A DNA stretch of 64,000 bases from the sequence record PZ171033.1. The stretch is one strand, 5' to 3'. Origin of the DNA: a phage. The position numbers and the translations under genes were made by a program. Shown here in pieces: positions 1 to 64,000 of the stretch; within the stretch, counting starts at the first letter, position 1, and the number at the start of each line of letters is the position of its first letter. Below the pieces are notes generated by a model. That model searched no databases. It was not told where the DNA came from and saw only the letters and a program-made list of their open reading frames with translations.

Positions 1-7
1 GGAGGAG

Positions 8-1897
8 ATGATTAAAACCTACCTGCTGCCTAATGACCTAAGCATGGAAGACTTCATCTTCATTGAACTTCATTCTGCCCCCGGCAAGAAGAAGACTCCT
101 GCAAGGGAAATTAAGGAGTTCATACAGCAGGAACTGCAACAGGTACTGGATGATGCAGAAACTCAATACATTATCTGTACTGATTCTGATTACTTCAAAA
201 TACTGACTAAAGAAGCTAAAGCAGAGGCTAACCTCGGCTATGTTTGCGATTCAGTATGGGGTAAGCAGAAGGTTATCTATGCACCTAGCTACAGGCAAGT
301 ATTTTATGACCCACCTGTAGTGAAATCCAAGATTGCTCAGGGTATGGATGCATTACTTAACCACATACGTGGACAGTATGCTGAACCAGGTCATGGAATC
401 ATTGAATTTGAAGCCTATCCAGATACACCAGAGAAGATTAAAGCCTGGCTAGACCAGTTGCTTGAGATGAATAAGCCACTGGCTATAGACATCGAAGCAT
501 TCGGTTTAAAGCACTATAACGCCGGTATAGGGACAATTACATTCTGTTGGAGTAAGACACAAGGCATAGCCTTTAATGTGGACTATGAGCCAATTAAGGG
601 GGCTACTGAAGCTCCCTATGGGCGTATTAACAGGAACGATGTTGTTCGTAACCTGTTACGTGAGTTCTTCATTAAGTACACTCAACGGCAGATGTATCAC
701 AACATTAGCTATGACGTGTACATACTTATCTATCAGTTATTCATGGATAACCTGATTGATACGGAAGGCTTGCTGCATGGCATGGAAATCATGCTACGTA
801 ATTGGGACTGTACTAAGTTAATCACCTACCTGGCTACTAACAGTTGTGCTGGTAATCACCTTAGTCTGAAAGAACAGGCTCAGGAATATGCTGGTAACTA
901 TGCTCAGGATGACATTAAAGACATTCGTCTTATTCCTAATGAGCAACTGTTACGCTACAACCTCATTGATGGTTTGTGTACGTGGTACACCTACGAGAAG
1001 CACTGGGATACTCTCATTGCTGATGACCAACTGGATGTTTACAACAACATCTTTAAACCAGCCTGTGAAGACATTATTCAGATGCAGTTAACCGGTATGC
1101 CCATGAATATGGAAACCGTTAACCAAGTAGCTGAGGAGATGGAAACTGACAGGAACCAGGCTCTGAAAACTATTCGTGAGTCTAAGCTCATGAAGAACTT
1201 CACCCTGATGCTTCGTCAGGAATGGGTAGACGATAAGAATGCTAAGCTTAAGAAGAAGCAAGTAACATTGGCTGATTGTGACATCGAGTTTAATCCTAAC
1301 TCCGGTCCACAATTGCAGAAGTTGTTATTTGACTATATTGGCTTACCGGTTCTTGGTCTTACTAAGAGCAAGCAACCTGCTACTGACGGTGACACTATTA
1401 AAGCACTGCGTACACATACGCAGAGTGAAGATGTTAAGGAACTGCTCAATGCACTTATCGACTATAAACTCGTGGATAAGATTATCACTAGTTTTATACC
1501 AGCTTTCAGGAATGCCCAACCAGGGCCGGATGGCTGGCACTACCTATTCGGCAACCTCAATCTGGGAGGCACAGTCTCCGGTAGGCTATCGGCTTCAGAG
1601 CCAAATCTACAAACAATTCCATCCGGTTCTAAATATGCCAAGAAGATTAAGAAATGCTTCGAAGCTCCTCCTGGCTGGATATTTTGCGGTTTGGACTTCG
1701 CCTCGCTGGAAGACAGAATCTCTGCACTAACTACTAAAGACCCTCAGAAGCTTAAGGTGTACATGGGTGTGACTGTTTATACAGTTACTATAGAAGGAGT
1801 TGACCATCATATCCGAGATGATGATACAATCGTTTATGATGGTAAAACTTATACCGGTGAGGAGTTCTATGACGCTTTTACCTGTGGCCTTCTATGA
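8..1897 (+). CDS. DNA polymerase, family A, N-terminal part (3'-5' exonuclease plus polymerase motif A); frame runs into an HNH insertion and stops
   Basis: GGAGGA RBS at 1-6 then ATG at 8; exo motif AIDIEAFGL; motif A LDFASLEDRI; the last ~40 aa after KVYMG look non-polymerase. Confidence 0.85.
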   Translation: MIKTYLLPNDLSMEDFIFIELHSAPGKKKTPAREIKEFIQQELQQVLDDAETQYIICTDSDYFKILTKEAKAEANLGYVCDSVWGKQKVIYAPSYRQVFYDPPVVKSKIAQGMDALLNHIRGQYAEPGHGIIEFEAYPDTPEKIKAWLDQLLEMNKPLAIDIEAFGLKHYNAGIGTITFCWSKTQGIAFNVDYEPIKGATEAPYGRINRNDVVRNLLREFFIKYTQRQMYHNISYDVYILIYQLFMDNLIDTEGLLHGMEIMLRNWDCTKLITYLATNSCAGNHLSLKEQAQEYAGNYAQDDIKDIRLIPNEQLLRYNLIDGLCTWYTYEKHWDTLIADDQLDVYNNIFKPACEDIIQMQLTGMPMNMETVNQVAEEMETDRNQALKTIRESKLMKNFTLMLRQEWVDDKNAKLKKKQVTLADCDIEFNPNSGPQLQKLLFDYIGLPVLGLTKSKQPATDGDTIKALRTHTQSEDVKELLNALIDYKLVDKIITSFIPAFRNAQPGPDGWHYLFGNLNLGGTVSGRLSASEPNLQTIPSGSKYAKKIKKCFEAPPGWIFCGLDFASLEDRISALTTKDPQKLKVYMGVTVYTVTIEGVDHHIRDDDTIVYDGKTYTGEEFYDAFTCGLL

Positions 1898-2414
1898 ACA
1901 ACGGTATAAGATTTCCGATGAAGGTTTCATCTTAAATCTTGCAAACAATCAACCCCTAAAACCGACTCTCAATCCTAACGGATACCTTAAGGTTGGGTTA
2001 GCTAATGGGGATGGTACACATCACCAAGAGCTACTTCATATTCTGGTAGCTAAACACTTCATCCCTAATCCTTATGGCTATGAACAGGTGAACCATAAAG
2101 ATGGTAATAAACTGCATTGTCATAAGGATAATCTGGAATGGTGCTCTGCTACTCAGAATGTTGAACATGCACTTAAAACAAGGCTACGTCCTGGTTACAT
2201 GTCTGCTGACGATAAAGAAAAGTATCTCTTTGAGGTGCTGGCAGGTAAGCAAGTTAAAGACATTGCTTTTGAAATAGGTAGACGTTCTGAAACTTTGCAT
2301 AAGATGCTCAGAACTACTGCTGACCGACTTGGTGTTCGAAATGAGTGGGATGATGTTATGAGGAGAAATAGAAAAGATGTTGCTTTACGACAGCTTGCCA
2401 AAATCAACTCATGA
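1869..2414 (+). CDS. HNH homing endonuclease inserted in the DNA polymerase gene
   Basis: Motifs NGYLKVGL...HQELLH...VNHKDGNKLHCHKDNLEWCSATQN; frame differs from both polymerase segments; start codon uncertain (first in-frame ATG after pol motif A is 1869). Confidence 0.8.
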   Translation: MTLLPVAFYEQRYKISDEGFILNLANNQPLKPTLNPNGYLKVGLANGDGTHHQELLHILVAKHFIPNPYGYEQVNHKDGNKLHCHKDNLEWCSATQNVEHALKTRLRPGYMSADDKEKYLFEVLAGKQVKDIAFEIGRRSETLHKMLRTTADRLGVRNEWDDVMRRNRKDVALRQLAKINS

Positions 2415-3207
2415 CTTCACTGGCAAGAAAATTGACAACGTAGTCAAAGCCGGGAGTTCATCAGGTTATGATGGGCACAGTCTTCGTGCATATGCTTACT
2501 TCGGTGAGCAGATGCCAGACATAGAAGACACGGTAGAATCCATTAACTCCATTCAGCATAAGTACAAATCATTACGTAGTGACTCGAAGGCTCCAACCTT
2601 CTTGCTTACCTATGGTGGTACGTATATGGGCTTAATGAAAAACTGTGGCTTCTCTGAAGAGAAGGCTAAAACTACAGAGAAGCGTTATCACGACCTCTAT
2701 GTAGTTAGTGACAGGTGGGTTCAGGCTAAGCTAGACGAAGCTGCCAAAACTGGTTATGTTACTGCCGCATTCGGTTTGAGAGTGCGTACTCCTTTACTGG
2801 CTCAGGTTTTACGTGGGACATGCAAGACTCCGTATGAAGCAGAAGCAGAAGGCAGAACTGCTGGTAATGCTTTAGGACAAAGCTGGTGTCTACTGAATAA
2901 CCGTGCTGGTTCAGAATTTATGCGTAAAGTCAGAGCCAGTGAGTTCAGGTTAGATATTCGTCCTAGTATTCACATTCATGATGCTCAGTACTTCATGATT
3001 CGTGACAACATGGATACCTTACAGTTTACGAACAAGCACTTGGTTGAAGCCGTTAACTGGCAAGATCATCCTGATATTGCCCATCCAGAAGTTGGTTTGG
3101 GTGGGGAACTATCCTTGTTCTACCCAACGTGGGCTAATGAGATTGAAATTCCAAATCACGCTACCCCAGAAGAAGTTCATCAAATAATTCAAAAGGCATT
3201 CGCATGA
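2377..3207 (+). CDS. DNA polymerase, family A, C-terminal part (motifs B and C)
   Basis: YDGHSLRA (DIH-like), motif B RSDSKAPTFLLTYGG, motif C IHIHDAQYF; ATG 2377 with AGGAG 11 nt upstream, but may instead be a spliced exon beginning near 2466. Confidence 0.8.
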   Translation: MLLYDSLPKSTHDFTGKKIDNVVKAGSSSGYDGHSLRAYAYFGEQMPDIEDTVESINSIQHKYKSLRSDSKAPTFLLTYGGTYMGLMKNCGFSEEKAKTTEKRYHDLYVVSDRWVQAKLDEAAKTGYVTAAFGLRVRTPLLAQVLRGTCKTPYEAEAEGRTAGNALGQSWCLLNNRAGSEFMRKVRASEFRLDIRPSIHIHDAQYFMIRDNMDTLQFTNKHLVEAVNWQDHPDIAHPEVGLGGELSLFYPTWANEIEIPNHATPEEVHQIIQKAFA

Positions 3208-3509
3208 CCAAAAGTACTAAAGAAACTGTAGTCAGAAAATATCATTGGATGGTAGCAGCACAGGTAGTATTCCAACTTCCTAAAGTGGATGATGGTTCCC
3301 TGCTTACCATGAACACAATGCTGCTCACTGATGAACCTTATGTGACCTATAAAGATTTGGCACGTGCCAATCACTCCCTGAAGATTAGTCTGGACCAACG
3401 CTTTGATACCTCGGTTGACCTGAAAGACATCGTTTATCTGTCTCTCAGCAACCTGGGTCTGATGTCTGAACCAGAGTTCCAGGCAAATATGATTCCTAAG
3501 GAGAAATAA
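3204..3509 (+). CDS. hypothetical protein
   Basis: Compact ORF with start overlapping upstream stop, in replication module. Confidence 0.5.
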   Translation: MTKSTKETVVRKYHWMVAAQVVFQLPKVDDGSLLTMNTMLLTDEPYVTYKDLARANHSLKISLDQRFDTSVDLKDIVYLSLSNLGLMSEPEFQANMIPKEK

Positions 3510-3793
3510 TGGCTAAGCTCTCCGGTGGATTGAATAACTGGTATGTAGTACCAGTTAAACACCCTCAACGGAAAGAGCAAGAGCCATATCAAGCAGAATG
3601 TGAGGATATTATCCAAGCACTGGGCATGACCTTCGATGAAGGTTGTGCCTTTAAAGCTTTATGGCGAAATGCTGCTGCCCGTATGGGTAATGGTAAACCT
3701 GGAAACTCTTCGGTGTACGACTCAGAGAAGATTGTGCACTATGCCAATCGCATATTGAAAAAGGCTTATAATGAAGATAACCAACAATCATGA
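3509..3793 (+). CDS. hypothetical protein
   Basis: ORF translationally coupled to neighbours. Confidence 0.5.
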   Translation: MAKLSGGLNNWYVVPVKHPQRKEQEPYQAECEDIIQALGMTFDEGCAFKALWRNAAARMGNGKPGNSSVYDSEKIVHYANRILKKAYNEDNQQS

Positions 3794-4751
3794 TGTCTCA
3801 CTGGCTCTGGCTGTATGGCTATTACATGATGAGTACGATTACGTAGACAATCCTAAGTATCTGTCTGTTACTACATTGCTTAAGCCCATTAAGCAAATCG
3901 TCATGAAGCATCGTGTAGATTTGAGTGACCAGTCAATTGATGTTATGGATTTCGTCTCAACATCAATGGGTACTGGTTTACATGACTCTATCGAGAAAGC
4001 CTGGAAGTTAGGTCATAAGACTGCATTGAAGAAGCTAGGTTATCCTCAGCGTGTAATTGATGCAGTAGTCATTAATCCAACCAAAGCAGACTTTGATACT
4101 AACCCTGACCTTATCCCAATCTACATTGAACAACGTGGAACCAGGGTAGTTAAGGGTTGGACTATCGGTGGTAAGTTCGACATCGTAACAGAAGGTCTAT
4201 TACAGGACTTTAAGTCTACCTCAACCTATTCCTGGGTTGCTGGTTCCCGTGATGATGAACACAAGATGCAAGGCAGCTTGTATCGTTGGATTCACAACGA
4301 CATCATTACTGAGGATGTAATTCGTATTAACTACATCTTCACTGACTTCATGAAGCACATGGCTAATAGCAATCCGAACTATCCTGCTAATCGTATTATG
4401 CATAAGGATATTCCACTGCTATCTGTCGATAAGACTGAACGTTGGGTAGAAGAGAAGATTCACCTCATTGAGAAGTACTGGAATGCACCTGAAGAGGAAA
4501 TTCCTGAGTGTACTGACGAGGAGTTGTGGCGAACAGAGCCACAGTTCAAATACTTCTCTGATGCTTCTAAGGTAGATGTACCTGGAGCCAGAAGTACCAA
4601 AAACTTTGACGATATGGCATCTGCTCGTATCTTCATGGCTGAAAAAGGTGGCAAGGGTGCTATCAAGGTCGTGGAGGGGCAGGTTAAGCGTTGTCTGTAC
4701 TGCCCTGTCGCATCCATTTGCAAACAAAGAGAGAGATATTTTCCATCATGA
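3771..4751 (+). CDS. PD-(D/E)XK nuclease with C-terminal Cys cluster (Cas4/RecB-like exonuclease)
   Basis: GKFDIVTEG...QDFK core motif; C-terminal C...CLYCPVASIC four-Cys cluster. Confidence 0.55.
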   Translation: MKITNNHDVSLALAVWLLHDEYDYVDNPKYLSVTTLLKPIKQIVMKHRVDLSDQSIDVMDFVSTSMGTGLHDSIEKAWKLGHKTALKKLGYPQRVIDAVVINPTKADFDTNPDLIPIYIEQRGTRVVKGWTIGGKFDIVTEGLLQDFKSTSTYSWVAGSRDDEHKMQGSLYRWIHNDIITEDVIRINYIFTDFMKHMANSNPNYPANRIMHKDIPLLSVDKTERWVEEKIHLIEKYWNAPEEEIPECTDEELWRTEPQFKYFSDASKVDVPGARSTKNFDDMASARIFMAEKGGKGAIKVVEGQVKRCLYCPVASICKQRERYFPS

Positions 4752-6901
4752 GTATTGACCTTACCGGAGTAGTGCATCATCCGGCGATTGAAGAAATCGT
4801 AGATGTGCTCTGCAATAAAACCCAGAATAATGACCGGGGATTTTTCCGTGTCGAAGTAGCCTACTTCTTGGCTAAAATGGCATCCTGCATGGGTGCAACC
4901 ATCGTAACTAAAGATCGTGGTGACCTGCCGGTAAACATCTACGCTATAGCGTTGGCTACATCTGGTTTCGGTAAAGGTCACTCAGTAAATATCATTGAAG
5001 ACGGGTTCATGACTGGCTTCCGTAAACGCTTTATGGAAGACACCATGCCCGTCATTGCAAATGATCGTTTATGGAAGATTGCTAACGAACGTGCTGCTCG
5101 TCAAGGTACAGACCAGAATGATGAGTTTGATAAAGTCGAAGCAGAATATAAACGTGCTGGAGCATATCCGTTTACGTTTGACTCCGGTACTCCACCAGCA
5201 GTTAAGCAACTACGGCATAAACTGTTAATGGCTGGATGTGGTTCAATCAACCTTCAGATTGATGAAATTGGTTCAAACCTGTTGGCTAACACAGATGTAT
5301 TAACCCTGTTCCTGGAGCTGTATGACCAGGGTAAGGTTAAGCAGAAACTAACCAAAAATACTGCTGAAAGTGTTCGTGGTGAAGAACTGGATGGTAAAAC
5401 TCCAGCTAACCTGTTGCTGTTTGGTACACCAAGTAAGCTACTAGATGGTGGTCAGACCGAAGATCAGTTCTATGACTTCCTTGATACAGGGTATGCACGT
5501 CGTTGTCTATTTGCCATTGGGCACTTAGACAAACGAGCACATGCAACAATGTCTCCGGAAGAAATCTACCGTAACCTGATTAAGCAGGATAACGTACAGT
5601 CTCTGGGTAAGTGGGCTAACCACTTCCATAGTCTGGCTGACCCAAACCTGTTTGGCTTTAAGATGGTTGTAGAAGATGCTGTGGGTATTGCTCTGATTAC
5701 TTACAAAATTGATTGTGAGAAACAAGCAGAAGCTATGGCTGACCACGAAGAAATTCGTAAAGCTGAAATTTCCCACCGTTACTTCAAAGCACTTAAACTG
5801 GCTGGAGCACTGGCGTTTGTTGACCAGAGTTCATTCATTGAAATGTCCCACCTTAAACAAGCAATCTTGCTTGTAGAGGAATCCGGGGCAGCATTCCAGG
5901 GTATTCTCAATCGTGAGAAAGCCTATGTGAAGCTGGCTAAGTATATCGCTTCTGTAGGTAAAGAAGTGACTCATGCTGACTTGCTAGAGTCATTGCCGTT
6001 CTATAAGAGTGGCAATGCAGCTCGTAATGAGATGATGACCCTTGCTACAGCATGGGGCTACAAACAGCACATCATCATTAAGAAAACCTTCAATGAAGGT
6101 ATTGAGTTCTTCCGTGGTGAAACTCTGAAAGAAACTGACATCAATGAGATGATAGTGGCATATAGTGATAGCTTTGCTTATGACTACATTGGTGAACGTG
6201 TACCGTTCGACCAGTTGCATGTATTAACCCAAGCTCCCGGTATGCACTGGGTAAACCATCACATGAAGAATGGACATCGTTCTGAAGAGAACGTTATTCC
6301 AGGATTTAACATGATTGTTATCGACTGTGATGGTGGAGTACCACTGCATACGTGCCATGAACTGATGAAGGAATATAAGTTCATGACTTATACCACTAAG
6401 CGTCATTCTGATGAACAGAATCGCTTCCGTCTGATTATTCCAATGAACTATGAGTTACACCTCGATACTGAGGAATACAAAGAGTTCATGAATAACGTTA
6501 TGTCCTGGCTACCATTCGAAACGGATGAATCTGCTAACCAACGAGCCAAGAAGTGGATGTCCTGCGAGACTGGTTCCTATCATTACAATCTTGAAGCAAA
6601 TCTGTTGGACGTGCGTGACTTTATTCCTCGTACTAGTAAGAACGAGCAGTTCCAGAACCAGATGAAGGAAGTACAGTCGTTGGATAATCTGGAGCGTTGG
6701 TTCGCTAGTCGTATTGCTACCGGTAATCGTAATAATCAAATGATTAAGTACGCACTGGCATTGGTTGACAGTGGTTGGGATTTTGCCCAAGTACAGCAAG
6801 CCGTCCACTCATTCAATAAGAAACTGGCTAATCCATTGCCGGATGATGAATTGAATGCAACCGTAATGGTCACCGTGGCTAAACGCTTTGCTGGTAAGTA
6901 A
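4748..6901 (+). CDS. putative DNA primase / replication initiation protein
   Basis: 718-aa ORF with AGAGAG RBS; C-terminal region resembles primase C-terminal / D5-N-like domains; position between nuclease and SSB. Confidence 0.45.
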   Translation: MSIDLTGVVHHPAIEEIVDVLCNKTQNNDRGFFRVEVAYFLAKMASCMGATIVTKDRGDLPVNIYAIALATSGFGKGHSVNIIEDGFMTGFRKRFMEDTMPVIANDRLWKIANERAARQGTDQNDEFDKVEAEYKRAGAYPFTFDSGTPPAVKQLRHKLLMAGCGSINLQIDEIGSNLLANTDVLTLFLELYDQGKVKQKLTKNTAESVRGEELDGKTPANLLLFGTPSKLLDGGQTEDQFYDFLDTGYARRCLFAIGHLDKRAHATMSPEEIYRNLIKQDNVQSLGKWANHFHSLADPNLFGFKMVVEDAVGIALITYKIDCEKQAEAMADHEEIRKAEISHRYFKALKLAGALAFVDQSSFIEMSHLKQAILLVEESGAAFQGILNREKAYVKLAKYIASVGKEVTHADLLESLPFYKSGNAARNEMMTLATAWGYKQHIIIKKTFNEGIEFFRGETLKETDINEMIVAYSDSFAYDYIGERVPFDQLHVLTQAPGMHWVNHHMKNGHRSEENVIPGFNMIVIDCDGGVPLHTCHELMKEYKFMTYTTKRHSDEQNRFRLIIPMNYELHLDTEEYKEFMNNVMSWLPFETDESANQRAKKWMSCETGSYHYNLEANLLDVRDFIPRTSKNEQFQNQMKEVQSLDNLERWFASRIATGNRNNQMIKYALALVDSGWDFAQVQQAVHSFNKKLANPLPDDELNATVMVTVAKRFAGK

Positions 6902-6957
6902 GCAAACAGGAGTCTTTCTTTGGTTTGAAGGACTCCTAAATTAAATGAGGAAAAATA

Positions 6958-7710
6958 ATGTCCGAAGTAATTCCCAATGATATGAACACTCAGCTAATCC
7001 TGATTGCAGGATTCTCAGCGAGTGGTAAATCAGCATCACTGCGTAACATCAGGAACCAGGAACGCTGGCTCTATCTGAACACCGAAGCAGGTAAACGTCT
7101 GCCTTTCCGTAACAAGTTCAATACTTACAACATCGAAGACCCTTATCAAATCTGGGAAGCATTTGATGTTGCATCTCCTAGTGGAGAAATGGCAGATGAT
7201 GTTGATGGTATCATTATTGACTCAGCAACCTTTATGATGGATATGCTGGAATCCCAGTACGTGTTGCCATCTGCAAACACGCAGAAGGCATGGGGAGATT
7301 TTGCACAGTTCTTTAAGATACTGCTGCAACAGAAAGTCGTTAAGTTTGGTAAGCCAGTAATTATTACTGCTCATGCTAAAGACGAACTTGATGAAGCTGC
7401 TGGTGTAATGAAAACATTCATCCCAGTGAAAGGCTCTCTGAAGAATAACGGGCTTGAAGCCTACTTCTCTACTGTGGTTTACGCAGAACGTGTAGACATT
7501 AAAGAGCTGGAGAAGTACGGAAACAAGATGTTAGAAATTACGGAAGAAGAACGTGACTTAGGATATAAGCACGTATTCCAGACCCGTCCAACCAAGAAGT
7601 CAGTAGGTAAACGACTTCGTTCCCCAATGGGTATGTTCGATAAGTCTGAGACTTATATCGACAACGATGCCCAGAAACTCTTAGACCACCTGGCTGAATA
7701 CTACGCTTAA
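6958..7710 (+). CDS. P-loop ATPase (RecA-like / Sak4-like core)
   Basis: Walker A LILIAGFSASGKS; hydrophobic strand then D (GIIIDS); good RBS GAGGAAAAATAATG. Confidence 0.5.
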   Translation: MSEVIPNDMNTQLILIAGFSASGKSASLRNIRNQERWLYLNTEAGKRLPFRNKFNTYNIEDPYQIWEAFDVASPSGEMADDVDGIIIDSATFMMDMLESQYVLPSANTQKAWGDFAQFFKILLQQKVVKFGKPVIITAHAKDELDEAAGVMKTFIPVKGSLKNNGLEAYFSTVVYAERVDIKELEKYGNKMLEITEEERDLGYKHVFQTRPTKKSVGKRLRSPMGMFDKSETYIDNDAQKLLDHLAEYYA

Positions 7711-7749
7711 GCGTTTGTCTGGTTGTTAATCACTTATTAGGAAAATCAT

Positions 7750-8553
7750 ATGTCATTGTTCAGTAATCTGAAAGAAAAAACCAAAAACGTTGAAGCTGCT
7801 AAAGACTCCCTGGGTGGGGGTGGTTTCGGTGCAAAAGAAACCGATATCTACACCGGTAATGTAAAAGTAGCTTACGTAGGTAAAGCTGACTCTGGTGCAG
7901 ACTGGATGCAGTTAATCATTGATGACTTGAAGAACTCTGATGGCGTACCTGCCGGTGAGTTCCGTGCACAGGTGTACTTCACTTCTGGTAATGCTAAAGG
8001 CAACAAGCCGACTTACGAGAAGAACGGTAAAGAATACTTCCTGCCTGGCTACACTGTCATTAATGACATGATGCTGATGGCTACTGGTACTGAACTGCCT
8101 GAAGCAGACTTCGAAGAAAAGATTGTTAAAGTCTATGACTTCGATGCTAAAGCGGAAGTTAATAAATCAGTCATGGTTCCAGTTGATCTGTTAAACCAGA
8201 CTGTTACCTTCGCTCTGGAAAAAGTTCTGGAATCCAAGCAGGTTAAAGGCGACAACGGTTATGTTGACTCCGGTGAAACCCGTGAAGTAAACGAGATTCA
8301 GAAAGTGTTTCACCCGGAACTGCTGGTCACAGTCGTCGAGGCTCAGGAAGCAGAGAAGGCTGAAAAAGAACTGACCCCAGAACTGGCTGTATTCTATGCA
8401 GCATGGCTGGAAAAGAACAAAGGCAAGACTCGTGACAAGACCAAGAGTTCTGCCGGTGGTAATGGTAAAGGTGGCTTGCCTCCTAAACCAGGTGCAGGTG
8501 CTGGCACGGGTACTGCTCCTGCTGGTGGTAAATCACTGTTCGGTAAACGTTAA
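7750..8553 (+). CDS. single-stranded DNA-binding protein-like
   Basis: 267 aa, size and position match N4 SSB; Gly-rich N- and C-terminal tails; call by synteny, not by motif. Confidence 0.4.
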   Translation: MSLFSNLKEKTKNVEAAKDSLGGGGFGAKETDIYTGNVKVAYVGKADSGADWMQLIIDDLKNSDGVPAGEFRAQVYFTSGNAKGNKPTYEKNGKEYFLPGYTVINDMMLMATGTELPEADFEEKIVKVYDFDAKAEVNKSVMVPVDLLNQTVTFALEKVLESKQVKGDNGYVDSGETREVNEIQKVFHPELLVTVVEAQEAEKAEKELTPELAVFYAAWLEKNKGKTRDKTKSSAGGNGKGGLPPKPGAGAGTGTAPAGGKSLFGKR

Positions 8554-9107
8554 TGAAAATCCCAATTGTCGGTGCAGACATTAGTCTCCGCAATTGGGGT
8601 TTAGCTCGTGGGATGCTGGACATTGAGTCCGGCGTCTTCGAGCAGGTCGAACTTAAACTGGTTCAAACTGAAGTTGACCACAACAAACAAGTTCGAACCA
8701 ACTCCAAAGATATACAAGCCGCTCACGATTTGTTTCTTGGTTGTGAGGAATGGTTACGGTCTGCTAAAGCAGTGTTCGTAGAAGTACCAGTAGGCTCTCA
8801 GTCTGCTAACGGTATGAAATCCTATGGTGTATGCATAGGATTAATCGGTGCATTTCATGCATTGGGTTGTCCAATCTTTGAAGTATCCCCAATTGAAAAC
8901 AAACTTGCACTGGTCGGTGATAAAACTGCATCCAAAGACACGATGATCCGTGCTGCTCATGCCATCTATCCCGAAGCCAACTGGCTCACGGATAAGAAAG
9001 GCAAACTTCTGAATAAGAATGAGCACTTAGCAGATGCAATCGGTGCAATCCATGCTGGTGTAAATCTCCCAGCTTTCCAGAACCTCATTAAGTTATTAAA
9101 GGCGTAA
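8553..9107 (+). CDS. RuvC-like Holliday junction resolvase
   Basis: N-terminal IVGADIS and C-terminal HLADAIGAIHAG resemble RuvC catalytic motifs; ATG overlaps upstream stop. Confidence 0.5.
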   Translation: MKIPIVGADISLRNWGLARGMLDIESGVFEQVELKLVQTEVDHNKQVRTNSKDIQAAHDLFLGCEEWLRSAKAVFVEVPVGSQSANGMKSYGVCIGLIGAFHALGCPIFEVSPIENKLALVGDKTASKDTMIRAAHAIYPEANWLTDKKGKLLNKNEHLADAIGAIHAGVNLPAFQNLIKLLKA

Positions 9108-9108
9108 T

Positions 9109-9561
9109 ATGCAAATCATTTTGAACCAGTCCGAAGTAGAAGCTGCTGTACAGGCTTATGTTGATGATCAAATCAATCTTGCTGGTGACATTAATATTGT
9201 CATCAATGCAGATGGTACTGCCTCCGTTGGTATCAACGAAGAGGTGAGTCATGAAGATGACACTCCACCCTTGGTAGAGAAGAAAACTCGTCGTTCCCGT
9301 AAAAACCCCCAAGAAGCTAAGCATCGTCCGGTAGAACCGGAGCCAGAAGAAGTAGTTGAAGAGGCAAAGGTAGAAGAAACCCAGACCTCTACTGGTGGTC
9401 CGAACGGGAATTCTACGCCGGAACCTGAAGAAGCAGTAGCTGAACCAGAAGCACAAGAAGAAGTTGTGCAGGAAGAGGATATGAAAGAAGACCGTGAGCT
9501 TCCTCCGGAAGAACGACCGGTAACGAAGCCTTCACTGTTCGCTGGCCTTAAACGTAGTTAA
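9109..9561 (+). CDS. hypothetical acidic, Pro/Glu-rich low-complexity protein
   Basis: ORF with strongly acidic PEPEEVVEE-type repeats. Confidence 0.45.
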   Translation: MQIILNQSEVEAAVQAYVDDQINLAGDINIVINADGTASVGINEEVSHEDDTPPLVEKKTRRSRKNPQEAKHRPVEPEPEEVVEEAKVEETQTSTGGPNGNSTPEPEEAVAEPEAQEEVVQEEDMKEDRELPPEERPVTKPSLFAGLKRS

Positions 9562-10282
9562 TCTGGTAGGTGGCTCAGAAGCTGCTGCTATTTGTGGTAG
9601 TGTTCGTAATTCTGATGCTATTGCTTATCAGGATTCTGGACGTGTCGGCTCCATACATAGCATTTATCATCACTGTACTTATACTTTGGAAACTCAGTGA
9701 TAAAAACGGTGGTGACAAGCCGCCAGAGTAACAACAACAACCGAACCAGTGGACTTTAATACTCTCCGAAGTCCACAGGTTCAATCTAAACTAAGCGGAA
9801 AAGTTAGCTTTTTCTTGGGTGTAGAACCTGTTGAAGGAAACAAAGAATTTCACATTGAATAGTTAATATCGTAAAGGGTTCTGTTAGAATCCTTTGAGAT
9901 AGGAACTCCTATCATAACTATTCTTAACTTAATCTTTGCCGTATGGCACTGACGCTAGGGGTGGCCCCCCATCCGTCAGGTAGACTATTTTAAGAATGGG
10001 TTATCACAGCAAATGTAAAGCAACATTCGGGTTAATCAATGGCCTCTCCCTATAGGGGCCATTTCTGAATCTTAGGCTATATCCCAAAGGTTAGTATCTT
10101 TGGGATAAGGCTTCAGATCTCTTATCAACTAACGCTCATGTTGAGCATTCTACTCACACAAGCCCCTATATGGGCTGGGTTAAATGTCGGATAGCATAGC
10201 TACCTACAGCATCGAGATGTTAGGTCTTACATGTAATATAGGGTATAAAGGGAGGACTCGTCCCCTCCCTCCTATTATAATG

Positions 10283-10352
10283 GTCGGGGTAGCACGTAGG
10301 CATGTGCGGATGGTCGCTACTTCCCTCGCTGGTTCGAATCCAGCCCCCGACT
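10283..10352 (+). tRNA. tRNA-like gene (possible pseudo-tRNA)
   Basis: 7-bp acceptor GTCGGGG/CCCCGAC, U8A9, D-arm GCAC-GTAGGCAT-GTGC, T-arm GCTGG-TTCGAAT-CCAGC; anticodon arm imperfect by eye. Confidence 0.4.
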
Positions 10353-10903
10353 TACTGACATCCTATCAATGAGTACATTAGGCTAACGTGCGGAGGTTTA
10401 CACTGTAGCCGGTGTAGGTGGAGAAGACGGCAGGGTAGCTACCTGTGCTTAGTGTACTCTTTGATAGTTTTCGTAAGCGATTATGCGGTTTTTTAGAAAC
10501 GAACCAATAACATAAATGCAAACGATGATGTTGTTCTGATGGCGGCGTAATAGCCTGTAAGTCAGCAAGGTCTTCCGACTCCTTGTAAGCAAATTCGGCG
10601 CAGTGGCCCGCTGTGATTAATAATGGGCACACAACAGGTAAGAGCATTTAGGCTACTGAGAAATCATCCGAGGCAATCAGACCTATCTTCTGTTAAGTGC
10701 TCTTTCCGTTGTGGTGAATGCGCAGGCTGATGCGCAGTGGGACGTGGCTGACTCACGAGGATGGCTCAAGCGAATAAGCAAGCTCGACGCCGCCGAATAA
10801 GCGCCTTATGCCGGAGATCAGCACCGGCCACCACAACAAGTCCAGACGATATCTGAGTGACTATAAAAACAGATGGAGCCAGGTGGAATCCCTGGCAACT
10901 AAT

Positions 10904-10969
10904 TCCGGTGTAGGTACTAGTGTCGTGCACGGCATGAGCATTCTGGTTCGAGTCCAGACGCCGGAACCA
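10904..10969 (+). tRNA. short tRNA-like module ending in encoded CCA
   Basis: T-arm TCTGG-TTCGAGT-CCAGA, acceptor TCCGGTG/CGCCGGA, discriminator A plus CCA; too short for a canonical tRNA. Confidence 0.3.
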
Positions 10970-10971
10970 AT

Positions 10972-11095
10972 TATCAGTTGCACGAGATGGCTTGACATGT
11001 TCAAGTTTGGACTAAGTGTGACACCGCTAGATTGGAGGGCTGCTGCGGTAAGCTATAGACTCCAACCGGAGGTTCGAATCCTTCACTGATAACCA
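10972..11095 (+). ncRNA. oversized tRNA-like RNA (124 nt) ending in encoded CCA
   Basis: Acceptor TATCAGT (10972) pairs with ACTGATA (11085) right after T-arm GGAGG-TTCGAAT-CCTTC; ~50 nt of extra internal sequence. Confidence 0.3.
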
Positions 11096-11177
11096 ATTCA
11101 AAGTAGCATTGCACTAACCCATCCCGGAGTTCAAAGGCCAAACATGGAGCAGTGCTACTCTGAATTAGAAGAATTAT

Positions 11178-11287
11178 GGTGGGTCTGGTGAAGTAGATAG
11201 GGTTCGATTCCCTCCGGTAGAGTAATCTACTAGCGTGCTTGGTGCACGAATAAGACTTAATACTGGTGGTTCAATTCCATCCCCCAC
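11178..11287 (+). ncRNA. oversized tRNA-like RNA (~110 nt)
   Basis: T-arm GGTGG-TTCAATT-CCATC followed by CCCCACT pairing with GGTGGG at 11178; contains a second internal GGTTCGATTCC T-loop-like motif. Confidence 0.25.
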
Positions 11288-11732
11288 TGCCTATTTGAGG
11301 TGTAACAGTTAAATCCAGTTGCCGGAAGTGCTATTCTAGATACGCTGCCAATGTGTGAACGGTAAGGCTGTACAGGACTCGGACTCCCACCTCAAACCAA
11401 AGTCGCCAGATACTTATGGCAAACGGGTAGTAACGAACTAGTCATTCGTCAAACGCCCACCCTATTATGAGTCAGCAAGAACGCCTTCATTTAAACTTAA
11501 ACAAAAAAGCTTAACGCAATAATTATGTAGGGGTATGTAAGGATTGCGAAGAAGGAGCCAGTTAAAGTCTGGCATGACTCACCTAATTGAGGCTGTACTT
11601 ATGTTCTACAGTAGGTGCACAACACTGGGCTGCTACACCCAGAGGTACAGCCTCACCCTATTATGGGTAGCCTATACTAGTTATAGGGCAGATAATCTGT
11701 GGCAGTGTAAGGCTGCACTACCCTTTCATTAA

Positions 11733-11808
11733 TACCCGGTAGGCTTAGTGGTAAAGCCCCACTAGTAAACCAACTAGGACGCAGGTTCGAATCCTGTCCG
11801 GGTAGCCA
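11733..11808 (+). tRNA. tRNA-like gene with encoded CCA
   Basis: Acceptor TACCCGG/CCGGGTA, U8A9, D-arm GGCT-TAGTGGTAA-AGCC, T-arm GCAGG-TTCGAAT-CCTGT, G then CCA; anticodon arm atypical (6-nt loop by eye). Confidence 0.5.
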
Positions 11809-11813
11809 TTTAT

Positions 11814-11898
11814 GCCCACTTAGCTCAGTGGTAGAGCGCAGGAAAGCTTCGAGAGAACAAGGTGTCTGTGGTCACTGGTTCAAATCCAGTAGTGGGTA
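11814..11898 (+). tRNA. tRNA-like gene, long-arm (class II-like) length
   Basis: Canonical D-arm GCTCAGTGGTAGAGC, T-arm ACTGG-TTCAAAT-CCAGT, acceptor GCCCACT/AGTGGGT; 36-nt anticodon/variable region does not fold canonically by eye. Confidence 0.45.
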
Positions 11899-12213
11899 CT
11901 TATTTGCTGCAATATTCCCATAGGGAATGGTGTCGTATACGCCACCTAGTTTCTGGTGAAACTCCAGATGCAGCAATCCATTCAGCAGTAACATAGTCCT
12001 GATTGCATTGCACTCTAAAGACAACACTGGTAAGACAGTCCAGTGGCTGCTATTGTATTGTTATTCCCCTCGACGGGAATTTCGCTAGTGAAGGTAACAC
12101 TTAAAAATCCAAACCCACGTCTTACTGCTATCGGGCTATCAACCCACAGTCGCTTAACACACTAGTGGTAGTAGTTTGACGACCTAGCCTCGTTAGCTGC
12201 GTTAAAGCTACTA

Positions 12214-12249
12214 AGTCCCCTAGAGGGGCGGCTCTAGGGGACTTTTTTA
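12214..12249 (+). terminator. rho-independent terminator
   Basis: 12-bp stem AGTCCCCTAGAG/CTCTAGGGGACT then TTTTTTATTT. Confidence 0.7.
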
Positions 12250-12250
12250 T

Positions 12251-12436
12251 TTGAGTATTAATAGCCGGATAATCAATATGATTGACCTAATCTCAACCCC
12301 GTATGCCTATGAGGTAACGGACAACCGAGGGCATAAGTACTTGGTATTTGCAGGTAGCGTAGCCTATAACAACGCAGTCATGTTTAAGTACAAACTCAAA
12401 CCACTCTATGAGGCTAATAATGGCAACAGTAAGTAA
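12251..12436 (+). CDS. hypothetical protein
   Basis: 61-aa ORF immediately after terminator 12214-12249. Confidence 0.4.
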   Translation: MSINSRIINMIDLISTPYAYEVTDNRGHKYLVFAGSVAYNNAVMFKYKLKPLYEANNGNSK

Positions 12437-12800
12437 AGAAGCAATCGAAGCTAAGATTAAGAGCGTCTACTATTTCAATGGAGCGGATGCAGTGAAGTCT
12501 GCATTCGTTGACCCATCTGCACTACCGGCAGATGATTTGGCTAACCTGGGTCTGGTAACCTATTGTGTAATCATTCTGGAAAACAACTTTAAAGTTGAAG
12601 GTGTATCTGCTTGCGTAGACCCAACTATCTATGATGAACAGAAGGGTCGTCAATATGCATATGAAAATGCATTCAATAAGATTTGGGAATTAGAGGGTTA
12701 CCTACTACGTCAGGCACTGCACGAGAAAGAAGAGACTGCTAAAGCTCTGGCTTCCTTTGCAGAAAACAATACCTGTGATGGTGGTGGTTGTACAATCTGA
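12408..12800 (+). CDS. phage gp49-like family protein
   Basis: ~130 aa; position just upstream of the virion RNAP gene matches N4 gp49; motif YCVIILENNFKVEGVSACVDPTIYDEQKGRQYAYENAF. Confidence 0.45.
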   Translation: MRLIMATVSKEAIEAKIKSVYYFNGADAVKSAFVDPSALPADDLANLGLVTYCVIILENNFKVEGVSACVDPTIYDEQKGRQYAYENAFNKIWELEGYLLRQALHEKEETAKALASFAENNTCDGGGCTI

Positions 12801-12882
12801 TCCAAAGGTGTAAGGTAGTTTTTACCGAAAGGTACTGAACTACCCGACAAAGTAGTAAGGCTCTAGAAGCCGAAACAAAACA

Positions 12883-12910
12883 AGCCCTCCTAGCGAGGGC
12901 TTTATCATTT
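12883..12910 (+). terminator. rho-independent terminator
   Basis: GCCCTC-CTAGC-GAGGGC then TTTATCATTT. Confidence 0.55.
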
Positions 12911-12919
12911 GAGGTAGTT

Positions 12920-13411
12920 ATGTCAGAAGAAATTAAAGTCCATTTCACCAACTACATTGGAACCAAGTGTGTAAATGGATTCCGGATGAACAAGGAAACA
13001 TATTGCAAACTCCGTGGCTGGGATGTGCCTGCTAATGAAGACCCATTAGAAGTAGGTTACTTAGTAGAATACCCAGATTCTAAACCTAACCATGAACAAT
13101 TCCGTGGTTATATTAGCTGGTCACCAAGGGCTGCATTTGAAGCTGCATATTGTGATGTAGATAAGGGTTGTACTTTTGGTCACGCAGTAGAACTTATAAA
13201 ACTGGGTCACAGACTGACCCGTAAAGGCTGGAACGGTAAGGGAATGTATATTACCCTAGTATCTGGTGAAAATTGGGCTATGGATAAACATGAGAATACC
13301 GTATGTGAGAAACGGGATTGGTTGGGCATCAAAACTGTTGATGACCAGTTTATGCCTTGGGTTCCTTCCCAATCGGATGTATTAGCTGAAGATTGGGTAT
13401 TAGCTCAGTAA
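12920..13411 (+). CDS. DUF2829-like protein (possible Tad2-type anti-defence sponge) with N-terminal extension
   Basis: C-terminal HAVELIKLGHRLTRKGWNGKGMY...WVPSQSDVLAEDWVL resembles the DUF2829 signature; GAGG RBS; terminator follows. Confidence 0.4.
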   Translation: MSEEIKVHFTNYIGTKCVNGFRMNKETYCKLRGWDVPANEDPLEVGYLVEYPDSKPNHEQFRGYISWSPRAAFEAAYCDVDKGCTFGHAVELIKLGHRLTRKGWNGKGMYITLVSGENWAMDKHENTVCEKRDWLGIKTVDDQFMPWVPSQSDVLAEDWVLAQ

Positions 13412-13417
13412 GAATTA

Positions 13418-13448
13418 AAGCCCCTCATTTGAGGGGCTTTTTTATTTT
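13418..13448. terminator. bidirectional terminator between convergent genes
   Basis: AAGCCCCTC-ATTT-GAGGGGCTT then TTTTTATTTT; A-rich on the other side. Confidence 0.7.
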
Positions 13449-16400
13449 AGTTTATCAGGTTCATCCAAGGGTTCAGGTTGTGAGCACGTAAGCCTTGACC
13501 GAAACCGAAGGAGTAACCAAGATTGCCCTGTGCAGCAATACTAAAGATGTTGTCCTGAATAGGCAGGCCAACGTTACCAAACATGGTAGGGGTTGGGGCC
13601 AACATAGCCATAGCAGCATGAACTGGGTTATTACGAATCATGGACACTGCAACTTTTGCAGAACGAATCTTAAAGTTGTAGAACCACATCAGACCAACAC
13701 TTTCCATATACCCACGGAAACGACCTGGCAGACGATCATAGTTAATAAACTCTTCCGTTACACGTCCTAGTGCTTCTTCGCGAGTCTTACCTTTACGCTG
13801 AGTTAATTCATCATAGATGATTGCTTTAGCAATAAAGTCAGAGTACTCAACCGTCTTCTGGATACCCTGGAACAAAGCAGTATCCTTAGTGATAAGTGCA
13901 TAACGACCAGCATTACGTACAGACTTAGGCAGCTTATCAGCCAACTTATCCATGTACTCGTGAAGTTTACCTTCAGTAATCAGGATGTCGTCACGACCAA
14001 TACCAGCGTCTGCAATTGAAGAGAACTCACCTGCTTCTAACAGGGGCCAGATACTCAAACGCTTATGACTATCAGAGATGGACTGAATCTCAGCCTTAAG
14101 TTTACGAATCTGGTTCGGGTTAGTAGCTGCACGTAATTCTGCTTCTGCATCTACCTGACGCAGACGAGATTTCAGATACTGGTTAATCTCAGCAGTTTTC
14201 TGTGGAATGCTCTTAGCAATGTTCTTAACAGGTACACCACGAGCAACCATCTGGTAAAGGTTAGCCAGGAAGTTAACAGCAGGTACGACTACTGACTTAA
14301 CTACAATCAGGGTCTTAGCTTCTTTAACTAAATTCTGAACCAGGTTCTCACCACCCATTACGTATTTATAGGCACGGTTACCGAAGACACCCAACATAGC
14401 TTTCTTGAAGGTATCCAGTGTTTCTTGGGACCAACGAGAGTTACCAGACCAGGCATCACCAACAGAAGCTGCACGATAGCCGAGAGCATCATTGAGCATG
14501 TCACGACGTACCCACAGCTCACCAGGACCAAACAGACTTTCTGCTTTCTGACGTGTTTCACTATTCATCAGCTTAAGTGCATCGGCAGTTACTGGGTCCA
14601 GTTTAGAACCAAGAAGGTTAACGTACTGGGACTTATTAGAAGCAGACATCTTAATGTCGTTCTCATACATGCTATGCAGGTTCTCAATTAGCATATCGTT
14701 GAAACGCTGAGCCTTAGCCTCTTCTACCTGACGACCACGCCATACACCGATTGCACGAGCAAGATGGTTCTCACCCTCAATGTGCTTCAGCATGTTAGGG
14801 TCAATGGATTGCTCATAAGCAACCACATTACCATTGGCATCATATACAGGCAGAAGTGGTTCATTACCACGTTCACCACGAGCCAGTGCTTTAGTGATAC
14901 GATCTACAGAAGGCTTGTCAGTAATACGACCAGCTACCATGGTTCCCATAGTAAAGCCTGTACCAAGGTCCACACCACCAGCAGTATTGCGAACGTTCTG
15001 TAAGATACCCTGTGAGAATGGGGCCTGTGCCTGTACTGGTGCGAAGTAGTAGCTACGAGCAGGACCACGATTAGCAGAGCTACCCTGATATGTACCCAGT
15101 CGTACATAGGATTTCTCAATCAAATCAGCAAACTGACTATCTTCAGCAACAATCAGATTAACACCCTGTTTAGTCTCACTAGGGATATGCCCTTTGTACT
15201 GGTTCAGGGTTGCACGCATATCAGATTTGGCTTTAGCCATTTCATCTTTACGCTGACCAACCAGGTAAGAGGTGGCAAAGTCCATCCCATCAACTTCTGT
15301 CTGAGCCAGTGAAGATAACATCTCACGGTCGGACTTGTTCATTGCTTCCAGTGCATACAGGGTAATCAGTTTATCCAGTTGAGCTACATCTACAGTAGAG
15401 CGTGCAGCCTGACGTTCACCCAGCATACGGGAGATTGCAGTAGCATTACGCAGCAGGTTTTTACCGACAGTACCATTAATCATGTACTGAGCCAGTTGCT
15501 TAGATTTACGGTTAATCAGAGGCCAGTTACGACCAGCTTGTTTCTGCAAATCTGCTTCCAGCTTATTCACTTCACGGTCAACAATCTTCTGGTCAGTCAG
15601 TAAGTCACGGATTTCAGCCAGTGACATAGTGTCACGCAGGACAGCTAAATCTGTTTTACCCATACCAGTATGCATTACTTTCCACTCATCATTAGTCAGC
15701 TTACGGCTGAACTTAGATGCGATAGTAGTAGGCAGATGTTCACGGAACTGCTGACGGTCTGCCTGCACCTGTGCACGTACTGCTTTAATCAAATCGTATA
15801 CAGAAGCATTGCTCTTAGTACGACCGGTTAAGTCATTAACCAGGTCATGGAAAGGTTGCCATACCTTACCCTGGTTCATTGCAGCCATAACACCTTCAGC
15901 TACGATTGCACCATTCTTCTCTGTAGCAATAGCAGCTACCAGTTGTGCAGCATGAGCAGCACCTTTAACCAATGGATTATTGGTATTGGCTGCAACTTCA
16001 CGAGCACCTTCCAAAGCACGGGTAGATAGTACATCAATAGAATCCACCAGATACTGGTTAGCACGGTCAATAGCATTACCAGTAGGAGTAGCAACGGAAT
16101 CATAGAAGGATTCTGCATTAAGACTGGTCTGCATAATCGTCTGAGCCAGTGCATCCATACCTTCCTGTACGTTAGTAGCTTTAGTATCACCTGCTACACG
16201 AGCATTCAGACTAGCCATTGCAGCAGTACCAATGTTAGTCAGCATTGCATCAACGGTATTACCTGATTTCTTATCTGCTTTCATGACAGGAATGTCAGCC
16301 AGTACTTTACGTACTTCTTCACTTACCATTGCCAGACCAACAAAGGTAGGCAGTAAAGAAGATCGACCTTGTGCATCAAACTCAATGTTGTTAGCACCCA

Positions 16401-19400
16401 TGATGGTATCGAACTTCTGCTGTGCATAATAACGATCAGCAGGGTTAGTACTATCTGGGTCAGCCATAAATGCTTCGACGGTCAGATTCTTAGTAACATG
16501 CGTGTAGTATTCCTGTGCACGAGCCATAGCAGCAGGGTTAACAGCAGCCTCGGTAGCCAGTGCAGCAACAATATTGGTAAAGAGACGCTGTTCCTGCATA
16601 TTCATGGTGAAGCCATGAGCCTGAACATCACGAGTTACTTTAGTTGCATTTACTACTGCATCAGAGAACTTACCTTTGCGAATTACTTGCTGTACTGGTT
16701 CTGAACCAATGTAGTTAGTAATTAGCTTATCAAAGGTTTTCCCTAGCTCTTCCAGACGAGTATTTTCACCATACGCTTTGTTATGGAACAGAGTAGTATC
16801 TTTGGCTACAGCAGCAGTAGGAGCTTGCCCACGCATTACTACAGCAGAGTTAAACAGTAAGCCAGAGAACATATCTTCTGCATTAGCAGGAGCTTTCTTA
16901 CGTCCAAATACCAGACGTTTGATTGCTTCATATACAGCCTGAACCATAGTTTTAAGTGCAGTGGTTTTCTTCTGCTTACTAATCAGTTCTCGGTTGGTTA
17001 AACCCCAAGCCATGTACTCGTTCAGTGCAGCAGCTTTAGCCATTGCTGGTTCAATAAAGCCATTGGATAGGTGACCATTAATGGTATTCAGTGCATCAGC
17101 ATATGCTTCTCGTACTGCCGGAGATTCATCCCTAACATCCAGAGCACGGAACTGATTCATCAGGTCTTCGATGTTCTGGACTGCTTCATTAGGAGTGCCT
17201 TCATAGTGAGCCAGTACAGATTCAAAAGTAGAAGCATGTACCAATTCATGAACCAGAGTCTCTAAGGAAGGGGTAACTAAGTAGATGGTTTTATCTTCAA
17301 AGTTAGTCCAGCCGTATGCATTACCAGCTTCAGCAGCTTCAATATCTTCCGGTGCTGGGCGAGTAATGTTCTTCTCAATAGCATAGGCATCCAATTGAGC
17401 AGGTGTACCGTAAACAACTTTATAGTCTTTAGCAGCAAGGGATTTCTGTATTTCTTTCAATACTTCTTGCTGTTCAGGAGACATCTCTTTAGCCAGTTTA
17501 GTAATGGCAGTGTTAGACAGCAGACGTACACCAGACTTCAGTACACGACCAACCTGTTCCATCGCCGGTACTTCTTCCACTGGTTCTGCTTTAGTAGCAC
17601 GTACTGCTTCACGACGCTTATTTAATTCAGCATCAAACAGTTCGTTCAGCTTAGCTACTTGCTGGTCTACAGTAAGACCTTCCAGAGAGATTTTACCGTT
17701 GTTCACATAAGGAGCACCTACGGCAGCCATCTGGTCAACAGTGACTTGTACCTGGTCCATTACCTTGTGACGAATATCTACACCCAGAGCAATGTTACGC
17801 AGGTTACGTTCAATCTGCTCAGCACCGACACGTAACAGGTCATCAGTAGCACCCTCACGTTGGTCATACTCCAGAGCAGACTTAGCGATAGCCTGTTTGG
17901 TTTCATCAGACAGTTTACTGAAGTCTACGTTCTTCATGAACTTAGCGTAGGAGTCATAAACATTCTTGATAGGGTTACCCTGCCAGGAAGTATATACAGC
18001 CTCATTAGCTTTGCGACTTGCATCAGTGATGTCATTGATACCAATGTTCATACCATCAAAGATTTTCAGGGTATTCTTCGGAGCACCTTTCATAGTAGAA
18101 AGTGTCTGCATCATCATGCCATCACCAGTACCGATGGTCATAAATGGAATACCTGCAACACCTGCCTGTGAAGGAGCATAAATGCTCATTGGCACACGCA
18201 TACGGTCATCTAAGTTAGTAGCCAGTACTTGGTTAGCAACATCAGTATTCTCACTACCAGCAATGTAGAAAGTCTGTGAACCAGTCTCAATCATTGGAGC
18301 CAGTGAAGATAATGATTCCTGGATTTCATTCAGTTCTTTCTGCGTTAAGAAATCACCTTTCTTCCAGGTTGGGTCTTTTTCTTTTTCTGCCAGCTTAGCC
18401 TGTACTGCTTGCTGGAACATATCCTGCAATACCAGAGATTGAATCTGGGTAGCCTTCTGCAAGTTCTCGGTAGAGTGCATCAGACCTTCACCAACAGTAT
18501 TACGGATACCAGTACGCATTGGTTCAACGAACAGGTGGAGCATGTTCTCTTGTAAGTTCTTCAGGGCATTACCGGATACGGTAAATTTCTGGGGGTCTAA
18601 CTTACCAGTCAGAGCACCATCTACTTGCTGAATAGACAACTCACCTTTACGCATAACTGGAACATTACCAGTCAGTGCTTCCATAGAAGTAAGGAAAGTA
18701 TCCAACATAGCCTGAGCATCAGCTTCAGACGCAGCCTCCTTACCAAACATTGCCATAGCTGGGGAAATGCTAGGGTCAGCAGCTCGTGCTTGCAGAACGT
18801 CACTGAAGCGTTCGTAGATGGTATCAGTAATTGCACTGACCATCTTGCCAGCAATACCACGAGCACCAGAACCATAGATGGTAATGGTCAGTGGGTTTTT
18901 AGCAATACCACGTTTCAGGTCCAGAGTACCGTCTTCATTCAGGTTAAAGTCTTTAATGAACAAGTCCATTAACTTCTGGAGATGATTCATCTGGCTCATA
19001 ACTGGAACGTTGTTACGGTAAGTAGTACGTAACTCATTCAGTGCTTGTTGAAGACCATTGGTAGATGCTTCATACAAGTCAACATTATCGTCGATAGAAC
19101 AATGTTCGTTCATCGTTTTACCAGCACGACCAAAGAACAAACCACCTTTGGCAGTGTTCTTAATCCAGTCTGGAGTGAACTTACCACCAGTCATTAATAC
19201 CATTGCGTTGATTGGGCCGTTGGTTACACCATCAGCTTCAACGTACAGTGGAGTAGTAAAATTAGCACGGTCATCACTGTTCAGGTAACGGGCATATTCC
19301 ATCAGAGCCATGAGAGCTACGAAGGATTTATCACTACCCAGAGAGGTCTTCAGGATGTCTACTGCATCTGTCGGTAAGTGACCAGACTTATCAAACTCAA

Positions 19401-22400
19401 CCATCATATCAACAGCAGGTTTCAGTTTACCTTCCAGAGCTTTAGTTAACTCTTCAGACATAACTTCACGGGACATTTTATGTACCTTGATGCCTAATGC
19501 CTGAGCCAGACCTAACTGGAAGTCAGAGAACGCTTGGCTGTTTTCATTACTCAAGTCGATAGTAGAGAAGGTTGGTAGGATTGCTTCACGAACCAGCTTA
19601 CTGGATTGTGGGTTGTTCTTACCAAGCATCTGCATACGACCTACACGGGTCATGTTATAACCGTAGTGGATAGGTGTATCCAGACCATTCTCTTGTTCTC
19701 GTATCTGATTAATTACACCGAACAGAGAATCATATGCCATAGACACGGACAGGTTTTTACCTTCCAAAGATTTAGCAGTGTTCGCGTTCAGTAATTCTGG
19801 ATTAAGAGTACCAGCACCCATCAGTTCCAGAATGTTGTCACGCCCCAATGCTTCATAGAAGTTAACCATTGGCATATGTACACGGAACTCGGTAGCCTGT
19901 TCAGCTTTCAGTGCAGCCTTCTGTTCAGGGGTATTCTTAACAGCAGGGTTACGCAACTGAGTCTGAGCCACAGAAGGAATGTCATCACCAAAGTACATTT
20001 TCTCTTCTGGTTCTAAGAGGACAGCTTCCTCAATAGCAGTAGGGAATTTATTAATGGCATCATTGTCATCCAACTTCTCAATGGTATACAGACCAACAGT
20101 CTTATTGGAGTCTGGGTCAATCTCAGACACATCCAACATAGACTCTTTAACTTCACCCATCTCAATGAGAGAAGACAGAATCTCTGTAGCCATTGCCATT
20201 GGGATACCTTTGGTATAACCCAGCGGTGCATTAGGATTACGATTCAAACCCCAGTAGGATTCAATCTTCTGAGCCAGTGAGTTAGTAGCTTCAACCAGGG
20301 TCTGGGCATTCTCGAACTCAGCCAGAATACCTTCTGGTAACAGAGATGCTTCTACGCCTGTAATAGCAGCTACGTCTTTCATATCTTTAATGGCAGCATT
20401 CTGTGTAGTAGTCAGTCGCCATTGCAAACCAGCAAGCACAGCAGTCTCTAACAACTGGTCGTTGAACTTAAAGGTATCCCCATCTTGTTCAACTATATTC
20501 AGCAGTTTGCCACCTACCCAACGGTTAGCTTCAGTACCTTCTGCAAAACGTTTACCAACGTTCTTATTAGCAAGGAACTTAGCCAGACGTTCAGACAAAG
20601 TAGTCTTCAGAGTTTCACCAAAGTCCATTAAGTCCTGATAACGCTTAATCACATCACTAGTGAGAGCGTTATTTTCTTTTTGAGTGAATGCCTCAAAGCG
20701 AGCAGCAGAAGACAGTGCTTGCTTAATATCAGTCAAAGGAGATTCTGAACCAATGGTACGGGACTTAGGTTCTTCCGGTAAGGTAAATGCTTTCAGGAAC
20801 TGGTTCGGTGTCTTTTCATTGTTATAGACAGGGAACACTGTTTCCATTTCTGTTTTGGTTTCAGCTACTTCCTGGATGGTATCCTCATTCTTGAGAATAG
20901 CATCTACTGTTTCAGGCTTAGTAGTAGAGACTTCTTCTGTTTTTGGACTAGTCTCCTTAGTAGGAGCAGTCTTATTTTCTACCACAGGTTTAGCTTTAGG
21001 CTGTACAGTAGTAGTGTCCTCTTGCACTGGTGCAGGAGATTCATCAACCTGATTCACTGGTTCATTAGTCTGTTGAGACTGAGTGGCATCAAGACCACCT
21101 TGACGGAACTCTTTAACTACCTGGGCAGCAGGCTTGTTCAGACGTGAATCCAACGAGGTAACTTTCACATGAGAAACATTAAGCTCCGGGTAAGCCGTAG
21201 CAAGTGCATTAGCAATATCAGCTACGGTTTTGGCTTCCAGTCCTACTTGCTGGGCAAACTTAACAGACTTGGTATCGTAAGGATTGACACCGAGGCCAGT
21301 ACGACTACGTACCCATTCACGGGAAGGCGAGAGAGCCTGATAATGAACAGACTTATTCTTATCCGCATTCCCCGAAATCAGATGCTCATTCAACGCTCCG
21401 ACCTTATTCTGCATGTGCTGGGCGAACTTCATAAAGTCGCTCAGATAAGCGGAGGCCAAATCGAAGTTACCAGAGTTATACGCAGAACGAATGCGTTTCG
21501 CATGTTGCAACGCAGAGTACTGTCCTTCATTAGAACGAGACTCGTCGGTTTTAATCTGTTTACTAACAATGTCTTGAGGACGTAAGCCTAGTTCTTCTGC
21601 TTTAGCGTCGAACTCACGTGCACCCTGTAACAAGGCAGCAGCAGATTGCAGGGCAGCACGTTGACGATTCCCCAGTGTAATCTTACCTTCACTTGCGTGC
21701 TTCAGAACCATGTTCACTGAATCTGCATCCAGTACTTCTGGAGACACATCAGCAGCCATAGCAATGTTGTTTGCTTGGGCTTGATTAGCTTCTTCAGTAG
21801 CTTTCAGCTTACCTGCTTCAGCCTGTTCCTGAATCATGGAATGGATGGCACGGAATGCACGGAGTACTTTAGGGGTATTCTGTACGTTAGCCATCAAGCC
21901 AGAGAACTGGTCTACGATTGTAGCAGCAGGAGAACCTTGTTCCAGATTAGCCAGAGCACCTGGGTCACGGTTAATGAAGCTATCCATAGACATGATGTTG
22001 TCATACATCTGGATTGCAGCTTCCATTTGAACGTTAGGGTCTTCAGCAGTATTAACCAGGTCAGCCATCTTCTGAATAGCTTCAACACGGTTAGTGGAAC
22101 CAGAAACAGCTTCACGGATTGCCGGGTTAGCTTGTTCCAATTCTACCGGGTCAAACTTCATTGCCTGAGTTAAGTCAGCAGCATACTGGGTAGCAGCAGC
22201 TTTCTCTTCTGGAGTGATGTCCATTGCATCCACTGCTTCTTGTACAGTTGCCTGTGCTTGTTCTGCCTGAGCAGCAGCTTCCTGTGCAGCAGCATTAACC
22301 GTAGCATCAGCTACAGGGGATGCTTGTTCATTACGCTTAGCAACTTCTTCACCACGTTGAATCAGGATGTTAGTAAGAGGGGATGCAGCTTTTGCTAATG

Positions 22401-23817
22401 TTTTGCCAACCAGAGAAGCACCAGCCAGGGTAGTACGAAGAGCAGGGCCAGCAGAAGCACCAACTGCTTTAACAGTTGTACCAGGAGCTTGAGCAACCCC
22501 AGCACTACCGAATCCATAAAGTGCACCCAGACCTGCTTGCTCACCAACCCCTTTGAGGGTGTCACGGGATGCATCAACGTTTTCTTTGATTGCAGTATTC
22601 TGTGCGAACTGACCAAAGCCGGATTGAATACCTTCTTCGACTGTTTCACGTAGCATATTAGAACCAGCACCTGCCAGTGAACCTACCTTAAGTGGGTTAA
22701 GTTCAAAGCGAGATACCAGTGGACCGGTAGCAGCAGCAACTGGAGCAGTTAAGCCAGCAGCAATGATACCTGTTTCAGATGCAGTCTGACGTCGTGCTTC
22801 ATCAGGAGATAAACCATCAGCAATATGTTGCTGGTAAACAGGAGACTTACTTGCCAGTTCTTGGTGGGACATCTTCATGATTTCAGAAGCAGTCTGTTGG
22901 TATGCACCACCAGCTTCCATACCACCAATTGCAATAGCAGGTGCAGCAACACGACCAGCAGACAGTGCAACCTGTGCAGGACGTGAACCTAACCCAGCAG
23001 CTAAGGTAATACCTTTAACAGCTTTATCACCTCCTACCATTACTTTACCTAATGCAGATACACCACGGATAAGTGGACCACCAGTAAAGAGGGAACCAAC
23101 ACCTTCACTCAGTCCGTCGGAAGCAGCCATACCATTATCAAGTGTATTAGCAACAGAATCAAAAGCGTCACGACCAATACGAGACAGGGAGGCAACCAAA
23201 TCGCTCTCTCCGTTTTTTATATCTTGTTCATAGAGTTTCTGGTTCTTTTGGGCAGAAATCTGGTTCTGATTCTGAACAACTTTACGGGTAGCATTCAGTG
23301 CATCAGACTGTAGATTGTGTACACCTTCATTCAACCAATCCATCCCGGAAGCAATGGATGCCCCGGCATTATCATTGACCAGACCTGTGCCAAGAGCAGC
23401 AATGCCCCCAAGGGTATTAGCAACACCAAGACCAACACCAGAAAGAGTATCGCCAAATGCTTCTGCGTTAGTACGTTGTTTAGATAAGCCCTGACGTACA
23501 ACATCAGTAGCATTAGCTCGGCTATTAAGAATCTGTAAACCTTGCTCATTACCATACTTATTAATGATTTCTAAGGGAGAGGCTTGAGTGAAATCTGCCT
23601 GAAGTGAACCGGGTTCGAATGCACCGATTCCAAGATTACCTACTCGTCCAGTCTGGAGATTGTAAGCGTTCTCTGGGGTTAATTGGAAAGGGCTTTGCCC
23701 TTGTGCAGCTTGCTTCTGAGAGGTTGCAGTAGAGACATCGACTTGCTTAGCATTAGTGATGCTGTCTGCGAAACCTGCCAGACGGTCAAATGTTGACATA
23801 GCATGTTTCCTGTTCAA
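13447..23817 (-). CDS. virion-encapsidated RNA polymerase (N4 gp50-like vRNAP), 3456 aa
   Basis: Single 10.4-kb ORF; central T7-like motifs A (YVEADGVTNGPINAM) and B (KRGIAKNPLTITIYGSG); size matches N4 vRNAP. Confidence 0.9.
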   Translation of the reverse strand: MNRKHAMSTFDRLAGFADSITNAKQVDVSTATSQKQAAQGQSPFQLTPENAYNLQTGRVGNLGIGAFEPGSLQADFTQASPLEIINKYGNEQGLQILNSRANATDVVRQGLSKQRTNAEAFGDTLSGVGLGVANTLGGIAALGTGLVNDNAGASIASGMDWLNEGVHNLQSDALNATRKVVQNQNQISAQKNQKLYEQDIKNGESDLVASLSRIGRDAFDSVANTLDNGMAASDGLSEGVGSLFTGGPLIRGVSALGKVMVGGDKAVKGITLAAGLGSRPAQVALSAGRVAAPAIAIGGMEAGGAYQQTASEIMKMSHQELASKSPVYQQHIADGLSPDEARRQTASETGIIAAGLTAPVAAATGPLVSRFELNPLKVGSLAGAGSNMLRETVEEGIQSGFGQFAQNTAIKENVDASRDTLKGVGEQAGLGALYGFGSAGVAQAPGTTVKAVGASAGPALRTTLAGASLVGKTLAKAASPLTNILIQRGEEVAKRNEQASPVADATVNAAAQEAAAQAEQAQATVQEAVDAMDITPEEKAAATQYAADLTQAMKFDPVELEQANPAIREAVSGSTNRVEAIQKMADLVNTAEDPNVQMEAAIQMYDNIMSMDSFINRDPGALANLEQGSPAATIVDQFSGLMANVQNTPKVLRAFRAIHSMIQEQAEAGKLKATEEANQAQANNIAMAADVSPEVLDADSVNMVLKHASEGKITLGNRQRAALQSAAALLQGAREFDAKAEELGLRPQDIVSKQIKTDESRSNEGQYSALQHAKRIRSAYNSGNFDLASAYLSDFMKFAQHMQNKVGALNEHLISGNADKNKSVHYQALSPSREWVRSRTGLGVNPYDTKSVKFAQQVGLEAKTVADIANALATAYPELNVSHVKVTSLDSRLNKPAAQVVKEFRQGGLDATQSQQTNEPVNQVDESPAPVQEDTTTVQPKAKPVVENKTAPTKETSPKTEEVSTTKPETVDAILKNEDTIQEVAETKTEMETVFPVYNNEKTPNQFLKAFTLPEEPKSRTIGSESPLTDIKQALSSAARFEAFTQKENNALTSDVIKRYQDLMDFGETLKTTLSERLAKFLANKNVGKRFAEGTEANRWVGGKLLNIVEQDGDTFKFNDQLLETAVLAGLQWRLTTTQNAAIKDMKDVAAITGVEASLLPEGILAEFENAQTLVEATNSLAQKIESYWGLNRNPNAPLGYTKGIPMAMATEILSSLIEMGEVKESMLDVSEIDPDSNKTVGLYTIEKLDDNDAINKFPTAIEEAVLLEPEEKMYFGDDIPSVAQTQLRNPAVKNTPEQKAALKAEQATEFRVHMPMVNFYEALGRDNILELMGAGTLNPELLNANTAKSLEGKNLSVSMAYDSLFGVINQIREQENGLDTPIHYGYNMTRVGRMQMLGKNNPQSSKLVREAILPTFSTIDLSNENSQAFSDFQLGLAQALGIKVHKMSREVMSEELTKALEGKLKPAVDMMVEFDKSGHLPTDAVDILKTSLGSDKSFVALMALMEYARYLNSDDRANFTTPLYVEADGVTNGPINAMVLMTGGKFTPDWIKNTAKGGLFFGRAGKTMNEHCSIDDNVDLYEASTNGLQQALNELRTTYRNNVPVMSQMNHLQKLMDLFIKDFNLNEDGTLDLKRGIAKNPLTITIYGSGARGIAGKMVSAITDTIYERFSDVLQARAADPSISPAMAMFGKEAASEADAQAMLDTFLTSMEALTGNVPVMRKGELSIQQVDGALTGKLDPQKFTVSGNALKNLQENMLHLFVEPMRTGIRNTVGEGLMHSTENLQKATQIQSLVLQDMFQQAVQAKLAEKEKDPTWKKGDFLTQKELNEIQESLSSLAPMIETGSQTFYIAGSENTDVANQVLATNLDDRMRVPMSIYAPSQAGVAGIPFMTIGTGDGMMMQTLSTMKGAPKNTLKIFDGMNIGINDITDASRKANEAVYTSWQGNPIKNVYDSYAKFMKNVDFSKLSDETKQAIAKSALEYDQREGATDDLLRVGAEQIERNLRNIALGVDIRHKVMDQVQVTVDQMAAVGAPYVNNGKISLEGLTVDQQVAKLNELFDAELNKRREAVRATKAEPVEEVPAMEQVGRVLKSGVRLLSNTAITKLAKEMSPEQQEVLKEIQKSLAAKDYKVVYGTPAQLDAYAIEKNITRPAPEDIEAAEAGNAYGWTNFEDKTIYLVTPSLETLVHELVHASTFESVLAHYEGTPNEAVQNIEDLMNQFRALDVRDESPAVREAYADALNTINGHLSNGFIEPAMAKAAALNEYMAWGLTNRELISKQKKTTALKTMVQAVYEAIKRLVFGRKKAPANAEDMFSGLLFNSAVVMRGQAPTAAVAKDTTLFHNKAYGENTRLEELGKTFDKLITNYIGSEPVQQVIRKGKFSDAVVNATKVTRDVQAHGFTMNMQEQRLFTNIVAALATEAAVNPAAMARAQEYYTHVTKNLTVEAFMADPDSTNPADRYYAQQKFDTIMGANNIEFDAQGRSSLLPTFVGLAMVSEEVRKVLADIPVMKADKKSGNTVDAMLTNIGTAAMASLNARVAGDTKATNVQEGMDALAQTIMQTSLNAESFYDSVATPTGNAIDRANQYLVDSIDVLSTRALEGAREVAANTNNPLVKGAAHAAQLVAAIATEKNGAIVAEGVMAAMNQGKVWQPFHDLVNDLTGRTKSNASVYDLIKAVRAQVQADRQQFREHLPTTIASKFSRKLTNDEWKVMHTGMGKTDLAVLRDTMSLAEIRDLLTDQKIVDREVNKLEADLQKQAGRNWPLINRKSKQLAQYMINGTVGKNLLRNATAISRMLGERQAARSTVDVAQLDKLITLYALEAMNKSDREMLSSLAQTEVDGMDFATSYLVGQRKDEMAKAKSDMRATLNQYKGHIPSETKQGVNLIVAEDSQFADLIEKSYVRLGTYQGSSANRGPARSYYFAPVQAQAPFSQGILQNVRNTAGGVDLGTGFTMGTMVAGRITDKPSVDRITKALARGERGNEPLLPVYDANGNVVAYEQSIDPNMLKHIEGENHLARAIGVWRGRQVEEAKAQRFNDMLIENLHSMYENDIKMSASNKSQYVNLLGSKLDPVTADALKLMNSETRQKAESLFGPGELWVRRDMLNDALGYRAASVGDAWSGNSRWSQETLDTFKKAMLGVFGNRAYKYVMGGENLVQNLVKEAKTLIVVKSVVVPAVNFLANLYQMVARGVPVKNIAKSIPQKTAEINQYLKSRLRQVDAEAELRAATNPNQIRKLKAEIQSISDSHKRLSIWPLLEAGEFSSIADAGIGRDDILITEGKLHEYMDKLADKLPKSVRNAGRYALITKDTALFQGIQKTVEYSDFIAKAIIYDELTQRKGKTREEALGRVTEEFINYDRLPGRFRGYMESVGLMWFYNFKIRSAKVAVSMIRNNPVHAAMAMLAPTPTMFGNVGLPIQDNIFSIAAQGNLGYSFGFGQGLRAHNLNPWMNLIN

Positions 23818-23860
23818 ACTTATATCGTATATAGGTAACTTACTCTACAGTAAGCCAGTT

Positions 23861-23890
23861 AAAGAAAAAAGCCCCGTAGGGCTTTTATTA
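23861..23890 (-). terminator. terminator upstream of the vRNAP gene (minus strand)
   Basis: AAGCCC-CGTA-GGGCTT flanked by A-run and T-run; minus strand reads hairpin then TTTTTTCTTT. Confidence 0.65.
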
Positions 23891-23893
23891 GTA

Positions 23894-25858
23894 TTACCGA
23901 TTTTGTCTTGGTTGCATATACTCAGGCAGTCCTTGTGCCTGACGTAAGTACCGTGCAGCACGTTCTTCATCTTCCTTGGCTCGTGCCCTGTCCACACTAG
24001 CCTGTGACTGAAAACCTCTTGGAGCCAGGTTAGCTGGGTCAGCTTGTACTTGTGCCTGTGCAGCTTGGAGCATTGCAGCAGCTTTAGTAACAGCCTCCTG
24101 TCGTGCAGGTAACAGTGCAGTAAGACCACTTTGTCCGGTGTTAATCTTATTCTGGGTATTTGCCAGTGCAGCTACAGCAGCATCATATGCAGTCTGTGCT
24201 GCCTGAATGTTCTGCATAGCCTGAGCACGACCTAGGTTACGAACACTACCTTCTAATGGTTCACCTCGTTTTACACCCTCAATTAACTGTTCTACCTGAC
24301 GGTCATTAAGACGCATACCATTACCGGCTTCATTGGTAATGAATGGGTTAACTGCATCAATAGCACGACTAATATAACCTTCCGGTACACCAGTCTGTGC
24401 ACGTTGCATAACAGCAGCAGCCATAGCTGGTGACATATTCCCACGTTGGGAAATATCATTCAGTCGGTTCAGTACCCAGTTACGGTCAGCACCTTTAAAG
24501 TCACCCTCCAACAGACGGTTAGCAATCTCACCTACTGGGGTATTATCGGTGACAGTACCAAGGAAGTCAGTGTTAAGACTACCGGTGTTATCCTGCATAG
24601 AACGAGTACCAATCATACCAGTAGCCAGAGTAGATACTGCCTGATTACCTTGGTTATTCTGAACCATAGCTAGTGGGTCAGCCCCCACTTCTGCTTGAGC
24701 AATAACAGGTTTAATCTGTTCCCAAGTCATATCCTTATAAGCACCTGGAGCAGAGTTAGGGAGTGCAGCCCAAGTATCTTTAAGGTTACCGTTCTTACGG
24801 GCCTCGAAGATAGCCTTACCAATCTTATCCTGGTTCTCAGGAGAAAGAGGCTGGCTTTGCCAATCTGAACCAAGAACTTTAGGAGCGAAGTCTTTCAGAG
24901 TAGCTTGGTTAATCTGGAATGCACCAACAGGTGAAGCACCTTGGTTCTTCTTCATACCATCCTGGTGTTTAATTACATCACCAATACTCATTTGAGTAAT
25001 AGGAGTAGATGTACTGGCAAACTGGTAAGTAACATCATAAGGAGAACCCTGACGAGTACCAGCAGTACCTGGAGCAGATGTAGCACCAACATTATTACCG
25101 TAAACACCCGGGTATGCTCGTGCAAGCATTTCCTGCAAACGTGCCTGTGCAACCGGGGACAGGTTCTTACTATATGCTTCTGCCAACAGACGGGCATCAT
25201 TAGGGTTCTCAGCACCACGAGTAATCTGTGACATTACACCCATAGCTGCCTGACTATCAGCATCATTACGTTGGGCAACACCTAAATCAAAACGGTTCTG
25301 TGCCTGATTAATAGCCTGACCACCCTGACCTTGAAGACGACCCAACATGTCCAATTGTTGGTCAGCAGGGAGTGCAGACAGTGCATCACGGGTCTGACTT
25401 AATGCAGCATTAATACGGTTCTGGTCGCCGGACTGATAAGCCTCAGACAGCAAACGAATAGCTGGGGAAGCATTATCTAATGCAGTGTTAGTATCCTGTA
25501 AACGACCAAAGCGATATGCATTGTAGTCATTGGTTCCCTGCTGACCTTGTTGGGTCAGTAATGTACCTGCTCGCTCATCCAGATTCTGGAGAGTACGTTG
25601 GTTTACCAATGAGGGGTCAACCCCCTGAAACAGTGCACCGGATGCTAAAGCATTACGGTACTCATTCGGGTCTTGATACTGCATAGCATTCATCATGACG
25701 GCATTGCCAGCCTCCTGCTTGGCAGCGTTCTGGAAATTACCCAGTGCATCACTTAAGCCGGAGGTGGCGTTACCAATCATGCTGCCAAATGTGCGAATGC
25801 TGTCACCAACTCCAGAGAAGTTAGGTGCATCAACATTTCTCCACGTTATCTGAGCCAT
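23894..25858 (-). CDS. virion internal protein (N4 gp51-like), Gln/Ala-rich
   Basis: 654-aa ORF directly upstream of vRNAP in the late block; low-complexity Q/A-rich N-terminus. Confidence 0.55.
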   Translation of the reverse strand: MAQITWRNVDAPNFSGVGDSIRTFGSMIGNATSGLSDALGNFQNAAKQEAGNAVMMNAMQYQDPNEYRNALASGALFQGVDPSLVNQRTLQNLDERAGTLLTQQGQQGTNDYNAYRFGRLQDTNTALDNASPAIRLLSEAYQSGDQNRINAALSQTRDALSALPADQQLDMLGRLQGQGGQAINQAQNRFDLGVAQRNDADSQAAMGVMSQITRGAENPNDARLLAEAYSKNLSPVAQARLQEMLARAYPGVYGNNVGATSAPGTAGTRQGSPYDVTYQFASTSTPITQMSIGDVIKHQDGMKKNQGASPVGAFQINQATLKDFAPKVLGSDWQSQPLSPENQDKIGKAIFEARKNGNLKDTWAALPNSAPGAYKDMTWEQIKPVIAQAEVGADPLAMVQNNQGNQAVSTLATGMIGTRSMQDNTGSLNTDFLGTVTDNTPVGEIANRLLEGDFKGADRNWVLNRLNDISQRGNMSPAMAAAVMQRAQTGVPEGYISRAIDAVNPFITNEAGNGMRLNDRQVEQLIEGVKRGEPLEGSVRNLGRAQAMQNIQAAQTAYDAAVAALANTQNKINTGQSGLTALLPARQEAVTKAAAMLQAAQAQVQADPANLAPRGFQSQASVDRARAKEDEERAARYLRQAQGLPEYMQPRQNR

Positions 25859-25870
25859 GATGGTTTCCTA

Positions 25871-26335
25871 TTAACGAGTTAGTTTATTAGCAGCAATGTA
25901 AGCATCAGCCGAAGACTGGTCACGGTTCTCTGCTGTAGCACGGCTACGAGCACGGTCTTCCAGTGCAGTGTTATAAGACTTAATCTGGTTATTCAGGTTA
26001 GTGTTAGTAACACTCTTAGTAAAGTTCAACTGGTCTTTGGCTAACTTGTTAGCCTGGAAACCACTATAGATACCAGCTAAGGAACCAAGTGCACCAAGTC
26101 CTAGTTGAAAGGTGGGTACGTTCATACCCAACTGATTAGCTGAACCAGATAAGAAGGAAGTTGGGGAAGCCACTCCTGTACCTGCATTCATACCAATAGC
26201 TGCACCAGGGGTATAGTTCATAGCTGGGGTATTAAAGTTCTGATTGTTATTAGACATCCAAGACATAGCAGCTGGCTGTGGGGTTTGGTTGCCTGTTAAG
26301 AATGACAAATCCATGAGGATTCTCCTGTTAAACAA
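25871..26335 (-). CDS. virion protein (N4 gp52-like)
   Basis: 154-aa ORF, Gly/Asn-rich, between two large internal protein genes. Confidence 0.5.
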   Translation of the reverse strand: MFNRRILMDLSFLTGNQTPQPAAMSWMSNNNQNFNTPAMNYTPGAAIGMNAGTGVASPTSFLSGSANQLGMNVPTFQLGLGALGSLAGIYSGFQANKLAKDQLNFTKSVTNTNLNNQIKSYNTALEDRARSRATAENRDQSSADAYIAANKLTR

Positions 26336-28982
26336 GGTCTGTATTAAGAGTCATATCAGAGTAGCTTCCAATCATGTTTAAAGACATGTCAGCTATATCT
26401 GAACCAGTCATGAGAGTACGTGAGAGGAAAGAATCCATCGACTCCATTGACACAAATTGCATAGGGTCAATTACACCCTGCCCAGCAGTACCAAACATTT
26501 CTTCATACTGCTTATTGATTGCCATCATATCAGTATTGTACTGCTGCATTACATTCTCTGCTTTCTGAATAGTAGCAGCCGTAGATGCATTAATATACTG
26601 ACTAATACCATTACCCACTGAACTGGTAAGTTGCATTATGTTCTGAGCATTCATCATTTCACTGGCTAAGGTAGATAAAGATGTACCAGTAGATAAAGCA
26701 GTACCAACATTCATAGCTACCATTGAAGCAACAGCAGCAATGATAAAACCTAGCTTATCACCAAACAGTGAAGTAGATACTTTAGTGACAATAGATATCA
26801 TAATCATTGCAGCAATGGCGTTTGCTACAGCACCCACTATTACAGCAGCTAATCCAACAAAACCAAGTGATGCGCCAACTGCACTGTAAGCCCCAAGAAT
26901 ACCTGCACCACCAGCACCCATAGTGAATACAGATACAACGACAGCAACTACAACGACCACTATCTTAAAGACAGAAGTTTGATACCACTTCTTCTTAACC
27001 TTCTTATACGAGTTCATTACTAAGTAGGAACAGGCAGTAGACAGTTGAGTACTACGAGTCAGTGACATTGAACGGTAGATGTTAGTGTGTAGTGGAATAA
27101 TGAATCCACTCTCTTCTGCATCACCCATTGCTTCAGCAACATCAATGTTCACTGATTTATTTTTATATACTCTATTGTTGTGGTTTAGGCCCAATACCCT
27201 AAGTTTACGATAAGTGTTATTACCATCCTGCCAAAGCAACTCATACTCCTGCATGGAATAAAACGTAGTGGTAACTTCCAGTTTCTTAGTAGAACCAGAG
27301 TTACTGGCAGTACGTATGTTCTTACGGGTAAGAGTTATATCCCCTGCATATCTGGCTCGAAGTTGTCCTTGTTTAGCACCAGTCCATGCTTCACCTGAAT
27401 GGGTAGTTTCAGACACATAGTTCCAACCAATAGTCATGTCATACTTATATTGCTTATTACTATGTACCCTAAACTCTCGCTTAGGTATGACAGGGTATTC
27501 TGGCAAGGGTGGAGGTGTTCCAACAGTTTGTCCTTCATACCTGTTCCACCATTCCACATATGCATCAACTGCATCATTTGCTGCCTGATAACCTGCAATC
27601 ACTGCTTCCAGTGTAGGGTAGGTTGGATCAGGTGGGAATGCTTCAGTAGCCATCTGAAAGAAACGGTAGATGTATTCCTTAGCAGTATCTTCTGGAGTAT
27701 TAAGAGATACACCGAATGTGCCATAGATGTATTGAATATCACCTATGTCGTCATTCTTCTTAAGCTCAGTCACTACTTTATCAAGCTTACCACCAGTAGC
27801 TTTATAGAGTGCCTTCTTACAGTGAGGGTAGATTGGGTCATTCTCTACCCATTGTTTATCATTCCTGATTGGAATGAATGGATAGAATCGGTTATCGGTA
27901 GCTTCAGTCTCAAACAGTGAATCAAGTACAACGTTACCTGAGTTATGCTTATAGATAAGCATCTTAGGTGTACCAACAGCAGTCATCTCAGTATCAGTGC
28001 GAGTAGTCTGGGATGAGTACTTACGAACCAGTGTCTCTGTAGTTGTAGTGATTGTATCTGTGCGAGTAACACCACCACCTAAATCAACAACATTGGTAGT
28101 TACAGTAGTACTGGATTGAACTTCACCAAACTTTGTATGAGTCATTACCCTATCAGATACAACCACAGTTACATCATCAGGTTTCTCAGTAAATCCTCTA
28201 CGGTAAACCTTAACGTAAGAGTTCCAGTTATCCACACTTGGTTCAGTAACAGTACTGTCTTCATCCGGCCTACCATCAGAGTAAACAGAATGAGTCTGTA
28301 TAGTCTTAGTAAGATTGGTTGTATTAGCTGTCGTATCACTTGAGATGGTAGTCCATAGCAGGGTAGATGGTAAGTCATCCTCGTCATCGTAGACAGTAGT
28401 CGGTCCTACTACCGGTGGATTGGTAGTAGGGGACTTATAGAATGAGTAATCAGCATAGAGATACAAAGCACCTGGTTCAAAGTTAGTAGGTGTGAATGTA
28501 ATAGTGGAACCTCCATCCAGAGAGGTCATAGTAATTTCATTGGTATCTTCATCAATGTCTACGTCGAATCGTTCCATGATTCGACTTGGGGCATTATCAT
28601 AAAGATATTGATCACACCATTGCTCAAAATCAGCAAAGCCAATCTCTGCTGCCTGAACATAGACAGATTCTCCAGCAGGTGGAGTAATTTGACCCTCTAT
28701 AACAGTAGGGTCAATCTTAGCCAGTACGCCTAATGAAGAACCTGCCATGCCAACTTCTGAATCATAGTGGTTCTTGCTCCAGCTGGAGAACAGTCGCATA
28801 CGAATACCGGGTCCATTCAGATAACTATCGGAGATAGTGTCTGCCATAGTGAATCCTGTATTGGAAACAATGTTACCAATGACTACAGTCTTCATATAGT
28901 TTGGGCGTTTATGGATATCCCCTGCCATGTTATAGACAGAGGATGCTACGTATACTTTGGTCTTCCCACTGAATAAGCCCAT
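26328..28982 (-). CDS. large virion protein with transmembrane segments (N4 gp53-like, ejection/core protein)
   Basis: 884 aa; long hydrophobic stretch VVVVVAVVVSVFTMGAGGAGILGA... Confidence 0.55.
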   Translation of the reverse strand: MGLFSGKTKVYVASSVYNMAGDIHKRPNYMKTVVIGNIVSNTGFTMADTISDSYLNGPGIRMRLFSSWSKNHYDSEVGMAGSSLGVLAKIDPTVIEGQITPPAGESVYVQAAEIGFADFEQWCDQYLYDNAPSRIMERFDVDIDEDTNEITMTSLDGGSTITFTPTNFEPGALYLYADYSFYKSPTTNPPVVGPTTVYDDEDDLPSTLLWTTISSDTTANTTNLTKTIQTHSVYSDGRPDEDSTVTEPSVDNWNSYVKVYRRGFTEKPDDVTVVVSDRVMTHTKFGEVQSSTTVTTNVVDLGGGVTRTDTITTTTETLVRKYSSQTTRTDTEMTAVGTPKMLIYKHNSGNVVLDSLFETEATDNRFYPFIPIRNDKQWVENDPIYPHCKKALYKATGGKLDKVVTELKKNDDIGDIQYIYGTFGVSLNTPEDTAKEYIYRFFQMATEAFPPDPTYPTLEAVIAGYQAANDAVDAYVEWWNRYEGQTVGTPPPLPEYPVIPKREFRVHSNKQYKYDMTIGWNYVSETTHSGEAWTGAKQGQLRARYAGDITLTRKNIRTASNSGSTKKLEVTTTFYSMQEYELLWQDGNNTYRKLRVLGLNHNNRVYKNKSVNIDVAEAMGDAEESGFIIPLHTNIYRSMSLTRSTQLSTACSYLVMNSYKKVKKKWYQTSVFKIVVVVVAVVVSVFTMGAGGAGILGAYSAVGASLGFVGLAAVIVGAVANAIAAMIMISIVTKVSTSLFGDKLGFIIAAVASMVAMNVGTALSTGTSLSTLASEMMNAQNIMQLTSSVGNGISQYINASTAATIQKAENVMQQYNTDMMAINKQYEEMFGTAGQGVIDPMQFVSMESMDSFLSRTLMTGSDIADMSLNMIGSYSDMTLNTDLV

Positions 28983-28983
28983 A

Positions 28984-29826
28984 TTAGTTCAGCCCGTTGT
29001 TAGACTTCAGCTTGGTCAGAATGGTATCAATACTTGAGTTAGTGAAACCATTAGGTGGGTTCAAGCCTTCATCAATAGTCTTCTGTGTAATCCATGCATC
29101 GGTAAACAGCTTAGCTGCTTTAACTTCTGCATCTCGTTGGTAAGAAGTAATCTGTTGTGAATACAACTCTTTCTGTTTGCCAATAGAACCAAGAATAGGT
29201 AATGCATCAGAACGGGTTTCTTGGGTCTGTGCACGTTGTACTTCATATTGTTCCTGTATCAAACGTTCTTGTGCAGGAAGAATTTTTTCTGAAGTATACA
29301 GTGCAGCACAGTACGTTTCAGACTCAGTAGCAATCTTCATCTTAGTAAGAGCATACTCACTCTTAGCAGACAGTGCCTGAATCTTAGCCAGTACAAACTG
29401 TGCCTTAGACGTTGCCAGTTGAACACGTGCAGTAACTGCCTGAATCTGTGCCATAGCAGCAGCCCAGTATGCTTGGTCACGACCAAGTAAGAACTGAACA
29501 GCATTACTCATGCACGATTCCATCATAGCAATGTATGCTTTGGTGTATTCACCACCGGTAATACGGTTAGCTTTAAACTCAGCTTTAAGGTGATTGTGTG
29601 CAGATTCCATTAATGCATCAAACGTACCACTACCACCTACTTCACGCGTAGTAAGTGATTCATTTGTTACTTTAGTAATAGCATCAAAGATTAGGGAATT
29701 ATCACCACCAGGGATATCCCATTCAGGGCCAGACATATCAATGTCAGGAAGGGTAAAGTCATCACCCTTAGTTAACTCTTCTAGGAGTCGGTTAGCTTCT
29801 ACCTCAGCAGAACAAGACATAATCAT
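28984..29826 (-). CDS. virion protein (N4 gp54-like)
   Basis: 280-aa ORF in structural block; coiled-coil-like Ala/Gln-rich middle. Confidence 0.5.
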
Positions 29827-29896
29827 TCCTCTTGGTTCAAAAAGAAACGGCCCACGGAGTTACCCCAGTGAGCCGTGTTGAACTGTAGCTTATACG

Positions 29897-30535
29897 TTAA
29901 TCGTTAAGGCTACCAGCAGCAATCTGTGCTTGAGCCAGTTGAGCCAATTCAGCTTCCGTCAACGGAGGCAGTACTTCAATGGAGAACTCACGTGCTTCTG
30001 TTGCACGGATGTCTGGTAAGCCATTCTTACCTTTACGAGTCGTAATGTTGATGAACTTACGCTCTTTAAGAAACTCATAGATACAATACGGAATATGATA
30101 ACCATTGTCGGTTACTTCACCGAACGGAACAAACTTACGTACAGTACCCATATATTCGTTAGCTACGGTGATAATCTCACCCGGCAGGTCTTTCTTCTTA
30201 GGGTCAAGGTTCTGGATACGTACACGAATCAGTCGAGTCTGTTCTGCACGAATCTTCTGACCCAGGGTCATCTTCTTAACACCAGCTTCTTGTTTTTCAC
30301 CAAGCGGGTTAACAGTAGCTTCTACTACTGGTTCATCTTTTACTTGTGCAGCTTCAATCTTCTCACGAAGCTTCTCAACGGAAATGTTGTTAGAGAACTT
30401 GATATTCATCAACGTTGCACGTTGCTTAAGAACTTCAAGTTCGCTAGGCATTGCAATATCGTTAACGGTATCTTCGTTGCCCTGTACGTTCACTTCTACG
30501 TCAGTGGTCGGTTTATCGTTAATGCTCATGTTCAT
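29897..30535 (-). CDS. structural protein, hypothetical
   Basis: 212-aa ORF between major capsid gene and internal protein genes. Confidence 0.5.
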   Translation of the reverse strand: MNMSINDKPTTDVEVNVQGNEDTVNDIAMPSELEVLKQRATLMNIKFSNNISVEKLREKIEAAQVKDEPVVEATVNPLGEKQEAGVKKMTLGQKIRAEQTRLIRVRIQNLDPKKKDLPGEIITVANEYMGTVRKFVPFGEVTDNGYHIPYCIYEFLKERKFINITTRKGKNGLPDIRATEAREFSIEVLPPLTEAELAQLAQAQIAAGSLND

Positions 30536-30565
30536 ATTTCCTGTGGTTCATTTAGTTTTATTAAG

Positions 30566-30595
30566 AGGGGGACTTATGTCCCCCTTGTTTTATTT
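30566..30595. terminator. strong hairpin immediately downstream of the major capsid gene
   Basis: AGGGGGAC-TTAT-GTCCCCCT; U-tract only on the plus-strand side. Confidence 0.5.
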
Positions 30596-30602
30596 CGGAC
30601 TA

Positions 30603-31805
30603 TTACAGAGGAGCAACAGTCTTAATCAGAGCCAGACGTTCTGGGCGTTTAACCAGGATACCATAGTACCACTTGATAGAACTGAAGCCAGTTTCACCAT
30701 ACGGGTCATTACGGTCAGCAGTTTCTTTACCCGGCATCTTAGTCATGATGGTGAACTTAACAGACTTACCATCAGTCTGGAAGCCAATGGTAGAGAAGGA
30801 ATCATCACCAACTACCAGCATCGGGAATACGTCGTAGTGCTCCTGACCAGATACCATAGAAGTACGGTAACCCGGGTTAGAACTAACCTGTGCACCAGCA
30901 CCTGCCCAATGCAGCATCTCAGGAACCTGGATGATACGGAACTTATCAATACAACCGATTTCACCATTCATCAGTGTACCAGCATCAGCATAGTGCTGAA
31001 CTTCGATGAATGCTTTGTTACCGAACAGGTCTTTCATCGCTTTCAGTTCTGGAACCAGTTCAGAACCAACGTACATTACACGAGTACCACCAAGTACTTT
31101 GGTATCTGTCAGTTTAGAACCAGTGATGATAGTAGTCTGGGTCGGAGTACGGTTCTCAGTAAGAATCTGGTCAAGACGCATCAGGTTCTTATAAGAAACT
31201 ACAGACGGGGTAGAACCTTCACCGGTGATGGTAGCGTCAGAGACAGCAGCACCTGCATACAGTACAGTACCAGCAGCAGCCAGCAGGTCTTTCTGGAGAA
31301 CAGCTTCAGTCAACTGTACAGCACCGTTCATCAGTTCACGAGACAGGTGTTCTTTCAGTTGGTCATCAGAATCAAAGTCCAGGGACTCTTGAGTAAATTC
31401 GTAGAAGAAGCCGAACTTATGAATAGAACCTTCTCGAGCCAGACGAGTAAAGCCTACACGGTTAACACGACCACCATTCTCTGACAGCAGAGGCAGTTTA
31501 GAGGTGATATTACCAACGTCTTTAGAAGAACCATACAGGTTACCATTAACGATGGTAGCACCATTAGCATCAATACCCTGGTCGTTAATGTTCTTATCGT
31601 CGAGCAGAGGAACGTACTCATACACCTTAACAGTCTTACCGTAGTTCTTCGGCATGTTAACGGTGTTAGCCAGAGGCATGAAATACTGATCTTTACGGGA
31701 CTGAATAATAGCTTTCTTCAGCCAGTAATAGGTATTCATCTGGTCGGAACCAGCACCATCAATGCTAGATTTCTGACCGTCAATTGGAGCGTTATAGTTT
31801 AACAT
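30603..31805 (-). CDS. major capsid protein
   Basis: 400 aa (N4 gp56 is ~401 aa); sits between scaffold-like and head genes; strong hairpin immediately downstream. Confidence 0.7.
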
Positions 31806-31821
31806 ATCATCTCATTCCTGT

Positions 31822-33042
31822 TTAAAGACTACCCGGTACTGGGAGTTTAGCGAAATCTTCATCACTCATAGCGAGTGGGTTTACAATAGGTGTTGCTTTA
31901 CGTGTAGCAGCCCGATTAAGGGAAGCTGCTTTAGCTTGCTCATTGTTAGCCAGAGTCTGCTTAGGTTGTGCCACACGCACTACCGGCTGAACTGCTGGTT
32001 TAACTGCTTGTACCGGTTCAGGCTTAGCCACTTGGTTAAATGCTCCTTGTTGTGCAAGGAGGTTACCAACATAGTTATAAGCCTGAATGAACGGAGTACC
32101 TACCGGAATCTGACCTAACACCTGAAGACGGTTCACTTCATTAGCAATGGTGTCATAAATACCATTCTCACGCTGTTCGTGAATGGTGTGGAGTAAGCCA
32201 CGATTCTGATAAAGAGCATCTTTACTGGCAGCATCCCATGTCGAGCTAATAACACCTAATGTAGCTTGTCCTTCTTGAGTAGACTTTAAGTCGTCAATTT
32301 CGGTTGCAAAATCTGCTTCGGTGTCTGTAACACGGTGTTTGCCACCCTGGTAGTTAATTTCCTCTTCCGGATTAAAGTCCAGAGGATCTGTACCAGAGTC
32401 TTTCAACAACTTTTTAATGGCTTCAGGATTCTTCTTATCCAGGTCAATCAGGAAAGAAAGTTTTTCCTCATCCATTAAACCGTTGTTCTGTAACATCAGC
32501 ATTACCTTACGATACGGCTGAAGTTCTTGCATCTTACGAGTATAGTTAGCACCCATCTGCATCAGGCTAATGGCCTCCTCCGGAGAACGGGGAGTAATCA
32601 TTTTGCCGTTAGCTTTAAAAGGAGCCATCAACTTCTCATAACCTTCCTTATAGTTGAAGTCAGCAGGCAGACCTTCAGACTGTTTGCCTTCTTCTTTCTG
32701 TTCCTGGCCTGGTTCAGCAGTAGAAGGTTCAGCTTCAGTAATCGGCTTACCGTTACTATCAACTTCTGTGTCAACAACTTTATCATCAACTTTATCAGAA
32801 GTTAAAGAATTTGCTGAATCATCTTCAACTGGTTCAGTCTCAGGGGAGGTTTCTTCGGTTGGTAGGTCTTCAACAGCAGGGGTGACAACTTCTTCATCAG
32901 GAGTCTGTACGCCGTTGGTTTCTGGGTTGTTCTGAGTGGAAGTATCTTCCTCAGCAATAATAGCTGGGGCTTCCATATTCAGAATCTCATCATCCGACAT
33001 TGCGAGAATGTCGGAAGCTGTGGTTGCAGCTTCCGTAGTCAT
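31822..33042 (-). CDS. putative scaffolding protein
   Basis: 406 aa, very acidic N-terminus, helical; position between portal and capsid genes. Confidence 0.4.
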   Translation of the reverse strand: MTTEAATTASDILAMSDDEILNMEAPAIIAEEDTSTQNNPETNGVQTPDEEVVTPAVEDLPTEETSPETEPVEDDSANSLTSDKVDDKVVDTEVDSNGKPITEAEPSTAEPGQEQKEEGKQSEGLPADFNYKEGYEKLMAPFKANGKMITPRSPEEAISLMQMGANYTRKMQELQPYRKVMLMLQNNGLMDEEKLSFLIDLDKKNPEAIKKLLKDSGTDPLDFNPEEEINYQGGKHRVTDTEADFATEIDDLKSTQEGQATLGVISSTWDAASKDALYQNRGLLHTIHEQRENGIYDTIANEVNRLQVLGQIPVGTPFIQAYNYVGNLLAQQGAFNQVAKPEPVQAVKPAVQPVVRVAQPKQTLANNEQAKAASLNRAATRKATPIVNPLAMSDEDFAKLPVPGSL

Positions 33043-33061
33043 AGGAAATATCTCCGGTTAA

Positions 33062-33406
33062 TTATTCGTCTTCAGGTTCAGCACGAACTGCGTCGAGTTC
33101 TTCTTCCACCTGTAGAATAACGTCAGCTTCGTTTTCGCCCATACGAATAGCGAGATCGAGCCAACGACGTAAGTGACCAGCAGCTTGAGCCATGTTCAAT
33201 GCATCTGCACGGTTATTGGCTTCAAGCAGTGGGTCACCAGACTCCTGCACGTAACGTGCACAATCTTCCGTACAGAACTGGCGAAGGATTACTTTACGGA
33301 ACAGTGGATTCTCCAGAAGTTTACGTACATCTTCTGCGTGTGCAACTGCACCTTTAGCAGCTTCCAGTCGATGTTCCAGTCCAGCGATTGTTGATTCTTT
33401 ACTCAT
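33062..33406 (-). CDS. hypothetical head-associated protein
   Basis: 114-aa ORF between portal and scaffold-like genes. Confidence 0.45.
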   Translation of the reverse strand: MSKESTIAGLEHRLEAAKGAVAHAEDVRKLLENPLFRKVILRQFCTEDCARYVQESGDPLLEANNRADALNMAQAAGHLRRWLDLAIRMGENEADVILQVEEELDAVRAEPEDE

Positions 33407-33419
33407 GTGAAGGTCTGCC

Positions 33420-35690
33420 TTACAGGTTCATGCCAAGAGCCGATGCTGGGTCTTGGCTAGGGTCATAGTATTGAGAACTGAGTGAATAAGCCGGGTCTTG
33501 CTGAGCAGCTAAATCACGTTCTGGTATAGAGTTCCCGTTAGTCAAAGTATTATATCCAACAGCTGCAGATATGTTGGGGGTAGTTTCCCCTTCTTTAATA
33601 GGTGTTGTCAATGCCTTAGTTATCTGAAGGTTCTGGTTTCCTTGAGATTGTGCTTTTTGTTTTTCCATATCACGAGCATGTTTAGTACCAGATTCCTGTT
33701 CCAGATAATCCAGGTCTTTAAGGTCACCAGCAGAAGCAGCCTCTTTAGCCTTAGCCATATTGAGTGTAATCTTGCTTTGTAACTCTTCATTCTCAAGCTG
33801 TGCTTTCTGAATCGCCAATTGTTTAAGCTGTTCTTCCATAGGGTCCGGTTGTGGTTGCCAAGTACGTAACTCATGAGCCAGGTCAGGCATACGTTTAAGT
33901 TCTGCAATTTTAGCTACGAGAGATAACGTAATAGTCTGGTCAACCGTATTACCAAGTGTTTGAACCATGAAGCTCAAGTCCTGAGACTTCTGGTTATCAA
34001 TTTCAGCAGTGTTAATATCAACCTCAATATCGAAGTTACCTTTAAGGTCTTCTCGGTTAATTTCTACATACTGCTCGTTAGTAATACGTACTACTTCCTT
34101 CTCAGATAAGAACACAGCATTCATTGCACAAATCTTAGTACCAATGTCTGCCATGCCTTTAGCTAATCGACGAAGGATTGCCATCTCACGTTTGGATGCT
34201 GCATCAAGTGCACCACGAATACCAGCAGCCACATCTCCATAAGCTGAACCAGTTACACCACCTGAGAATGCTTTAACACCAGTTAGTGATTCTGCTTCCT
34301 GGTTTTGCATCTGGGTCATTACTATTGCCGACTGAGGTAATTCAGGGAACTTATGTTCCATAATGGCCTGACTAGGATTGCCCTGCATTGGGTTGTATTC
34401 ATAGTCCTGCCCATCATCGTATCGACGACGGTTCAGTGTATCCAGCATTCCTTTAGGATAACCACGTTGACCATTTGCACTTCGACCCAACAGGTCAATC
34501 ATCCCACGCATAGTTGCACCAAGAATTGCTTGGTTATCCCCTAACAGTTCAGCATCAGCTTCACCAAAGAGTTCACGTTTACGTGGCATGTAAGGAACAA
34601 CTACCAAAGGCAACTTACCATCCGGGAATGGGTTCTTCTCCATACGAATAAGGGTAGAACCAATCCAGGTAGCAACAATTGGTTCCAGAGAACCATCATC
34701 ATTGATGTCGTAAAATCCCCAGTATTCATAGGCAACAACTTTCTTACGAAGTGCATCCTTAAACTGGAAGTCACTTGGAGTTTTACTTTCATGGTCTGGG
34801 TCAGTCATAGGACTGGAACTTTCCCAGTCAATCTTATCTAAATTGTGATAACGGTCCTTGTTCTTCATGAGGTCTGCTTTACATGTCTCAAAGGAGATAA
34901 CTGCATACAGAGCCTTATCCAAATCACCATTACAACTTGGGTCAATGACTACGTTATTAGGGTTAAGCATTTCAACAGTAGGTCTGTTAACCAGTGCTTT
35001 CTCTACTTCTACTTCTGTAACTCCAGTCTGGATTGCATAGGTAGCTTCTCCAGTTTCATTGAAGTAGTTAACAGCTTCCTTAATATCTTCCGGCATTGTT
35101 TCATCGTACTCACGAGGATTCTCTGCCTGAAGCTGTAAAGCTTGTTGGAGAACATCTGCCTGTTCCTGGTTCTCAATTGGATACAACTGGAAGACTGGTG
35201 TTTCTGTTTTAATCTTAACAGTCTTACGTTCCCAACCAATACGAGCGATACCAGTACCGTCATCTACGACACTGTGTACGTAATCATCTATCAGTTTCAC
35301 TTTATTAAGCTGGGTACGGAATTGGTAGTTAAGAACTAATTCATTCTGACGTGCAGCTAACTCATCTTCATAAGTAACAGGAGTTACTTTAAAGAGCTTA
35401 TTAGACGATAGGAATGGTTCAGACAATGGAGCATATCGCCACTCTGCCTGACGGCGAACCAGTCTGGGTTGGACTTGTGAACGTCCCTTAACCTTTGGGG
35501 GTTTAGCCTTACCTTTGACTTCCATCAGGTCATTCCACTCACGAATCTGAGCCATGATTGCATCATGAGCAGGTTTAGCTGATTCCAAATCACCTTTCAG
35601 TAATTGGATACTTGGTTCCTTCTTCCAGTCCGTTAATTTCTCTGATTGAGCCGGGTCTGGTAAAGGCTTAAAAGTGTCTTGGTGTTCCAT
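33420..35690 (-). CDS. portal protein
   Basis: 756 aa (N4 gp59 portal is of similar size); position between lysis cassette and capsid genes. Confidence 0.65.
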
Positions 35691-35692
35691 AG

Positions 35693-36199
35693 TTATTCCT
35701 GTTCAAAAAGTTTACGGTCAGCCTGAATCTGTTTACCCAACTCAATTAGTTGGCTGTCACGGAGTCTAACAGTTGCCCGGAGTTCTTCAACCAAACGTCT
35801 GCCTTCTTCAAGACTGTTGTCGAGTCTGGCTGCATGGCTTGCAAGACTTCTGCACTCAAAGGTTCCGGCTTCGGCTTGACGTTTATATACCGATGCTCGT
35901 CTTTCAGACTGTTGCATCCGGCTGTCGTAATCACTGCTAACGCGAGCAAGCTCGCTTGCGTAATTACTCTCAGCCGTCTGCAACCGGGAAGTGAGTAACC
36001 CGACTTCATAACTATGGTTTCTTTGGAGAGCATTGTATTTGTCCTGTAATTTTTGTGTTGCCTTTTGGTCTTCAATCTTTTGGTCATCCCATTTCTTTTG
36101 AACAGTAGACTGTCCATTGGAGTTACCCCAAAAGTAAATGGTGGCCCCGAGGACCACCACCAGAAGATAAGGCCAACCTTTAGAGATTAGCATCTTCAT
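35693..36199 (-). CDS. i-spanin (Rz-like)
   Basis: N-terminal TM helix [21 protein letters not shown] then coiled-coil region; directly downstream of endolysin. Confidence 0.55.
35746..36033 (-). CDS. o-spanin (Rz1-like lipoprotein) embedded in the i-spanin gene in another frame
   Basis: Signal peptide with lipobox [11 protein letters not shown]; Pro-rich short mature part; fully nested in 35693-36199. Confidence 0.5.
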   Translation of the reverse strand: MLSKETIVMKSGYSLPGCRRLRVITQASLLALAVITTAGCNSLKDEHRYINVKPKPEPLSAEVLQAMQPDSTTVLKKADVWLKNSGQLLDSVTAN

Positions 36200-36815
36200 T
36201 ACATGCCTCCAGTGGCACATTGCCTATTCGGTTAGCTACCCAACCATACGTAAAGTCTGGCATGTTTAATGAGGTGTAGTGGTTCAGTTGTTTGGCATCA
36301 AGTAGCTTAATCATTACCTGACATGCTGCAACTTTGCCTCGTTTTTTCTGTAATGCTTTATATGCATTAACAGTACTTACACCGACTTTACCATCAACCT
36401 GTATTTTAGGGTAGTCTTTGCCATTGCGGGACATTTCATTAAGAGACATCTGCAACCACTTAGCCGGGCGAGTTACACCAGTGTTAACACCAGCGTCAAC
36501 CAGCTTATGTGTTACAGCAGGAGATATATCAGCGAAGGCTACGAAGTTAGGCTTAAGAACGTAGTCATCAATGTATATCTCAGCAGCCATCTCTTTGGAT
36601 AAACCTTTCATAGAACCATCCCAACCATACTCAGTAGCCAAAACTTCTTTATGAGATTTAGCTACCGATTGGGTAATACCATGATTGGTTTCGCCACCTG
36701 GGTCACGGGGATTGTTTACATAACCCCCTTCCATATAGAACACTGCCCCCAGGATAGCAGCGATAACCCCTCCCACTGCACCACCTTTCGCAGCAAGTTT
36801 CTGTTTAGCTTTCAT
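36180..36815 (-). CDS. endolysin, N-acetylmuramidase (GH108 family, N4 gp61-like) with peptidoglycan-binding C-terminus
   Basis: GH108 signature MEGGYVNNPRDPGGETNHGITQ; 211 aa. Confidence 0.85.
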   Translation of the reverse strand: MKAKQKLAAKGGAVGGVIAAILGAVFYMEGGYVNNPRDPGGETNHGITQSVAKSHKEVLATEYGWDGSMKGLSKEMAAEIYIDDYVLKPNFVAFADISPAVTHKLVDAGVNTGVTRPAKWLQMSLNEMSRNGKDYPKIQVDGKVGVSTVNAYKALQKKRGKVAACQVMIKLLDAKQLNHYTSLNMPDFTYGWVANRIGNVPLEACNEDANL

Positions 36816-37065
36816 GTGAATCTTCCTTTGGTCGGAATCGTACCAATCTGCCTACGATGTTTAAGGCAAACAGTGCAATTGCAATATTGGAACCATGGGG
36901 AATATCTTCCAGGATGTGACGGGGTAATCCTGTCAGCATTGGTTGGATAATATCTATAGCAGAAAACAAAATTAAACCTAATGTACTAATCTGAACGGAT
37001 GCCCACTTCCAGCATCTTTTCCAGTTAGGTACTAACTCTACTTTTCTTTTTAGCCTGCGAACCAT
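36805..37065 (-). CDS. putative holin
   Basis: Small protein with two predicted TM helices (ISTLGLILFSAIDII and SNIAIALFALNIVG), immediately upstream of endolysin. Confidence 0.5.
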   Translation of the reverse strand: MVRRLKRKVELVPNWKRCWKWASVQISTLGLILFSAIDIIQPMLTGLPRHILEDIPHGSNIAIALFALNIVGRLVRFRPKEDSHES

Positions 37066-37379
37066 GCGAATATCTCCCGTCTTGCAGCAGCTAATACACC
37101 AATAATTGCACCTGTCCCAGCCCACACCCACTTACCGAAAATTCCAGCACCAACAACTTTATGCTTAATGGTGATGAACTCTTCAATAGTAGGTTCATTC
37201 TTAGCTAAGCTATCCTCCACATTTTTTAGTCTATTACCTATGTCATTGATTGAATCCCGTAGTTCTGACAGAGTCTCCTCCAGTTTCTCACGGTCTTGTC
37301 TGTCTCTTGTCTGGTTCTCAAACAGAGTCTTCAATCGTTCCTCCAGTCTGACTAGGAGCAGTTCACCCGATTCATTCAT
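37050..37379 (-). CDS. coiled-coil protein with C-terminal TM helix (lysis-associated or virion protein)
   Basis: 109 aa; C-terminal VVGAGIFGKWVWAGTGAIIGVLAAA. Confidence 0.4.
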   Translation of the reverse strand: MNESGELLLVRLEERLKTLFENQTRDRQDREKLEETLSELRDSINDIGNRLKNVEDSLAKNEPTIEEFITIKHKVVGAGIFGKWVWAGTGAIIGVLAAARREIFAWFAG

Positions 37380-37596
37380 AATATTACCGTAGTTGTGTAG
37401 TTAGAATCCCCAATAGGGTCATATCATAAGATGACTCTTAGATAATACTTAGTAAGATGAGGTACATCCAGACATAGTGTCTGATATCAGCTCATGGTGG
37501 GTGGTATTCAGTTGGGTATGTTTAATATATCCGAGTAAGTAATTACCCTAACAGCAGTATCAATTAGGGTAATGCAAACAGTAAACTCTATATAAG

Positions 37597-37620
37597 AAAA
37601 GGCCCGTTCGGGCCTTTGTT
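37597..37620. terminator. bidirectional terminator in tail region
   Basis: GGCCC-GTTC-GGGCC flanked by A-run and T-run. Confidence 0.6.
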
Positions 37621-39531
37621 TTAGTTAGAAATCTGATACGGAATGGTAACCCGCACACCAAACGTTGCTGCCTGGCTCCATGTGTTCGTCAAATGGACTC
37701 GCAGTTTATTGCTAGATATTTGTTCTAATTGTATCTGGCATTGAGCTGTAGCAGCACTTCTTGTTGTAACAAAGGCCAGTGCTTCTGATATTTTTACAGG
37801 GTCAGTATACGTTATATCTTGGTAGGTATTCACACCAGCTACTACCGATGAAAACGTCAATGTATCGTTTTTAACGTTATTAAACGCCACAGACCGCTTA
37901 CCCGGAACCACCATAAACCCGGATGCCACGGTAGACGTTATTTCAGTGTTATTTGGAGTCAGAAAAGGGCAGCTCAATACACCGGAACTAGCAGTAGTAT
38001 TATAATGAGTATCTATGATCGAAATCGTAGTTATACGAAGAACAGATAATGGAACTTGATGTGATAACCAGTCAGACTCCATCAGCTTCGCTTTGAACTC
38101 AAGGTGATTAACAGCCCACGCATCAATGGCGATGACGACGTTTTCTAAACCTTTCAGGTATATAGTACATGACGAATCGAAAAGTAAAGACCAGGCTGTT
38201 CCGGATACGATACGAGCGTAAGCGTACTTATTGTAATACGGATCACTTGGGGTTGCAGCATTTCCGCGTGGAGTTAAACCGTCGTATATTGACTGCGTAT
38301 CAAAGTTCTCAAAGTAACACCCGTGGAACCCAAAGTTCTGATACCGCATATATGCAGCAGTATCTGAACCTACAATATAGTTCGTGAAGTTCTCGAAAGC
38401 GCAACCAAAGAAATTAATTGGCCCATTACCAGCAGAGCCAGTCATCGGGAAAAATCTATTAAACGCTGCGGCACGACAACCAAAGAAGGAGGCGTTATAA
38501 GCTTGGTCAATTCCAACACAATCTTTACATGCCAGCCATTCCGTCTGATGGAATTTACTATAAAAACCTCCTGCGACAGAAAATGGTAGGGCCAACCCCA
38601 TAAATGTTACAAACGACGTCTGGATTGAACCGCCTGCACTGTATAACCCTTTTTGGGTTCCTATAACCCCCATAGAATAGGCTGGGATGCCTTTTACCAG
38701 TACATCCTTAAGGACAATATCCGCCTGTGTGCAAGAGATAGCATAATCATCGGCAACGTTACAGTATAATTGACTATGCGTGCTGGTGGGCACTTTGTTT
38801 GTCATGATTCCGGAATAACCACGTATCTCTAACCGACGCCCTGTGAATGTGACTTGATTGTCAAGGCGCACAATACTTCCTGGTGGTATGGTTATGATAA
38901 CGTGGGTAGCATCCGAGTTTAGTATTTGCTGGATGGCGGCGGAATCGTCTGCCACCCCGTCGCAAACTGCCCCGTACATTTGCGGGGTAACGGTAAAAAT
39001 TCCATCCTGAACCGTTCCGCCCTGCGAAATACTAACCATAGACGCACCGGTGGAGGAAGCCAATTCATCTCTCAAATTGGGGTCGGTCTGTGGCTTCCAG
39101 TCCACATTACCAACAGGGTTGATTCCTGTGGTAATTGTTACAGGTAAAGAACCTAAGTAGGTGTAACCTATGCCATTATGGAACAATAACTCATTTCGTG
39201 TATTCACTACCAAACCAGTAGCAAACGAGTCGGATAGGCTCACGAACTCTCTACGTGTAGCAGCCAGTTCACCCAAATCAATTGTGCCTGCTGAATGATC
39301 CAGGACTGCATGTTCATTGAGGCTTACAGCAGTAGTTCCTGCCGGAAGTACAGGTAATGAGTAAGCACGCTGGGTAGATTTATCATAGATTACTTTGTAA
39401 CCACCTAAGTCTACACCTACAGAAAAGTAGACCACCTCATTCTGCTTAACACCAAACTTACGGGCAATTGCTTGCTTGTTGGTAAGAATACCAGTAGAGC
39501 CTTTACCACCTTGTGAGAATAACTCGTTCAT
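37621..39531 (-). CDS. tail protein (beta-helix / tail-fibre-like)
   Basis: 636 aa, Gly/Ser/Thr-rich beta-type composition; in tail gene position. Confidence 0.5.
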   Translation of the reverse strand: MNELFSQGGKGSTGILTNKQAIARKFGVKQNEVVYFSVGVDLGGYKVIYDKSTQRAYSLPVLPAGTTAVSLNEHAVLDHSAGTIDLGELAATRREFVSLSDSFATGLVVNTRNELLFHNGIGYTYLGSLPVTITTGINPVGNVDWKPQTDPNLRDELASSTGASMVSISQGGTVQDGIFTVTPQMYGAVCDGVADDSAAIQQILNSDATHVIITIPPGSIVRLDNQVTFTGRRLEIRGYSGIMTNKVPTSTHSQLYCNVADDYAISCTQADIVLKDVLVKGIPAYSMGVIGTQKGLYSAGGSIQTSFVTFMGLALPFSVAGGFYSKFHQTEWLACKDCVGIDQAYNASFFGCRAAAFNRFFPMTGSAGNGPINFFGCAFENFTNYIVGSDTAAYMRYQNFGFHGCYFENFDTQSIYDGLTPRGNAATPSDPYYNKYAYARIVSGTAWSLLFDSSCTIYLKGLENVVIAIDAWAVNHLEFKAKLMESDWLSHQVPLSVLRITTISIIDTHYNTTASSGVLSCPFLTPNNTEITSTVASGFMVVPGKRSVAFNNVKNDTLTFSSVVAGVNTYQDITYTDPVKISEALAFVTTRSAATAQCQIQLEQISSNKLRVHLTNTWSQAATFGVRVTIPYQISN

Positions 39532-39550
39532 AAATACCTCTTTGTTTTTC

Positions 39551-39576
39551 TAGTAAAAACCCCTCCGGAGAGGGGA
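39551..39576 (-). terminator. terminator after the 1046-aa tail gene (minus strand)
   Basis: CCCCTC-CGGA-GAGGGG preceded on plus strand by AAAAAC (T-run on minus). Confidence 0.6.
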
Positions 39577-39584
39577 ATATTTAA

Positions 39585-42500
39585 TTAGCTTGCAATATAC
39601 ACGCCTGCATTAGTATATCCACTCAGTACTCTTGTTTTGAAAGTTGTATCAACAGTACTCGATGCAGGAGTAGTTCCAAGAACACAGGATTGAATTCGAC
39701 CGACAACCTGAACACCGGAACCAAAGTCAGTACCCATAGTAGTATCAGGGGAAGCGATAGGTTTATCAGAATGCGAGTCCCAACGAAAAACACATCCAAC
39801 AAAGTCAAACAAACCAGATCGGTATGTAGCCCCTGATCCTCCCACACCAAATAACTCACAAGATGTGAATGTTATTTTATTGTACGAGGTGTTACCTGTA
39901 CGTGTAACAGCATTATCAAAAAAACCCTTGTTCATACGTTGGTTACTAACAGCAATAGTCATATCAGTCCAAGCAGAAGTACATGGAATTACATGAGCAC
40001 TGCGTTCAATATGAATTTCCTGTTTAGTACCATACGAAGTAAACTTGAATCCATCCACACGAGCAGCATTCAACGAATCCTGGTTAATACGTCCAAGACG
40101 TTCCAGCTCAATATTACTGACCTTCACAATATACCGGGAACCTGAACGGTTAATTGCGTTCATTTGAGCAGAAGTAATGCTGGTATAGTTGCGTTCGTTG
40201 TAGACAACACGATAATTAGTATTACCTAAATAGCGATTACTACCACCACCAAAAGTGACACCATCTACGGTATGGAACTGAGGAAGAACCTGATACTGCT
40301 CAAAATTACTTCCCCCAGACACACCAAGGTTAATGGTGCGAATGTCCATGTTGGGATTGGTATTCGCAATATCGTACTCTACATTGTTTATAAAGATGTC
40401 CGGGCAATATCCCAGCATTGCATGGTCTGCCTTAGGCTCCATGGCAGTAACAACACTGTGACCAGTACAACCAGAGTGTAGAGTTACCTTAAGGTTTTTA
40501 ACAATAACCTTACCATCCCAGGAGTTATTATAATCATACTTAGTAGACCAGAAATCTTCCGATGCCTTATCTAAACTAAGGTTATGATGACAATCCAGGG
40601 CAGTCCATGTTCCCCAGCCCATACCATTACAATGGTTGGTTATAGTGCATCCTTGGATAAATACATCAGATACACCGCAGTGACCACCAACACTACGCAG
40701 TTTACTATCGCGTACGGTAAGCCCACGATAATAATTACCATCTATACCGGACCAACCAGACAGTGAGTTTATGCGTTCAGCTGTTACACTAGAGGCTTGG
40801 GTAAGCATTACGGTATAGCCTCCCCCATACGTTTCAGGGAAGTTTGCATCCAAACTATAATCAGTAATATAAGACCGAGCACAACGGTTAAATTCAATAA
40901 AGCTCATAGCAAAGCCATTATTCTTAGAAGCAACATTATTACCAAGAATATTAACGTTATTGCGTTCGCAGAATATAACCCAACCAATACCAGCACCATC
41001 CAGGATAATGTTTGGAGCTTTAAATGTAAGTTCTTTAACAAATGGTTTGTAACTTACAGTTGGTGCAGAAGTAAAAGAATGGTAATGATTATAGCTTAAT
41101 GCCCCTTTCTGGTCAGTCTCGTTAACCTCAATTTTGTATTGAGGTGAACCTGCTGCTGACGCATTTGCCTTACGCTGCAACCAAACATCTGTGGATTCAA
41201 AAGAAAGCCACCCGGATAGCCCAGTTACATCTATAGATTTTTTACCACGAGAAAAAGTTTCAGATGCAAACTGTGCGGTTACATCCCGAGATTCCTGAGG
41301 AATACGGAAAAGAATACTGGTATTGTTCCAGTTCTCACTATTGCCATCATTGGTAGTACAGATAATGGTTGCTGCACTAAAGTCAGCAGGTACTTCTATA
41401 TCAATAGGGTCAGTAGGATGAGCATCCAGTACATAAGTACCAGAGGCGCTAACGGAAAGTCCTTTGGCCTTAGCCTCTGCAAGCATAGCCTTAAAAACTG
41501 CTGTGTGGTTGGTTTCTGTACCATTACTAAACATTTCAGGGGTAAGAATAACACCCTTATTATTTAATAATTCATCGACTGAACCAGGTAACGGAACCAG
41601 GTCTACGGTGATGCTACCCGGATTGTAAGTAAGTTTCCCATTGGATACCGAACCAATGTAAATGTTGGTTGGTAATGGTGGCAAACCATAAGCCTTCTGG
41701 GCAGCTACGTCATAAATAATCTTCTTGTCATTAAGGTACTGGGTAGTGTTAGTACTCAGAATGACGTCAGTATCTTTGACATTAGACGAGCGTGCCACTT
41801 CCTGAATGGTTCGGTCTGACATAATTAATGTCTCAGACTCGCCACCAATAGTAATAATAAGACGATCATTGGTTGCCAATGGCTCGGTCAACATAATACG
41901 TTGGTTATCAGCATCAACGGTATAAGAGTTTTCTGACAGACCAGCATAGTAACGAGCACCATTCTTATAAATAGCAGGTATAGACTGGAAGATATAAGGA
42001 ATCTGAATTACCTGTTCGCCCCCGGAAGCATAACCACCATTGTATAACCAGTTAATCTGAACCCAGTCATTAACATTAGGATTATCAGGTACAGCAGGAG
42101 TTCCAGTTAAAAGGATTATTACTTCATCACCTTCCTCAAGAGGTTGAGCCAGGGTTACTGACAGACTATCCACGTTAAACTCAAAACCACGCCCTACATA
42201 CTGCATATTGCCGTTAATGACGATAAAAGGTACACCTACTGTTCCATCCGGTACGTTAATGGAAGTTTCACCACCAGTAGCAGAACCGTTTGCGTATACC
42301 CAAGGAATATAAGCACCCCCACCAGAGGAAGTATCACCACTATTGGAACCAGATGTAGCAACAGTGATCCATGAACCAGTTGCAGTAGTATCGTTAGGTA
42401 TAATGCCGGTACGGTCATCTTCTACATAAAGATAGTCAGTTACCTGACGGTCACTCGCACGGGAGAACCCGTAGATACGAGCATACTTAGCATTAGTAGT

Positions 42501-42725
42501 GAGGGCTTTAAGTTCTGTCTCAGACTGTACACCAATAACCATTCCATACTGATTCAGAAGATCATACAGAAGTTTAAGGTTACCCAAGTTACAGTAAACA
42601 GTACGAACCACATGGTAAGCATTACCAAGCAGTGCATCTACCATTGGATCATTAGAACTGTTCTGACAGTAAGGATTGGACCAATCCTGACTTGCATCAA
42701 AGGGGGTATGTGCGTTCATCGCCAT
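39585..42725 (-). CDS. large tail protein (N4 gp65-like sheath/receptor-binding or tailspike)
   Basis: 1046 aa; repetitive beta-rich sequence typical of tail fibres/spikes; own terminator downstream. Confidence 0.55.
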   Translation of the reverse strand: MAMNAHTPFDASQDWSNPYCQNSSNDPMVDALLGNAYHVVRTVYCNLGNLKLLYDLLNQYGMVIGVQSETELKALTTNAKYARIYGFSRASDRQVTDYLYVEDDRTGIIPNDTTATGSWITVATSGSNSGDTSSGGGAYIPWVYANGSATGGETSINVPDGTVGVPFIVINGNMQYVGRGFEFNVDSLSVTLAQPLEEGDEVIILLTGTPAVPDNPNVNDWVQINWLYNGGYASGGEQVIQIPYIFQSIPAIYKNGARYYAGLSENSYTVDADNQRIMLTEPLATNDRLIITIGGESETLIMSDRTIQEVARSSNVKDTDVILSTNTTQYLNDKKIIYDVAAQKAYGLPPLPTNIYIGSVSNGKLTYNPGSITVDLVPLPGSVDELLNNKGVILTPEMFSNGTETNHTAVFKAMLAEAKAKGLSVSASGTYVLDAHPTDPIDIEVPADFSAATIICTTNDGNSENWNNTSILFRIPQESRDVTAQFASETFSRGKKSIDVTGLSGWLSFESTDVWLQRKANASAAGSPQYKIEVNETDQKGALSYNHYHSFTSAPTVSYKPFVKELTFKAPNIILDGAGIGWVIFCERNNVNILGNNVASKNNGFAMSFIEFNRCARSYITDYSLDANFPETYGGGYTVMLTQASSVTAERINSLSGWSGIDGNYYRGLTVRDSKLRSVGGHCGVSDVFIQGCTITNHCNGMGWGTWTALDCHHNLSLDKASEDFWSTKYDYNNSWDGKVIVKNLKVTLHSGCTGHSVVTAMEPKADHAMLGYCPDIFINNVEYDIANTNPNMDIRTINLGVSGGSNFEQYQVLPQFHTVDGVTFGGGSNRYLGNTNYRVVYNERNYTSITSAQMNAINRSGSRYIVKVSNIELERLGRINQDSLNAARVDGFKFTSYGTKQEIHIERSAHVIPCTSAWTDMTIAVSNQRMNKGFFDNAVTRTGNTSYNKITFTSCELFGVGGSGATYRSGLFDFVGCVFRWDSHSDKPIASPDTTMGTDFGSGVQVVGRIQSCVLGTTPASSTVDTTFKTRVLSGYTNAGVYIAS

Positions 42726-43426
42726 CCTCGTTGTTCAAATTTAGTTTCGGTAATTGAAATACTTCCATTAGCCAGGTCGTAATCAACAACCTCACCACAG
42801 ATGCTTTCATATGTTTGCAGATACTCTGCTGCTTTAGCGTTAGCTTCGGGAGTATTCAAACCAGTGTGGTAACGGTAACCCACCCAGTTATGAAGTGCCG
42901 TCATTAGCGTATCAGCTAAATCAACTTCCTGTTCTTCATCACCCGTAAGAACTGGGTGCTTAGCTTGATACGTTACGTTAAGTGCCTCAAAGTGTCGAGG
43001 TCGCATACACTGAATAGTATCAGGCCGTGGAGTGAAAATAGCACGAGGGTCTGAGTCGTCGTTCAGTCTACGTCGATTCCCAGAGTTATCAAACACATTT
43101 AGGATTTTAATAACATCATCCTGGAAAGGCTTCATGAACCCATCCATGATGTACGGATATTGAACCTCAAGGGTAGGCTTAGTAAATCTGGAGTAAGCAT
43201 ATTTGGATTGAAGAGGATAATCAGTACGACCTTCCTTCATCTCCACAATGCAGCTATTTGTCTTAAGAGGGAAACGACTATACAGTCGTACCAGTCCTTC
43301 ATTAATAGCTGCCAGTATCTCCGGCTTACTATCTGGTTCAATATCCAGTCTGTCATCCGTGACTGAACCAGTACCTTTTAAGGTACTTAGTGCCAAGCCA
43401 CGGTATACTTCCGATAATTTCTGCAT
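42716..43426 (-). CDS. virion/tail-associated protein
   Basis: 236-aa ORF between terminase and tail genes, overlapping stop/start. Confidence 0.45.
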   Translation of the reverse strand: MQKLSEVYRGLALSTLKGTGSVTDDRLDIEPDSKPEILAAINEGLVRLYSRFPLKTNSCIVEMKEGRTDYPLQSKYAYSRFTKPTLEVQYPYIMDGFMKPFQDDVIKILNVFDNSGNRRRLNDDSDPRAIFTPRPDTIQCMRPRHFEALNVTYQAKHPVLTGDEEQEVDLADTLMTALHNWVGYRYHTGLNTPEANAKAAEYLQTYESICGEVVDYDLANGSISITETKFEQRGWR

Positions 43427-43432
43427 GGTTCC

Positions 43433-45043
43433 TCACACAATGTATGAACGTAGTGGATTAACACTATCTTCTTCTTCCTCATCCCACATTGGGTCACCCT
43501 TGTTATCCACCAAAGTCATACCTGCTTGTGGTTTCCAAGGATTGAGATAACCCAGCATGGAGATAGTATCAATACAGTCATCCTTACCTTTAATCCCATT
43601 AATGGTAGCTAGTTTAATCTGGCCCATGAACAGACCCATAATAGTCGTATCTCTCAACTCTTCTGGGAAGTACATCTTACCAGCTTTGAACCATGGAACT
43701 ACCAGGTTAAAGCGTGACAGTTTAGAGGTTACAGGACGGATGCCTGGCTTACCACCCTCAGAGGATGCAAAGTTAAAGAAGACATTACGGTTAATCATTT
43801 CTTTCTGAAGGAGTGAGATAAATCCATTTTGTTGTCCTGTAATTTCGACACCAACGTTTTGTGGTTGGTATTCCTGAACCAGACGGAAGAGGTCGTCAAA
43901 GTTCTTATCCATAAGCTGACGATTAGCCACACCATCAACCCAGAACCAATCTCCATTAGAACTATAAGCCCAAACTGATATGACACTGTAGTCACTGGTC
44001 TGTTTCTCCGAAGTAGCAAAGTCAGTTGTAATATAATAGTTGTAGCAGGACTTCATCCTTAACAGTTGCTGTCTGCTGTACCATTTAATCTCACTATCCT
44101 GAACAAGGCGTTCATCTTCAGAACTAATACGAAGCATAAGTTCCTGGTAGAAGCCAGCCAGCTTACCAGTCTTAACTGCCATGTCATATTGGGCTTTGAT
44201 GTAGTCGTAGGAGAAACGGTCATCCCATGCACCCTGAAATTCTTCTCTACTACAGGGGAACTTCTCACATACAGGCCATACGTTTACATCCCATGCACCA
44301 GACTCTACTGCTTCAATGATAATGTCTTCCTTATTAAAGGGAGTACCATTGAAGATTACTTTACGACGAGTAGGGTCAAGAGCATGGTTCACACCTTTAT
44401 AAACAGTATCTTTAATAGCTTCCATGCTAGTCTTAGAGTTAGCATCACCATCACTAATCAAGTCATCCAGTACACAGAGTGTTGGACGTTTACCATATAT
44501 CTTCGTACCACGAAGACCTGTCTTAGCACCAAACAACTTAACACCAAGTCGATGTCCTTCTACATTACGGAACTCCAGTAGGTTATCCGTAAAGGTAGCT
44601 TCAGGTATCCATTGCTGAAGGAACTCACTATTCTTGTAACGAAATTCAATGTTCTTACGTGCAGACTTAGCACCGTTATCCATTGAGTCAGATACGTAAA
44701 TCATTCCTTCTACTTTACCCAGGCTAGGTAAGTGACCAAACACTGCCAGAAACAAAGTAAAGTATTCCATGAATACAGCAGTCTTACCTGCACCACGGAA
44801 GCACAGGTTAACTACATACTGGTTCGGACTAATCATCTTATCCAGCATCTTCAGGTGAACTGGAGGTGTTTTGTTGGATTCACCTTCTTTGCCATTAACC
44901 AACTTAATAAAGTTGGCAAAGGTAAGAGCAAACTGACTAGGAACATAGTTAGATGAATTAAGGTGGGAGTAATCCACCTGGTCCAGCCATTCATCTAGTT
45001 CCTGTTTAATTAACTCAGACATCTGTAATGTCCTCATCTGCAC
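43433..45043 (-). CDS. terminase large subunit
   Basis: Walker A FRGAGKTAV, Walker B-like LCVLDDLISD, C-terminal nuclease-type acidic residues; 536 aa. Confidence 0.85.
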   Translation of the reverse strand: MQMRTLQMSELIKQELDEWLDQVDYSHLNSSNYVPSQFALTFANFIKLVNGKEGESNKTPPVHLKMLDKMISPNQYVVNLCFRGAGKTAVFMEYFTLFLAVFGHLPSLGKVEGMIYVSDSMDNGAKSARKNIEFRYKNSEFLQQWIPEATFTDNLLEFRNVEGHRLGVKLFGAKTGLRGTKIYGKRPTLCVLDDLISDGDANSKTSMEAIKDTVYKGVNHALDPTRRKVIFNGTPFNKEDIIIEAVESGAWDVNVWPVCEKFPCSREEFQGAWDDRFSYDYIKAQYDMAVKTGKLAGFYQELMLRISSEDERLVQDSEIKWYSRQQLLRMKSCYNYYITTDFATSEKQTSDYSVISVWAYSSNGDWFWVDGVANRQLMDKNFDDLFRLVQEYQPQNVGVEITGQQNGFISLLQKEMINRNVFFNFASSEGGKPGIRPVTSKLSRFNLVVPWFKAGKMYFPEELRDTTIMGLFMGQIKLATINGIKGKDDCIDTISMLGYLNPWKPQAGMTLVDNKGDPMWDEEEEDSVNPLRSYIV

Positions 45044-45704
45044 GAACTAGTTTAGAACCAGCAACCTCTTTGGTAGGTACACCACTATTGATTGCATTGA
45101 TTTGCTGCTCAGCTAATGCAGCAAGTGTTGCCTTGAGGTCAGTTAATCCAGAGTTCTCTCTCAAGTCCAGATTGATATTTGTTACCTGGTCTTTCGGTTT
45201 AGCTAAGTGAGTAAGGATAGAGTTAGCTGCATCACATCTTACTTTCTCACTCGCTGCTGTAGTCATTAGTTCAACCTGAACGTTGATAGCCTTCTGATAA
45301 TTATCTTGGTTCACAATCCACACTGGAACCAAACTTTGTTCCATGATGAGGTTAACTAGCTTACCCCTGTGGTAAGCAGATACATAAGCACTAATATCTT
45401 TCTCACTGGTTCCTCGTGCTACGAGTTCTGCTTGTCGGTTGGGGAATGTCTTGAAGTAGGCTTCCTTATTTGAGTAGCCCATGTGCTTGTAAGTCACATA
45501 CTGAACTGCATTCATGTAGTCCTGTGTCTTAAACTTACCTTCCTTCATTACACCAGAGTAGGAGATAAAGTTTTCACGGAAGGACTCAGCAACCAGTTGG
45601 TCTTGGGTTATGTTGTTAATCGTGTCTACCAACTCCTGGGTCACACTGTTTTTGAAGTTAGCAGGTAGTGCATTAATAATCTGCTGCTTAGTTAGTTCAC
45701 TCAT
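45015..45704 (-). CDS. putative terminase small subunit / first gene of late operon
   Basis: 229 aa, overlaps terminase large start; call by position. Confidence 0.4.
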   Translation of the reverse strand: MSELTKQQIINALPANFKNSVTQELVDTINNITQDQLVAESFRENFISYSGVMKEGKFKTQDYMNAVQYVTYKHMGYSNKEAYFKTFPNRQAELVARGTSEKDISAYVSAYHRGKLVNLIMEQSLVPVWIVNQDNYQKAINVQVELMTTAASEKVRCDAANSILTHLAKPKDQVTNINLDLRENSGLTDLKATLAALAEQQINAINSGVPTKEVAGSKLVRADEDITDV

Positions 45705-45875
45705 ACTTATCTCGCTACAAAGTTATGTCTATTAAAGAAGATTCTTTTCTTGGGGTGAGTTACCCCTTGAAGAAACGATACCATACAGTTACACTTTAGT
45801 CATGATATAGAAAAAGTTCATGATACTAAATAGTATGTAATGTTCCGATGACCCTATTCCCAAAAGGAGTAACAT

Positions 45876-46166
45876 TTGAGAATCTATATGAGAGTCCATG
45901 ACTCTAAAGATGAATACGCAGAGGTAGACCACACCGAAGCTGGTATTCTTTCAGATGATATTATCATCACACATGATGAAGATACCTATCATGAATTAGC
46001 TGGGATGATGCTTTTAGAGAATCGTCCGGGCATTAACATCCTGGAACCAAGAGAAACTTACTCTTTAGAAAAACGTTTTTCAGCTCTCGTGTTCTTCACA
46101 AAATTACCTCATAGTGTCTCCGTCAGGCGAAGCAAAGACAGTGTTCGGATGACGGTGACGATGTGA
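45876..46166 (+). CDS. early protein, paralog family member 1
   Basis: Shares core IIITHDEDTYHELAGMMLLENRPGINILEP with neighbouring ORFs. Confidence 0.55.
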   Translation: MRIYMRVHDSKDEYAEVDHTEAGILSDDIIITHDEDTYHELAGMMLLENRPGINILEPRETYSLEKRFSALVFFTKLPHSVSVRRSKDSVRMTVTM

Positions 46167-46317
46167 TTAGTCATGCCGCCTAGTAGACAGTGGCGGTACT
46201 CGTAAAGAGTTAATAACTTCTACAGTCAGGGTTGCCCGGCTCCTTTCCTACCTAGTAGGCTAACGATACACATGTATCTAGGGTGATGAACTGGCCCGTG
46301 ATAGAAAACGGTAAGGG

Positions 46318-46357
46318 GTAGAGTCGAGAGGCTCTACCCCATTTCTTTTTTAGGAGG
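46318..46357 (+). terminator. rho-independent terminator
   Basis: 9-bp stem GGGGTAGAG/CTCTACCCC then ATTTCTTTTTT. Confidence 0.7.
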
Positions 46358-46366
46358 TATGCAAAT

Positions 46367-46762
46367 ATGAGCATCTACGCTTTTGATATTGATATTACCG
46401 GTGTACTTCGTAAGCAGGAACCCTACTACCTAGGGGAACCAGAGATGGTAAGTAAGTTCTTATCTAAACATGCAGTCTTCCTACCAGACTGTGAAGAATC
46501 CCATGAGATAGTTGGTTCATTCTTCTTAAGTAACCTGCAAATCAATACACGTATACTTACTGAACCAGTTGTGTATGACCTTACTGAGTATGCAGACTTC
46601 GAAACATTCTTCCCAGGAGTTAGGTTCTATAAAGTACCTGGCTGGGAAATGATTGTTGAACATAACCTCTTTAATAAAACACTTTCCATTTACTTCAGAC
46701 CTATCCCTAAAGGAAGGAAAATCCATCATGAAATTCATACTGACCGCCCCCAGTTTTATTAA
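46367..46762 (+). CDS. early protein, paralog family member 2
   Basis: Core AVFLPDCEESHEIVGSFFLSNLQINTRILTEP; strong RBS AGGAGG; preceded by terminator. Confidence 0.6.
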   Translation: MSIYAFDIDITGVLRKQEPYYLGEPEMVSKFLSKHAVFLPDCEESHEIVGSFFLSNLQINTRILTEPVVYDLTEYADFETFFPGVRFYKVPGWEMIVEHNLFNKTLSIYFRPIPKGRKIHHEIHTDRPQFY

Positions 46763-47042
46763 AGGGGAATCCTTATACACAACAGACTTTACTTTAGAAG
46801 AAGTCATAGACAGCAACCCTCAGCATGTAATTCTGGTTCCTACCCTAGAGGACTACCATGAAGTAAGGGGTCAACTCTTCTTAGCAGGTAATGATCGTAA
46901 GGTTGTGTGTATCATTCCTCCTTCTGTCTATACCAATAGTGGTGCGTATGATGCTCTACCTTTTATGTTGGTATCCGAGGACTACCAATGGGATAGTCGC
47001 TACGAGAATGAGGAATACCGCTACTACTATGTAAGGAAGTAA
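46728..47042 (+). CDS. early protein, paralog family member 3
   Basis: Core HVILVPTLEDYHEVRGQLFLAGNDRKVVCIIPP; internal ATG start chosen over track start 46653. Confidence 0.55.
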   Translation: MKFILTAPSFIKGESLYTTDFTLEEVIDSNPQHVILVPTLEDYHEVRGQLFLAGNDRKVVCIIPPSVYTNSGAYDALPFMLVSEDYQWDSRYENEEYRYYYVRK

Positions 47043-47045
47043 GAT

Positions 47046-47363
47046 ATGCACTTCTATGGTTTGAGCTATCGTAGTACCAACCCCCTTAATCTGGGGGTAG
47101 GTAAATCCCATTGGATGAGAATAAGCACGCCTATGACCATGTACTACGAACAATGTGAAAAAGCGGATGAGTTCATCGGAACCTGTCTATTATTAGGCGT
47201 ACCTATTACCTTTATTAAAATAGATACTTCCATTGAAGTTCCAGAGAATGTAGTTGTATACATCTACTCTTCCTGTGAACCTCTGATAGAAACTACCCTT
47301 ACGGGTAGACTTATTACCCTCTACCCTTCTACCTCATATTTATCTAGCGACGAGAGTCTCTAA
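47046..47363 (+). CDS. early protein, divergent paralog family member 4
   Basis: Same size class and tandem position; weaker core match (EQCEKADEFIGTCLLLG). Confidence 0.45.
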   Translation: MHFYGLSYRSTNPLNLGVGKSHWMRISTPMTMYYEQCEKADEFIGTCLLLGVPITFIKIDTSIEVPENVVVYIYSSCEPLIETTLTGRLITLYPSTSYLSSDESL

Positions 47364-47647
47364 TGGTTATCAGTAAAATTTATCCAGAGCCTAATGAGGA
47401 AAATTACATCCTCCATAAAGAAATAGCTGACCCGAATGCTGATGTACTTATCCTGGTTCCAGATGAACAGTCTCTACATGTGATACAAGGATTACTCTTC
47501 CTATACAATAAGAATTCGGTAGTACATCTACTTGAACCAGAAACACCTATGTCCTGGCAGGGTAGCTTTAGTCCTTGGCATCTTAATACAGACAAGTACA
47601 TCCTTTCATTCGAGGGTAACACTCCCATCTATAAGGAAAGGAACTAA
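47363..47647 (+). CDS. early protein, paralog family member 5
   Basis: Core DVLILVPDEQSLHVIQGLLFLYNKNSVVHLLEP. Confidence 0.55.
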   Translation: MVISKIYPEPNEENYILHKEIADPNADVLILVPDEQSLHVIQGLLFLYNKNSVVHLLEPETPMSWQGSFSPWHLNTDKYILSFEGNTPIYKERN

Positions 47648-47650
47648 AAC

Positions 47651-47989
47651 ATGAACGTTAAGCTCTTGGGAATGAGTGGTACTGACTTACTGCATTATTC
47701 CTCTGTACCAGAAAAAGCAATCATCCATATTATGACCTATGGGAGTTCTACACTAATAATGGAACCAGGAGAGTTAGCAGACTTTGCACAGGGGCATAAA
47801 CTTATTACTAACAGTAATGCAGAGATAGTTATCCTGCAAAACGGTGAGTCAGTCTCCATACCATTGGGAGATTATGCTCATGTGTTTATCAAAGATGCTA
47901 CCGTAAGGAATAGTAGTGGTAACCCTAACCATCCTGACTATTACTCTGGCATAGCACGTATCATCACCAGAACCTCCCCTCCTATTTAA
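47651..47989 (+). CDS. early protein, possible divergent paralog 6
   Basis: Tandem position, similar size; weak core match (ELADFAQGHKLITNSNAEIVIL). Confidence 0.45.
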   Translation: MNVKLLGMSGTDLLHYSSVPEKAIIHIMTYGSSTLIMEPGELADFAQGHKLITNSNAEIVILQNGESVSIPLGDYAHVFIKDATVRNSSGNPNHPDYYSGIARIITRTSPPI

Positions 47990-48148
47990 CTGCTTATAAG
48001 TGAGATAGCTATGATATTTTTGCATGTCAAAATGTTGATAGCTATGTATGGCTACAGTGGTGTGGCTGGGGCTACACCCTTACACTCAACCATCCCCCCC
48101 GGTATGTTGACCGTGTAGCCACTACCCTACCCCACCTTACACGTTACA

Positions 48149-48161
48149 CATGCTCCGCATG
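48149..48161 (+). promoter_or_regulatory. vRNAP-promoter-like hairpin (5-bp stem, 3-nt loop)
   Basis: CATGC-TCC-GCATG; template strand reads GCGGAGC; 44 nt upstream of ORF 48205. Confidence 0.45.
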
Positions 48162-48204
48162 TTATGGACATGTCGTCCTATCATCAACTATTGGAGCTAT
48201 CATC

Positions 48205-48528
48205 ATGACCACTACCGCTACTGTACGTATGACTGCAGGAACTTTACTTGGTACTGTTAACTCAGCTGCTACTACTGTTGCAGATACATTTGGTACAGCA
48301 ACTAAAGCAGTAGGTATGCTTAATTCATATGTAAGTACTATGGCAGAGAAACAAGCCATCCGTACTAAATTAGAAATGCATACCTTTGTTAATAAACTGG
48401 CAGAGGAAACAGCTATGACTGAGACTCTGCGTAAGAAAAGTATCGAGGAATTCTGCAAGGATTCAGAGAACGCTCGTATCTATAACGCAGAATATTCCAA
48501 AGTAATTGACATCCTGACTAAAGACTAA
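48205..48528 (+). CDS. hypothetical early protein
   Basis: ORF with GGAG RBS, downstream of promoter-like hairpin 48149-48161; terminator follows. Confidence 0.5.
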   Translation: MTTTATVRMTAGTLLGTVNSAATTVADTFGTATKAVGMLNSYVSTMAEKQAIRTKLEMHTFVNKLAEETAMTETLRKKSIEEFCKDSENARIYNAEYSKVIDILTKD

Positions 48529-48535
48529 GTCACAT

Positions 48536-48562
48536 AGGAGACTCTTCGGAGTCTCCTGTTTT
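48536..48562 (+). terminator. rho-independent terminator
   Basis: AGGAGACTC-TTCG-GAGTCTCCT then GTTTT. Confidence 0.65.
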
Positions 48563-48637
48563 GAACATTAGATAGATAGTCAAAAGTAGATAACTATCTA
48601 CTTTAAGTTAACTAACTCGCACTATCTTTAAAAGAAA

Positions 48638-48650
48638 GACGCTCCGCGTC
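48638..48650 (+). promoter_or_regulatory. vRNAP-promoter-like hairpin (5-bp stem, 3-nt loop)
   Basis: GACGC-TCC-GCGTC; same GCTCCGC core; upstream of ORF 48762. Confidence 0.45.
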
Positions 48651-48761
48651 TAAAGGATAAGAATGAATCCACTTCTTATCGAAATCTTAAGTCTTTTCTT
48701 GGGTTTAGTCACCGACAGACAAACCCATAAATCAAAAAATCATTTATCTGGAGAGTACAAA

Positions 48762-49142
48762 ATGTCTATTCAAAAATTCACTTTCGGTCAATCTAACACT
48801 GCTGCTTCTACTGCTAAAGCTGATAAACCAAAAGCTCAGTTCTGGCTGAACATTGGTTATGTGGCTAATGAAGGCTCTGATGATGAGAAATTCATCTCAC
48901 TGCCTACTGGTATTCCATTGGATACTCAGGAACCGCTGCCTACTAACAGCAGCAATGCTGACTTCCGTGCTATGCGTTGTGCACAGAACGATTTGCTGGA
49001 ACAGTTAATCGAATATGCTCAGAACCTGGAACCAGGTGAAGAGGGTATCATTAACCTGCAAGTTCAACTTCGTCGTGTGAAAGCAGAGGCTGCTGACATC
49101 CCAGCAGACGAGAATAAATATGCTCGTAAACTGACTTTCTAA
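48762..49142 (+). CDS. hypothetical early protein (possible N4 gp2-like ssDNA-binding activator; speculative)
   Basis: Internal ATG with GGAGAG RBS preferred over track start 48663; flanked by promoter-like hairpin and strong terminator. Confidence 0.45.
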
Positions 49143-49152
49143 TCAACCAATA

Positions 49153-49180
49153 GACTCCCTTCAGGGAGTCTTTTATTTTT
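49153..49180 (+). terminator. rho-independent terminator
   Basis: AGACTCCC-TTCA-GGGAGTCT then TTTTATTTTT. Confidence 0.7.
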
Positions 49181-49285
49181 AACTAGACGATAAGCTATTT
49201 CTACTTTTTGAGTATCTTTAGACGAAGGGTACTGAAACAGTAACCAGATAGATATAGATTTATATTAGATGAAGGAGTAACCATT

Positions 49286-49582
49286 ATGCGTACAATTTGT
49301 AACCGTTATAACTCACAGAAGTTGATTGAAATGTTACAACCTTGGGGTAGTAAGATGGCACTGAATGCACGTTGGCAGGTATCTGTAGAAGGTGCAAATG
49401 GTCAGTGTTATGACCACTTCTTTGTAGCTAAGCCTACTCGTAAACAAATCCGTAAACTCCATAAAGTACGTAAGCATTACTTACTAAGCAAATGCTACGA
49501 ATGCGGAAAAAGGATAGAACTGGGTAAAGAATTTACCTGGGATGGCTTAAACTATGCACACACTGACTGCCTGAAAGGATAA
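49286..49582 (+). CDS. hypothetical protein with Cys/His cluster
   Basis: C-terminal CYECGKRIELGKEFTWDGLNYAHTDC; GAAGGAG RBS. Confidence 0.5.
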   Translation: MRTICNRYNSQKLIEMLQPWGSKMALNARWQVSVEGANGQCYDHFFVAKPTRKQIRKLHKVRKHYLLSKCYECGKRIELGKEFTWDGLNYAHTDCLKG

Positions 49583-49586
49583 GACT

Positions 49587-49805
49587 ATGTTGGACTTCAT
49601 TGCGTTTGTAATACTCTGTTATGTGCTGTATCGCCTGCGTGGTTACATTCTCAATGGAGCCAAGTGGGTAAGAACTAAGCTGGTACTTATCTGTAAGTTA
49701 CCAGTTGTATTCGTTAAGTGTCTGTTTGCTTCCATAGTAGCTAAAGAAGTTCGTAAGCAACTCTGGGCTAAAGAAGCAGAAGAGTTTGCAAAGAGGAACC
49801 AGTGA
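49587..49805 (+). CDS. small membrane protein
   Basis: Hydrophobic N-terminus FIAFVILCYVLY. Confidence 0.4.
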   Translation: MLDFIAFVILCYVLYRLRGYILNGAKWVRTKLVLICKLPVVFVKCLFASIVAKEVRKQLWAKEAEEFAKRNQ

Positions 49806-49967
49806 TATTCACTAACATTGAGGATGCCATTGAAGAATGTATCTTCCGTAGATATCACACTGGAGTACAGAAAAGACACTATGGTGTTGTACAGCTCAAT
49901 GGCTATCAAATGGCTGTAAGAATTGTACGTAACAATAAACCTTTTAACTTTATGTGGAGTACTAAAC

Positions 49968-50150
49968 ATGCGTAAGTCATTAATCATGGGAACCAGAGAA
50001 GATGTGTCACGTTTACGTAATCGTAATGCAGCAAGCAAACGGGCACTCAGCATGACCAATGAACAACTGAAAGAATTCATTGATTCAGGACTTAAGCAAA
50101 GTAAAGCTCGTATCGTAACCTTTAATCACCCTGCAATCTTAGGAGAATAA
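49968..50150 (+). CDS. hypothetical small protein
   Basis: ATG with GGAG 7 nt upstream; shorter than track ORF 49923. Confidence 0.4.
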   Translation: MRKSLIMGTREDVSRLRNRNAASKRALSMTNEQLKEFIDSGLKQSKARIVTFNHPAILGE

Positions 50151-50151
50151 A

Positions 50152-50367
50152 ATGTATTTCACTATCTTAATCACCTTAACCTACTTAAGCGTATGGCTTA
50201 CCTCAGAAGCAGCTAATATCACTAAAATGTTTCGTATTAAAGGAGATGTCAGGGGATTTGCTGTATTCGGGTATGTCACTGTACTAAGTAAGGGAGCCAG
50301 TGTTGGATATGTAATATGGTACATTTGGTACTGCTTCGGTGATTTACTTACGAATCTGTTCAAATGA
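50152..50367 (+). CDS. small membrane protein
   Basis: Two hydrophobic segments; terminator downstream. Confidence 0.4.
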   Translation: MYFTILITLTYLSVWLTSEAANITKMFRIKGDVRGFAVFGYVTVLSKGASVGYVIWYIWYCFGDLLTNLFK

Positions 50368-50430
50368 ACTGGCCTATCTCAATAATCATGCTTGCACTGT
50401 TAACCTATGGTGCATTAGTAGAACTGGGAG

Positions 50431-50462
50431 TCCTCCATTAGGGGGACTTCTATTTTTTATTT
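50431..50462 (+). terminator. rho-independent terminator
   Basis: GTCCTCC-ATTA-GGGGGAC (imperfect) then TTCTATTTTTTATTT. Confidence 0.55.
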
Positions 50463-50487
50463 AGATAAATAGACTCAGGAGATAACC

Positions 50488-50706
50488 ATGCAACAAGAAC
50501 ATATCGAATCATTAGAGTATATGTGCCGTATGTACGGTGTTTATGAAGTAGCTAAAACAATAAAGAATTATGCTAAGAAAACCAGTAAAGAGTATAAGAA
50601 AGCTGGTAATGAAGGTGCAATAATCCACCAGGATGCTGAAATCTTAGATACTGCATGCAATGCAATGGCTATTGCCCATCCACTAAGGAGTAAAGATGTT
50701 AAATGA
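50488..50706 (+). CDS. hypothetical protein
   Basis: ORF with GGAG RBS after terminator. Confidence 0.45.
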   Translation: MQQEHIESLEYMCRMYGVYEVAKTIKNYAKKTSKEYKKAGNEGAIIHQDAEILDTACNAMAIAHPLRSKDVK

Positions 50707-51007
50707 AATTGTTTGTATACTTCCTCATTCAGCTAAGATAGCTGACCGGAATATACGTATACACTTACCATTCCCATTAAGCAATCCATTCACTCGTAAT
50801 GAAAGAACCACAGTAGAAGATGTAGAGGTAGCTTATGAAGCTTACCTTCGTAATCGTCTTATTAGTGGTGACAAGTTAATTACAGCAGAGATGGAAAGGA
50901 TTGCATCCTTTGTAACAGATAGTACAGGTAAGCCTGTTGGCTTAATTGGTACTGAATCTGATGTTAACGTTATTCGTAAAATATTAATGGAGGCTTTAAG
51001 CCAATGA
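50696..51007 (+). CDS. hypothetical protein
   Basis: Translationally coupled ORF. Confidence 0.45.
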   Translation: MLNEIVCILPHSAKIADRNIRIHLPFPLSNPFTRNERTTVEDVEVAYEAYLRNRLISGDKLITAEMERIASFVTDSTGKPVGLIGTESDVNVIRKILMEALSQ

Positions 51008-51225
51008 TGTACACGAGCGATTATGGTATTTGCCCAGTCTGTAAGAAAGGACGTGGAGTTGCCAATCATAAACGTTGTAGTCGTATATTACAGAAACAAC
51101 GGAACCAGGAAGAATGGGATAAGTTGTTAAATAATCAGCACAAAGAAGAAAATCAACAGATGGCTGTTAAAGCATCTACTCAACGTATTCGCCGTATTAA
51201 CTATATACAAGGATACCAAAAGTGA
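51004..51225 (+). CDS. small zinc-ribbon-like protein
   Basis: CPVCKKGRG...HKRC motif. Confidence 0.4.
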   Translation: MMYTSDYGICPVCKKGRGVANHKRCSRILQKQRNQEEWDKLLNNQHKEENQQMAVKASTQRIRRINYIQGYQK

Positions 51226-51479
51226 TTATTACCTATCCTACTCACAAGATGGTTGAATATATGGGAAGCACTGTCGATGTCCCTTTATGGGTTAATTACA
51301 TTGCTTTGCTTCCTAATGTATTTACTAAGAGTTCAACCTTAATTGGATTCAGTCATAAACCTAAACTAACTGACCAAGGAATATGGGTTAGTAAGAAAGG
51401 TAAGCAAGAAGATATAGGCGTTATGACACGCTTTAAACCCACTAAAGATTTAATCTACGGTACTTTAAGGAAAGTATGA
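51222..51479 (+). CDS. hypothetical protein
   Basis: Coupled ORF. Confidence 0.4.
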   Translation: MIITYPTHKMVEYMGSTVDVPLWVNYIALLPNVFTKSSTLIGFSHKPKLTDQGIWVSKKGKQEDIGVMTRFKPTKDLIYGTLRKV

Positions 51480-51790
51480 ATAACATAATAGTAGTACACG
51501 ATAATACATTTACTGATGTAGATAAGATGATGCGTAATATTGATTATGTATCTCAGACTAGTAAAGCATTCAATGAAGAGTTTACTCTGTACTGTAATGC
51601 TGAATCTCCACTGGTTCCTATTCTTAAGGAATCAGGACTACCATTCTCTACAGAGAACTTCCCGGAAGAACCAGACTATGTAATTTCATTTATCTATGAC
51701 TTACATGATGGTTCTGAAACTAGTGAATTAGCTATGAACCAGTGGCGTAGTAAACGTCCTGTATTCCCATTCCAGGTACTTAAACCATGA
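51476..51790 (+). CDS. hypothetical protein
   Basis: Coupled ORF. Confidence 0.4.
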   Translation: MNNIIVVHDNTFTDVDKMMRNIDYVSQTSKAFNEEFTLYCNAESPLVPILKESGLPFSTENFPEEPDYVISFIYDLHDGSETSELAMNQWRSKRPVFPFQVLKP

Positions 51791-52167
51791 AGATTATGTC
51801 ATTAGGTGACGATACCAATGCTTTACTTGGTGTATCTGCACGTCCAATTATTATTGTTAATAAACATCGTGGTAAATCCGGTGAGTATATTGGACGTGGT
51901 TCACCGTTAGGCAATCCATTTGTCATTGGTAAACATGGAACCAGAGAGCAAGTAATTGCTAAGTATAAAGTCTGGTTACAAGAACAGATTGATAAAGGTA
52001 ATCCAGTTGTATTGGATGAACTTAATCGTCTGGGTAATAAAGCCATTGATGAGAAAGGGCTAGCCTTACAATGCTTCTGTTATCCGAAACCGTGTCATGG
52101 TGAGGTTATTAAAGAGAAGCTAGTGAAAGCTATGTATAACTATTTTGTGGAGAATCCTAATGGATAA
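51787..52167 (+). CDS. hypothetical protein, DUF4326-like (GNPF motif)
   Basis: Motif YIGRGSPLGNPF. Confidence 0.4.
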   Translation: MKIMSLGDDTNALLGVSARPIIIVNKHRGKSGEYIGRGSPLGNPFVIGKHGTREQVIAKYKVWLQEQIDKGNPVVLDELNRLGNKAIDEKGLALQCFCYPKPCHGEVIKEKLVKAMYNYFVENPNG

Positions 52168-52345
52168 GCAATGCAAATGTGGTAAAGGCCATGTATCCCA
52201 ATGGGATGGTAAATGTGGTCATTGCCGAACCAAGAAAGAACAGCGTGACCATGAATATGCTCTTACTTACTTAGAAGTAACTCGTAAATACAACAATATG
52301 ACCACACACGATGCTTATACTTACAACAGAGAGGCATGTAAATGA
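52145..52345 (+). CDS. small Cys-rich (zinc-finger-like) protein
   Basis: CKCGKGH...CGHC. Confidence 0.4.
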   Translation: MWRILMDKQCKCGKGHVSQWDGKCGHCRTKKEQRDHEYALTYLEVTRKYNNMTTHDAYTYNREACK

Positions 52346-52722
52346 AAGAAATCTTAGTATTCGGAAGTAATTTAGCAGGCCGTCATGGTGCTGGTGCAGC
52401 AAAAGTTGCATATAAGAAGCATGGTGCTCGTTGGGGTATGGGCGTAGGCCATTATGGTTGCAGCTATGCAATCCCAACCAAAGACCAGAACATCAAATCT
52501 ATGAAACTGGATGACATCAAAGTATTCGTAGATGCTTTCATCCTATACGCAGCATCACACCCAGAGTGGGACTTTAAAGTAACACGCATTGGTTGTGGTT
52601 TAGCTGGATATAAGGATGAAGAAATTGCTCCTATGTTTGCCAATGCTACAGGCAATGTCATGTTTGACGAAGCCTGGAAGCCTATTCTGGGAAATGATTA
52701 TATCTACTGGGGAACCTTCTAA
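52342..52722 (+). CDS. hypothetical protein with Gly-rich Rossmann-like motifs
   Basis: ILVFGSNLAGRHGAGAAKVA and IGCGLAGY motifs; family not recognised with certainty. Confidence 0.4.
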   Translation: MKEILVFGSNLAGRHGAGAAKVAYKKHGARWGMGVGHYGCSYAIPTKDQNIKSMKLDDIKVFVDAFILYAASHPEWDFKVTRIGCGLAGYKDEEIAPMFANATGNVMFDEAWKPILGNDYIYWGTF

Positions 52723-52982
52723 TGACATATGAAGAACTATGGGCTGCTCAGGTCAGAGCCAGAGCACTCACACGGCATGACATCTATTGTGCATTACAGA
52801 ACGAATTAAAGGGACGTACTAAGCTAGGTCACATATCAGGTTTCATTAAAATACCTATGCGTAGTCTAGTATGGCCTTATAAAGAAAAAAGTAATGAATT
52901 TAGCGGTAATGGTTTATATGTACGTATCAACTACCTTGGTCAAGAGAACAATATTCGTATTGCCTTTTGGACTAAGCGTTAG
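52722..52982 (+). CDS. hypothetical protein
   Basis: Coupled ORF ending just before promoter-like hairpin. Confidence 0.4.
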   Translation: MTYEELWAAQVRARALTRHDIYCALQNELKGRTKLGHISGFIKIPMRSLVWPYKEKSNEFSGNGLYVRINYLGQENNIRIAFWTKR

Positions 52983-52987
52983 GTAAT

Positions 52988-53002
52988 AGCTGCTCCGCAG
53001 CT
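52988..53002 (+). promoter_or_regulatory. vRNAP-promoter-like hairpin (6-bp stem, 3-nt loop)
   Basis: AGCTGC-TCC-GCAGCT; same GCTCCGC core; 34 nt upstream of RNAPII small subunit gene. Confidence 0.45.
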
Positions 53003-53035
53003 TTTGGTTATTAATAACATTTAGGAGAATATGCG

Positions 53036-53854
53036 ATGTACTCATCTATTGAACATCAGAAGCAGCTTGAAGTCCTTTTTAACAAAAACCAATTACTGCC
53101 TCGCATGAGGAAGGAATTCGAGGACTCCAAAGAAATTGACTTTAAGGCATTCGCTGCCTATTTAGAAATTGATTATAAGCTGCTCATTGATGCAATGGTG
53201 CAGATTGCCCTACATAAACGTGCTGACATCCAGACTATGATTGGCTCTCTCATGAGTCACTCAGATGATGCTCAGTACATCGCTGACTGTCTGTATAAGA
53301 TGGCAGAGAATGACTGCTTCAACTATGACCCTACCATCGACAAGTTCGGTGTTATCTATGAGATTAGTGAAGATGTTCAGATGGAACTGGAAGCATTCCA
53401 GTATCCATTACCAATCGTCAGTAAACCTAAGCCTGTCCTGACTAACCGGGACACTGGTTACTATGAGTCTAAAGGCTCAATCATCCTCAAGAAGAACCAT
53501 CATGAGATGGACGTCTGCCTTGACCACATTAACCGCATGAACAACCAACGTCTCTGTATTAACTGGGACGTTGCTAACTATGTAAAAGACTCTCGTCCTA
53601 ACATGGATAAACCCAAAGAGGGTGAAACCCGTCAGGATTATGAGAAACGTGTTAAAGCCTTTGAGAAGTACAGTCGTACTGCTAAGGAAGTAATGGAGTT
53701 AGTAACCAAAGAGGGCAATAACTTCTCGCTAGCGCATAAGTATGACAAGAGGGGCAGAACCTATGCCTGTGGATACCACATTAACTATGCGGGGACTTCA
53801 TATAACAAGGCAGTGATTGAATTTGCAGATAAAGAACTAGTAAACGAGGATTAG
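53036..53854 (+). CDS. phage RNA polymerase II, small subunit (N4 gp15-like; N-terminal half of a T7-type RNAP)
   Basis: 272 aa; DxxGR-type motif YDKRGRTYACGY; TAGGAG RBS. Confidence 0.75.
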   Translation: MYSSIEHQKQLEVLFNKNQLLPRMRKEFEDSKEIDFKAFAAYLEIDYKLLIDAMVQIALHKRADIQTMIGSLMSHSDDAQYIADCLYKMAENDCFNYDPTIDKFGVIYEISEDVQMELEAFQYPLPIVSKPKPVLTNRDTGYYESKGSIILKKNHHEMDVCLDHINRMNNQRLCINWDVANYVKDSRPNMDKPKEGETRQDYEKRVKAFEKYSRTAKEVMELVTKEGNNFSLAHKYDKRGRTYACGYHINYAGTSYNKAVIEFADKELVNED

Positions 53855-53855
53855 T

Positions 53856-54437
53856 ATGAAGACATGTTCAGTATGTAAGAAGAACTTGCCTCTGGACATG
53901 TTCAATAAACAGTCCACTGGCAAACAGGGTGTTAGGGCAGACTGTAAAGACTGCCTTAAACGCTTTATCCGTTCAAAACACGGAGTCATTAATCAGATGT
54001 ACTCCGGTTGTATCAGTAGAACCAAGAAGAAGGGATTTACTTCCGTATCCTTCACTAGGGAGGAGCTAGAGAAATGGGTATATTCATGCAAAGAATTTCA
54101 CACATTGTATGACAAGTGGGTATTGGAAGATTATCCAACTGCCTTGAAACCTAGCTTAGACAGACTGGATGATTACAAAGGTTATTCCCTGGATAACATT
54201 CGTATTGTTACAGCCAATACCAACGTAAAGAGGTACTACTCTGATGCAATCAACGGCATCAATACTAAATCAGCTAAGCCCGTTGAGCAGTACTCACTAG
54301 ATGGTGAATACATTAGGACATTCCATTCACTTAGTGCTGCTGCACGAAGTGTTAATGGTATACCTTCTAATATTAATCAAGTAATTAATGGTACGTATGC
54401 GCAAGCATATGGCTATAAGTGGAAACTAGGAGCCTAA
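53856..54437 (+). CDS. homing-endonuclease-like protein (zinc finger + HNH_3-like domain + NUMOD1-type DNA-binding tail)
   Basis: CxxC...CxxC N-terminus; SLDRLDDYKGYSLDNIRIVTANTN; C-terminal ...INGTYAQAYGYKWK. Confidence 0.6.
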   Translation: MKTCSVCKKNLPLDMFNKQSTGKQGVRADCKDCLKRFIRSKHGVINQMYSGCISRTKKKGFTSVSFTREELEKWVYSCKEFHTLYDKWVLEDYPTALKPSLDRLDDYKGYSLDNIRIVTANTNVKRYYSDAINGINTKSAKPVEQYSLDGEYIRTFHSLSAAARSVNGIPSNINQVINGTYAQAYGYKWKLGA

Positions 54438-54438
54438 G

Positions 54439-55656
54439 ATGCAGATTTTCACAGCTAAAGAATATTTAAAAATTGATATTGCCAATTCTTACGGGCTGGA
54501 TAAGAAGACATGGGATGAACGTATTAGCTGGTTCGATGAGAACGAAGCTAACCTGCTTAATCTGGTAGATGAAGCAGAAGAATCCGCACTGTTCTATGCA
54601 GGTGTAAACGCATGGAAAGATATGAAAGCCGGTAAGCCTATCGGTTATGCCGTAGCTCTGGATGCTACATCATCAGGCTTACAGTTACTGGCTTGCCTGA
54701 CTGGTGACCGTTCTGCTGCTGAACTGTGTAACGTAGTTAACTACATGGGCGAGAATGGTAAGCCATTACGTCGTGATGCTTATACAGTTATCTATCACAA
54801 GATGCTGGACATCCTTGGTGAAGCATCACGTATTAAACGTAGTGACACTAAGCAAGCAGTTATGACTGCATTCTACGGTTCAGAAGCCAAACCTAAAGAA
54901 GTATTCGGTGAGGGTATCCGTCTCAAGACTTTTGAGAATGTAATGGAAACGGTTGCTAGTGGTCCTTGGGCATTGAACAAGTTCTTACTGCAATGTGGTA
55001 ACCCGGATGCTAACCGTTACGTATGGGTACTGCCTGACAACTTCCATGCTGTCATTAAGGTCATGGTTCCAGAGGTACAGACTGTTAACTTCTTAGGAAA
55101 ACCATTCGACATCACTCGTATGGTTCAGGGTACTGAAGAGAAGACTCGTATGCTCTCTGCTAATATCACTCACTCTATTGATGGGATGGTGGTACGTGAG
55201 ATGCTGCGTCGTTGTAACTTCAACATGAACCAGGTGAGCTATGTTAAGTCACTTTGTGAAGGAACCTGTGATTACATGGTAGGTACTAGTGAGAATTACG
55301 ACATGGTTAGCCAACTGTGGCATAGCTATGAGAAATCAGGTTTCCTGTCTACCCGCATCTTTGATTATCTGGATTCCGACTCAGTTAAACTGGTTGATAC
55401 AGATGTAGTGCTGGCTATGCTGAACACTCTGCCTAAGAAATCATTCCCTGTAATGACCGTACATGACTGCTTCCGTTGCCATCCTAACTATGGCAATGAC
55501 CTGCGTCGTCAGTACAATCAGATTCTGTCTGACATTGCTAAGAGTGACCTACTGGGCTTCATTCTGTCTCAGGTACTGGGGCAAGAGTTCTCTGCTGGTA
55601 AGCTGGATGACAGCCTCTGGCAGGACATTCTCGAAACAGACTATGCATTAAGTTAA
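54439..55656 (+). CDS. phage RNA polymerase II, large subunit (N4 gp16-like; catalytic half of a T7-type RNAP)
   Basis: 405 aa; motif A ALDATSSGLQLLA, motif B KQAVMTAFYGS, motif C VMTVHDCF. Confidence 0.8.
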   Translation: MQIFTAKEYLKIDIANSYGLDKKTWDERISWFDENEANLLNLVDEAEESALFYAGVNAWKDMKAGKPIGYAVALDATSSGLQLLACLTGDRSAAELCNVVNYMGENGKPLRRDAYTVIYHKMLDILGEASRIKRSDTKQAVMTAFYGSEAKPKEVFGEGIRLKTFENVMETVASGPWALNKFLLQCGNPDANRYVWVLPDNFHAVIKVMVPEVQTVNFLGKPFDITRMVQGTEEKTRMLSANITHSIDGMVVREMLRRCNFNMNQVSYVKSLCEGTCDYMVGTSENYDMVSQLWHSYEKSGFLSTRIFDYLDSDSVKLVDTDVVLAMLNTLPKKSFPVMTVHDCFRCHPNYGNDLRRQYNQILSDIAKSDLLGFILSQVLGQEFSAGKLDDSLWQDILETDYALS

Positions 55657-55663
55657 TAAACTA

Positions 55664-55696
55664 GCCTCATTCCTTCGGGAGTGAGGCCTATTTTTT
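55664..55696 (+). terminator. rho-independent terminator after RNAPII genes
   Basis: 10-bp stem GCCTCATTCC/GGAGTGAGGC with TTCG tetraloop, then CTATTTTTT. Confidence 0.75.
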
Positions 55697-55713
55697 GCTT
55701 GGAGGTAATAACT

Positions 55714-55896
55714 ATGCTAATCCTTTTTGAAGTAATCTTTCAGCTAATACTGATAGTTTTATCTGTACTAGTTCTGACTACGATAGTCCGTGCCCACAAA
55801 TCTAAGTTTGCTTATTACTACTACGGAGCATACTCACTAGGCTGCTTTGTAATAGCAGGATGGATAGCTTTTGCTATCTACTGTGTAAACAACTAA
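55714..55896 (+). CDS. small membrane protein
   Basis: Two TM-like segments; GGAGG RBS; terminators on both sides. Confidence 0.45.
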   Translation: MLILFEVIFQLILIVLSVLVLTTIVRAHKSKFAYYYYGAYSLGCFVIAGWIAFAIYCVNN

Positions 55897-55924
55897 CCCT
55901 CTTAACGGAGGGTTTATTTTTTTA
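55895..55924 (+). terminator. rho-independent terminator
   Basis: AACCCTC-TTAACG-GAGGGTT then TATTTTTTTAT. Confidence 0.65.
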
Positions 55925-55970
55925 TCTGTCATGTATACTAACTCTGCTATTTACTTATGAGGAAATTGAT

Positions 55971-56804
55971 ATGCCAACTTTAAAAGTAGGTTTTAACAAA
56001 ACCACTAATGTTGCAACTGTACTGGATGCCAGTGGCTCTATCCCAGGTGGTTCCGTAGAAGTAGGAACCTTTGTACATCCAGATGCCACTTATCCAGATA
56101 GCTTAGTTATTTTTCATGGTGTTCGTGACCTGCTGTATAAACGTTCTGCTAAAGACCCAAGTAAAGCAGGCTTCTGGCCTAACAACATCGTGGATATGCA
56201 GTCTATCTCTATTGATATGAAAGCTACTCCACGACTGACTATTGCTACCAAACTGTCTCGTGTAGTCTCTGCTATCGAAGGTGAAGACATTAACTGGCAT
56301 GTTGATGTAGCAGGTGGTAAAGCACCATTTACTTATAAATGGCAATTCAAAGCTAATACTGCTGGTGCAGCATTCGCTGATATTAGCTCCAGTACTAACC
56401 CATCTGCTGCTACTGCAACATTGACCCTTAATAATGTAACAGCTGCTTCTGCTGGCACTTATAAGGTGATTGTTACTGATGCTAATGGAACCACTGTAGA
56501 AGATACGTCTTTGCTGGCTGTAGGCTACTACGAAGCAAGTTCACTGGTAGCTACTCCTGCTTCACTGGCTCTGTCTGTTGCTGCTGATACTACTGATGGC
56601 AAGAGCGTAACAATTGCTGCTATGCCTGTTGGTTCTTCTGCTGGTGCTTTATCTATCAAGACTGCTCCAGATTCTGCTCGTGCTACGGCTACCATTGCTG
56701 GTAATGTACTTACAGTTAAGCCAGTAGCTGCTGGTAATGCTACTTCTGTAGTAGTTACCAACGGTACGGTCGATGTAACCATCGCCATTACTGTTGCAGA
56801 ATAA
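55971..56804 (+). CDS. Ig-like domain protein, probable capsid decoration protein (N4 gp17-like)
   Basis: Ig-like/Big_2-like segments (TLTLNNVTAASAGTYKVIVTDANG; NATSVVVTNGTVDVTIAITV); directly after RNAPII genes as in N4; tandem terminators downstream. Confidence 0.55.
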   Translation: MPTLKVGFNKTTNVATVLDASGSIPGGSVEVGTFVHPDATYPDSLVIFHGVRDLLYKRSAKDPSKAGFWPNNIVDMQSISIDMKATPRLTIATKLSRVVSAIEGEDINWHVDVAGGKAPFTYKWQFKANTAGAAFADISSSTNPSAATATLTLNNVTAASAGTYKVIVTDANGTTVEDTSLLAVGYYEASSLVATPASLALSVAADTTDGKSVTIAAMPVGSSAGALSIKTAPDSARATATIAGNVLTVKPVAAGNATSVVVTNGTVDVTIAITVAE

Positions 56805-56817
56805 GAGTATCCTTTGT

Positions 56818-56886
56818 TTGGGGTTATAAACCCCAATATGAAACTCCCAAGTTTGACCTCCCCATCGAAGGGAGGTCTTTTTTTGG
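56818..56886 (+). terminator. tandem hairpins / terminator after the decoration protein gene
   Basis: TTGGGGTT-ATA-AACCCCAA, then GACCTCCC-CATCGAA-GGGAGGTC followed by TTTTTTT. Confidence 0.75.
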
Positions 56887-56909
56887 TTTAAACATCCTGG
56901 AGCCAGAAA

Positions 56910-57098
56910 ATGTATAAAGAGATTGCATTTTTCTCATTCTTACTGGGTGGTTTAATAGGTGCAGGATTTGTAGCTATTTCCAATACCTACTTTGGTTCTA
57001 CTCCAAACTCTGTAACACAAACTCTCAAGCATGAATGTGAATTAAATATCCCTCGTAATCAAAACTGTGTAATGCAGTTCGTACCGGAGAAGAAATGA
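56910..57098 (+). CDS. small membrane protein
   Basis: N-terminal TM helix IAFFSFLLGGLIGAGFVAI. Confidence 0.4.
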   Translation: MYKEIAFFSFLLGGLIGAGFVAISNTYFGSTPNSVTQTLKHECELNIPRNQNCVMQFVPEKK

Positions 57099-57304
57099 AA
57101 GTAATAAATCGTTCTGAGAACAATGAGGTAACTTTCGGTGATGTACAACCTGCTAATGGTTTTATTTATAACCAGACAGTGTGCTTAAAGATTCACTTAC
57201 CTGATGGTAAACCTGCTGCTGTTGCTGTAGAGACGGGAAAATCATTCTGTCTATCTGCAAGTACATTCGTAACACCAATAAACCTGGAAGGATATTACCT
57301 TTGA
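57095..57304 (+). CDS. hypothetical protein
   Basis: Coupled ORF. Confidence 0.4.
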   Translation: MKVINRSENNEVTFGDVQPANGFIYNQTVCLKIHLPDGKPAAVAVETGKSFCLSASTFVTPINLEGYYL

Positions 57305-57486
57305 AATTAACCCAGTCCCAAGCAATCTTCCTTCGTATGGTTCAAGGTGGTTCTGCCACCAGCAACCGTAATAACAAAACCGCACAGTCTCTTAAGAAAC
57401 TGGGCTTAGTTCAGTTCAATACTGGTCTTGGGTGGTCATTAACCCCTATCGGTGTACTTCAACTCAATGAAATGAAAGGTAACTAA
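57301..57486 (+). CDS. hypothetical protein
   Basis: Coupled ORF. Confidence 0.4.
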   Translation: MKLTQSQAIFLRMVQGGSATSNRNNKTAQSLKKLGLVQFNTGLGWSLTPIGVLQLNEMKGN

Positions 57487-57816
57487 ATGAAAACTTTACT
57501 TAAAGGTATTGCAGTAGCTGCACTGATAGCTTTGGTTCCAAATGCACAGGCAATTGAACCTGAACCAATTCTGGAAGGTGCTCAGGCTTACCTGGATGAC
57601 ACCCGTGATGCGTTCGGGCAAGGATTCTTCATGGGCAGTATGATCTCTTATATCGAGAGTATAAATAATTGCGTTCCCGAAGGTGTTAAGTATTCAGTCA
57701 TTCTGCCTAAGATTGCCAAAGTAGTTATTTATGATTCTGCAATCCTCAAGATGAAGAATACATCTCAAATTGTTGTGTACTCAGTACACAAGGCATATCC
57801 CTGCACTAAATCTTAA
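57487..57816 (+). CDS. secreted/periplasmic protein
   Basis: Signal peptide MKTLLKGIAVAALIALVPNAQA. Confidence 0.45.
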   Translation: MKTLLKGIAVAALIALVPNAQAIEPEPILEGAQAYLDDTRDAFGQGFFMGSMISYIESINNCVPEGVKYSVILPKIAKVVIYDSAILKMKNTSQIVVYSVHKAYPCTKS

Positions 57817-57850
57817 TCAGCAATCCCATTAGCTTTAGGAGAGTAAGTAA

Positions 57851-58164
57851 ATGGCAAGCATCGACTCCTTGACTGTATGTAATTCACGTCAAGCTCGTAA
57901 CTTTATTATCCGTGCCCTGAAAGCAGGTAACGTACCGTTCCTGACTTCATCACCTGGCATGGGTAAATCTGCAATCATTCGTTCTATTGCAGAAGAATTT
58001 GGTATGAAGTTAATTGACCACCGTCTATCTACTTCTGCCCCGGAAGACCTGTCTGGCTTACCTTTCCGTAATGGTGACCGTGCAGAGTTTATTCCATTCG
58101 CTGACTTATTCCCCATTGAGGGAGACGAAGTACCAGAAGGCTATAATGGCTGGCTCTTATTCCT
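57851..58164 (+). CDS. MoxR-type AAA+ ATPase, exon 1 (ends inside Walker B)
   Basis: Walker A SSPGMGKSA; ORF stops at 58171 right after GWLLFLN; proposed 5' splice site after T at 58164. Confidence 0.6.
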
Positions 58165-59046
58165 TAACTAACGGGGCTTCATGAGAGCAATCTCATGTCG
58201 AAAGTTACCTAAACAGGGAACCTCTTCTAAACTGGTTGGCTCAAGTGTATACTTGAGTTTTAATCAATTGGAGACAATCCTGTGCTAAATAATGAAATTT
58301 GGAAAGATGTGCCCGGCTTACCGTATGAAGTTTCCAACTTTGGCGTAGTACGCCGAAAGGAAGGAAAGTATAAATACAAAAACAGGACACATATAAAACC
58401 GTATCTTAATAACAAAGGATACTACTGCGTGAACCTGTACATGAATAGTAAAGTGTACAAATACCAAGTTCACCGTCTGGTAGGATTAGCCTTTGTACCA
58501 AACCCTAATAACTATCCTGTTATTAATCATATAGATGGAAACCCTCTTAATAACCACGAGAGTAACCTGGAATGGTGTACCCAGTCTCATAACATGAAAC
58601 ATGCTTGGGATACTGGACTGCAAACAAACAGGCACGCTAATGCTAGTAATAAAAATCGTGGAGGCTCCTCCAAATATGTAGGCGTATCCTGGAGTGAGCA
58701 AAGACAAAGATGGTGTGCCCATATAAGGGTTAACAAGAAATCTATTGGTTTGGGACGTTACAAAACAGAGGAAGAAGCTGCTAAAGCTTACGACTCCTAC
58801 GTAACTAATAACAATCTTACACAGATTGGGTACAGTACCAATTTCATTTAAACGCCAAACGACTATCGAAAACACACAGAAATGTGGAAGTGAGTAGAGT
58901 AGGGTGCAAGCCAATGGCACTCGAAACGGTAACAGCCCTAGCAATAGGGCTTTGATATAGTCTCCTCTGCATGGTGACATGCAGCAGTCAGTATTCACTG
59001 AGTGTACTGACGGCATTAGTAGTTGCGAACTAATGTGAAGATAATG
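58165..59046 (+). mobile_element. probable group I intron (882 nt) carrying an HNH-AP2 homing endonuclease ORF
   Basis: 5' exon ends in U, insertion ends in G; joining 58164 to 59047 restores Walker B LLFLDEFN in frame; 117 + 195 nt non-coding flanks around the endonuclease ORF. Confidence 0.55.
58282..58851 (+). CDS. HNH-AP2 homing endonuclease (intron-encoded)
   Basis: HNH motif NHIDGNPLNNHESNLEWCTQSHN; AP2 domain YVGVSWSEQRQRWCAHIRVNKKSIGLGRYKTEEEAAKAYD. Confidence 0.8.
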   Translation: MLNNEIWKDVPGLPYEVSNFGVVRRKEGKYKYKNRTHIKPYLNNKGYYCVNLYMNSKVYKYQVHRLVGLAFVPNPNNYPVINHIDGNPLNNHESNLEWCTQSHNMKHAWDTGLQTNRHANASNKNRGGSSKYVGVSWSEQRQRWCAHIRVNKKSIGLGRYKTEEEAAKAYDSYVTNNNLTQIGYSTNFI

Positions 59047-59785
59047 CGATGAGTTCAACTCAGCTAAGAAAGAAGTAGTAGCTGCTGCATACAAACTGAT
59101 TCTCGACCGTATGACTGGACAGAAAAAACTTCACCCTAATGTGATGATTATCTGTGCCGGTAACAAAGCTACTGACCGTGCCATCGTTAACCCACTGGGT
59201 ACTGCAATGCAGTCTCGTGTTGTCCACTTTGAAATGGAACTTAACTTCGACATCTTTGTTGAAGACGTTATGATTCCGTACAAGTGGGATGAACGTCTGG
59301 TTGCATTCTTACATGCTAACCCAGGCTATCTGCATGACTTTGACCCAGCCCATAAGAACAAAACGTTCTGTTGCCCTCGTACTTGGGACTTTGTTAACAA
59401 AGACCTCAAGAACCTCCCGGAAGGTGCTCTGCCTGACGAGGATTCCCTATACTACAGTGGTTTTGTTACACCAGGTAAGGCCGTAGAGTTTGTTCAGTTC
59501 ACTCAGGTATACAATCGTATGATTACGATTGAGAAGGTAGTCAAAGACCCCATGGGCTGTGCACTGCCGGAAGATACCAACCTATGCTGGGCTACCGTTA
59601 ACCATCTGGCTAACAAAACTACTGAAGAGAACTTCGCTGATGTTCTCCAGTACATTGAACGCTTTAAAACGTTCACCCATAAGATTCTGTACTTCCGTAC
59701 AGTGGGCAAAGCATTACCAGAAATTCAGGCTACCCCTGAATGGCGTAAGGCTGCTGCCAATATCTCTCGTTACATTCACGGATAA
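59047..59785 (+). CDS. MoxR-type AAA+ ATPase, exon 2
   Basis: In-frame DEFNSA... with no start codon upstream of track ATG 59111; sensor-1-like VMIICAGN. Confidence 0.6.
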
Positions 59786-59792
59786 TCACATC

Positions 59793-60269
59793 ATGAACTG
59801 GAATGACTTGTTCACATACAGCAATGGTGCTCTTTACTGGAAAGTATCTAGAGGCCGTGCACTAGCTGGGGCTGTTGCCGGGAGTGTGGACAATAGTGGA
59901 TACGTTAGAGTCAAATGCTTCAAAAAGATGTACTTGGTTCACCGTATAATCTATGAAATGGAAATCGGCCCAATCCCTGATGGCTACCAGGTAGACCATA
60001 TTGACCATAACAGGTTAAATAACTACCCAAGTAACTTCCGTTTAGTCACCAATTTAGATAACTGCCGTAACCAAAAGAAAAGGATAACCAATTCTTCTGG
60101 TATTACAGGAGTCTATTGGCACTCCAGAGATGAAATATGGGCTGCTTCCATAAATGATAATGGTAAGCAAATTTATTTAGGAAAATTCCCTAGTAAAGAA
60201 GAAGCTGCTAAAGCCAGGAAAGAGGCTGAAAAGCTTATTGGTTACCATAAAAATCATGGAGCACCTTAA
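59793..60269 (+). CDS. HNH-AP2 homing endonuclease (free-standing)
   Basis: HNH motif YQVDHIDHNRLNNYPSNFRLVTNLDN; AP2 ITGVYWHSRDEIWAASINDNGKQIYLGKFPSKEEAAKA; ATG 59793 chosen inside track ORF 59559. Confidence 0.75.
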   Translation: MNWNDLFTYSNGALYWKVSRGRALAGAVAGSVDNSGYVRVKCFKKMYLVHRIIYEMEIGPIPDGYQVDHIDHNRLNNYPSNFRLVTNLDNCRNQKKRITNSSGITGVYWHSRDEIWAASINDNGKQIYLGKFPSKEEAAKARKEAEKLIGYHKNHGAP

Positions 60270-61444
60270 TGAATAACATACCTACACATACCCTTACTGA
60301 TGAACAGTTAATGAGGGAGTACGACAGGATCCAAGCTAACGCCTTTCTAGGCAAGTCTGCTGCCTTTTTTGGTTCATTGCTGTGTAGTCTTAAGTTCTCA
60401 TGGAAACGCGAGGACTGTCCCACTGCATGTACAGATGGGATAGAACTCCATTTCAATCCAGACTTCTTTATCTGGATGTGTCCTGATGCAAGAGAAACAG
60501 TACTAATGCACGAACTCTGGCATGTGGCATATCTGCATGGAATCCGTTGTGGAAGCCGTGACCCAGAAATCTGGAACCAGGCATGTGACCACTTCATTAA
60601 CCTTCAGTTAGAGGAAGATGGTTACAAGTTCACTGGTATCGACAAAGGCATTTGCAAAGACCCTCAATATAAAGGATGGGTCGAAGAAGACATCTACGAT
60701 GACCTGATGAAGAACCCTCAGAAAAGGCAGAAGCCGTCAGGGGGTGCTGGAGCAGGTCTTGCTGGCGACATGAAAGCTCCCTCTTCGGGGCAGTCCCAGG
60801 GTGCTGTTGTCAACAACGTAGTACGTGCAATGCAAAGTCAGAAGATGGCTGGTGGAACAATGCCCGGTAAGGGTGCTGGTCGTATGGAAGAGGTTATTAC
60901 CCAATTCCTTAAGCCAGTGGTTCCATGGCAGGAAGTCCTCATGAACTTCTTTACCGACATTGATGACACTCACTATACGTGGGCCAGACCTAACCGTCGT
61001 TACACTGACATCTATCTACCTTCACTGGAAGATGATGAAGGGCGTCTACGACACTTAGCTTACTTTGAGGATGTATCAGGTTCTATTAGTAGTGCTGACT
61101 CTCTGCGTTTTAACTCAGAGGTTGCCTACGTTAAGAGCCAGTTCAACCCTAAAAAGATGTCCTTAATTACCTTCGACGATATTATCCAAGAAGAGATGGA
61201 CATCACTGAAGAAGATACTTTTGAAGAGATTAGGATTACAGGTCGTGGTGGTACAAACCTTGAACCAGTACGAGAATGGATTATTAAGAATAAGCCAACC
61301 GCTGCAATCATATTCTCCGATATGTATGTTCGCCCAATGGAAGAATTGCCATTTGATATACCTATCATTTGGTGTGTTCTGAATAATCCTAATGCTACCG
61401 TACCTTTTGGGGAGGTAGTTCATATCCCTAAAGGAATGAAATAA
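60269..61444 (+). CDS. VWA-domain protein with HExxH metallopeptidase-like motif (MoxR partner)
   Basis: LMHELWHVAYLH; C-terminal VWA-like region; adjacent to AAA+ ATPase. Confidence 0.55.
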   Translation: MNNIPTHTLTDEQLMREYDRIQANAFLGKSAAFFGSLLCSLKFSWKREDCPTACTDGIELHFNPDFFIWMCPDARETVLMHELWHVAYLHGIRCGSRDPEIWNQACDHFINLQLEEDGYKFTGIDKGICKDPQYKGWVEEDIYDDLMKNPQKRQKPSGGAGAGLAGDMKAPSSGQSQGAVVNNVVRAMQSQKMAGGTMPGKGAGRMEEVITQFLKPVVPWQEVLMNFFTDIDDTHYTWARPNRRYTDIYLPSLEDDEGRLRHLAYFEDVSGSISSADSLRFNSEVAYVKSQFNPKKMSLITFDDIIQEEMDITEEDTFEEIRITGRGGTNLEPVREWIIKNKPTAAIIFSDMYVRPMEELPFDIPIIWCVLNNPNATVPFGEVVHIPKGMK

Positions 61445-61950
61445 TGGTTGTTAATGGTAATTCTCTATATCGTTCATCTCAGTTGCTGGATGTCCCTGAC
61501 CGTAAGATATCCGAACATGGTGTAAGCTATGGATTAGGTGAAGCTGGTTATGATATTCGTATCAAACAAGATATTACCTTCTATCGCTTATTTGGGTTGA
61601 TTCCAATGGTGAAGGTCGTTGATGGAAAGCAAGTATCACGACATTTTGGTAAGTTCACATTGGCTTCAGCAATTGAGAAGTTCAACATGTCCCCATCCTG
61701 TGTAGCTATCGTTCACGATAAGTCTACCTGGGCAAGACGTGCATTATCAGTGTTCAATACCGTAATAGAACCAGGTTGGAAAGGGTATTTGACTCTTGAA
61801 CTGGTCTATCATGGTCGCAAGAAATTGCATATCCCGGCTGGTGCTGGGATAGCCCAAGTATTATTTCATCTGGTTCAAGAACCTGCTAATTACAATGGCA
61901 AGTATATGAACCAGGAAAACAAACCAGTAGCTGCAAGAAGCAGTAAATAA
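61444..61950 (+). CDS. dCTP deaminase-like protein (dUTPase fold)
   Basis: Motif VIEPGWKGYLTLELVYHG...GAGIAQVLFH. Confidence 0.55.
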   Translation: MVVNGNSLYRSSQLLDVPDRKISEHGVSYGLGEAGYDIRIKQDITFYRLFGLIPMVKVVDGKQVSRHFGKFTLASAIEKFNMSPSCVAIVHDKSTWARRALSVFNTVIEPGWKGYLTLELVYHGRKKLHIPAGAGIAQVLFHLVQEPANYNGKYMNQENKPVAARSSK

Positions 61951-61959
61951 GGAAGCAAC

Positions 61960-62169
61960 ATGTCAGTATTTCAAGTAACTCATGCAACCTCAGATGTACG
62001 TGTAACCATTAATGCTGCAAATGTAGTAGGAGTGGAACAAATTCCACTGTCTGATTGTGCACGTATCACATTCGTAAATGATAGTACTATGGACACCAAA
62101 GAAACCTATCGTTCGGTACGTAATTACCTGAAGAAAGCTCTTGCTCCTGCAAGCAAAGATGCTGAGTAA
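61960..62169 (+). CDS. hypothetical protein
   Basis: 69-aa ORF followed by 9-bp-stem hairpin. Confidence 0.4.
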   Translation: MSVFQVTHATSDVRVTINAANVVGVEQIPLSDCARITFVNDSTMDTKETYRSVRNYLKKALAPASKDAE

Positions 62170-62242
62170 GTAACTGCCTAAATAGCCCAGCATAGTTGGG
62201 CTATTTGTGAAGAAACTAACTCAACCACTCAAAGGAATTATC

Positions 62243-62485
62243 ATGGAGTCTTTAGCCGTATTTTTCGCTGCATTCTTTATCCTGGTTGTATACCTTATCC
62301 CAACTATCATTGCTTTTGCACGAGGCCATGCCTCTAAGTGGGGTATTGGTGTACTCAATATCGTACTCGGATGGTCACTGGTATTCTGGGTAATTGCACT
62401 GATTTGGTCACTGTCCAACAAAGGTCAGAACCAGGTTACAAATGTAACTGTTGTTCAAACCAATGGTGGCAGTAAAGCAGAGTAA
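62243..62485 (+). CDS. superinfection-immunity-like membrane protein
   Basis: PTIIAFARGH...NIVLGWSLVFWVIALIWS resembles the Imm family signature; AAGGA RBS; terminator downstream. Confidence 0.5.
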   Translation: MESLAVFFAAFFILVVYLIPTIIAFARGHASKWGIGVLNIVLGWSLVFWVIALIWSLSNKGQNQVTNVTVVQTNGGSKAE

Positions 62486-62557
62486 CTAACCGTAATAGTC
62501 TCATGAGGCTATTACTGGAAGTTCCTTCCAGCTCATTGCTTATCCATCTCCTAATCC

Positions 62558-62587
62558 AAGCCCACCTAACCCGTGGGCTTTTTTAAT
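62558..62587 (+). terminator. rho-independent terminator
   Basis: AAGCCCAC-CTAACCC-GTGGGCTT then TTTTAATT. Confidence 0.65.
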
Positions 62588-62600
62588 TACAGGTACTCTT

Positions 62601-62987
62601 ATGTCAAACAGACAAAATGGTAAGTCTATCTTCCAGGGGATGGACTTTGGTAAGTTGGAACAAACTGCAATGCTTGCTGTTGGGAAGTCTCTTCATAACA
62701 CCGTAGAGCAGGGTGAGATTGACCCGGATATCTACGCAGCAATGCAAGTTCTTATTCAGAAAGGGTGGACTAGTAGAACACTCCGTGTCCAACCATATAT
62801 TCCCCCGGAACCCCATCTGAAATCTAAGGTAGAACGAATCATTGATGACTTCTGGGCTTACCCAGGCGAAGGACACATGTATCTGTATCTGGAACAGTTA
62901 CAGAAGAATCCAATCACTAAGGATTCATTCAAAGGTGGGAGCACTACTCACCATTACCCTTGGTATAGAAAAGGTAGCAAATACTAA
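62601..62987 (+). CDS. hypothetical protein
   Basis: 128-aa ORF after terminator. Confidence 0.45.
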   Translation: MSNRQNGKSIFQGMDFGKLEQTAMLAVGKSLHNTVEQGEIDPDIYAAMQVLIQKGWTSRTLRVQPYIPPEPHLKSKVERIIDDFWAYPGEGHMYLYLEQLQKNPITKDSFKGGSTTHHYPWYRKGSKY

Positions 62988-63430
62988 TGCGTATTCCATT
63001 CCTTAAAAAAAGAAAGCAATCCCCTGTTCTTTATAAGAAAGGTATTGAGGATGAGTATGAACTCAACCGTAAAGCCCGTTCCTACGCAACAAAATTATTC
63101 ATGGGGACCAATACCCCCGATAGATTACTGGACTTTGTTTTCGAACAAGTCTTTATCATATACAGCTTAGCTATGTCTGCTGGTTCACAAGAAGTAAGTG
63201 ATAAGGCAAGAGATGCTCTCTGTATGCTCCGTAAAGAGTATGAAGCCCTCATGTATGAAGACTTGTACTCCTTTAAAGAAGAAACCGCTGTAGCGTGTTC
63301 TGTGGCCCTTACTGAAGGTATAGCAGTATTACAGGAACTACCCCGTAGTGAGTTTAAGCTGGTATATGTTCAGGCCAAGAAGATTACAGAAAGCCGTAGT
63401 GGTATCACCAACTATCTAAGGTCATTCTAA
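62987..63430 (+). CDS. hypothetical protein
   Basis: Coupled ORF. Confidence 0.45.
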   Translation: MRIPFLKKRKQSPVLYKKGIEDEYELNRKARSYATKLFMGTNTPDRLLDFVFEQVFIIYSLAMSAGSQEVSDKARDALCMLRKEYEALMYEDLYSFKEETAVACSVALTEGIAVLQELPRSEFKLVYVQAKKITESRSGITNYLRSF

Positions 63431-64000
63431 TGATTAAGGCAACTGTCATTGCAGATTCCGTTCATCATGCAACGGGTACTCGTATTACTACCTTTGAATT
63501 GGTTTATCCCCGATTCATTCACAGTGAGTTTATGACCCACCGTGTATTCAACCGCAATGCTTCAAGTAGTCGTGCTATCCCTACCGCTAAGTTCATCGAA
63601 CAGGTTCGTAATGAGCCAGTGATGCCAAGTCACTGGGGCAAGAACCAGAAAGGTATGCAAGCAGACGAGGAACTCACTCCTATGGAGATTGAGGATGCTA
63701 AGTTTATCTGGGATAACGCTGCATCTGCTGCTGCTGTATATGCCGAACAACTCCGACGTGGGCAAGTACATAAGCAGATTGTTAACCGTATTCTGGAACC
63801 ATTTACGCATATCCGTGTAGTGGTAACTTCAACTAGCTGGGCTAATTTCTATGGATTGCGTGACCATAAGGACGCACAACCAGAGATTCGTGAATTGGCT
63901 CAAGCAATGCGTAAGGCTCATAATGAAAGTGTTCCATCTAAGCTGTCCCAAGGTGAGTGGCATCTGCCTTACATCGGCTTTCCTGACCGTAGTGCTGCTT
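63430..64000 (+). CDS. ThyX-like (flavin-dependent thymidylate synthase-like) protein, 3'-truncated by window end
   Basis: ATG overlapping upstream stop (TAATG); FELVYPRFIHSEFMTHRVFNRNASSSR aligns to the ThyX FxxxxPxFxxxxxxRHR...S.R region; not in ORF track because it has no stop in window. Confidence 0.45.
   Translation, partial: MIKATVIADSVHHATGTRITTFELVYPRFIHSEFMTHRVFNRNASSSRAIPTAKFIEQVRNEPVMPSHWGKNQKGMQADEELTPMEIEDAKFIWDNAASAAAVYAEQLRRGQVHKQIVNRILEPFTHIRVVVTSTSWANFYGLRDHKDAQPEIRELAQAMRKAHNESVPSKLSQGEWHLPYIGFPDRSAA

What the first reader, a model, noticed from the sequence alone, without database searches (positions are those of the whole stretch)
45876..47989. Tandem array of four to six paralogous small early genes
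Six consecutive ORFs of 94-131 aa share a conserved core (hydrophobic strand, P, ...HE[IV].G..FL..N......[IL].EP) that is clear in ORFs 45876, 46367, 46728 and 47363 and weaker in 47046 and 47651. Such diversified paralog arrays at the leading edge of a phage genome are typical of host-takeover or anti-defence gene families, but this family is not one I recognise.
Basis: seen in the sequence. Interest (0 to 1): 0.7.

Follow-up and report, generated by a model that had tools for sequence, protein, structure and literature searches.

The report
N4 gp70/gp71-like paralog array plus RNA
The six small genes are real, related copies of one protein family found only in N4-like phages, but they lie at the end of the genome that enters the cell last and are split by a conserved structured RNA with a terminator; their function is still unknown.

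Summary
The window is a circularly permuted G7C-like (Gamaleyavirus, N4-like) coliphage genome.

**Observation.** It holds. Six tightly packed + strand genes (96, 131, 104, 105, 94 and 112 aa) are all under purifying selection. A, B, C and E are clearly homologous. D and F are divergent members, joined through bridging homologues in Klebsiella phage KP8.

**Identity.** A is the orthologue of N4 gp70 and B of N4 gp71. The superfamily is small and was found only in Schitoviridae. It has a one-helix α/β fold with no significant solved-structure match and no conserved catalytic residues.

**Interpretation.** The "early, leading edge" reading is wrong.
- The array ends 72 nt before the right terminal repeat, at the trailing genome end.
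- It has no vRNAP hairpin promoter. The three such promoters all lie to its right.
- A conserved σ70-like promoter precedes A.
- The analogous right-end cluster in LUZ7 is transcribed mid-infection.

**Variation.** Copy number runs from 2 (N4) to 8. The core A-B-C-D is fixed and the distal cassettes vary.

**Unexpected.** The 200-nt A–B gap encodes a structured RNA ending in an intrinsic terminator. It has strong covariation and no Rfam match, and it is conserved across two Schitoviridae subfamilies.

**Function.** Unknown. My best guess is non-enzymatic binding proteins that modulate the host or counter defence, gated by the RNA/terminator.

The parts
45752..45766 (+). Conserved hairpin GGGGT-gagtt-ACCCC directly abutting the candidate -35 element. 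Function unknown.
   Evidence: The stem is invariant and the loop varies across 15 phages. N4 has the same hairpin, ggggttagcacccc.
45767..45795 (+). Candidate sigma-70-like promoter for gene A: TTGAAG-N17-TACACT.
   Evidence: Both hexamers are invariant in 15 phages and substitutions are confined to the spacer. N4 has TTGCAG-N17-TAGACT at the same place. It scores 8 of 12, below the tool's 9-of-12 threshold. This is an inference, not a mapped start site.
45876..46166 (+). Gene A, 96 aa, TTG start: orthologue of N4 gp70 (PHROG 7213).
   Evidence: PHROG 7213 at 3e-43. N4 gp70 at 32% identity, 2.8e-21. Orthologues in KP8, JWAlpha and inbricus at 8e-21 to 3e-15. dN/dS 0.22.
46164..46360 (+). Conserved structured RNA element, either the 3' UTR of A or an sRNA, with about 9 helices and ending in the terminator.
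   Evidence: Sequence is nearly invariant although neighbouring genes have dS 0.4-0.9. On the alignment, 96.5% of cells are paired against 41-49% in slid controls. 35 of 50 pairs carry compensatory changes against 8-14 in slid controls, and 0 of 500 shuffles reach this. The covariance model finds full-length hits in KP8, inbricus and JWAlpha, which were not in its training set. No Rfam hit at E up to 1.
46315..46350 (+). Intrinsic terminator (11-bp G+C-rich stem, loop GAGA, T-run) sitting 16 nt before the start codon of B.
   Evidence: Found by the terminator scan. The stem covaries in Jgk1, Moo19 and N4. PhAPEC5 and JWAlpha annotators marked a terminator at the same place.
46367..46762 (+). 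Gene B, 131 aa: orthologue of N4 gp71 (PHROG 9160).
   Evidence: PHROG 9160 at 1.4e-60. N4 gp71 at 3e-7. KP8 at 9e-21, JWAlpha gp90 at 3e-8, inbricus at 3e-7.
46728..47042 (+). Gene C, 104 aa (PHROG 11661). Overlaps B by 35 nt.
   Evidence: PHROG 11661 at 3.8e-63. hhalign C-E 3e-8. The BFVD model of the EC1-UPM C orthologue matches the E model at TM 0.79, E 3e-5.
47046..47363 (+). Gene D, 105 aa (PHROG 12099). Divergent member in which the motif His is replaced by Asp.
   Evidence: In register with B at 3e-3 and with F at 1e-3. Ranked third of 286 non-training ORF segments. Bridged by the KP8 proteins. No structure model was made for it.
47363..47647 (+). Gene E, 94 aa (PHROG 16338). The hub of the family. 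Start overlaps the stop of D (TAATG).
   Evidence: PHROG 16338 at 3.7e-36. AF2 model has pLDDT 76.5 and pTM 0.67, with order b-b-b-helix-b-b-b-b.
47651..47989 (+). Gene F, 112 aa (PHROG 12606). Divergent member and the last gene before the terminal repeat.
   Evidence: ABCE profile against F gives 1.4e-4 in register. Its KP8 orthologue hits the ABCE HMM at 5e-5. A model from an F-only alignment (pLDDT 64) has the same strand-helix-strand core, and its top BFVD hits are the same Schitoviridae set as for E.
48062..48463 (.). Equivalent of the direct terminal repeat, marking the physical genome ends. Context, not part of the array.
   Evidence: 96.5% identical over 402 nt to the annotated 403-bp DTR of Mimir124.
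48148..48162 (+). First N4-type vRNAP early-promoter hairpin (ACATGC-TCC-GCATGT). Two more lie at 48637-48651 and 52988-53002. Context: it marks the true leading end.
   Evidence: These are the only three GCTCCGC hairpins in the 64 kb, and all are on the + strand. The architecture matches the description in PMC4496689.

Best explanation
**What is shown.** This is the right-end accessory module of an N4-like phage.
- An ancestral pair, gp70 (A) and gp71 (B), has been extended by four more copies of the same small fold (C, D, E, F). The fold is acidic, soluble, α/β and has a single helix.
- The family is found only in Schitoviridae.
- Only one glycine is invariant in the window-centred alignment A4, which contains only Gamaleyavirus-type proteins. 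The 'HE' of the motif is lost in many members. The proteins are therefore most likely binding modules rather than enzymes.

**Expression (inferred).** A conserved σ70-like promoter drives A. The transcript continues into a conserved structured RNA that ends in an intrinsic terminator directly in front of B's ribosome-binding site. B to F, which are packed tightly enough for translational coupling, can then be made only by read-through. The RNA/terminator would therefore gate the rest of the array.

**Timing (inferred).** The locus enters the cell last and lacks vRNAP promoters, so it is expressed in the middle or late phase, not early.

**Function (inferred, untested).** Each paralog binds a different host or phage partner to modulate host physiology or counter defence. 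The fixed core (A-D) would serve conserved targets, and the exchangeable distal cassettes (E, E', F, F', G) would track variable ones.
For: **Paralogy**
- Profile comparisons and PHROG cross-hits.
- The window-wide rank test.
- KP8 bridging proteins aligned in register.
- BFVD Foldseek hits that are exclusively Schitoviridae small proteins, including independent models of the C and B families (TM 0.79 and 0.67).

**Narrow distribution.** Only 23 clusters among 1.84 billion representative proteins, all 54-132 aa.

**Not enzymatic**
- Distant A-like members lack the HE of the motif.
- No Pfam, PDB or PADLOC hit.

**Real, constrained and soluble**
- dN/dS 0.16-0.26, pI 4.6-5.9 and only mildly negative or near-zero GRAVY values, consistent with soluble proteins; no transmembrane prediction was run.
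- None of the array orthologues is in the Moo19 virion protein list.

**Position and timing**
- DTR mapping.
- vRNAP hairpins only to the right of the array.
- In N4 the left end enters first (PMC4496689).
- LUZ7's right-end cluster of 29 small genes is transcribed mid-infection (PMC9163698).

**Regulatory layout**
- Promoter conservation.
- Terminator.
- RNA covariation and out-of-training detection.
- The same layout, gp69(-) | gp70-like | ~250-nt gap with terminator | tandem ~105-aa genes, in KP8, JWAlpha and inbricus.

**Cassette variation.**
Against: - No experiment or known homologue points to any function. The fold search gave only generic α/β matches.
- A and B are conserved across two subfamilies and are syntenic with the terminase genes. 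That fits a housekeeping role as well as an accessory one.
- dN/dS of about 0.2 shows no positive selection of the kind expected in an arms race.
- The promoter is a weak consensus match (8 of 12) and has not been mapped. N4 RNAPII or read-through from upstream could transcribe the locus instead.
- The RNA could be a trans-acting sRNA unrelated to the array.
- A position that enters last is a poor place for defences against restriction.
- D has no structural model, and the F model has low confidence.
Confidence: 0.4

Rival explanations
1. Housekeeping role at the genome end. gp70 and gp71, and by extension their paralogs, act in DNA replication, concatemer processing or packaging near the right terminus. 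For example, they might mark or protect the end or cooperate with terminase gp68/gp69.
For: A and B are conserved, in fixed synteny next to gp69/gp68, in Enquatrovirinae and Rothmandenesvirinae. All six genes are under purifying selection. The authors of the LUZ7 study suggested a replication-related role for right-end middle-phase genes (PMC9163698).
Against: LUZ7 lacks the family and the RNA altogether. Copy number varies from 2 to 8 among close relatives, which is unusual for a core function. No nucleic-acid-binding or enzymatic signature was found.
Confidence: 0.25
2. One reading: early host-takeover or anti-defence genes expressed from the leading edge immediately after injection.
For: The array is a diversified small-gene cluster with variable cassettes. 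Gamaleyavirus Bas96 is strongly resistant to restriction-modification by an unknown mechanism (PMC11990801). In the permuted window, and in replicating concatemers, the array lies directly upstream of the early region.
Against: The array lies at the right, trailing end, 72 nt before the right DTR. No vRNAP hairpin promoter precedes it or lies within it. N4 injects the left end first, and injection finishes only after the middle machinery has been made (PMC4496689).
Confidence: 0.1
3. Transcription-switch factors. The proteins bind host RNA polymerase, N4SSB or RNAPII cofactors to tune the middle-to-late switch, and the RNA acts as a processive antiterminator or decoy.
For: The locus sits at the divergent junction with the late operon, with an invariant 170-nt control region. 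N4-like phages use unusual protein cofactors for each polymerase (PMC4496689, PMC7145618). A structured RNA directly upstream of a terminator resembles cis-antitermination layouts.
Against: There is no similarity to any known RNAP-binding protein or to put/nut-type RNAs. Variable cassettes are hard to reconcile with a single conserved target.
Confidence: 0.12
4. Only four genes (A, B, C, E) are paralogs. D and F are unrelated small genes that share a short motif by chance or by convergence.
For: Direct profile P values for D and F are about 1e-3, similar to one out-of-register hit. The F model is low confidence (pLDDT 64) and its TM-scores to family members are only 0.35-0.5. D was not modelled.
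Against: The rank test places both in the top 3 of 286 ORF segments. The KP8 bridging proteins align in register with D, F and ABCE. 12 of the top 14 BFVD hits of the F model are proteins of N4-like (Schitoviridae) phages, most of them also hit by the E model; their position in the right-end array was confirmed only for some.
Confidence: 0.12

Closest known systems
Bacteriophage N4 gp70 and gp71 (YP_950548, YP_950549; PHROGs 7213 and 9160)
   Same: A and B are their orthologues, with the same order, strand and position after gp69. The same ~200-nt structured gap with a terminator lies between them.
   Different: N4 has only these two members, plus an unrelated 42-aa gp72. The window has four further paralogs. 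Neither N4 protein has a described function in the papers searched.
LUZ7 gp87-gp115, a cluster of 29 small ORFan genes upstream of the right terminal repeat (Ceyssens 2010, PMC3715699; Putzeys 2022, PMC9163698)
   Same: Same genomic position (after the gp69-like gene, + strand, just before the right DTR). It is also a tandem array of diversified paralogs (26 pairs at E below 1e-3). Function is unknown, and it is transcribed mid-infection.
   Different: The protein family is different: about 60-70 aa, apparently helical, with no significant HMM match to the gp70/71 superfamily. There is no gp70 orthologue and no hit with the RNA model. The resemblance is analogous, not homologous.
Diversified anti-defence or host-takeover gene clusters at phage genome ends (for example the T7 class I genes including Ocr, and the T5 pre-early region)
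   Same: Small non-structural proteins of unknown or binding function, clustered at a genome terminus, with content that varies between relatives.
   Different: Those clusters are at the end that enters first and are expressed immediately. This array is at the end that enters last and lacks early promoters. No sequence or fold similarity to any known anti-defence protein was found. This comparison rests on my own knowledge of T7 and T5.
Toprim domains (RNase M5, small Toprim protein 2i5r, topoisomerase I, OLD nuclease)
LUZ7 late sRNA candidates sRNA1-3, between orf69 and orf70 (PMC9163698)
   Same: Short non-coding transcripts, under 250 nt, described in an N4-like phage and ending at terminators.
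   Different: They lie elsewhere in the LUZ7 genome, at about 42.6-43.0 kb before the vRNAP gene. The covariance model for the window's RNA finds nothing in LUZ7.

Membership tests
N4 gp70-like proteins (PHROG 7213) | Significant full-length sequence match to the family profile and to N4 gp70 | tested here: met
   Gene A matches PHROG 7213 at 3e-43 over residues 1-96, and N4 gp70 at 2.8e-21.
N4 gp70-like proteins (PHROG 7213) | Synteny: first + strand gene after the divergent gp69/terminase genes | tested here: met
   Same position in N4, G7C, KP8, JWAlpha and inbricus.
N4 gp71-like proteins (PHROG 9160) | Significant match to the family profile and to N4 gp71, and position directly after the terminator | tested here: met
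   Gene B matches PHROG 9160 at 1.4e-60 and N4 gp71 at 3e-7. The KP8 homologue scores 9e-21.
Single gp70/gp71 superfamily comprising all six genes | Profile-profile similarity in register on the core (hydrophobic strand, P/E, helix, G, hydrophobic strand, N, strand, EP) | tested here: met
   For A, B, C and E the P values are 3e-8 to 1e-3, against at least 0.08 for the control family. F against ABCE gives 1.4e-4. D and F are joined through the KP8 bridging proteins.
Single gp70/gp71 superfamily comprising all six genes | Shared three-dimensional fold | tested here: inconclusive
   The E model (pLDDT 76.5) matches independent BFVD models of the C family (TM 0.79) and B family (TM 0.67). The F model has only pLDDT 64 and TM 0.35-0.5 to family members.
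Early gene class of N4-like phages | vRNAP promoter: DNA hairpin with a 5-7 bp stem and a 3-nt loop upstream of the gene | tested here: not met
   The only three such hairpins (GC-TCC-GC) are at 48148, 48637 and 52988. None lies in 45700-48000.
Early gene class of N4-like phages | Location at the left genome end, which is injected first | tested here: not met
   The array ends 72 nt before the right DTR copy. The rule comes from PMC4496689.
Known anti-defence proteins (DNA mimics such as Ocr/ArdA, Acr families and others) | Sequence or fold similarity to a described anti-defence protein | tested here: not met
Known anti-defence proteins (DNA mimics such as Ocr/ArdA, Acr families and others) | Protection of the phage against a defence system | not testable with these tools
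   Requires deletion or complementation and plating assays.
Toprim domain | Conserved Glu after strand 1, a DxD motif, and a four-stranded sheet flanked by several helices | tested here: not met
Rfam RNA families (for the A-B element) | Covariance-model match to any of the 4227 families | tested here: not met
   No relevant hit at E up to 1 in 45600-48700. The single hit is a chance mir-279 match at 0.27 on the other strand, outside the element.
LUZ7 gp87-gp115 right-end ORFan cluster | Sequence homology to the LUZ7 cluster proteins | tested here: not met
   The best HMM hit is C against gp98 at 0.004 in a set of 29 sequences. All others are at 0.18 or above. Only the position and the tandem-paralog character are shared.

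The most novel reading that the evidence does not exclude
The conserved module gp70, structured RNA with terminator, then paralog array is a new riboregulated counter-defence or host-modulation locus of Schitoviridae. An undescribed class of ~200-nt phage RNA, conserved from Escherichia to Pseudomonas and Achromobacter phages, would control read-through into a set of fold-sharing binding proteins. Their interchangeable cassettes would set which hosts or defence systems the phage can overcome, possibly including the unexplained restriction-modification resistance of Gamaleyavirus and N4.
Probability: 0.2. Interest if true: 0.75.

Novelty: new variant of a known kind. Interest (0 to 1): 0.5.

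Why it matters
N4-like phages are widespread and are used as therapy candidates, yet the genes at their right end have never been assigned a role.

- **The proteins.** Six PHROG 'unknown' families collapse into one Schitoviridae-specific superfamily with a fixed core and swappable cassettes. That gives a defined, small set of genes to delete and test for host range, defence evasion or replication.
- **Timing.** Correcting the expression class from early to not-early changes which defence or host processes they could plausibly target.
- **The RNA.** The conserved structured RNA with a terminator is a fresh candidate RNA family with strong comparative support. Its architecture is directly testable: does it gate expression of the array?
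- **The locus.** LUZ7 expanded a different family at the same site. This suggests the right end is a general nursery for accessory genes in this phage family.

Tried and rejected
- **Family libraries.** Pfam, PADLOC and a PDB profile search on all six proteins and the superfamily alignment found nothing.
- **afdb50.** This Foldseek library was unavailable.
- **Word-indexed protein searches.** They returned only close Gamaleyavirus orthologues, none annotated.
- **N4 middle promoter.** I tried a motif recalled from memory (AAGACCTG). It shows no enrichment in the window, so I dropped it.
- **Shared promoter words.** A k-mer scan of the region upstream of A was pure noise. The repeated TCATGATA occurs only locally.
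- **Recent duplication.** There are no DNA-level repeats among the paralogs, so the duplications are old.
- **Rfam.** No family matches the A-B gap. Hammerhead-like 'UGAUGA...GAAA' words are present but no ribozyme model matches.
- **LUZ7 sRNAs.** I asked whether they are the same RNA. They are not: the locus differs and the covariance model finds nothing.
- **Literature.** Searches for N4 gp70/gp71 function, G7C right-end genes, Schitoviridae ncRNA and Gamaleyavirus anti-defence found no functional data.
Full report
**Context.** The region matches 59 phage records at 80-92% identity, nearly all Gamaleyavirus (G7C-like, Schitoviridae) coliphages. Immediately to the left, on the minus strand, lie the large terminase (43433-45043) and the gp69-like gene (45015-45704). 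In relatives the six genes sit at the very end of the record. In Mimir124 a 403-bp direct terminal repeat starts 73 nt after the last gene. That repeat maps to window 48062-48463 at 96.5% identity. The window is therefore a circular permutation, and the array is the last coding block before the right terminus.

**Checking the observation.** All six ORFs exist as described.
- Their orthologues are present, with conserved boundaries, in 13-17 of the 17 phages compared.
- dN/dS is 0.16-0.26 for each, so they are real genes under constraint. All are mildly acidic (pI 4.6-5.9) with only mildly negative or near-zero GRAVY values, consistent with soluble proteins; no transmembrane prediction was run.
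- PHROGs files them in six separate families of unknown function, but cross-hits already link A and C to E's family (3e-4 and 3e-3 against 38,880 families).
- Family-against-family hhalign gives C-E 3e-8, A-E 7e-7, B-C 1e-4, A-B 2e-4, A-C 2e-4 and B-E 1e-3.
- Family G, an unrelated small protein found in the same arrays of other phages, serves as a negative control and never scores better than 0.08.

**D and F.** They are weaker.
- Direct P values are about 1e-3, and one E-F alignment at 2e-3 was out of register. That level is therefore close to noise.
- Three further tests support membership:
  1. An HMM of A+B+C+E, searched against all 290 stop-to-stop segments of the window in six frames, ranks F first and D third among non-training sequences.
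  2. Klebsiella phage KP8 has an F orthologue (7e-17) that also matches the ABCE profile (5e-5) and the D profile (3e-4). A second KP8 protein matches ABCE (1.5e-6) and D (3e-3). All of these are in register.
  3. An AlphaFold model of F built from F-family sequences alone has the same strand-helix-strand core. Its best BFVD matches are the same set of Schitoviridae proteins that the E model finds. This model is low confidence (pLDDT 64).
- I conclude that four members are certain and two are probable.

**What the family is.**
- A is the orthologue of N4 gp70 and B of N4 gp71.
- The E model is moderately confident (pLDDT 76.5, pTM 0.67). It has three N-terminal strands, one helix and four more strands.
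- Foldseek against BFVD finds only uncharacterised small proteins of N4-like phages of Escherichia, Klebsiella, Achromobacter and Pseudomonas, often several per genome.
- A full HMMER scan of 1.84 billion representative proteins finds just 23 clusters, all 54-132 aa.
- In distant A-like members the His-Glu of the motif is not kept. Only the glycine is invariant in alignment A4. This argues against catalysis and for a scaffold or binding role.
- None of the Moo19 orthologues is among the virion proteins listed for that phage.

**Copy number and order.** N4 and inbricus have A-B. G7C has A-B-C-D. The window, Bas96 and SP5M have A-B-C-D-E-F. Others insert G (a ~105-aa HExxH protein) or swap in subtype variants E' and F'. 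Moonfish reaches eight genes. A-B-C-D is constant within Gamaleyavirus and the distal part is a cassette zone. There is no DNA-level repeat among the paralogs, so the duplications are old.

**Timing and position.**
- N4-type early promoters are DNA hairpins with a 3-nt loop. According to the N4 literature they are confined to the left end, which is injected first, and injection is completed only after the middle transcription machinery has been made (PMC4496689).
- The window has exactly three such hairpins (xxxxGC-TCC-GCxxxx) at 48148, 48637 and 52988. All lie to the right of the array.
- Upstream of A there is instead a TTGAAG-N17-TACACT element. Its hexamers are invariant in 15 phages while the spacer varies. 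It recurs in N4 as TTGCAG-N17-TAGACT.
- In the N4-like phage LUZ7, the same genomic slot holds 29 small ORFan genes of unknown function (PMC3715699). These are covered by mid-infection transcripts (PMC9163698).
- The LUZ7 genes are a different family, but they are themselves paralogous.
- The array is therefore best classed as middle or late, not early. This is an inference by position, signals and analogy, not a measurement.

**The element between A and B.**
- The 200-nt gap (46167-46366) is almost invariant across phages whose flanking genes have dS of 0.4-0.9.
- It folds into about nine helices and ends in an 11-bp G+C-rich terminator with a T-run 16 nt before B's start codon.
- A covariance model built from Enquatrovirinae sequences finds full-length matches at the syntenic spot in three phages that were not in the training set: KP8 (55 bits), inbricus (54.5 bits) and JWAlpha (37.5 bits). 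The last two belong to a different subfamily.
- On the resulting alignment 96.5% of cells are paired, against 41-49% when partners are slid. 35 of 50 pairs show compensatory changes, against 8-14 in slid controls. No shuffle out of 500 reaches the observed values. The caveat is that the alignment was fitted to the model.
- Frequent G-U pairs indicate a + strand RNA rather than a DNA structure.
- Unpaired UAAUAAC and CUCC motifs are conserved.
- Rfam has no match.
- There is no room for a promoter between the terminator and B. B-F can therefore be expressed only by read-through, so this RNA/terminator is a likely control point. It could equally be a 3'-UTR-derived sRNA.

**Function.** Nothing found here assigns one.
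- I commit to binding modules that modulate host or defence functions, with the RNA/terminator as a gate, at modest confidence (0.4).
- The main rival (0.25) is a housekeeping role in replication or packaging at the right end. It is favoured by the deep conservation and terminase synteny of A and B, and disfavoured by the cassette variation and by the family's absence from LUZ7.
- Gamaleyavirus Bas96 is notably resistant to restriction-modification by an unknown mechanism (PMC11990801). That is a lead, not evidence.

**Novelty.** The genes are already deposited as hypothetical proteins, and gp70/gp71 similarity was noted by annotators. As far as my searches show, three things are new:
- the unification of six PHROG families into one Schitoviridae-specific superfamily with a core-plus-cassette organisation;
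- the correction of its expression class;
- the conserved structured RNA.

Noticed in passing
window 46164-46360 (+): A ~200-nt structured RNA ending in an intrinsic terminator lies between genes A and B. It is more conserved than the coding flanks, shows strong covariation, is detected by a covariance model in KP8, inbricus and JWAlpha, and has no Rfam match. It is a candidate new phage RNA family.
   Followed up: yes
window 45705-45875: The 170-nt divergent control region between gp69 and gene A is nearly invariant across 15 phages. It holds a GGGGT-loop-ACCCC hairpin abutting a σ70-like promoter and two TCATGATA repeats. The hairpin and both promoter hexamers are also present in N4.
   Followed up: partly
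window 48148-48162, 48637-48651, 52988-53002: Three perfect 6-bp hairpins with loop TCC (GGA on the template strand) sharing a GCTCCGC core. They are the only ones in the window and look like the equivalents of the N4 vRNAP early promoters P1-P3. The first lies inside the terminal repeat.
   Followed up: partly
window 48062-48463: This stretch is the equivalent of the 403-bp direct terminal repeat of Mimir124. The window is therefore a circular permutation with the repeat collapsed to a single copy, and the true genome ends lie here.
   Followed up: yes
L003 4434-4748, L017 3053-3385 and six other loci (not in the window): Many relatives carry a further cassette, family G, between E and F. It is a ~105-aa protein with an invariant HE(L/V)NHF (HExxH, metalloprotease-like) motif and is unrelated to the gp70/71 superfamily. 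It is also present in Klebsiella phage KP8. No Pfam hit.
   Followed up: partly
L020 43699-49346 (LUZ7 gp87-gp115): The 29 small right-end ORFans of LUZ7, described in the literature as lacking any similarity, are themselves a paralog family (26 pairs at blastp E below 1e-3, shared Y..LL..KY.KE...W motif). A second, unrelated tandem expansion has therefore occurred at the same genomic slot.
   Followed up: partly
L017 2498-3051 and 3385-3555 (KP8): Three or four 56-68-aa proteins in the KP8 array share a GNVY...V(I/L)N(I/V)RT...LIG motif. They look like yet another small paralog family within the same locus.
   Followed up: no
window 48005-48045: An AT-rich 18-nt inverted repeat (ATAGCTATGATATTTTTG / CAAAATGTTGATAGCTAT) lies between the last array gene and the start of the terminal repeat. 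It could be a terminator or a signal related to end formation.
   Followed up: no
L006 (OY979416.1, Klebsiella phage vB_Kpl_K57alpha1.2): The deposited annotation over this locus reads DNA polymerase, exonuclease and DNA primase, all flagged as pseudogenes. It does not fit the sequence, which encodes the same A-B-C-D-E-G-F array. The feature table seems to be offset relative to the sequence.
   Followed up: no
P0036 and P0061: Two gene-A homologues are labelled Enterococcus faecium and sit on a 2.76-Mb record. A coliphage gene there is most likely contamination or misassembly.
   Followed up: no

Follow-up and report, generated by a model that had tools for sequence, protein, structure and literature searches.

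The 215 nt of non-coding phage DNA at positions 47990 to 48204 of the window, where 'window' refers to the whole 64,000-nt stretch analysed here (sequence record PZ171033.1), very probably are best explained overall as containing the physical left end of the virion DNA, at 48062/48063, the start there of a direct terminal repeat (DTR) of ~401 bp, and also P1, an early promoter for virion RNA polymerase. The region, that is, is an N4-type left end with P1, an element type which is already well known, and it includes as well some conserved motifs that have no known job. Both left end and repeat are placed in this phage by homology to experimentally mapped relatives. By that homology, positions 47990-48062 are the last unique right-arm sequence, i.e., as found after the gp70-71.x homologues and before the right-hand copy of the repeat, and positions 48063-48204 are the first 142 nt of packaged DNA, these being the first to enter the cell.

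An earlier, sequence-only reading had described a single spacer between a paralog array and the next early gene. As the left terminus lies inside of the region, this array (the gp70-71.x homologues) and gp1 sit instead at opposite ends of the molecule, and the supposed spacer joins parts of the virion DNA that are physically apart. The two halves adjoin only in a permuted assembly or in a concatemer; they do not constitute one continuous spacer. That reading missed the left terminus and repeat start at 48062/48063, but its suggestion of a packaging signal is plausible, since the physical end of the genome falls inside the region. A check of the sequence otherwise found every feature that it had listed, each where it had been placed, and the claim that the region is non-coding holds as well, with overlapping ORFs all short and unconserved. 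An ORF at 48011-48118 was rejected as it would span the physical DNA end and as its frame is broken in relatives by changes in C-run length. More generally, the small ORFs 48011-48118 and 48150-48260, resembling Bas96_0088 and PHANOTATE calls made in Mimir124, lack a conserved start codon or frame.

The window is a circularly permuted N4-like genome (Schitoviridae, Gamaleyavirus-type), an assignment which follows from its N4-like matches along with the presence of virion RNA polymerase, terminase, and RNAPII-subunit homologues. The region's 4-kb surroundings match ~84 N4-like phages with Escherichia, Shigella, and Klebsiella hosts, the top matches being K57alpha1.2, IME11, and HK2, at ~90-95% DNA identity. 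The virion RNA polymerase ORF is found at 13447-23817 (minus strand, 3456 aa), the large terminase ORF at 43433-45043 (minus strand), and homologues of both N4 RNA polymerase II subunits are encoded in the 64 kb. Encoded at 45015-45704 is a phrog_2109 protein, a putative further terminase subunit. The first early gene is the gp1 homologue at 48205-48528 (plus strand; phrog_5020), within which the terminal repeat stops and which is 66% identical to N4 gp1, a protein that has been reported to be necessary for the use of middle promoters. The gene directly upstream of the junction, for its part, differs among Gamaleyavirus isolates.

Several mapped or annotated ends converge on the same place. 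Nucleotide 1 of the N4 record (TGGTGGGGCTACACC) aligns to 48063, the record's opening TGGTGGGGCTACACCCC pairing in the alignment with TGGCTGGGGCTACACCC at that position. With phage IME11, high-frequency read starts at GTGGCTGGGGCTACACC.. have been reported at record positions 63123, 63124, and 63122, with the opposite end at 62722 and a DTR of 401 bp (PMC3896407). IME11 is 95% identical here, and its ends, as transferred through a gap-free alignment, correspond to window positions 48062 +/- 1 and 48463. The IME11 left end displays a heterogeneity of +/- 1-2 nt. The 'terminal repeat' feature of G7C and the 403-bp DTR feature of Mimir124 both start where the alignment gives 48062-48063, no fewer than 14 linear records of relatives begin or end at what is 48062-48070 in the window, and the records of 24-32N, Mimir124, and PBM-2 stop at window 48462-48463. 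Across the region, the mapped phages IME11 (ends from read pile-ups), UE-S5a, UE-M3, and UE-M6 (ends from PhageTerm), as well as G7C, are 92-96% identical to this phage and share the same left-end sequence. For the UE phages, which belong to the same genus, PhageTerm gave 401-bp repeats (PMC11927229). The left-end sequence thus is homologous to the experimentally determined left ends of N4, IME11, G7C, and Mimir124. N4-like left ends, in addition, have gp1 as their opening gene, starting ~130-190 nt in, with the repeat stopping inside of or after gp1; here the distance from end to gp1 ATG is 143 nt, and 48463, the right boundary as mapped, falls within gp1.

The DTR itself is assigned, by homology only, to 48063-48463 (plus strand), of which the permuted window holds a single copy. 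Its 401 bp is the same as that of IME11 and the UE phages. As G7C is annotated with a repeat of 1160 bp although it is a close relative, the right boundary could differ from 48463 in this phage. Five lineages have repeats of 401-416 bp, and for N4 the length is 390-440, the exceptions being G7C and Vibrio JA1 (1974 bp). The right repeat boundary, by contrast, is not located at a conserved sequence. That near-constant length despite the lack of conservation of boundary sequence suggests that the right end may be set by distance (~400 bp) rather than by sequence. On the basis of this assignment, the genome's true start would be 48063, and the record therefore should be re-oriented, with a repeat of ~401 bp added at its right end.

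P1 is found at 48148-48162 (plus strand) as ACATGC-TCC-GCATGT, i.e., a 6-bp stem (48148-48153 with 48157-48162) closed by a TCC loop which is GGA on the template strand, with the heptamer GCTCCGC at 48152-48158. What had previously been recognized as a promoter-like hairpin can now be named more exactly, as it is the first early promoter and matches every sequence determinant of the promoters of the N4 virion RNA polymerase. N4 early promoters possess a GC-rich heptamer that is centred at -11 and flanked by inverted repeats; the polymerase contacts -12A, -11G, -10G, -9C, and -8G of the template strand; transcription begins 8 nt downstream of -8; and promoter activity requires supercoiling by gyrase along with host SSB (PMC4496689). 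The P1 heptamer reads 5'-GCGGAGC-3' on the template strand, which supplies all of the bases that are contacted in N4 and is the same as the heptamer of N4 P2.

This heptamer occurs at just three sites in the 64 kb, all on the plus strand and each with a 6-bp stem and with GG at predicted +1/+2. The other two are P2 (AGACGC-TCC-GCGTCT, 48637-48651), upstream of the gp2 homologue (48663-49142), and P3 (AGCTGC-TCC-GCAGCT, 52988-53002), upstream of the homologue of RNAPII subunit gp15 (53036-53854). P1, P2, and P3 thus are directly upstream of gp1, gp2, and gp15 homologues, at distances of 0.1, 0.6, and 4.9 kb from the end. N4 is similar in having three promoters, before gp1, gp2, and RNAPII genes, with the heptamer likewise centred at -11. 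The full promoter pattern, i.e., GCT[CT]CGC with a stem of at least 5 bp and GG 11-12 nt after the loop centre, is observed 3 times in the window versus 0.007 expected. Without these sequence determinants, a 6-bp stem closed by a 3-nt loop is unremarkable, as 7.6% of shuffles have one. P1 folds as a single predicted DNA hairpin.

Comparison among relatives points in the same direction. Promoter-like surroundings are seen with 35 of 53 unique heptamer contexts, representing 12 different combinations of stem arms. Within an alignment of 13 promoters, which were not chosen for having stems, the five inner stem pairs are 100% paired, 91% of cells are paired overall, and there are 12 double-sided changes, giving a covariation score that none of 500 shuffles attained. 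In P1 the stem reads CATGC/GCATG in this phage versus GTTGC/GCAAC in G7C, K60PH164C1, and N4, and the GG at predicted +1/+2 is invariant among the aligned promoters. By its sequence determinants, copy number, placement, and covariation, 48148-48162 is early promoter P1.

Transcript starts are predicted from sequence at G48166 for P1, G48655 for P2, and G53006 for P3, the first being consistent with the N4 rule of initiation 8 nt downstream of -8. A literature search for transcription-start data on N4-like coliphages of this group found none. The gp1 leader (48166-48204) would begin with a 5' stem-loop, GGAC (48166-48169) with GTCC (48175-48178), this self-complementary segment at +1 covarying across genera. 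It includes also two copies of CTATCATCA along with a Shine-Dalgarno GGAG (48193-48196) ahead of the ATG at 48205. No intrinsic terminators were found on the plus strand of the window, the lone match being the P2 hairpin as read on the minus strand. With all three early promoters and their predicted starts now placed, these are available for annotation.

Conservation was expressed as mean identity versus 16 diverse relatives. Starting upstream, this is 0.39 for the upstream ORF, 0.67 for 47990-48013, and 0.80 for 48014-48062. Beyond the cut it is 0.94 for 48063-48084, 0.94 for the C7 run plus GGTATG, 0.95 for 48122-48147, 0.92 for the P1 hairpin, 0.91 for the gp1 leader, and 0.84 for the gp1 coding sequence. 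The non-coding leader, that is, is 0.91-0.95 identical to relatives, which is above both the gp1 coding sequence (0.84) and the upstream gene (0.39). It is interrupted by two variable pockets, 48085-48093 and 48107-48121, that correspond to the C-run arms and the GTGTAGCC arm.

The terminal leader (48063-48147, plus strand) is C-rich, consisting of 35 C versus 14 G, and carries four TACAC motifs (at 48073, 48081, 48138, and 48145) along with a ACCCTACCCCACCTTACAC block. ACAC-type repeats are found also in Achromobacter, Burkholderia, and Stenotrophomonas phages. Within the leader is the C7 run (48094-48100), which is followed by GGTATG and is bordered by variable complementary arms, TCAAC and GTTGA, the whole element spanning 48086-48111 (plus strand). 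The run had been noted from the sequence, to which can be added that it is deeply conserved at a fixed distance from the end: A run of C7 to C9, with its first C 31-34 nt from the physical end, is present in seven of seven terminus-anchored genomes (the window, N4, Axy13, phiAxp-3, Ea9-2, HN01, and Paxi), which represent at least four subfamilies and whose gp1 proteins are 35-60% identical to that of the window, or 66% in the case of N4. Among relatives generally the run varies from C6 to C13. No other run of seven or more Cs or Gs exists in the 64 kb, and a homopolymer at least that long is reached in 2.4% of shuffles. The arms differ yet stay complementary in four of five lineages, with pairing weak in N4 and none seen in contig L017; hairpins predicted from them are weak (-2 to -5 kcal/mol). 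Farther in is GTGTAGCC (48113-48120, plus strand), an arm complementary to the terminal GGCTACAC (48070-48077). It is kept in N4 and in most Gamaleyaviruses, is swapped for GGGTGTA in G7C and Moo19, where pairing has moved to TACACCC, and is lost in K60PH164C1. An Rfam scan of 47700-48800 yielded no relevant match, and its two sub-threshold chance matches are both outside of the region.

Upstream of the cut, CCTCCTATTTA (47978-47988, plus strand) overlaps the 47987-47989 stop codon with which the right arm's last gene ends. It is conserved among members of Gamaleyavirus, as it is in Erwinia phage Tellus and contigs L033 and L100, and is present in opposite orientation (TAAATAGGAGG) in Moo19, K60PH164C1, pSb-1, and N4. 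There then is an element, CTGCTTA..GATAG (47990-48013, plus strand), that includes the first copy of GATAGCTATG. The form CTGCTTA..(A)GATAG recurs across subfamilies, with the full 10-mer limited to some Gamaleyaviruses. This is followed by an AT-rich block (48010-48032, plus strand), which occurs once in the window, comprising a -10-like hexamer, TATGAT, then ATTTTTGCAT, and a dyad of TTTTG (48018-48022) with CAAAA (48028-48032). The hexamer reads TATAAT in G7C, Bas96, N4, L031, and L024, and in N4, L031, and L021 the dyad still pairs despite having C:G in place of G:C. Two other candidates from this stretch were rejected: ATATTTTTGCAT as a recurrent promoter motif, it lacking another close copy in the window, and a conserved hairpin made of the large ATAGCTAT..ATAGCTAT dyad, this dyad being found in five close relatives only. 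Lastly is a pre-cut module (48036-48062, plus strand), which consists of TGATAGCTATG, containing the second repeat copy, and then ..ACAGTG GTG, which extends to the left cut, with TGATAGCTA at 48036-48044 and CAGTG at 48055-48059. In coliphages, Klebsiella phages, Burkholderia HN01, and phages like Achromobacter phiAxp-3, TGATAG(C/T/G)TA has its first base 26-27 nt ahead of the left end, as mapped or annotated; N4 and Axy13 have a degenerate form, and Erwinia Ea9-2/Tellus lack it.

The conserved motifs around the cut probably mark the site of terminase cleavage, a reading from their conservation at a fixed distance from that cut, against which count the degenerate TGATAG motif of N4 itself and its absence from Erwinia phages. 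Under this reading, TGATAGCTA, 27 nt upstream, and ..AGTG.., just ahead of the cut, would guide terminase as it cuts the left end from concatemers, with GGGGCTACACCC at the terminus, the ACAC repeats, and the C7 run 32 nt inside serving as further putative guides. A stronger version, toward which we lean slightly less than we lean away, would have these motifs serve as a bipartite left-end recognition and cleavage signal common to Schitoviridae, made up of TGATAG(C/T)TA 26-27 nt ahead of the cut, ..AGTG.. at the cut itself, repeats of ACAC type, and a run of C7-C9 that starts 31-34 nt inside, with the right end then set by distance (~400 bp). The C-run and leader, alternatively, might anchor the entering DNA end, which would allow gyrase to supercoil the DNA for extrusion of the hairpin promoter. 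In the papers searched, no description was found of the poly-C or of the pre-cut motif, of such a shared signal, or of the cutting or duplication of terminal repeats in N4-like phages, and these distance-locked motifs provide concrete targets for work on how N4-like phages accomplish the latter. Loci from the two IMG/VR pattern scans, which were broad, were used after exclusion of unrelated chance contigs (L015, L018, and L034) as well as of loci without a promoter-like hairpin.

The left end of N4 has the same order as seen here: end, GGGGCTACACCC, C-run, CCTACCCCACCTT..ACAC, hairpin promoter, GGACATG start, and gp1. N4 differs in that its P1 loop is TTC rather than TCC and its stem GTTGC/GCAAC (also that of G7C) rather than ACATGC/GCATGT, its run is C9 then TG rather than C7 then GG, its pre-cut TGATAGCTA is degenerate (TCATAGTTA), and its upstream right-arm genes are unlike those found here. 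A more distant comparison is with the T7/T3 concatemer junction, in which terminase recognition is next to the repeat and for which there is a hairpin-intermediate model. The junction here is not known to resemble T7 pac elements in sequence. It is like Yersinia T7-like phages in that poly-C tracts and conserved motifs of non-coding sequence are found both within the repeat and next to it. Unlike with T7/T3, N4-type right ends are heterogeneous or perhaps set by distance, and the repeat here holds a promoter and part of a gene. A further likeness is that of non-permuted ends with a short direct repeat, the UE relatives having been placed by PhageTerm in the class 'T7-like short DTR' (PMC11927229).

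Other explanations start mostly with the region's repeats, which were compared with 2000 dinucleotide-preserving shuffles of the 215 nt. The direct repeats of GATAGCTATG exist, at 48004-48013 and 48037-48046, though they are 33 nt apart start to start, with 23 nt between, and not the 31 nt previously suggested. Such a 10-nt repeat is seen in 3% of shuffles and in 5.5% of this genome's 215-nt windows, which is marginal. GGCTACA does occur twice (48050-48056 and 48070-48076), and GGCTACAC does complement GTGTAGCC, but the resulting long-range inverted repeat is at chance and so not special, with an 8-nt inverted repeat reached in 31% of shuffles, and it is only loosely kept. Among relatives, the second copy of GATAGCTATG and the C7 run are conserved, whereas the first copies of GATAGCTATG and of GGCTACA are lineage-specific, present in close relatives only. 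Two exact 10-mers beside an AT-rich stretch might be thought of as an iteron-type replication origin or partition site. We regard this as very unlikely, and the earlier suggestion of a replication signal finds no support in this form, as there are two copies only rather than three or more phased repeats, copies with one mismatch are scattered in the window without clustering, the first copy is not conserved, and GATAG spacing varies from ~33 to 47 nt among relatives, with distance to the DNA end conserved instead. Still less probable, to the point of being barely credible, is that these are chance repeats within an ordinary intergenic spacer whose sole function is the promoter. Consistent with chance are the unexceptional inverted repeat and the variability among relatives of the first GGCTACA and first GATAGCTATG. 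The conservation pattern nevertheless disfavours it, since non-coding blocks are more conserved than neighbouring genes and their distances from the end stay fixed in subfamilies whose gp1 is only 35-60% identical.

Replication could be involved differently, with GGCTACAC..GTGTAGCC or the C-run hairpin letting the bottom-strand 3' end fold back and so prime synthesis. This is compatible with the main reading and is, in our estimation, unlikely. Passages of PMC3896407 that summarise N4 literature mention that the ends have inverted repeats and that initiation takes place there, N4 has identical 8-bp arms, folding back of the terminal 68 nt gives a z-score of -2.2 in the window, and the C-run arms, as above, covary in most lineages. 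The z-score, however, is ~0 in N4, G7C, and Jgk1, the GTGTAGCC arm is missing in K60PH164C1-type phages, a 7-nt 3' tail would stay unpaired, an inverted repeat of 8 bp is, as noted, readily reached by shuffles, predicted structures are weak, and RNAalifold found no covarying consensus helix in the terminal 70 nt of 15 lineages. Comparably improbable is a host-polymerase promoter, rightward and of sigma-70 or N4 late type, consisting of TTAACT-18-TATGAT (47986-48015), with a putative start near 48022-48024 and with two ATAGCTAT flanking the -10 and +1 that would bind a dimeric regulator, which would amount to a true regulatory hub. The A2 and T6 of the -10-like hexamer are kept in nearly all relatives, including those which display TATAAT, the promoter scan scores 9 of 12 matches, and ATAGCTAT is a perfect palindrome with two copies 33 bp apart. 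That match, though, is no better than in shuffles (2 found versus 2.5 expected), the motif is unique in the window and so does not constitute a promoter class, many lineages with the AT-rich block lack the first palindrome, and K60PH164C1/pSb-1-type relatives have the T-run after a hairpin, which is terminator-like. On virion DNA, moreover, transcripts would enter only the 401-bp terminal repeat.

With the region taken to be a left end carrying P1, the early steps of infection can be sketched from N4 biochemistry. Following ejection, supercoiling by gyrase would extrude the P1 hairpin, and host SSB would hold the template-strand hairpin accessible. The injected polymerase then would read the GGA loop along with the G at -8, initiating at G48166. 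The resulting gp1 mRNA would carry a small 5' stem-loop as well as the GGAG ribosome site, such that gp1 would be expressed early, and P2 (48641) and P3 (52992) would act likewise for the gp2 and RNAPII gene homologues. N4-type promoter hairpins and junctions such as these end up annotated wrongly in public records, whether as terminators, as small ORFs, or as unrelated genes, which is a caution for automated calling.

A run of seven to nine cytosines begins 31-34 nt inside the physical left end (48062/48063, as placed by homology to mapped relatives) in all seven of the terminus-anchored Schitoviridae genomes compared, i.e., across several subfamilies. In the window this run occupies 48094-48100, and in the relatives' loci L012, L035, L036, L037, L038, and L039 it falls within nt 31-42, usually with GG following directly in these seven genomes. 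No description of a C-run at fixed distance from the left end was found in the literature searched.

On the other side of the cut, within the last unique bases (48036-48062), sequence comparison reveals TGATAG(C/T/G)TA, positioned at a fixed 26-27 nt ahead of the left cut, along with ..AGTG.. immediately ahead of that cut. Both are seen among coliphages as well as Klebsiella, Burkholderia, and Achromobacter phages (L153/L038, L133, L100, L069, L010, and L009). N4 itself carries TGATAG(C/T/G)TA in degenerate form, and in this same comparison the motif is absent from Erwinia phages Ea9-2/Tellus. Shigella phage Moonfish (L007, ~370-440) possesses a 66-nt insertion directly ahead of the repeat, one which duplicates this pre-cut module, with a Gamaleyavirus-type copy first and an N4-like copy second (TTTTTTCTTAG..CATAGCTATGT).

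The right boundary of the terminal repeat (window 48463; L003:403, L035:404, L036:416, L038:407) lies at +4, +20, or +31 nt from the TTCTGCAAGGA motif of gp1, that is, no conserved sequence is found there. Repeat length nevertheless is 401-416 bp in five lineages, phage G7C with its 1160-bp repeat being an exception. These comparisons suggest that the right-end cut is measured from the left site.

Published ends exist for phage IME11, with 'left' and 'right' following the orientation of that phage's own record, i.e., the reverse of N4's (PMC3896407). Its end reads (Table 3 of that study) match the genome (L004) over their first 18 nt and then diverge (..CACCCGG vs. ..CACCCTT). IME11's heterogeneous end is the N4-type left end.

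Right at +1 of the predicted mRNA of gp1, the first early gene, is a self-complementary segment (window 48166-48178; L012:107-119; near nt 98-112 in L035, L037, and L038). This segment reads GGAC..GTCC in the window and GGACA..TGTCC in N4; Axy13 has GGGTA..TGCCC, and HN01 and Ea9-2 share GGCA..TGCC. It resembles a 5'-terminal stem-loop of that message whose paired bases covary. The leader also contains two copies of CTATCATCA, 19 nt apart (48178-48186 and 48197-48205), the second overlapping the gp1 start codon, and AGCTATCATCAT (48195-48206) is 92% complementary to ATGTTGATAGCT (48032-48043), found upstream of the cut.

Certain relatives display altered junctions. Upstream of the repeat in L010, L016, L021 (K60PH164C1-type), L030 (pSb-1), and L009 (Moo19), TAAATAGGAGG is reversed relative to the window's CCTCCTATTTA, and forms a stem with an ACCTCC(TA) arm lying downstream of it, after which comes the T-run. 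The resulting predicted hairpin is terminator-like, and is missing from the window. A 70.6-kb relative (L027, IMGVR_UViG_3300006879_000003; ~2000-2120) keeps the terminal leader and C-run, with unrelated sequence bearing a GGCTTGC-AA-GCAAGCC hairpin occupying the position of promoter P1 and gp1, and with a promoter-like hairpin ~120 nt beyond.

A generic terminator scan called the hairpin of predicted early promoter P2 (48637-48651) a minus-strand terminator; N4-type promoters, that is, can be mis-annotated as opposite-strand terminators. The SP5M record carries a 'terminator' feature in the P2 area. Annotation problems are seen as well in public records H1/H37 (K57alpha1.2), H87 (K60PH164C1), and H2 (IME11), and with several gp2 homologues. 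One relative's record names the junction region 'DNA primase', a second one gives it as 'portal / tape measure' pseudogenes, one gene of the matched region is labelled 'integrase' in IME11's GenBank record (JX880034), and gp2-family genes are named 'RNA polymerase RNAP1 subunit A'.

Follow-up and report, generated by a model that had tools for sequence, protein, structure and literature searches.

The early region and its three hairpins

The window, by which we mean the whole 64 kb stretch of DNA analysed, is the genome of a coliphage of the genus Gamaleyavirus (G7C-like and N4-related) and is ~90% identical at the nucleotide level to known members; the early region is likewise about 90% identical to other Gamaleyavirus genomes. 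It encodes an N4-type virion RNA polymerase (vRNAP) of 3450 aa and both RNAPII subunits, and it carries three short hairpins with a common GCTCCGC core, each of which occupies a short gap separating same-strand ORFs (3/3). All three sequences were found where the original prediction had placed them, and the relevant features are as follows (strand in brackets).

13447..23799 (-): virion RNA polymerase (N4 gp50 homologue), aligned over its full length with the solved N4 vRNAP chains
48062..48464 (no strand): putative direct terminal repeat, the physical left end of the packaged genome, by homology
48148..48162 (+): putative P1-type promoter hairpin ACATGC-TCC-GCATGT, orthologous to N4 P1 at 90-102; heptamer GCTCCGC at 48152-48158 (+), loop centre (-11) 48155, predicted +1 = G 48166
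48205..48528 (+): N4 gp1 homologue, putatively served by P1; 66% identity to N4 gp1, E = 7e-51; phrog_5020
48536..48563 (+): terminator-like hairpin downstream of the gp1 homologue, AGGAGACTC-TTCG-GAGTCTCCT then GTTTTG; direct sequence reading
48637..48651 (+): putative P2-type promoter hairpin AGACGC-TCC-GCGTCT, orthologous to N4 P2 at 557-573; heptamer at 48641-48647 (+), loop centre 48644, predicted +1 = G 48655
48663..49142 (+): N4 gp2 homologue (RNAPII cofactor), putatively served by P2; 68% identity to N4 gp2, E = 7e-86; phrog_4099
49152..49181 (+): terminator-like hairpin and T-run after the gp2 homologue; consensus scan
52988..53002 (+): putative P3-type promoter hairpin AGCTGC-TCC-GCAGCT, orthologous to N4 P3 at 4546-4562; heptamer at 52992-52998 (+), loop centre 52995, predicted +1 = G 53006
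53036..55656 (+): RNAPII operon (gp15 and gp16 homologues), putatively served by P3
53036-53854 (+): gp15 homologue; phrog_2166, E = 8e-116
53856-54437 (+): HNH/endonuclease VII-like ORF between the gp15 and gp16 homologues; phrog_1035, E = 7e-29
54439-55656 (+): gp16 homologue; phrog_2051, E = 2e-176
55664..55697 (+): terminator-like hairpin and T-run at the P3 unit's end, downstream of the gp16 homologue; consensus scan

Each hairpin is a perfect 6-bp stem with a 3-nt TCC loop; the loop length agrees with the original prediction, but the 5 bp given there for the first two stems is one pair short. At all three sites the template strand reads GCGGAGC (-8G, -9C, -10G, -11G, -12A, -13G and -14C, with +1C and +2C), which bears out the proposed GGA template-strand loop with its central purine (-11G). 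A GG dinucleotide lies 11-12 nt downstream of the loop centre in every case (48166-7, 48655-6 and 53006-7), and transcription is expected to start at a distance of 11 nt from that centre, only 4 nt past the 3′ end of the 6-bp stem and not, as had been proposed, ~10 nt downstream of the hairpin. For the P1-type site the active form is predicted to be the hairpin of the template (minus) strand, with the loop 5′-GGA-3′. DNA fold prediction returns the hairpin as the structure of every one of the three template strands, with a modest stability by nearest-neighbour DNA folding (-5.5 to -5.9 kcal/mol, z -1.5 to -2.2), a model in which G-N-A mini-hairpin loops receive no term of their own.

The hairpins had been described as lying shortly upstream of rightward genes including the RNAPII operon, and indeed the homologues of gp1, gp2 and gp15/gp16 are directly downstream; the predicted +1 of P2 (48655) falls 8 nt ahead of the ATG of the gp2 homologue, and that of P3 (53006) 30 nt ahead of the ATG of the RNAPII small subunit. 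The P1-type hairpin is ~90 nt from the left genome end, as it is in N4, G7C, KP8 and phiAxp-3. Many related records begin at window position ~48062-48065, and the annotation of Mimir124 has a 403-bp direct terminal repeat (DTR) starting from the equivalent position, given as 401 bp in the literature (PMC11640937); we infer that the window phage has its terminal repeat (48062..48464) and left end there. This repeat holds P1 and most of the gp1 homologue, and therefore virion DNA would carry P1 at each of its two ends. The terminator-like hairpin at 48536..48563 would close the P1 transcription unit; it is absent from the consensus terminator scan because its extended stem takes up the first T of the tail. 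At the place equivalent to 49152..49181 a terminator is annotated in the PhAPEC7 record.

Chance expectation and conservation

The 64 kb contain exactly three copies of GCTCCGC, none of them on the minus strand, and the bare 7-mer is not enriched (2.32 expected; 44/100 shuffles reach 3). We therefore tested the hairpin instead: in 1000 dinucleotide-preserving shuffles, hairpins that combined a GC-TCC-GC core with a stem of 6 bp or more had a mean of 0.018 and a maximum of 1, against the three observed. The original prediction had named random frequency of the motif in coding regions as telling against promoters; over the whole window the bare 7-mer occurs at the chance rate, while the hairpin lies far above it.

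It could be thought that the three hairpins are palindromes arisen by chance and have the 7-mer in common by coincidence, given that the 7-mer alone is at chance rate and that short inverted repeats are generally in excess in the window (30-46 for each spacer length from 2 to 12, where 17.5 are expected). However, hairpins with the GC-TCC-GC core are found three times where 0.018 are expected per window, the other 40 hairpins of 6-bp stem and 3-nt loop have no common core and are mostly intragenic, and the sites are kept at orthologous positions across three genera. The shuffles and the comparative data refute this reading, and we give it practically no probability. A second motif class among the window's 43 hairpins of 6-bp stem and 3-nt loop (18 expected) was considered as a lead and rejected.

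A relaxed scan of the window, allowing one core mismatch, C or T at the loop centre and at least 3/4 outer pairs, gave no further, degenerate site with GG at +1/+2. The three sites scored 35-39 bits in a covariance-model scan of both strands with filters off, the next best scoring 15 bits; the high scores are partly by construction, since the three sites sat in the training set of the model.

A search for the stem-TCC-stem pattern in 13 related genomes plus the window, of the kind that had been suggested as a check, gave 43 hairpin instances (32 distinct sequences), of which 42 have GG at +1/+2. The heptamer never varies, nor does +2G, and +1G hardly does; at -1 both T and A are tolerated, and the TCC is on the strand of the downstream gene in 43/43. 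The stem pairs -15/-7 and -16/-6 each show double-sided changes in 15 of the 32 distinct sequences and are unpaired in none; the covariation score is 0.412, while shuffles give 0.132 and sliding the partners gives no more than 0.09. Selection bias in this test is minimal, as every plus-strand GCTCCGC in the early regions of eleven Enquatrovirinae is flanked by three further complementary pairs and passed the stem filter (40/40). Thus at the variable stem positions structure rather than sequence is conserved, complementarity being kept.

Enquatrovirinae relatives have 3 or 4 hairpins each; in some of them another gene, inserted there, would be the one served by the P3-type hairpin, and the +1 GGAG may double as a ribosome-binding site. 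We found no comparable motif in two distant RNAPII relatives (the viral contigs L010 and L011, 37-38% identity), and the Gamaleyavirus records PhAPEC7 and Mimir124 carry no promoter annotation.

Every site is also a 15-bp near-palindrome, intergenic and upstream of a gene, as would be expected of double-stranded palindromic operators for a dimeric phage or host regulator. Such an operator is hard to reconcile with an invariant TCC centre that is asymmetric and constant in its orientation to the downstream gene (43/43), or with outer arms that vary freely yet stay complementary, which fits a hairpin and not a sequence-specific duplex operator; moreover, the same genome encodes a polymerase with conserved hairpin-contact residues (see below). 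We regard operators as extremely improbable.

It is likewise very unlikely that the hairpins are RNA-level intrinsic terminators, or terminator-promoter punctuation, instead of or besides promoters. It is the third hairpin that speaks for termination: the consensus scan lists it as terminator-like (AGCTGCTCCGCAGCT then TTTTGGTTATT), there is no separate terminator between the ORF end at 52982 and this hairpin, and N4 P2 and P3 are likewise followed by TTTTGG. The first hairpin, however, at ~90 nt from the physical left end, has no upstream gene to terminate, and the second is followed by AAAGG, with no T-run, and has a much stronger terminator (48536-48563) already 80 nt upstream. The pattern of an intrinsic terminator, a G+C-rich stem directly followed by a T-run after a gene, is not seen across the three sites, a T-rich tail being present only at the third. 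The clear terminators of this genome have 8-12-bp stems and 4-nt loops, and a terminator has no need for a loop that is asymmetric and never varies, for closing pairs that are likewise constant or for a GG at a fixed 11 nt (42/43).

Likeness to N4 and other hairpin promoters

The N4 promoters P1, P2 and P3 (Haynes & Rothman-Denes 1985; Glucksmann et al. 1992; reviewed in PMC4496689), well studied and recognised by the virion-borne polymerase as hairpins of single-stranded DNA, are of the same design and lie at N4 positions 90-102 before gp1, 557-573 before gp2 and 4546-4562 before gp15, that at 90-102 being the published P1 template oligo ...GTTGCGAAGCAAC (PMC12633501). The N4 vRNAP promoter is a GC-rich heptamer centred at -11 with inverted repeats on either side; the polymerase recognises -11A/G, -10G, -8G and +1C, needs the loop-closing G:C pair plus the 5′G and 3′A of the loop, and initiates with two GTPs (PMC4496689). 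The window sites carry every one of these determinants (-11 purine, -10G, -12A, closing G:C, -8G and +1C).

The window shares with N4 three left-end early sites upstream of gp1, gp2 and gp15, each with a 3-nt loop on a stem of 5-7 bp, the template heptamer GCGGAGC centred at -11, GG at +1/+2 and the same polymerase contact residues, and the P3 stem core AGCTGC/GCAGCT is identical in the two phages. They differ at P1, where the window has a GGA template loop on a 6-bp stem (ACATGC) and N4 has GAA on a 5-bp stem (GTTGC), so that the GGA-like N4 loop of the original prediction is right for N4 P2 and P3 but not for N4 P1. The P2 stem also differs (AGACGC in the window, AAGAAGC in N4), and the A at -1 of the non-template strand makes the window P2 carry a template pyrimidine, whereas all three N4 promoters have a template purine there. 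A template purine at -1 reportedly stacks against the initiating GTP, and the pyrimidine may lower the efficiency of P2. The N4 sites were mapped in vivo, in vitro and structurally; those of the window are predicted from sequence.

The window vRNAP is 66% identical to N4 gp50 overall and 70.6% identical over the mini-vRNAP domain. Its start is likely the ATG at 23799, whereas the mechanical ORF opens at 23817 with a TTG. The residues of promoter contact, K114, R119, W129, D901 and R904 (mini-vRNAP numbering), are all identical in the window enzyme (5/5), and the local context around these five hairpin-recognition residues is also conserved. We propose that this vRNAP is the enzyme reading the three hairpins.

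In Klebsiella phage KP8 the same motif has been published as putative early promoters P1-P4 (PMC6950046) and is annotated as early promoters (regulatory features) in the record NC_048700. These were identified via similarity to N4 and have the same arrangement of stem, GC-TCC-GC, complementary stem and GG 11 nt from the loop centre. KP8 has four promoters in contrast to the minimal, N4-like three of the window: the additional promoter serves a small ORF that lies between the homologues of gp1 and gp2, and the last precedes an extra ORF ahead of the RNAPII gene. The Pseudomonas N4-like phages LUZ7, LIT1 and PEV2 also have small template-strand early hairpins with a 3-nt loop (PMC3715699), which are read by the virion RNAP with guanosine as the preferred start (PMC3715699, PMC9163698), but their stems are of at least 4 bp and other genes are served. 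Nine early starts were mapped by ONT-cappable-seq in LUZ7, a distant N4-like phage, 13-14 nt away from the centre of the hairpin (PMC9163698), so that a spacing of 11 nt is a rule of the N4 clade and not universal. The template core GCGGAGC, described as the N4 promoter mini-hairpin, is an instance of the very stable d(GCGNAGC), which has a sheared G:A pair in its loop besides two G:C pairs (PMC13037366). That is a structural motif and not a functional family, and in the window it lies inside a longer stem that would be read by a polymerase.

Thus the three hairpins are, with high probability, Gamaleyavirus early promoters read by the virion-packaged, single-subunit RNAP and orthologues of N4 P1, P2 and P3. 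The original prediction of virion-RNAP promoters is upheld by sites at the N4 places, by all the reported N4 determinants and by the five matching vRNAP contact residues; their function is supported by orthology, sequence determinants and conservation, and from these we infer the start sites. Within the searchable literature, outside which the original G7C paper lies, we found no paper on vRNAP promoters in Gamaleyavirus and no transcript 5′ ends or in vitro transcription for any member of the genus. Hairpin promoters are ordinary for the N4-like phage family, and the kind is already known.

Proposed mechanism and meaning

The mechanism that we propose is taken from N4, and with it the extrusion, the SSB dependence and the actual start sites suggested for the window phage. 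Host gyrase would supercoil the DNA, and each inverted repeat would be extruded as a cruciform. On the template (minus) strand the core 5′-GCGGAGC-3′ would fold into a mini-hairpin of unusual stability, in which the GGA loop is closed by two G:C pairs and contains a sheared G:A pair. E. coli SSB would melt the non-template hairpin while leaving the template hairpin intact, which vRNAP could then bind via -11G, the central loop purine, and the stem bases -10G and -8G. RNA would begin with two GTPs opposite the template CC at +1/+2, 11 nt from the loop centre, with predicted starts at 48166, 48655 and 53006. The homologues of gp1 and gp2 would be transcribed from P1 and P2, respectively, and the genes of the RNAPII subunits from P3, and the products of the three units would jointly supply the middle-transcription machinery.

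A broader role, which we consider rather doubtful, is that the hairpins are promoters and at the same time modular punctuation marks of the early region, as terminator-promoter at P3, as part of swapped cassettes and as 5′ RNA stem-loops. As RNA, the P3-type hairpin, which has a U-rich tail, could halt transcription coming in from upstream and so combine terminator and promoter, and among Enquatrovirinae genomes hairpin-plus-small-ORF cassettes seem to have been gained, lost or swapped. The predicted P1 and P2 transcripts open with 5′-terminal stem-loops, and that of P2 encloses the gp2 start codon, where it might tune stability or translation. Against shuffles the P1 (z = -0.64) and P3 5′-terminal stem-loops are indistinguishable; only that of P2 stands out (z = -2.98).

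Considering the three hairpins as early promoters, the comparison across genera offers a compact set of data on natural mutagenesis of the N4 vRNAP promoter, which agrees with the published biochemistry and adds slightly to it, raising no new question of transcription. The main use of our finding is in annotation, as it gives the window phage three early transcription units with predicted +1 sites.

Hairpin sequences and statistics

Three perfect 6-bp stems, each closing a 3-nt TCC loop, are found in short gaps between same-strand ORFs of the window, and we name them after the N4 early promoters P1, P2 and P3:

48148-48162, + strand: P1-type hairpin, ACATGC-TCC-GCATGT
48637-48651, + strand: P2-type hairpin, AGACGC-TCC-GCGTCT
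52988-53002, + strand: P3-type hairpin, AGCTGC-TCC-GCAGCT

They lie where the original prediction had placed three candidate promoters for the virion RNA polymerase (vRNAP); of the 5-6 bp that it gave for their stems, 6 bp holds for all three and 5 bp for none. It had also set the motif against random frequency, and here word and structure part company. The bare GCTCCGC heptamer (3 copies in 64 kb, on the + strand every time) is at chance level in the window, with 2.32 expected and at least 3 in 44/100 shuffles, but GC-TCC-GC hairpins whose stems reach 6 bp or more are non-random, at 3 observed versus 0.018 per window (maximum 1) in 1000 dinucleotide-preserving shuffles. Thus the improbable element is the hairpin, not the word. 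In a covariance-model scan with filters off, the three sites (which were part of the training set) scored 35-39 bits and the next match 15 bits; a relaxed scan of the window gave zero additional sites with GG at the predicted +1/+2. Nearest-neighbour folding gives the hairpins just -5.5 to -5.9 kcal/mol, under a model that grants the G-N-A loop no credit.

Window-wide, perfect inverted repeats with 6-bp arms and spacers of 2-12 nt number 29-46 per spacer length versus 17.5 expected (~2x), and unspaced palindromes are slightly depleted (13); these short inverted repeats are mainly intragenic and share no common motif.

Relation to N4 promoters and polymerase

N4 (NC_008720) carries like hairpins at the same three places:

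90-102: GTTGC-TTC-GCAAC, before gp1
557-573: AAGAAGC-TCC-GCTTCTT, before gp2
4546-4562: AAGCTGC-TCC-GCAGCTT, before gp15

Reverse-complemented, the gp1 hairpin gives the published P1 template oligo ...GTTGCGAAGCAAC, used in a recent cryo-EM structure (PMC12633501). The ORFs after the window hairpins are homologues of N4 gp1 (66% identity) and gp2 (68% identity) and, after P3, the RNAPII subunits gp15 (phrog_2166) and gp16 (phrog_2051); the window hairpins are one-to-one orthologous with N4 P1-P3. The P1 template loop is GGA in the window versus GAA in N4, on a different, 6-bp stem, and the window P2 stem is also unlike that of N4.

On the template strand the heptamer reads 5'-GCGGAGC-3' (-8G, -9C, -10G, -11G, -12A, -13G, -14C), and taking the loop centre as -11 puts GG at +1/+2 (48166-7, 48655-6 and 53006-7), these starts being predicted from sequence only. 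N4 vRNAP recognises -11A/G, -10G, -8G and +1C, its hairpins need a closing G:C pair, a loop 5'G and a loop 3'A for extrusion and stability, and it initiates with +1 and +2 paired with two GTPs (PMC4496689); GCGGAGC has been cited as the N4-promoter case of GCGNAGC, a very stable mini-hairpin (PMC13037366). At -1 the template strand of all three N4 promoters carries a purine, which is reported to stack on the initiating GTP (PMC4496689), whereas window P2 has a template T there (coding-strand A, 48654). The same A is present in 8/32 distinct related promoters, so it is tolerated.

The window also encodes the corresponding polymerase, whose hairpin-contact residues are listed in mini-vRNAP numbering:

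13447-23817, - strand: vRNAP ORF, 3456 codons, likely ATG at 23799, aligning end-to-end with solved N4 vRNAP chains
K114, R119, W129 (full-length 1111, 1116, 1126): -11 recognition element
D901, R904 (full-length 1898, 1901): specificity loop

In alignment the mini-vRNAP region, which corresponds to N4 residues 998-2103, is 70.6% identical to that of N4 gp50, and all five reported contact residues are conserved, as is their local context. This conservation predicts that N4 mini-vRNAP would also recognise the window promoters.

Conservation and variation among relatives

The early region of the window is ~90% identical to Gamaleyavirus (G7C-like; Schitoviridae, Enquatrovirinae) genomes, among them PhAPEC7, IME11, Bp4, St11Ph5 and PGN829.1; judged by sequence, the phage is an undescribed Gamaleyavirus, ~90% identical to known members. 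We compared early regions of 13 related genomes, sampling Enquatrovirinae (eight viral contigs, PhAPEC7, N4, PMBT57 and KP8) and Rothmandenesvirinae (phiAxp-3). The pattern search that the original prediction proposed found the hairpin motif recurring in 43 instances, those of the window included, 42 with GG at +1/+2 (the sole exception being G7C, locus L004, 503-515), and all 40 GCTCCGC copies on the plus strand of the Enquatrovirinae loci have three additional complementary pairs at their flanks. Aligned without gaps, the 32 distinct sequences all share +2G and, barring C/T at -11, the whole heptamer; +1G is almost invariant. Two-sided changes occur at pairs -15/-7 and -16/-6 in 15/32 sequences each, with none unpaired, and at -17/-5 in 4 of 32; the sixth stem pair is retained in 26/32 and the seventh and eighth are mainly unpaired, a pattern that agrees with the published N4 stem lengths of 5-7 bp. 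Covariation of the outer stem pairs scores 0.412, whereas shuffles give 0.132 ± 0.021 and sliding the partners gives no more than 0.09. That the hairpins are instead duplex operators is unlikely, because their centre is asymmetric and always gene-oriented, and their arms vary yet remain complementary. Chance origin is excluded by the shuffles and by conservation.

Papers on N4-like genomes routinely predict similar hairpin promoters. In KP8 the same motif has been published as putative promoters P1-P4 (PMC6950046), and RefSeq record NC_048700 annotates it as 'early promoter'; the hairpin early promoters of LUZ7, where the spacing differs at 13-14 nt, have been experimentally mapped (PMC9163698).

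Some relatives have a fourth hairpin, which serves an additional small ORF lying between the homologues of gp1 and gp2, and in three contigs a different inserted gene directly follows the P3-type hairpin, with +1 GGAG/GGAA ~10 nt before the ATG (extra-hairpin and altered-P3 sites, by early-region locus: L004 503-515; L006 147-161; L008 2083-2097; L015, KP8, 962-978; L002 6694-6708; L008 6720-6734; L009 6717-6731). Promoter-plus-ORF cassettes seem to have been gained and lost among relatives. Directly before most P2-type and extra hairpins, and not the P1 or P3 types, is an A-rich TTAAAA(A)CC or TTTAAAAGAA (window 48628-48636; L002, L006, L007, L008, L009, L012, L015), which may be an AT-rich aid to extrusion or may have been inherited with the cassette. 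The locus of Erwinia phage Frozen (L017) has no match to the strict pattern with its 3-nt loop; upstream of the gp2-like gene it carries a similarly built hairpin with a 4-nt loop (537-552, ACTTGC-TTCC-GCAAGT, then TTATGGA; 24.8 bits, E = 4e-4), which suggests that loop size is variable in Erskinevirinae.

Proposed early transcription units and mechanism

Many related Gamaleyavirus records start at window position ~48062, which by homology makes this the genome's physical left end; in the window, as in N4, G7C, KP8 and phiAxp-3, the distance from the left end to P1 is ~90 nt. Mimir124 has a terminal repeat of ~400 bp, and on that model P1 would lie inside a terminal repeat and hence at both ends of the virion DNA. 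The P1 unit would comprise the gp1 homologue and a hairpin terminator (48536-48563), the P2 unit the gp2 homologue and a terminator (49152-49181), and the P3 unit gp15, an HNH-like ORF and gp16, then a terminator (55664-55697):

53856-54437, + strand: HNH/endonuclease VII-like ORF, 193 aa (phrog_1035, E = 7e-29), between the RNAPII subunit genes

In N4, by contrast, no gene separates gp15 from gp16; the ORF looks like a homing-endonuclease insertion within the early RNAPII operon. A role for the hairpins themselves as terminators is suggested only for the third, the one with a T-rich tail. It fits neither the first, which has nothing upstream of it, nor the second, which is followed by AAAGG and comes 80 nt after a real terminator, and termination leaves the invariant asymmetric loop and fixed GG unexplained.

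The predicted early RNAs start with stem-loops (48166-48178 and 48656-48680, + strand). That of P1 is GGAC-AUGUC-GUCC in the window, GGACA-UGU-UGUCC in N4 and KP8 and a compensatory GGGUA-UGU-UGCCC in phiAxp-3; the P1 RNA fold is indistinguishable from shuffles (z = -0.64). The predicted P2 RNA has an 8-bp stem, GAUAAGAA/UUCUUAUC, overlapping the start codon of gp2 (MFE -8.0 kcal/mol, z = -2.98; equal folding in 0/200 shuffles). Between the gp1 terminator and P2 is a palindrome, GTAGATA-AC-TATCTAC (48586-48601, + strand), with TAGATA-like repeats immediately upstream (48570-48579); part of it (ATAACTATCTAC) is present upstream of N4's own P2.

Orthology with N4 suggests the following course: the left end would enter first, gyrase-driven supercoiling would extrude the inverted repeats, and SSB would remove the non-template hairpin and leave the template mini-hairpin to be bound by vRNAP, the RNA beginning pppGpG; we infer extrusion, SSB dependence and start sites in the window phage by this analogy. 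Orthology with N4, sequence determinants, covariation and the contact residues support the reading of the original prediction, that the window hairpins are predicted members of the thoroughly characterised class of vRNAP hairpin promoters. Their value is in annotation, and as a small data set of natural variation which agrees with the published biochemistry.

Follow-up and report, generated by a model that had tools for sequence, protein, structure and literature searches.

A probable free-standing homing endonuclease gene, with a predicted PacI-like active site, between the RNA polymerase II subunit genes of a Gamaleyavirus

The two genes for the T7-like RNA polymerase II (RNAPII) of the Gamaleyavirus (G7C-like, N4-like) PZ171033.1 are separated by a 193-codon open reading frame that, judged from its sequence and those of its relatives, has a probability of roughly three in four of being a functional, free-standing (intron-less) homing endonuclease gene (HEG). 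All positions given here refer to the window, the whole stretch of 64,000 nucleotides that was analysed. The feature itself is already known, as it is annotated in phage G7C and its deletion in 10Gb, a sister phage of G7C, has been tabulated (bioRxiv 10.1101/542787), and the rediscovery of a G7C-like annotated feature carries little weight alone. The analysis offers only two modest surprises, a predicted PacI-type active site without the usual catalytic histidine and the long-standing attachment of the HEG to the start of gp16, which encodes the large subunit.

Layout and expression signals of the locus

Three tandem genes on the plus strand make up the locus (Table 1). As the earlier note had read them, the ORFs on either side of the 193-aa ORF encode the two halves of a T7-type polymerase. 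The product of gp15 matches phrog_2166, 'N4-like RNA polymerase' (E=8e-116), carries the DxxGR motif in the form YDKRGR and shares 97% amino acid identity with gp15 of G7C and 65% with that of N4. The gp16 product matches phrog_2051 (E=2e-176) and Pfam RNA_pol (E=1e-14), contains motifs A (ALDATSSG), B (KQAVMTAFYGS) and C (VHDCF), and is 96.5% identical to G7C gp16. The central ORF is flanked by 1-nt spacers on both sides (TAG-T-ATG and TAA-G-ATG), and the endonuclease cassette of 584 nt occupies the entire interval from the gp15 stop to the gp16 start.

Table 1. Features of the gp15-gp16 region of the window.
Feature	Position	Strand	Remarks
Terminator-like hairpin upstream of gp15	52988..53002	+	Consensus scan, pattern match only
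gp15, N4-type RNAPII small subunit	53036..53854	+	272 aa; N-terminal half of T7-like RNAP
Putative Shine-Dalgarno GAGGA for the endonuclease gene	53846..53850	+	Within the final two sense codons of gp15, GAG GAT
Probable free-standing homing endonuclease gene	53856..54437	+	193 aa; G7C ORF15.1 ortholog
Cys4 zinc ribbon	53865..53954	+	C4, C7, C30, C33
Predicted ββα-metal nuclease core	54150..54224	+	PSLDRLDDYKGYSLDNIRIVTANTN
NUMOD1 helix-turn-helix DNA-binding module	54276..54377	+	Followed by GYKWK tail
Putative Shine-Dalgarno AGGAG for gp16	54428..54432	+	Within the final codons of the endonuclease gene
gp16, RNAPII large catalytic subunit	54439..55656	+	405 aa; motifs A, B, C
HEG-linked variant tract at the gp16 5' end	54439..54500	+	Candidate co-conversion tract or target-site region
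Intrinsic-terminator-like hairpin and T-run, unit end	55664..55687	+	10-bp stem, 6 GC pairs, T-rich tail

The expression signals of the three genes are interlocked. gp15 ends in GAG-GAx in all eight endonuclease-bearing alleles and in GAA-GAx in all six endonuclease-free ones, and the AGGAG of gp16 inside the HEG stands in place of the 56-nt, hairpin-containing spacer of alleles without an endonuclease. These comparisons show that the HEG draws its predicted ribosome-binding site from the final codons of gp15 and in turn supplies that of gp16. Since a sigma-70 promoter scan returned 3 sites, below the 9.3 expected, there is no signal for a promoter belonging to the HEG itself, the model being of the sigma-70 type, with N4-type promoters outside its scope. 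In N4, the gp15-gp16 mRNA is an early transcript. The hairpin upstream of gp15 is a possible 5' boundary of a gp15-HEG-gp16 transcription unit.

Domains and predicted active site of the 193-residue protein

The zinc-finger N-terminus and the NUMOD1-type tail previously read from the sequence were both borne out. A CxxC...CxxC arrangement is present at the N-terminus of the 193-aa protein, its cysteines being invariant in one family alignment (A3) and kept in 83 of the 87 relatives of a wider sample, and Pfam NUMOD1 (PF07453) matches residues 141-174 above the gathering score (E=8e-8, 32.8 bits; cut-off 22.8). The description of the intervening segment as HNH_3-like was only partly right. HNH_3 itself falls away, with no match to Pfam HNH_3 (PF13392) at E<=0.1 and an arginine in place of the catalytic histidine; the protein does contain the elements of the ββα-metal fold, namely two strands with an omega loop, and a helix that bears a metal-binding Asn or His. 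A separate ORF nearby, at 58282-58851, does match Pfam HNH_3 (E=1.6e-8).

His-Me finger nucleases have a general-base histidine where the first strand ends; here it is absent, and R103 occupies its position. The core segment aligns with D74, H75 and N96 of I-HmuI, the D102-R103 pair falling on D74-H75. All 87 diverse relatives examined retain P99, D102, R103, Y110 and N123 without exception. When a nuclease-domain profile was compared with PDB sequences it matched PacI, with a marginal E-value of 4e-4, and the alignment covers both parts of the protein, placing the ribbon region on PacI residues 1-47 and the core on residues 90-117 (GVDRSDSFEGYSPQN...N), with D102, R103, Y110 and N123 on PacI D92, R93, Y100 and N113. 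The relationship was resolved only with the nuclease-domain profile, the full-length profile ranking PacI low, and single-sequence searches of the PDB with the full protein or with residues 27-135 gave chance matches only. The sole NCBIfam match, made by the NUMOD tail, was to 'group I intron endonuclease' and fell below threshold. By sequence profile, then, the closest solved relative is the restriction enzyme PacI.

PacI uses a tyrosine of the omega loop instead of histidine, and an Asp and an Asn bind its single metal (PMC5714182, PMC4081073); each subunit contains two zinc ions (PMC3384342). The catalytic tyrosine would be Y100, the sole Tyr that PacI has between its VDR and ARLAC segments. 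By analogy, D102 and N123 are predicted to be the metal ligands of the 193-aa protein and Y110 its general base, which would give it a PacI-like active site (His-Me finger group 20). Because the canonical histidine is missing, it is on this analogy with PacI that activity is argued. The added NUMOD1 module suggests a longer, asymmetric recognition site. The phage protein family is very large, with 1,968 cluster representatives found at E<=1e-30. Its members usually go under the names 'endonuclease VII' or 'HNH', yet appear to carry the rare PacI-type site, in which Arg and Tyr are invariant and the catalytic His is lacking. The family therefore offers a tractable homing enzyme in which to probe ββα-metal catalysis initiated by tyrosine.

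Distribution, selection and the 5' end of gp16

gp15 and gp16 are indeed neighbours in N4, with a spacer of 47 nt. The idea of a conserved gene junction did not hold more widely, as only 14 of 77 schitovirus loci have the two genes no more than 60 nt apart (a survey for which the gp15 C-terminus was required). At least three endonuclease families, plus other ORFs, are found in the gp15-gp16 interval among schitoviruses, the junction being a hot spot of variation. That three or more endonuclease families in Schitoviridae use the gp16 5' end as a landing site is relevant for phage genome engineering and for the annotation of RNAPII genes.

The insert is not common to all relatives, nor is its fold that of a non-nuclease; the ORF is missing from most Gamaleyaviruses and from N4. 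In the phage collection, the window-type gene occurs in seven records, representing five distinct phages. Bp4-type phages (22 records) have a spacer holding a 53-aa ORF, the spacer of EC1-UPM is empty (56 nt), UE-M6-type phages have a different gene at the junction, of HNH_3+AP2 type (domains read on the equivalent 168-aa ORF of L025), and HK2 and pSb-1 have a paralog with 32% identity. The 53-aa ORF was considered as an endonuclease remnant and rejected, as it has no alignable similarity to the cassette and belongs to a PHROG of its own, of function-unknown status.

Two other kinds of mobile element were also considered. A search for direct and inverted repeats found neither a target-site duplication flanking the cassette nor terminal inverted repeats, which rules out a transposon-like element. 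An endonuclease encoded within a group I intron was rejected, since the two ORFs on either side of the cassette are complete and form distinct genes in every relative and a search of Rfam across 52500-60600 gave no match at E<=1.

All six HEG copies compared are intact. The dN/dS of the HEG is 0.08, against 0.05 for gp15 and 0.14 for gp16, which shows that purifying selection acts on it as strongly as on the two polymerase subunits. The locus is mosaic, dS between the window and ST4 being 0.105 in the HEG but 0.64 in gp15.

The start of gp16 differs between the two classes of allele. It reads MQIFTAKEYLKID with the HEG and MQLLTAKEYLKVD in alleles without this HEG, and nt 1-60 of gp16 contain eight fixed differences, with a divergence of 0.34 between the groups and 0.10-0.13 within them, which is an association only. 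Between-group divergence is back to background by approximately nt 60-90, so that the HEG-linked variant spans the first ~40-60 nt of gp16. The pattern resembles a signature of co-conversion or of the target site, and the fixed differences could be hitch-hiking donor sequence and not the target site. It is the HEG-free Gamaleyavirus alleles that have the derived gp16 N-terminus (L3-L4 and V12, where the family-wide state is F4 and I12), and this may be a target-site resistance variant. If that is true, an ongoing arms race could be readable within an essential polymerase gene. Taken together, the presence/absence polymorphism, nuclease fold, NUMOD1 module, purifying selection and flank signature agree with the earlier note's proposal of a mobile insertion of the homing-endonuclease type.

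Relatives of the HEG that are 39-56% identical to it are found in divergent schitoviruses from −4 to +22 nt upstream of gp16, and in most lineages the endonuclease stop lies −4 to +9 nt from the gp16 start. Divergence of the HEG correlates with that of gp16 (Mantel r=0.72, p=0.0004) across the lineages with known genomic context, and this co-divergence spans gp16 identities of 35-56%. In lineages far diverged from one another the HEG clade has long remained at the gp16 start codon, and the pair provides a natural series of enzymes and targets for studying the evolution of homing specificity. An ancestral PacI-like HEG might even have entered the gene of a single-chain T7-like polymerase immediately 3' of the DxxGR motif, split it into gp15 and gp16, and stayed at the gp16 start through repeated loss and re-invasion, so that the present lineage would be left over from the origin of the two-subunit RNAPII of Schitoviridae. 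We consider this improbable, and less likely than the resistance variant proposed above for the HEG-free alleles; the polymerase split is family-universal and is also found in insert-free lineages, so an insert is not needed to explain it here.

Homing, its alternatives and known systems

In the reading that we favour, the HEG would be translated from the gp15-gp16 mRNA by coupling. During mixed infection its product would cut the genome of a HEG-less co-infecting relative at the conserved gp16 5' end or close to it, and repair templated by the HEG-carrying genome would bring the cassette and tens of flanking bases into the recipient. Catalysis would employ one divalent metal on D102 and N123, with Y110 acting as general base or nucleophile in place of the canonical histidine, whose position R103 takes, as proposed for PacI.

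A domesticated protein would also show a dN/dS on a par with that of its essential neighbours, and the nuclease might be retained mainly for the benefit of the phage, whether as a competition weapon against co-infecting relatives (marker exclusion) or through a co-opted role in gp16 expression. The persistence of the clade at the gp16 start throughout its co-divergence with gp16 would fit such a role, as would the predicted translational coupling of the HEG stop to the gp16 start with the gp16 Shine-Dalgarno sequence inside the HEG. We nevertheless think it rather unlikely as the main explanation, since the HEG is dispensable, being absent from most Gamaleyaviruses and N4 and lost from 10Gb, its distribution is patchy and mosaic, and purifying selection is expected for actively cycling homing endonucleases too. 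Selfish homing and phage benefit are in any case compatible readings and not mutually exclusive.

The replacement of the general-base histidine by arginine, together with the failure to match Pfam HNH_3 and Endonuclease_7, raises the question of whether the protein is catalytically dead and serves as a sequence-specific DNA binder, for example a regulator, as in the Smad MH1 domain, a descendant of a His-Me nuclease; certain His-Me finger groups lacking both His and Tyr are inactive (PMC5714182). However, the arginine is no lapse, as all 87 relatives have it alongside D102, Y110 and N123, and the equivalent D92, R93, Y100 and N113 are found in PacI, an active restriction enzyme with Tyr for His. 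The flank signature and patchy distribution also suit a mobile nuclease, and we regard loss of catalysis as very unlikely. Still less credible is a Holliday-junction resolvase of the T4 endonuclease VII type, a label borne by phrog_1035 (which the protein matches at E=7e-29) and echoed in the RefSeq name of the PGN829.1 copy and in the G7C note of similarity to rV5 'endonuclease VII'. Pfam PF02945 (T4 endonuclease VII) does not match the 193-aa protein, and there is no His between the Cys pairs (residues 8-29) as in the T4 endonuclease VII motif, which together speak strongly against that identity.

Among known systems, the closest to the proposed homing endonuclease is its ortholog ORF15.1 of vB_EcoP_G7C (AEL79623.1), annotated as 'putative HNH homing endonuclease' and endonuclease VII-like. 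Both proteins have 193 aa and share 94% identity, the position between gp15 and gp16 and the 1-nt spacers are as in the window, and there is no material difference between the two genes. I-HmuI, a nickase, is intron-encoded and has no N-terminal zinc ribbon, whereas the window gene is free-standing and its product has the ribbon. This HNH and NUMOD homing endonuclease (PDB 1u3e; Bacillus phage SPO1) also has the canonical D74-H75...N96, where the window protein has R103. PacI (PDB 3ldy/3m7k; His-Me finger group 20, PMC5714182) shares the N-terminal Cys4 site. It differs in having a second Cys4 site flanking the ββα core (ACFICN, where the window protein has IVTANTN instead), and the family alignments of the window protein contain no further conserved Cys for such a site. 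PacI also lacks the NUMOD1 present in the window protein and is a bacterial restriction enzyme, a homodimer that targets the 8-bp palindrome TTAATTAA.

A 'PacI-like HNHE' has been described in lactococcal Skunavirus phages as free-standing, with PacI as its best HHpred match, and has been proposed to be a homing endonuclease; it is rare there (2/268), and the single one assayed was reportedly outside the two enzymes with ~10^3-fold plaque reduction, no clear exclusion activity being reported for it (PMC12724721). Compared by description, it belongs to other phages and another insertion site than the window gene.

Intron-less homing and genes-in-pieces are also known from the seg/mob genes of T4 and from nrdA-mobE of Aeromonas phage Aeh1. 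A further case of intron-less homing is 10Gb g39, a non-spliced insertion (bioRxiv 10.1101/542787). As proposed for the window gene, these systems have in common an endonuclease gene that separates two conserved coding segments of one enzyme and that spreads by double-strand-break repair with co-conversion of its flanks.

Gene layout and alleles at the gp15-gp16 junction

The three plus-strand ORFs described in the earlier note are borne out (see table), and PHROG and Pfam matches together with the polymerase motifs identify the outer two as the small (gp15) and large (gp16) subunit genes of an N4-type RNA polymerase II. Against PHROG 414, a single-chain RNA polymerase profile, gp15 covers up to position 425 and gp16 starts at position 428, and the two genes therefore abut without loss in the ancestral chain. 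The homing endonuclease gene (HEG) is set off by one nucleotide on each side (TAG-T-ATG and TAA-G-ATG). The cassette of 584 nt takes the place of the entire gp15-gp16 spacer, and a repeat search found no direct repeats flanking it.

Positions of the features discussed (L-numbers denote loci of other phages or contigs)
Feature	Coordinates	Strand	Remarks
DUF4326 protein	51787-52167		Pfam E=5e-22
gp15	53036-53854	+	272 aa; phrog_2166 E=8e-116; DxxGR motif YDKRGR
gp15 hypervariable block	53396-53485		gp15 nt 361-450; divergence ~0.2
HEG	53856-54437	+	193 aa; phrog_1035 E=7e-29; NUMOD1
gp16	54439-55656	+	405 aa; phrog_2051 E=2e-176; Pfam RNA_pol E=1e-14; motifs A, B, C
gp16 hypervariable block	55189-55428		gp16 nt 751-990; divergence 0.3-0.4
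gp24-like ATPase gene	57851-59785		57851-58165 = G7C gp24 nt 1-315; 59048-59785 = nt 316-1053
Insertion in gp24-like gene	58166-59047		882 nt
ORF in gp24 insertion	58282-58851		NUMOD4+HNH_3+AP2 endonuclease
Third endonuclease-like ORF	59793-60269		MNWNDLF...
53-aa ORF	L002:2645-2806		Bp4 orf79; phrog_15352
56-nt hairpin spacer	L021:1436-1491		EC1-UPM; also last ~56 nt before gp16 in L002, L006, L018-L020, L022
Two-piece gp16	L004:2961-5146		Moonfish
Two-piece gp16	L010:4585-6787		metagenomic
Two-piece gp16	L005:3632-5728		pVco-5
Two-piece gp16	L007:850-2924		XC38
Second His-less family	L032:2992-3501; L036:2999-3499; L052:2997-3500; L058:2945-3490		phrog_374/3377/8790

Terminator-like hairpins bracket the three genes, one upstream of gp15 and a strong one downstream of gp16, and no sigma-70-like promoter is conspicuous, with 3 candidate sites against 9.3 expected. 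The GAGGA before the HEG start codon is formed by the last two sense codons of gp15, which read GAG-GAx in 8/8 endonuclease-bearing alleles (of three kinds) and GAA-GAx in 6/6 endonuclease-free ones; the AGGAG before the gp16 start lies inside the last HEG codons. We infer that translation is probably coupled on a single gp15-HEG-gp16 mRNA. The gp15-gp16 mRNA is early in N4.

At the DNA level the locus shares 90-93% identity with G7C-like coliphages (genus Gamaleyavirus, Schitoviridae), and the HEG product is 94% identical to G7C ORF15.1, which matches it in position and in its 1-nt spacers. Since ORF15.1 is already annotated 'putative HNH homing endonuclease', and 'ORF 15.1 deletion ... putative homing nuclease' is entered as a difference of the sister isolate 10Gb from G7C in a preprint by the G7C laboratory (bioRxiv 10.1101/542787, Table S1), the gene at this junction is real but already known. 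A comparative paper reports five HNH homing endonuclease genes in G7C, none apparently disrupting a gene (PMC3670811), and we found no experimental work on the HEG protein in the literature. The PacI-type site, the tethering to gp16 with co-divergence, and the junction as a hot spot are incremental refinements.

Among the Gamaleyavirus junctions in the phage collection, seven records (five phages) carry the window-type HEG, 22 a ~207-nt spacer with a 53-aa ORF, and EC1-UPM an empty 56-nt spacer. UE-M6, UE-M3 and UE-S5a have an unrelated HNH_3+AP2 gene (domains read on the equivalent 168-aa ORF of L025), and HK2 and pSb-1 a paralog only 32% identical to the window protein, even though the flanks in HK2 match the window at 92-96% identity. 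This presence/absence polymorphism, seen on comparison with insert-free relatives, supports the earlier reading of a mobile insertion, and N4, which lacks the gene, indeed has gp15 and gp16 adjacent with a spacer of only 47 nt. The junction itself had been called conserved, which does not hold: across 77 schitovirus loci from IMG/VR the gap was <=60 nt in only 14, 61-250 nt in 10, 251-600 nt in 15, 601-1300 nt in 23 and >1300 nt in 15.

The 53-aa ORF (Bp4 and 21 other records) is the commonest Gamaleyavirus junction allele; it is conserved, its start overlaps the end of gp15, and it cannot be aligned with the endonuclease cassette. A conserved 56-nt spacer with a hairpin, GGCTCTCC-ATAG-TGGGGAGCC, is kept before gp16 in alleles that lack the window-type gene; the hairpin may act in regulation or processing or as a promoter. 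The window-type cassette removes this spacer and brings its own AGGAG instead.

Tethering to gp16, selection and flanking divergence

Members of the window family occupy the gp15-gp16 gap in G7C, pSb-1, L042, L064 and Vibrio phage pVco-5, and also in the five metagenomic contigs that hold the nearest relatives of the window HEG. In the gap the family gene is always the final ORF before gp16, with −4 to +9 nt between its stop and the gp16 ATG (exceptions are 22 in pVco-5 and 57 in HK2); this holds even with further ORFs between the gene and gp15 (L042, L103, L105). Identity to the window HEG protein tracks gp16 identity in L010 (49.5% and 49.7%, respectively), L103 (49% and 55.6%), L104 (50% and 52.8%) and pVco-5 (39% and 34.5%), and over nine lineages the two co-diverge (Mantel r=0.72, p=0.0004), with HK2 an outlier. 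Other family members lie in unrelated contexts, so tethering is a property of the clade and not of the whole family.

The gp16 start is also adjoined by canonical HNH_3+AP2 genes (L025, L051, L074) and by a second, distinct His-less nuclease family in four divergent schitovirus lineages (L032, L036, L052, L058), with the C-terminal motif 'LTI[D/E]R.[D/N]N..[D/N]Y.P.N..WATRKEQANN' and ending exactly at the gp16 start.

All six window-type copies are intact and keep every key residue. The HEG has a mean dN/dS of 0.08 (mean dS 0.54); the values for gp15 and gp16 are 0.05 and 0.14, respectively. In the window-ST4 pair, the HEG has a dS of 0.105, gp15 one of 0.64 and gp16 one of 0.24, and this discordance among neighbouring genes of one phage pair shows recombination around the cassette.

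When six alleles with the window-type gene were compared with eight others, gp16 nt 1-60 diverged by 0.34 between groups vs 0.10-0.13 within them, with 8 fixed differences, falling to background (~0.06-0.08) by about nt 60-90. The gp16 N-terminus is MQ(I/L)FTAKEYLKID in all alleles of the first group (PGN829.1 has P for A6) and MQLLTA..YLKVD in all others, including carriers of the other two endonuclease types. F4/I12 predominates among 80 schitovirus loci (40/59 scorable) and is also found in N4; the L-L...V variant occurs only in those Gamaleyavirus alleles that lack the window-type gene. One possibility is that the cassette brought along tens of bases of donor gp16; alternatively, insert-free alleles may bear a derived, possibly cleavage-resistant, gp16 target. 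The 3' ~160 nt of gp15 are likewise diverged (0.19-0.30), separating the groups less cleanly than the gp16 5' end.

Within the otherwise 95%-identical gp15 and gp16, both groups show hypervariable blocks that resemble mosaic recombination tracts. In Moonfish and L010 an HNH gene is inserted at the motif-C site, and the gp16 block is situated shortly upstream of that site.

Insertions elsewhere in and near the polymerase region

In several schitoviruses gp16 is interrupted at motif B (aa ~140-150) or near motif C (aa ~343), with an endonuclease-like or other ORF between the pieces, and these phages carry a gene at the start of gp16 as well; the window has neither break. Only the motif-B insertion in G7C relatives is a proven self-splicing intron. 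In the window, the gp24-like gene is interrupted within its Walker B motif 'LFLDEF', where G7C has no insertion; Rfam gave no group I intron match there, and comparable gp24 splits have been reported for Vibrio N4-like phages (PMC3670811). The third endonuclease-like ORF starts 8 nt after the gp24 stop and by eye has an HNH_3-like 'VDHIDHNRLNN...N' and an AP2-like tail; it sits where G7C has ORF24.1, a 'putative HNH homing endonuclease' deleted in 10Gb. The DUF4326 protein is encoded before the polymerase genes, within the early region, and HK2 and L010 have such a protein in the corresponding neighbourhood.

Proposed mechanism, alternatives and likeness to PacI

The HEG protein has the proposed zinc-finger N-terminus (CxxC...CxxC) and NUMOD1-type tail (E=8e-8, exceeding the Pfam gathering score). 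The segment between them, previously described as HNH_3-like, is a nuclease core but not HNH_3: neither Pfam HNH_3 nor Endonuclease_7 matches the protein, and its site is PacI-type, with Arg at the His position. P99, D102, R103, Y110 and N123 are invariant in 87/87 diverse relatives, D106 is 99% conserved, and the four cysteines are found in 83/87 (C7 in 82/87). On the sequence evidence, Arg in place of His is not decay.

The most likely explanation is a free-standing homing endonuclease with a PacI-type site that cuts insert-free relatives near the gp16 5' end. It would be produced early alongside the polymerase subunits, bind DNA via NUMOD1 and the zinc ribbon, and cut the genome of a co-infecting phage that lacks the insert, at or close to the conserved gp16 5' end, using a one-metal site in which Y110 would be general base or nucleophile. 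Recombinational repair would then copy the cassette and short flanks into the cut genome. Of this picture, the data establish the anatomy, the fold, the conserved residues, the polymorphism, the selection and the flank linkage; cleavage, target position and catalytic roles are inferred.

A phage-beneficial or partly domesticated nuclease is unlikely, though compatible with this explanation. That the protein is a dead DNA-binding protein is highly improbable, as the invariant PacI-like constellation speaks against it, and a T4 endonuclease VII-type resolvase, which failed all tests run, can be given almost no weight. It is also unlikely that the HEG lineage descends from the element that split the ancestral polymerase gene, because the gp15/gp16 split is universal, because insert-free lineages with 12-18-nt gaps exist, including the most divergent sampled (L091-L094, ~30% gp16 identity), and because the intergenic space between two essential genes offers an insertion a safe harbour in any event.

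In a profile alignment the D-R pair of the window core motif, PSLDRLDDYKGYSLDN...N, aligns to D74-H75 of I-HmuI, where D74 is a metal ligand and H75 the general base, and the window has Arg at the His position. With a profile of the nuclease domain alone, the top PDB sequence match is the restriction endonuclease PacI (E=4e-4), with PacI residues 1-47 aligned to the N-terminal ribbon and residues 90-117 (GVDRSDSFEGYSPQNARLACFICNRIKS) to the core. Few His-Me finger groups are without a catalytic His, and PacI is in one of them; an omega-loop Tyr substitutes for the His, and a single metal is held by one Asp and one Asn (PMC5714182, PMC4081073). Window D102, R103, Y110 and N123 correspond to PacI D92, R93, Y100 and N113, and Y100 is probably the catalytic Tyr, because the aligned stretch has no other Tyr from the VDR segment to the ARLAC segment. 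The family is large, with 1,968 cluster representatives (clustering at 50% identity) matching at E<=1e-30, and a December 2025 paper names 'PacI-like' free-standing endonucleases as a class in lactococcal phages (PMC12724721), so the label is not new. The two proteins differ in that PacI has a second Cys4 site, which the HEG protein lacks, whereas the HEG protein has a NUMOD1 module absent from PacI.
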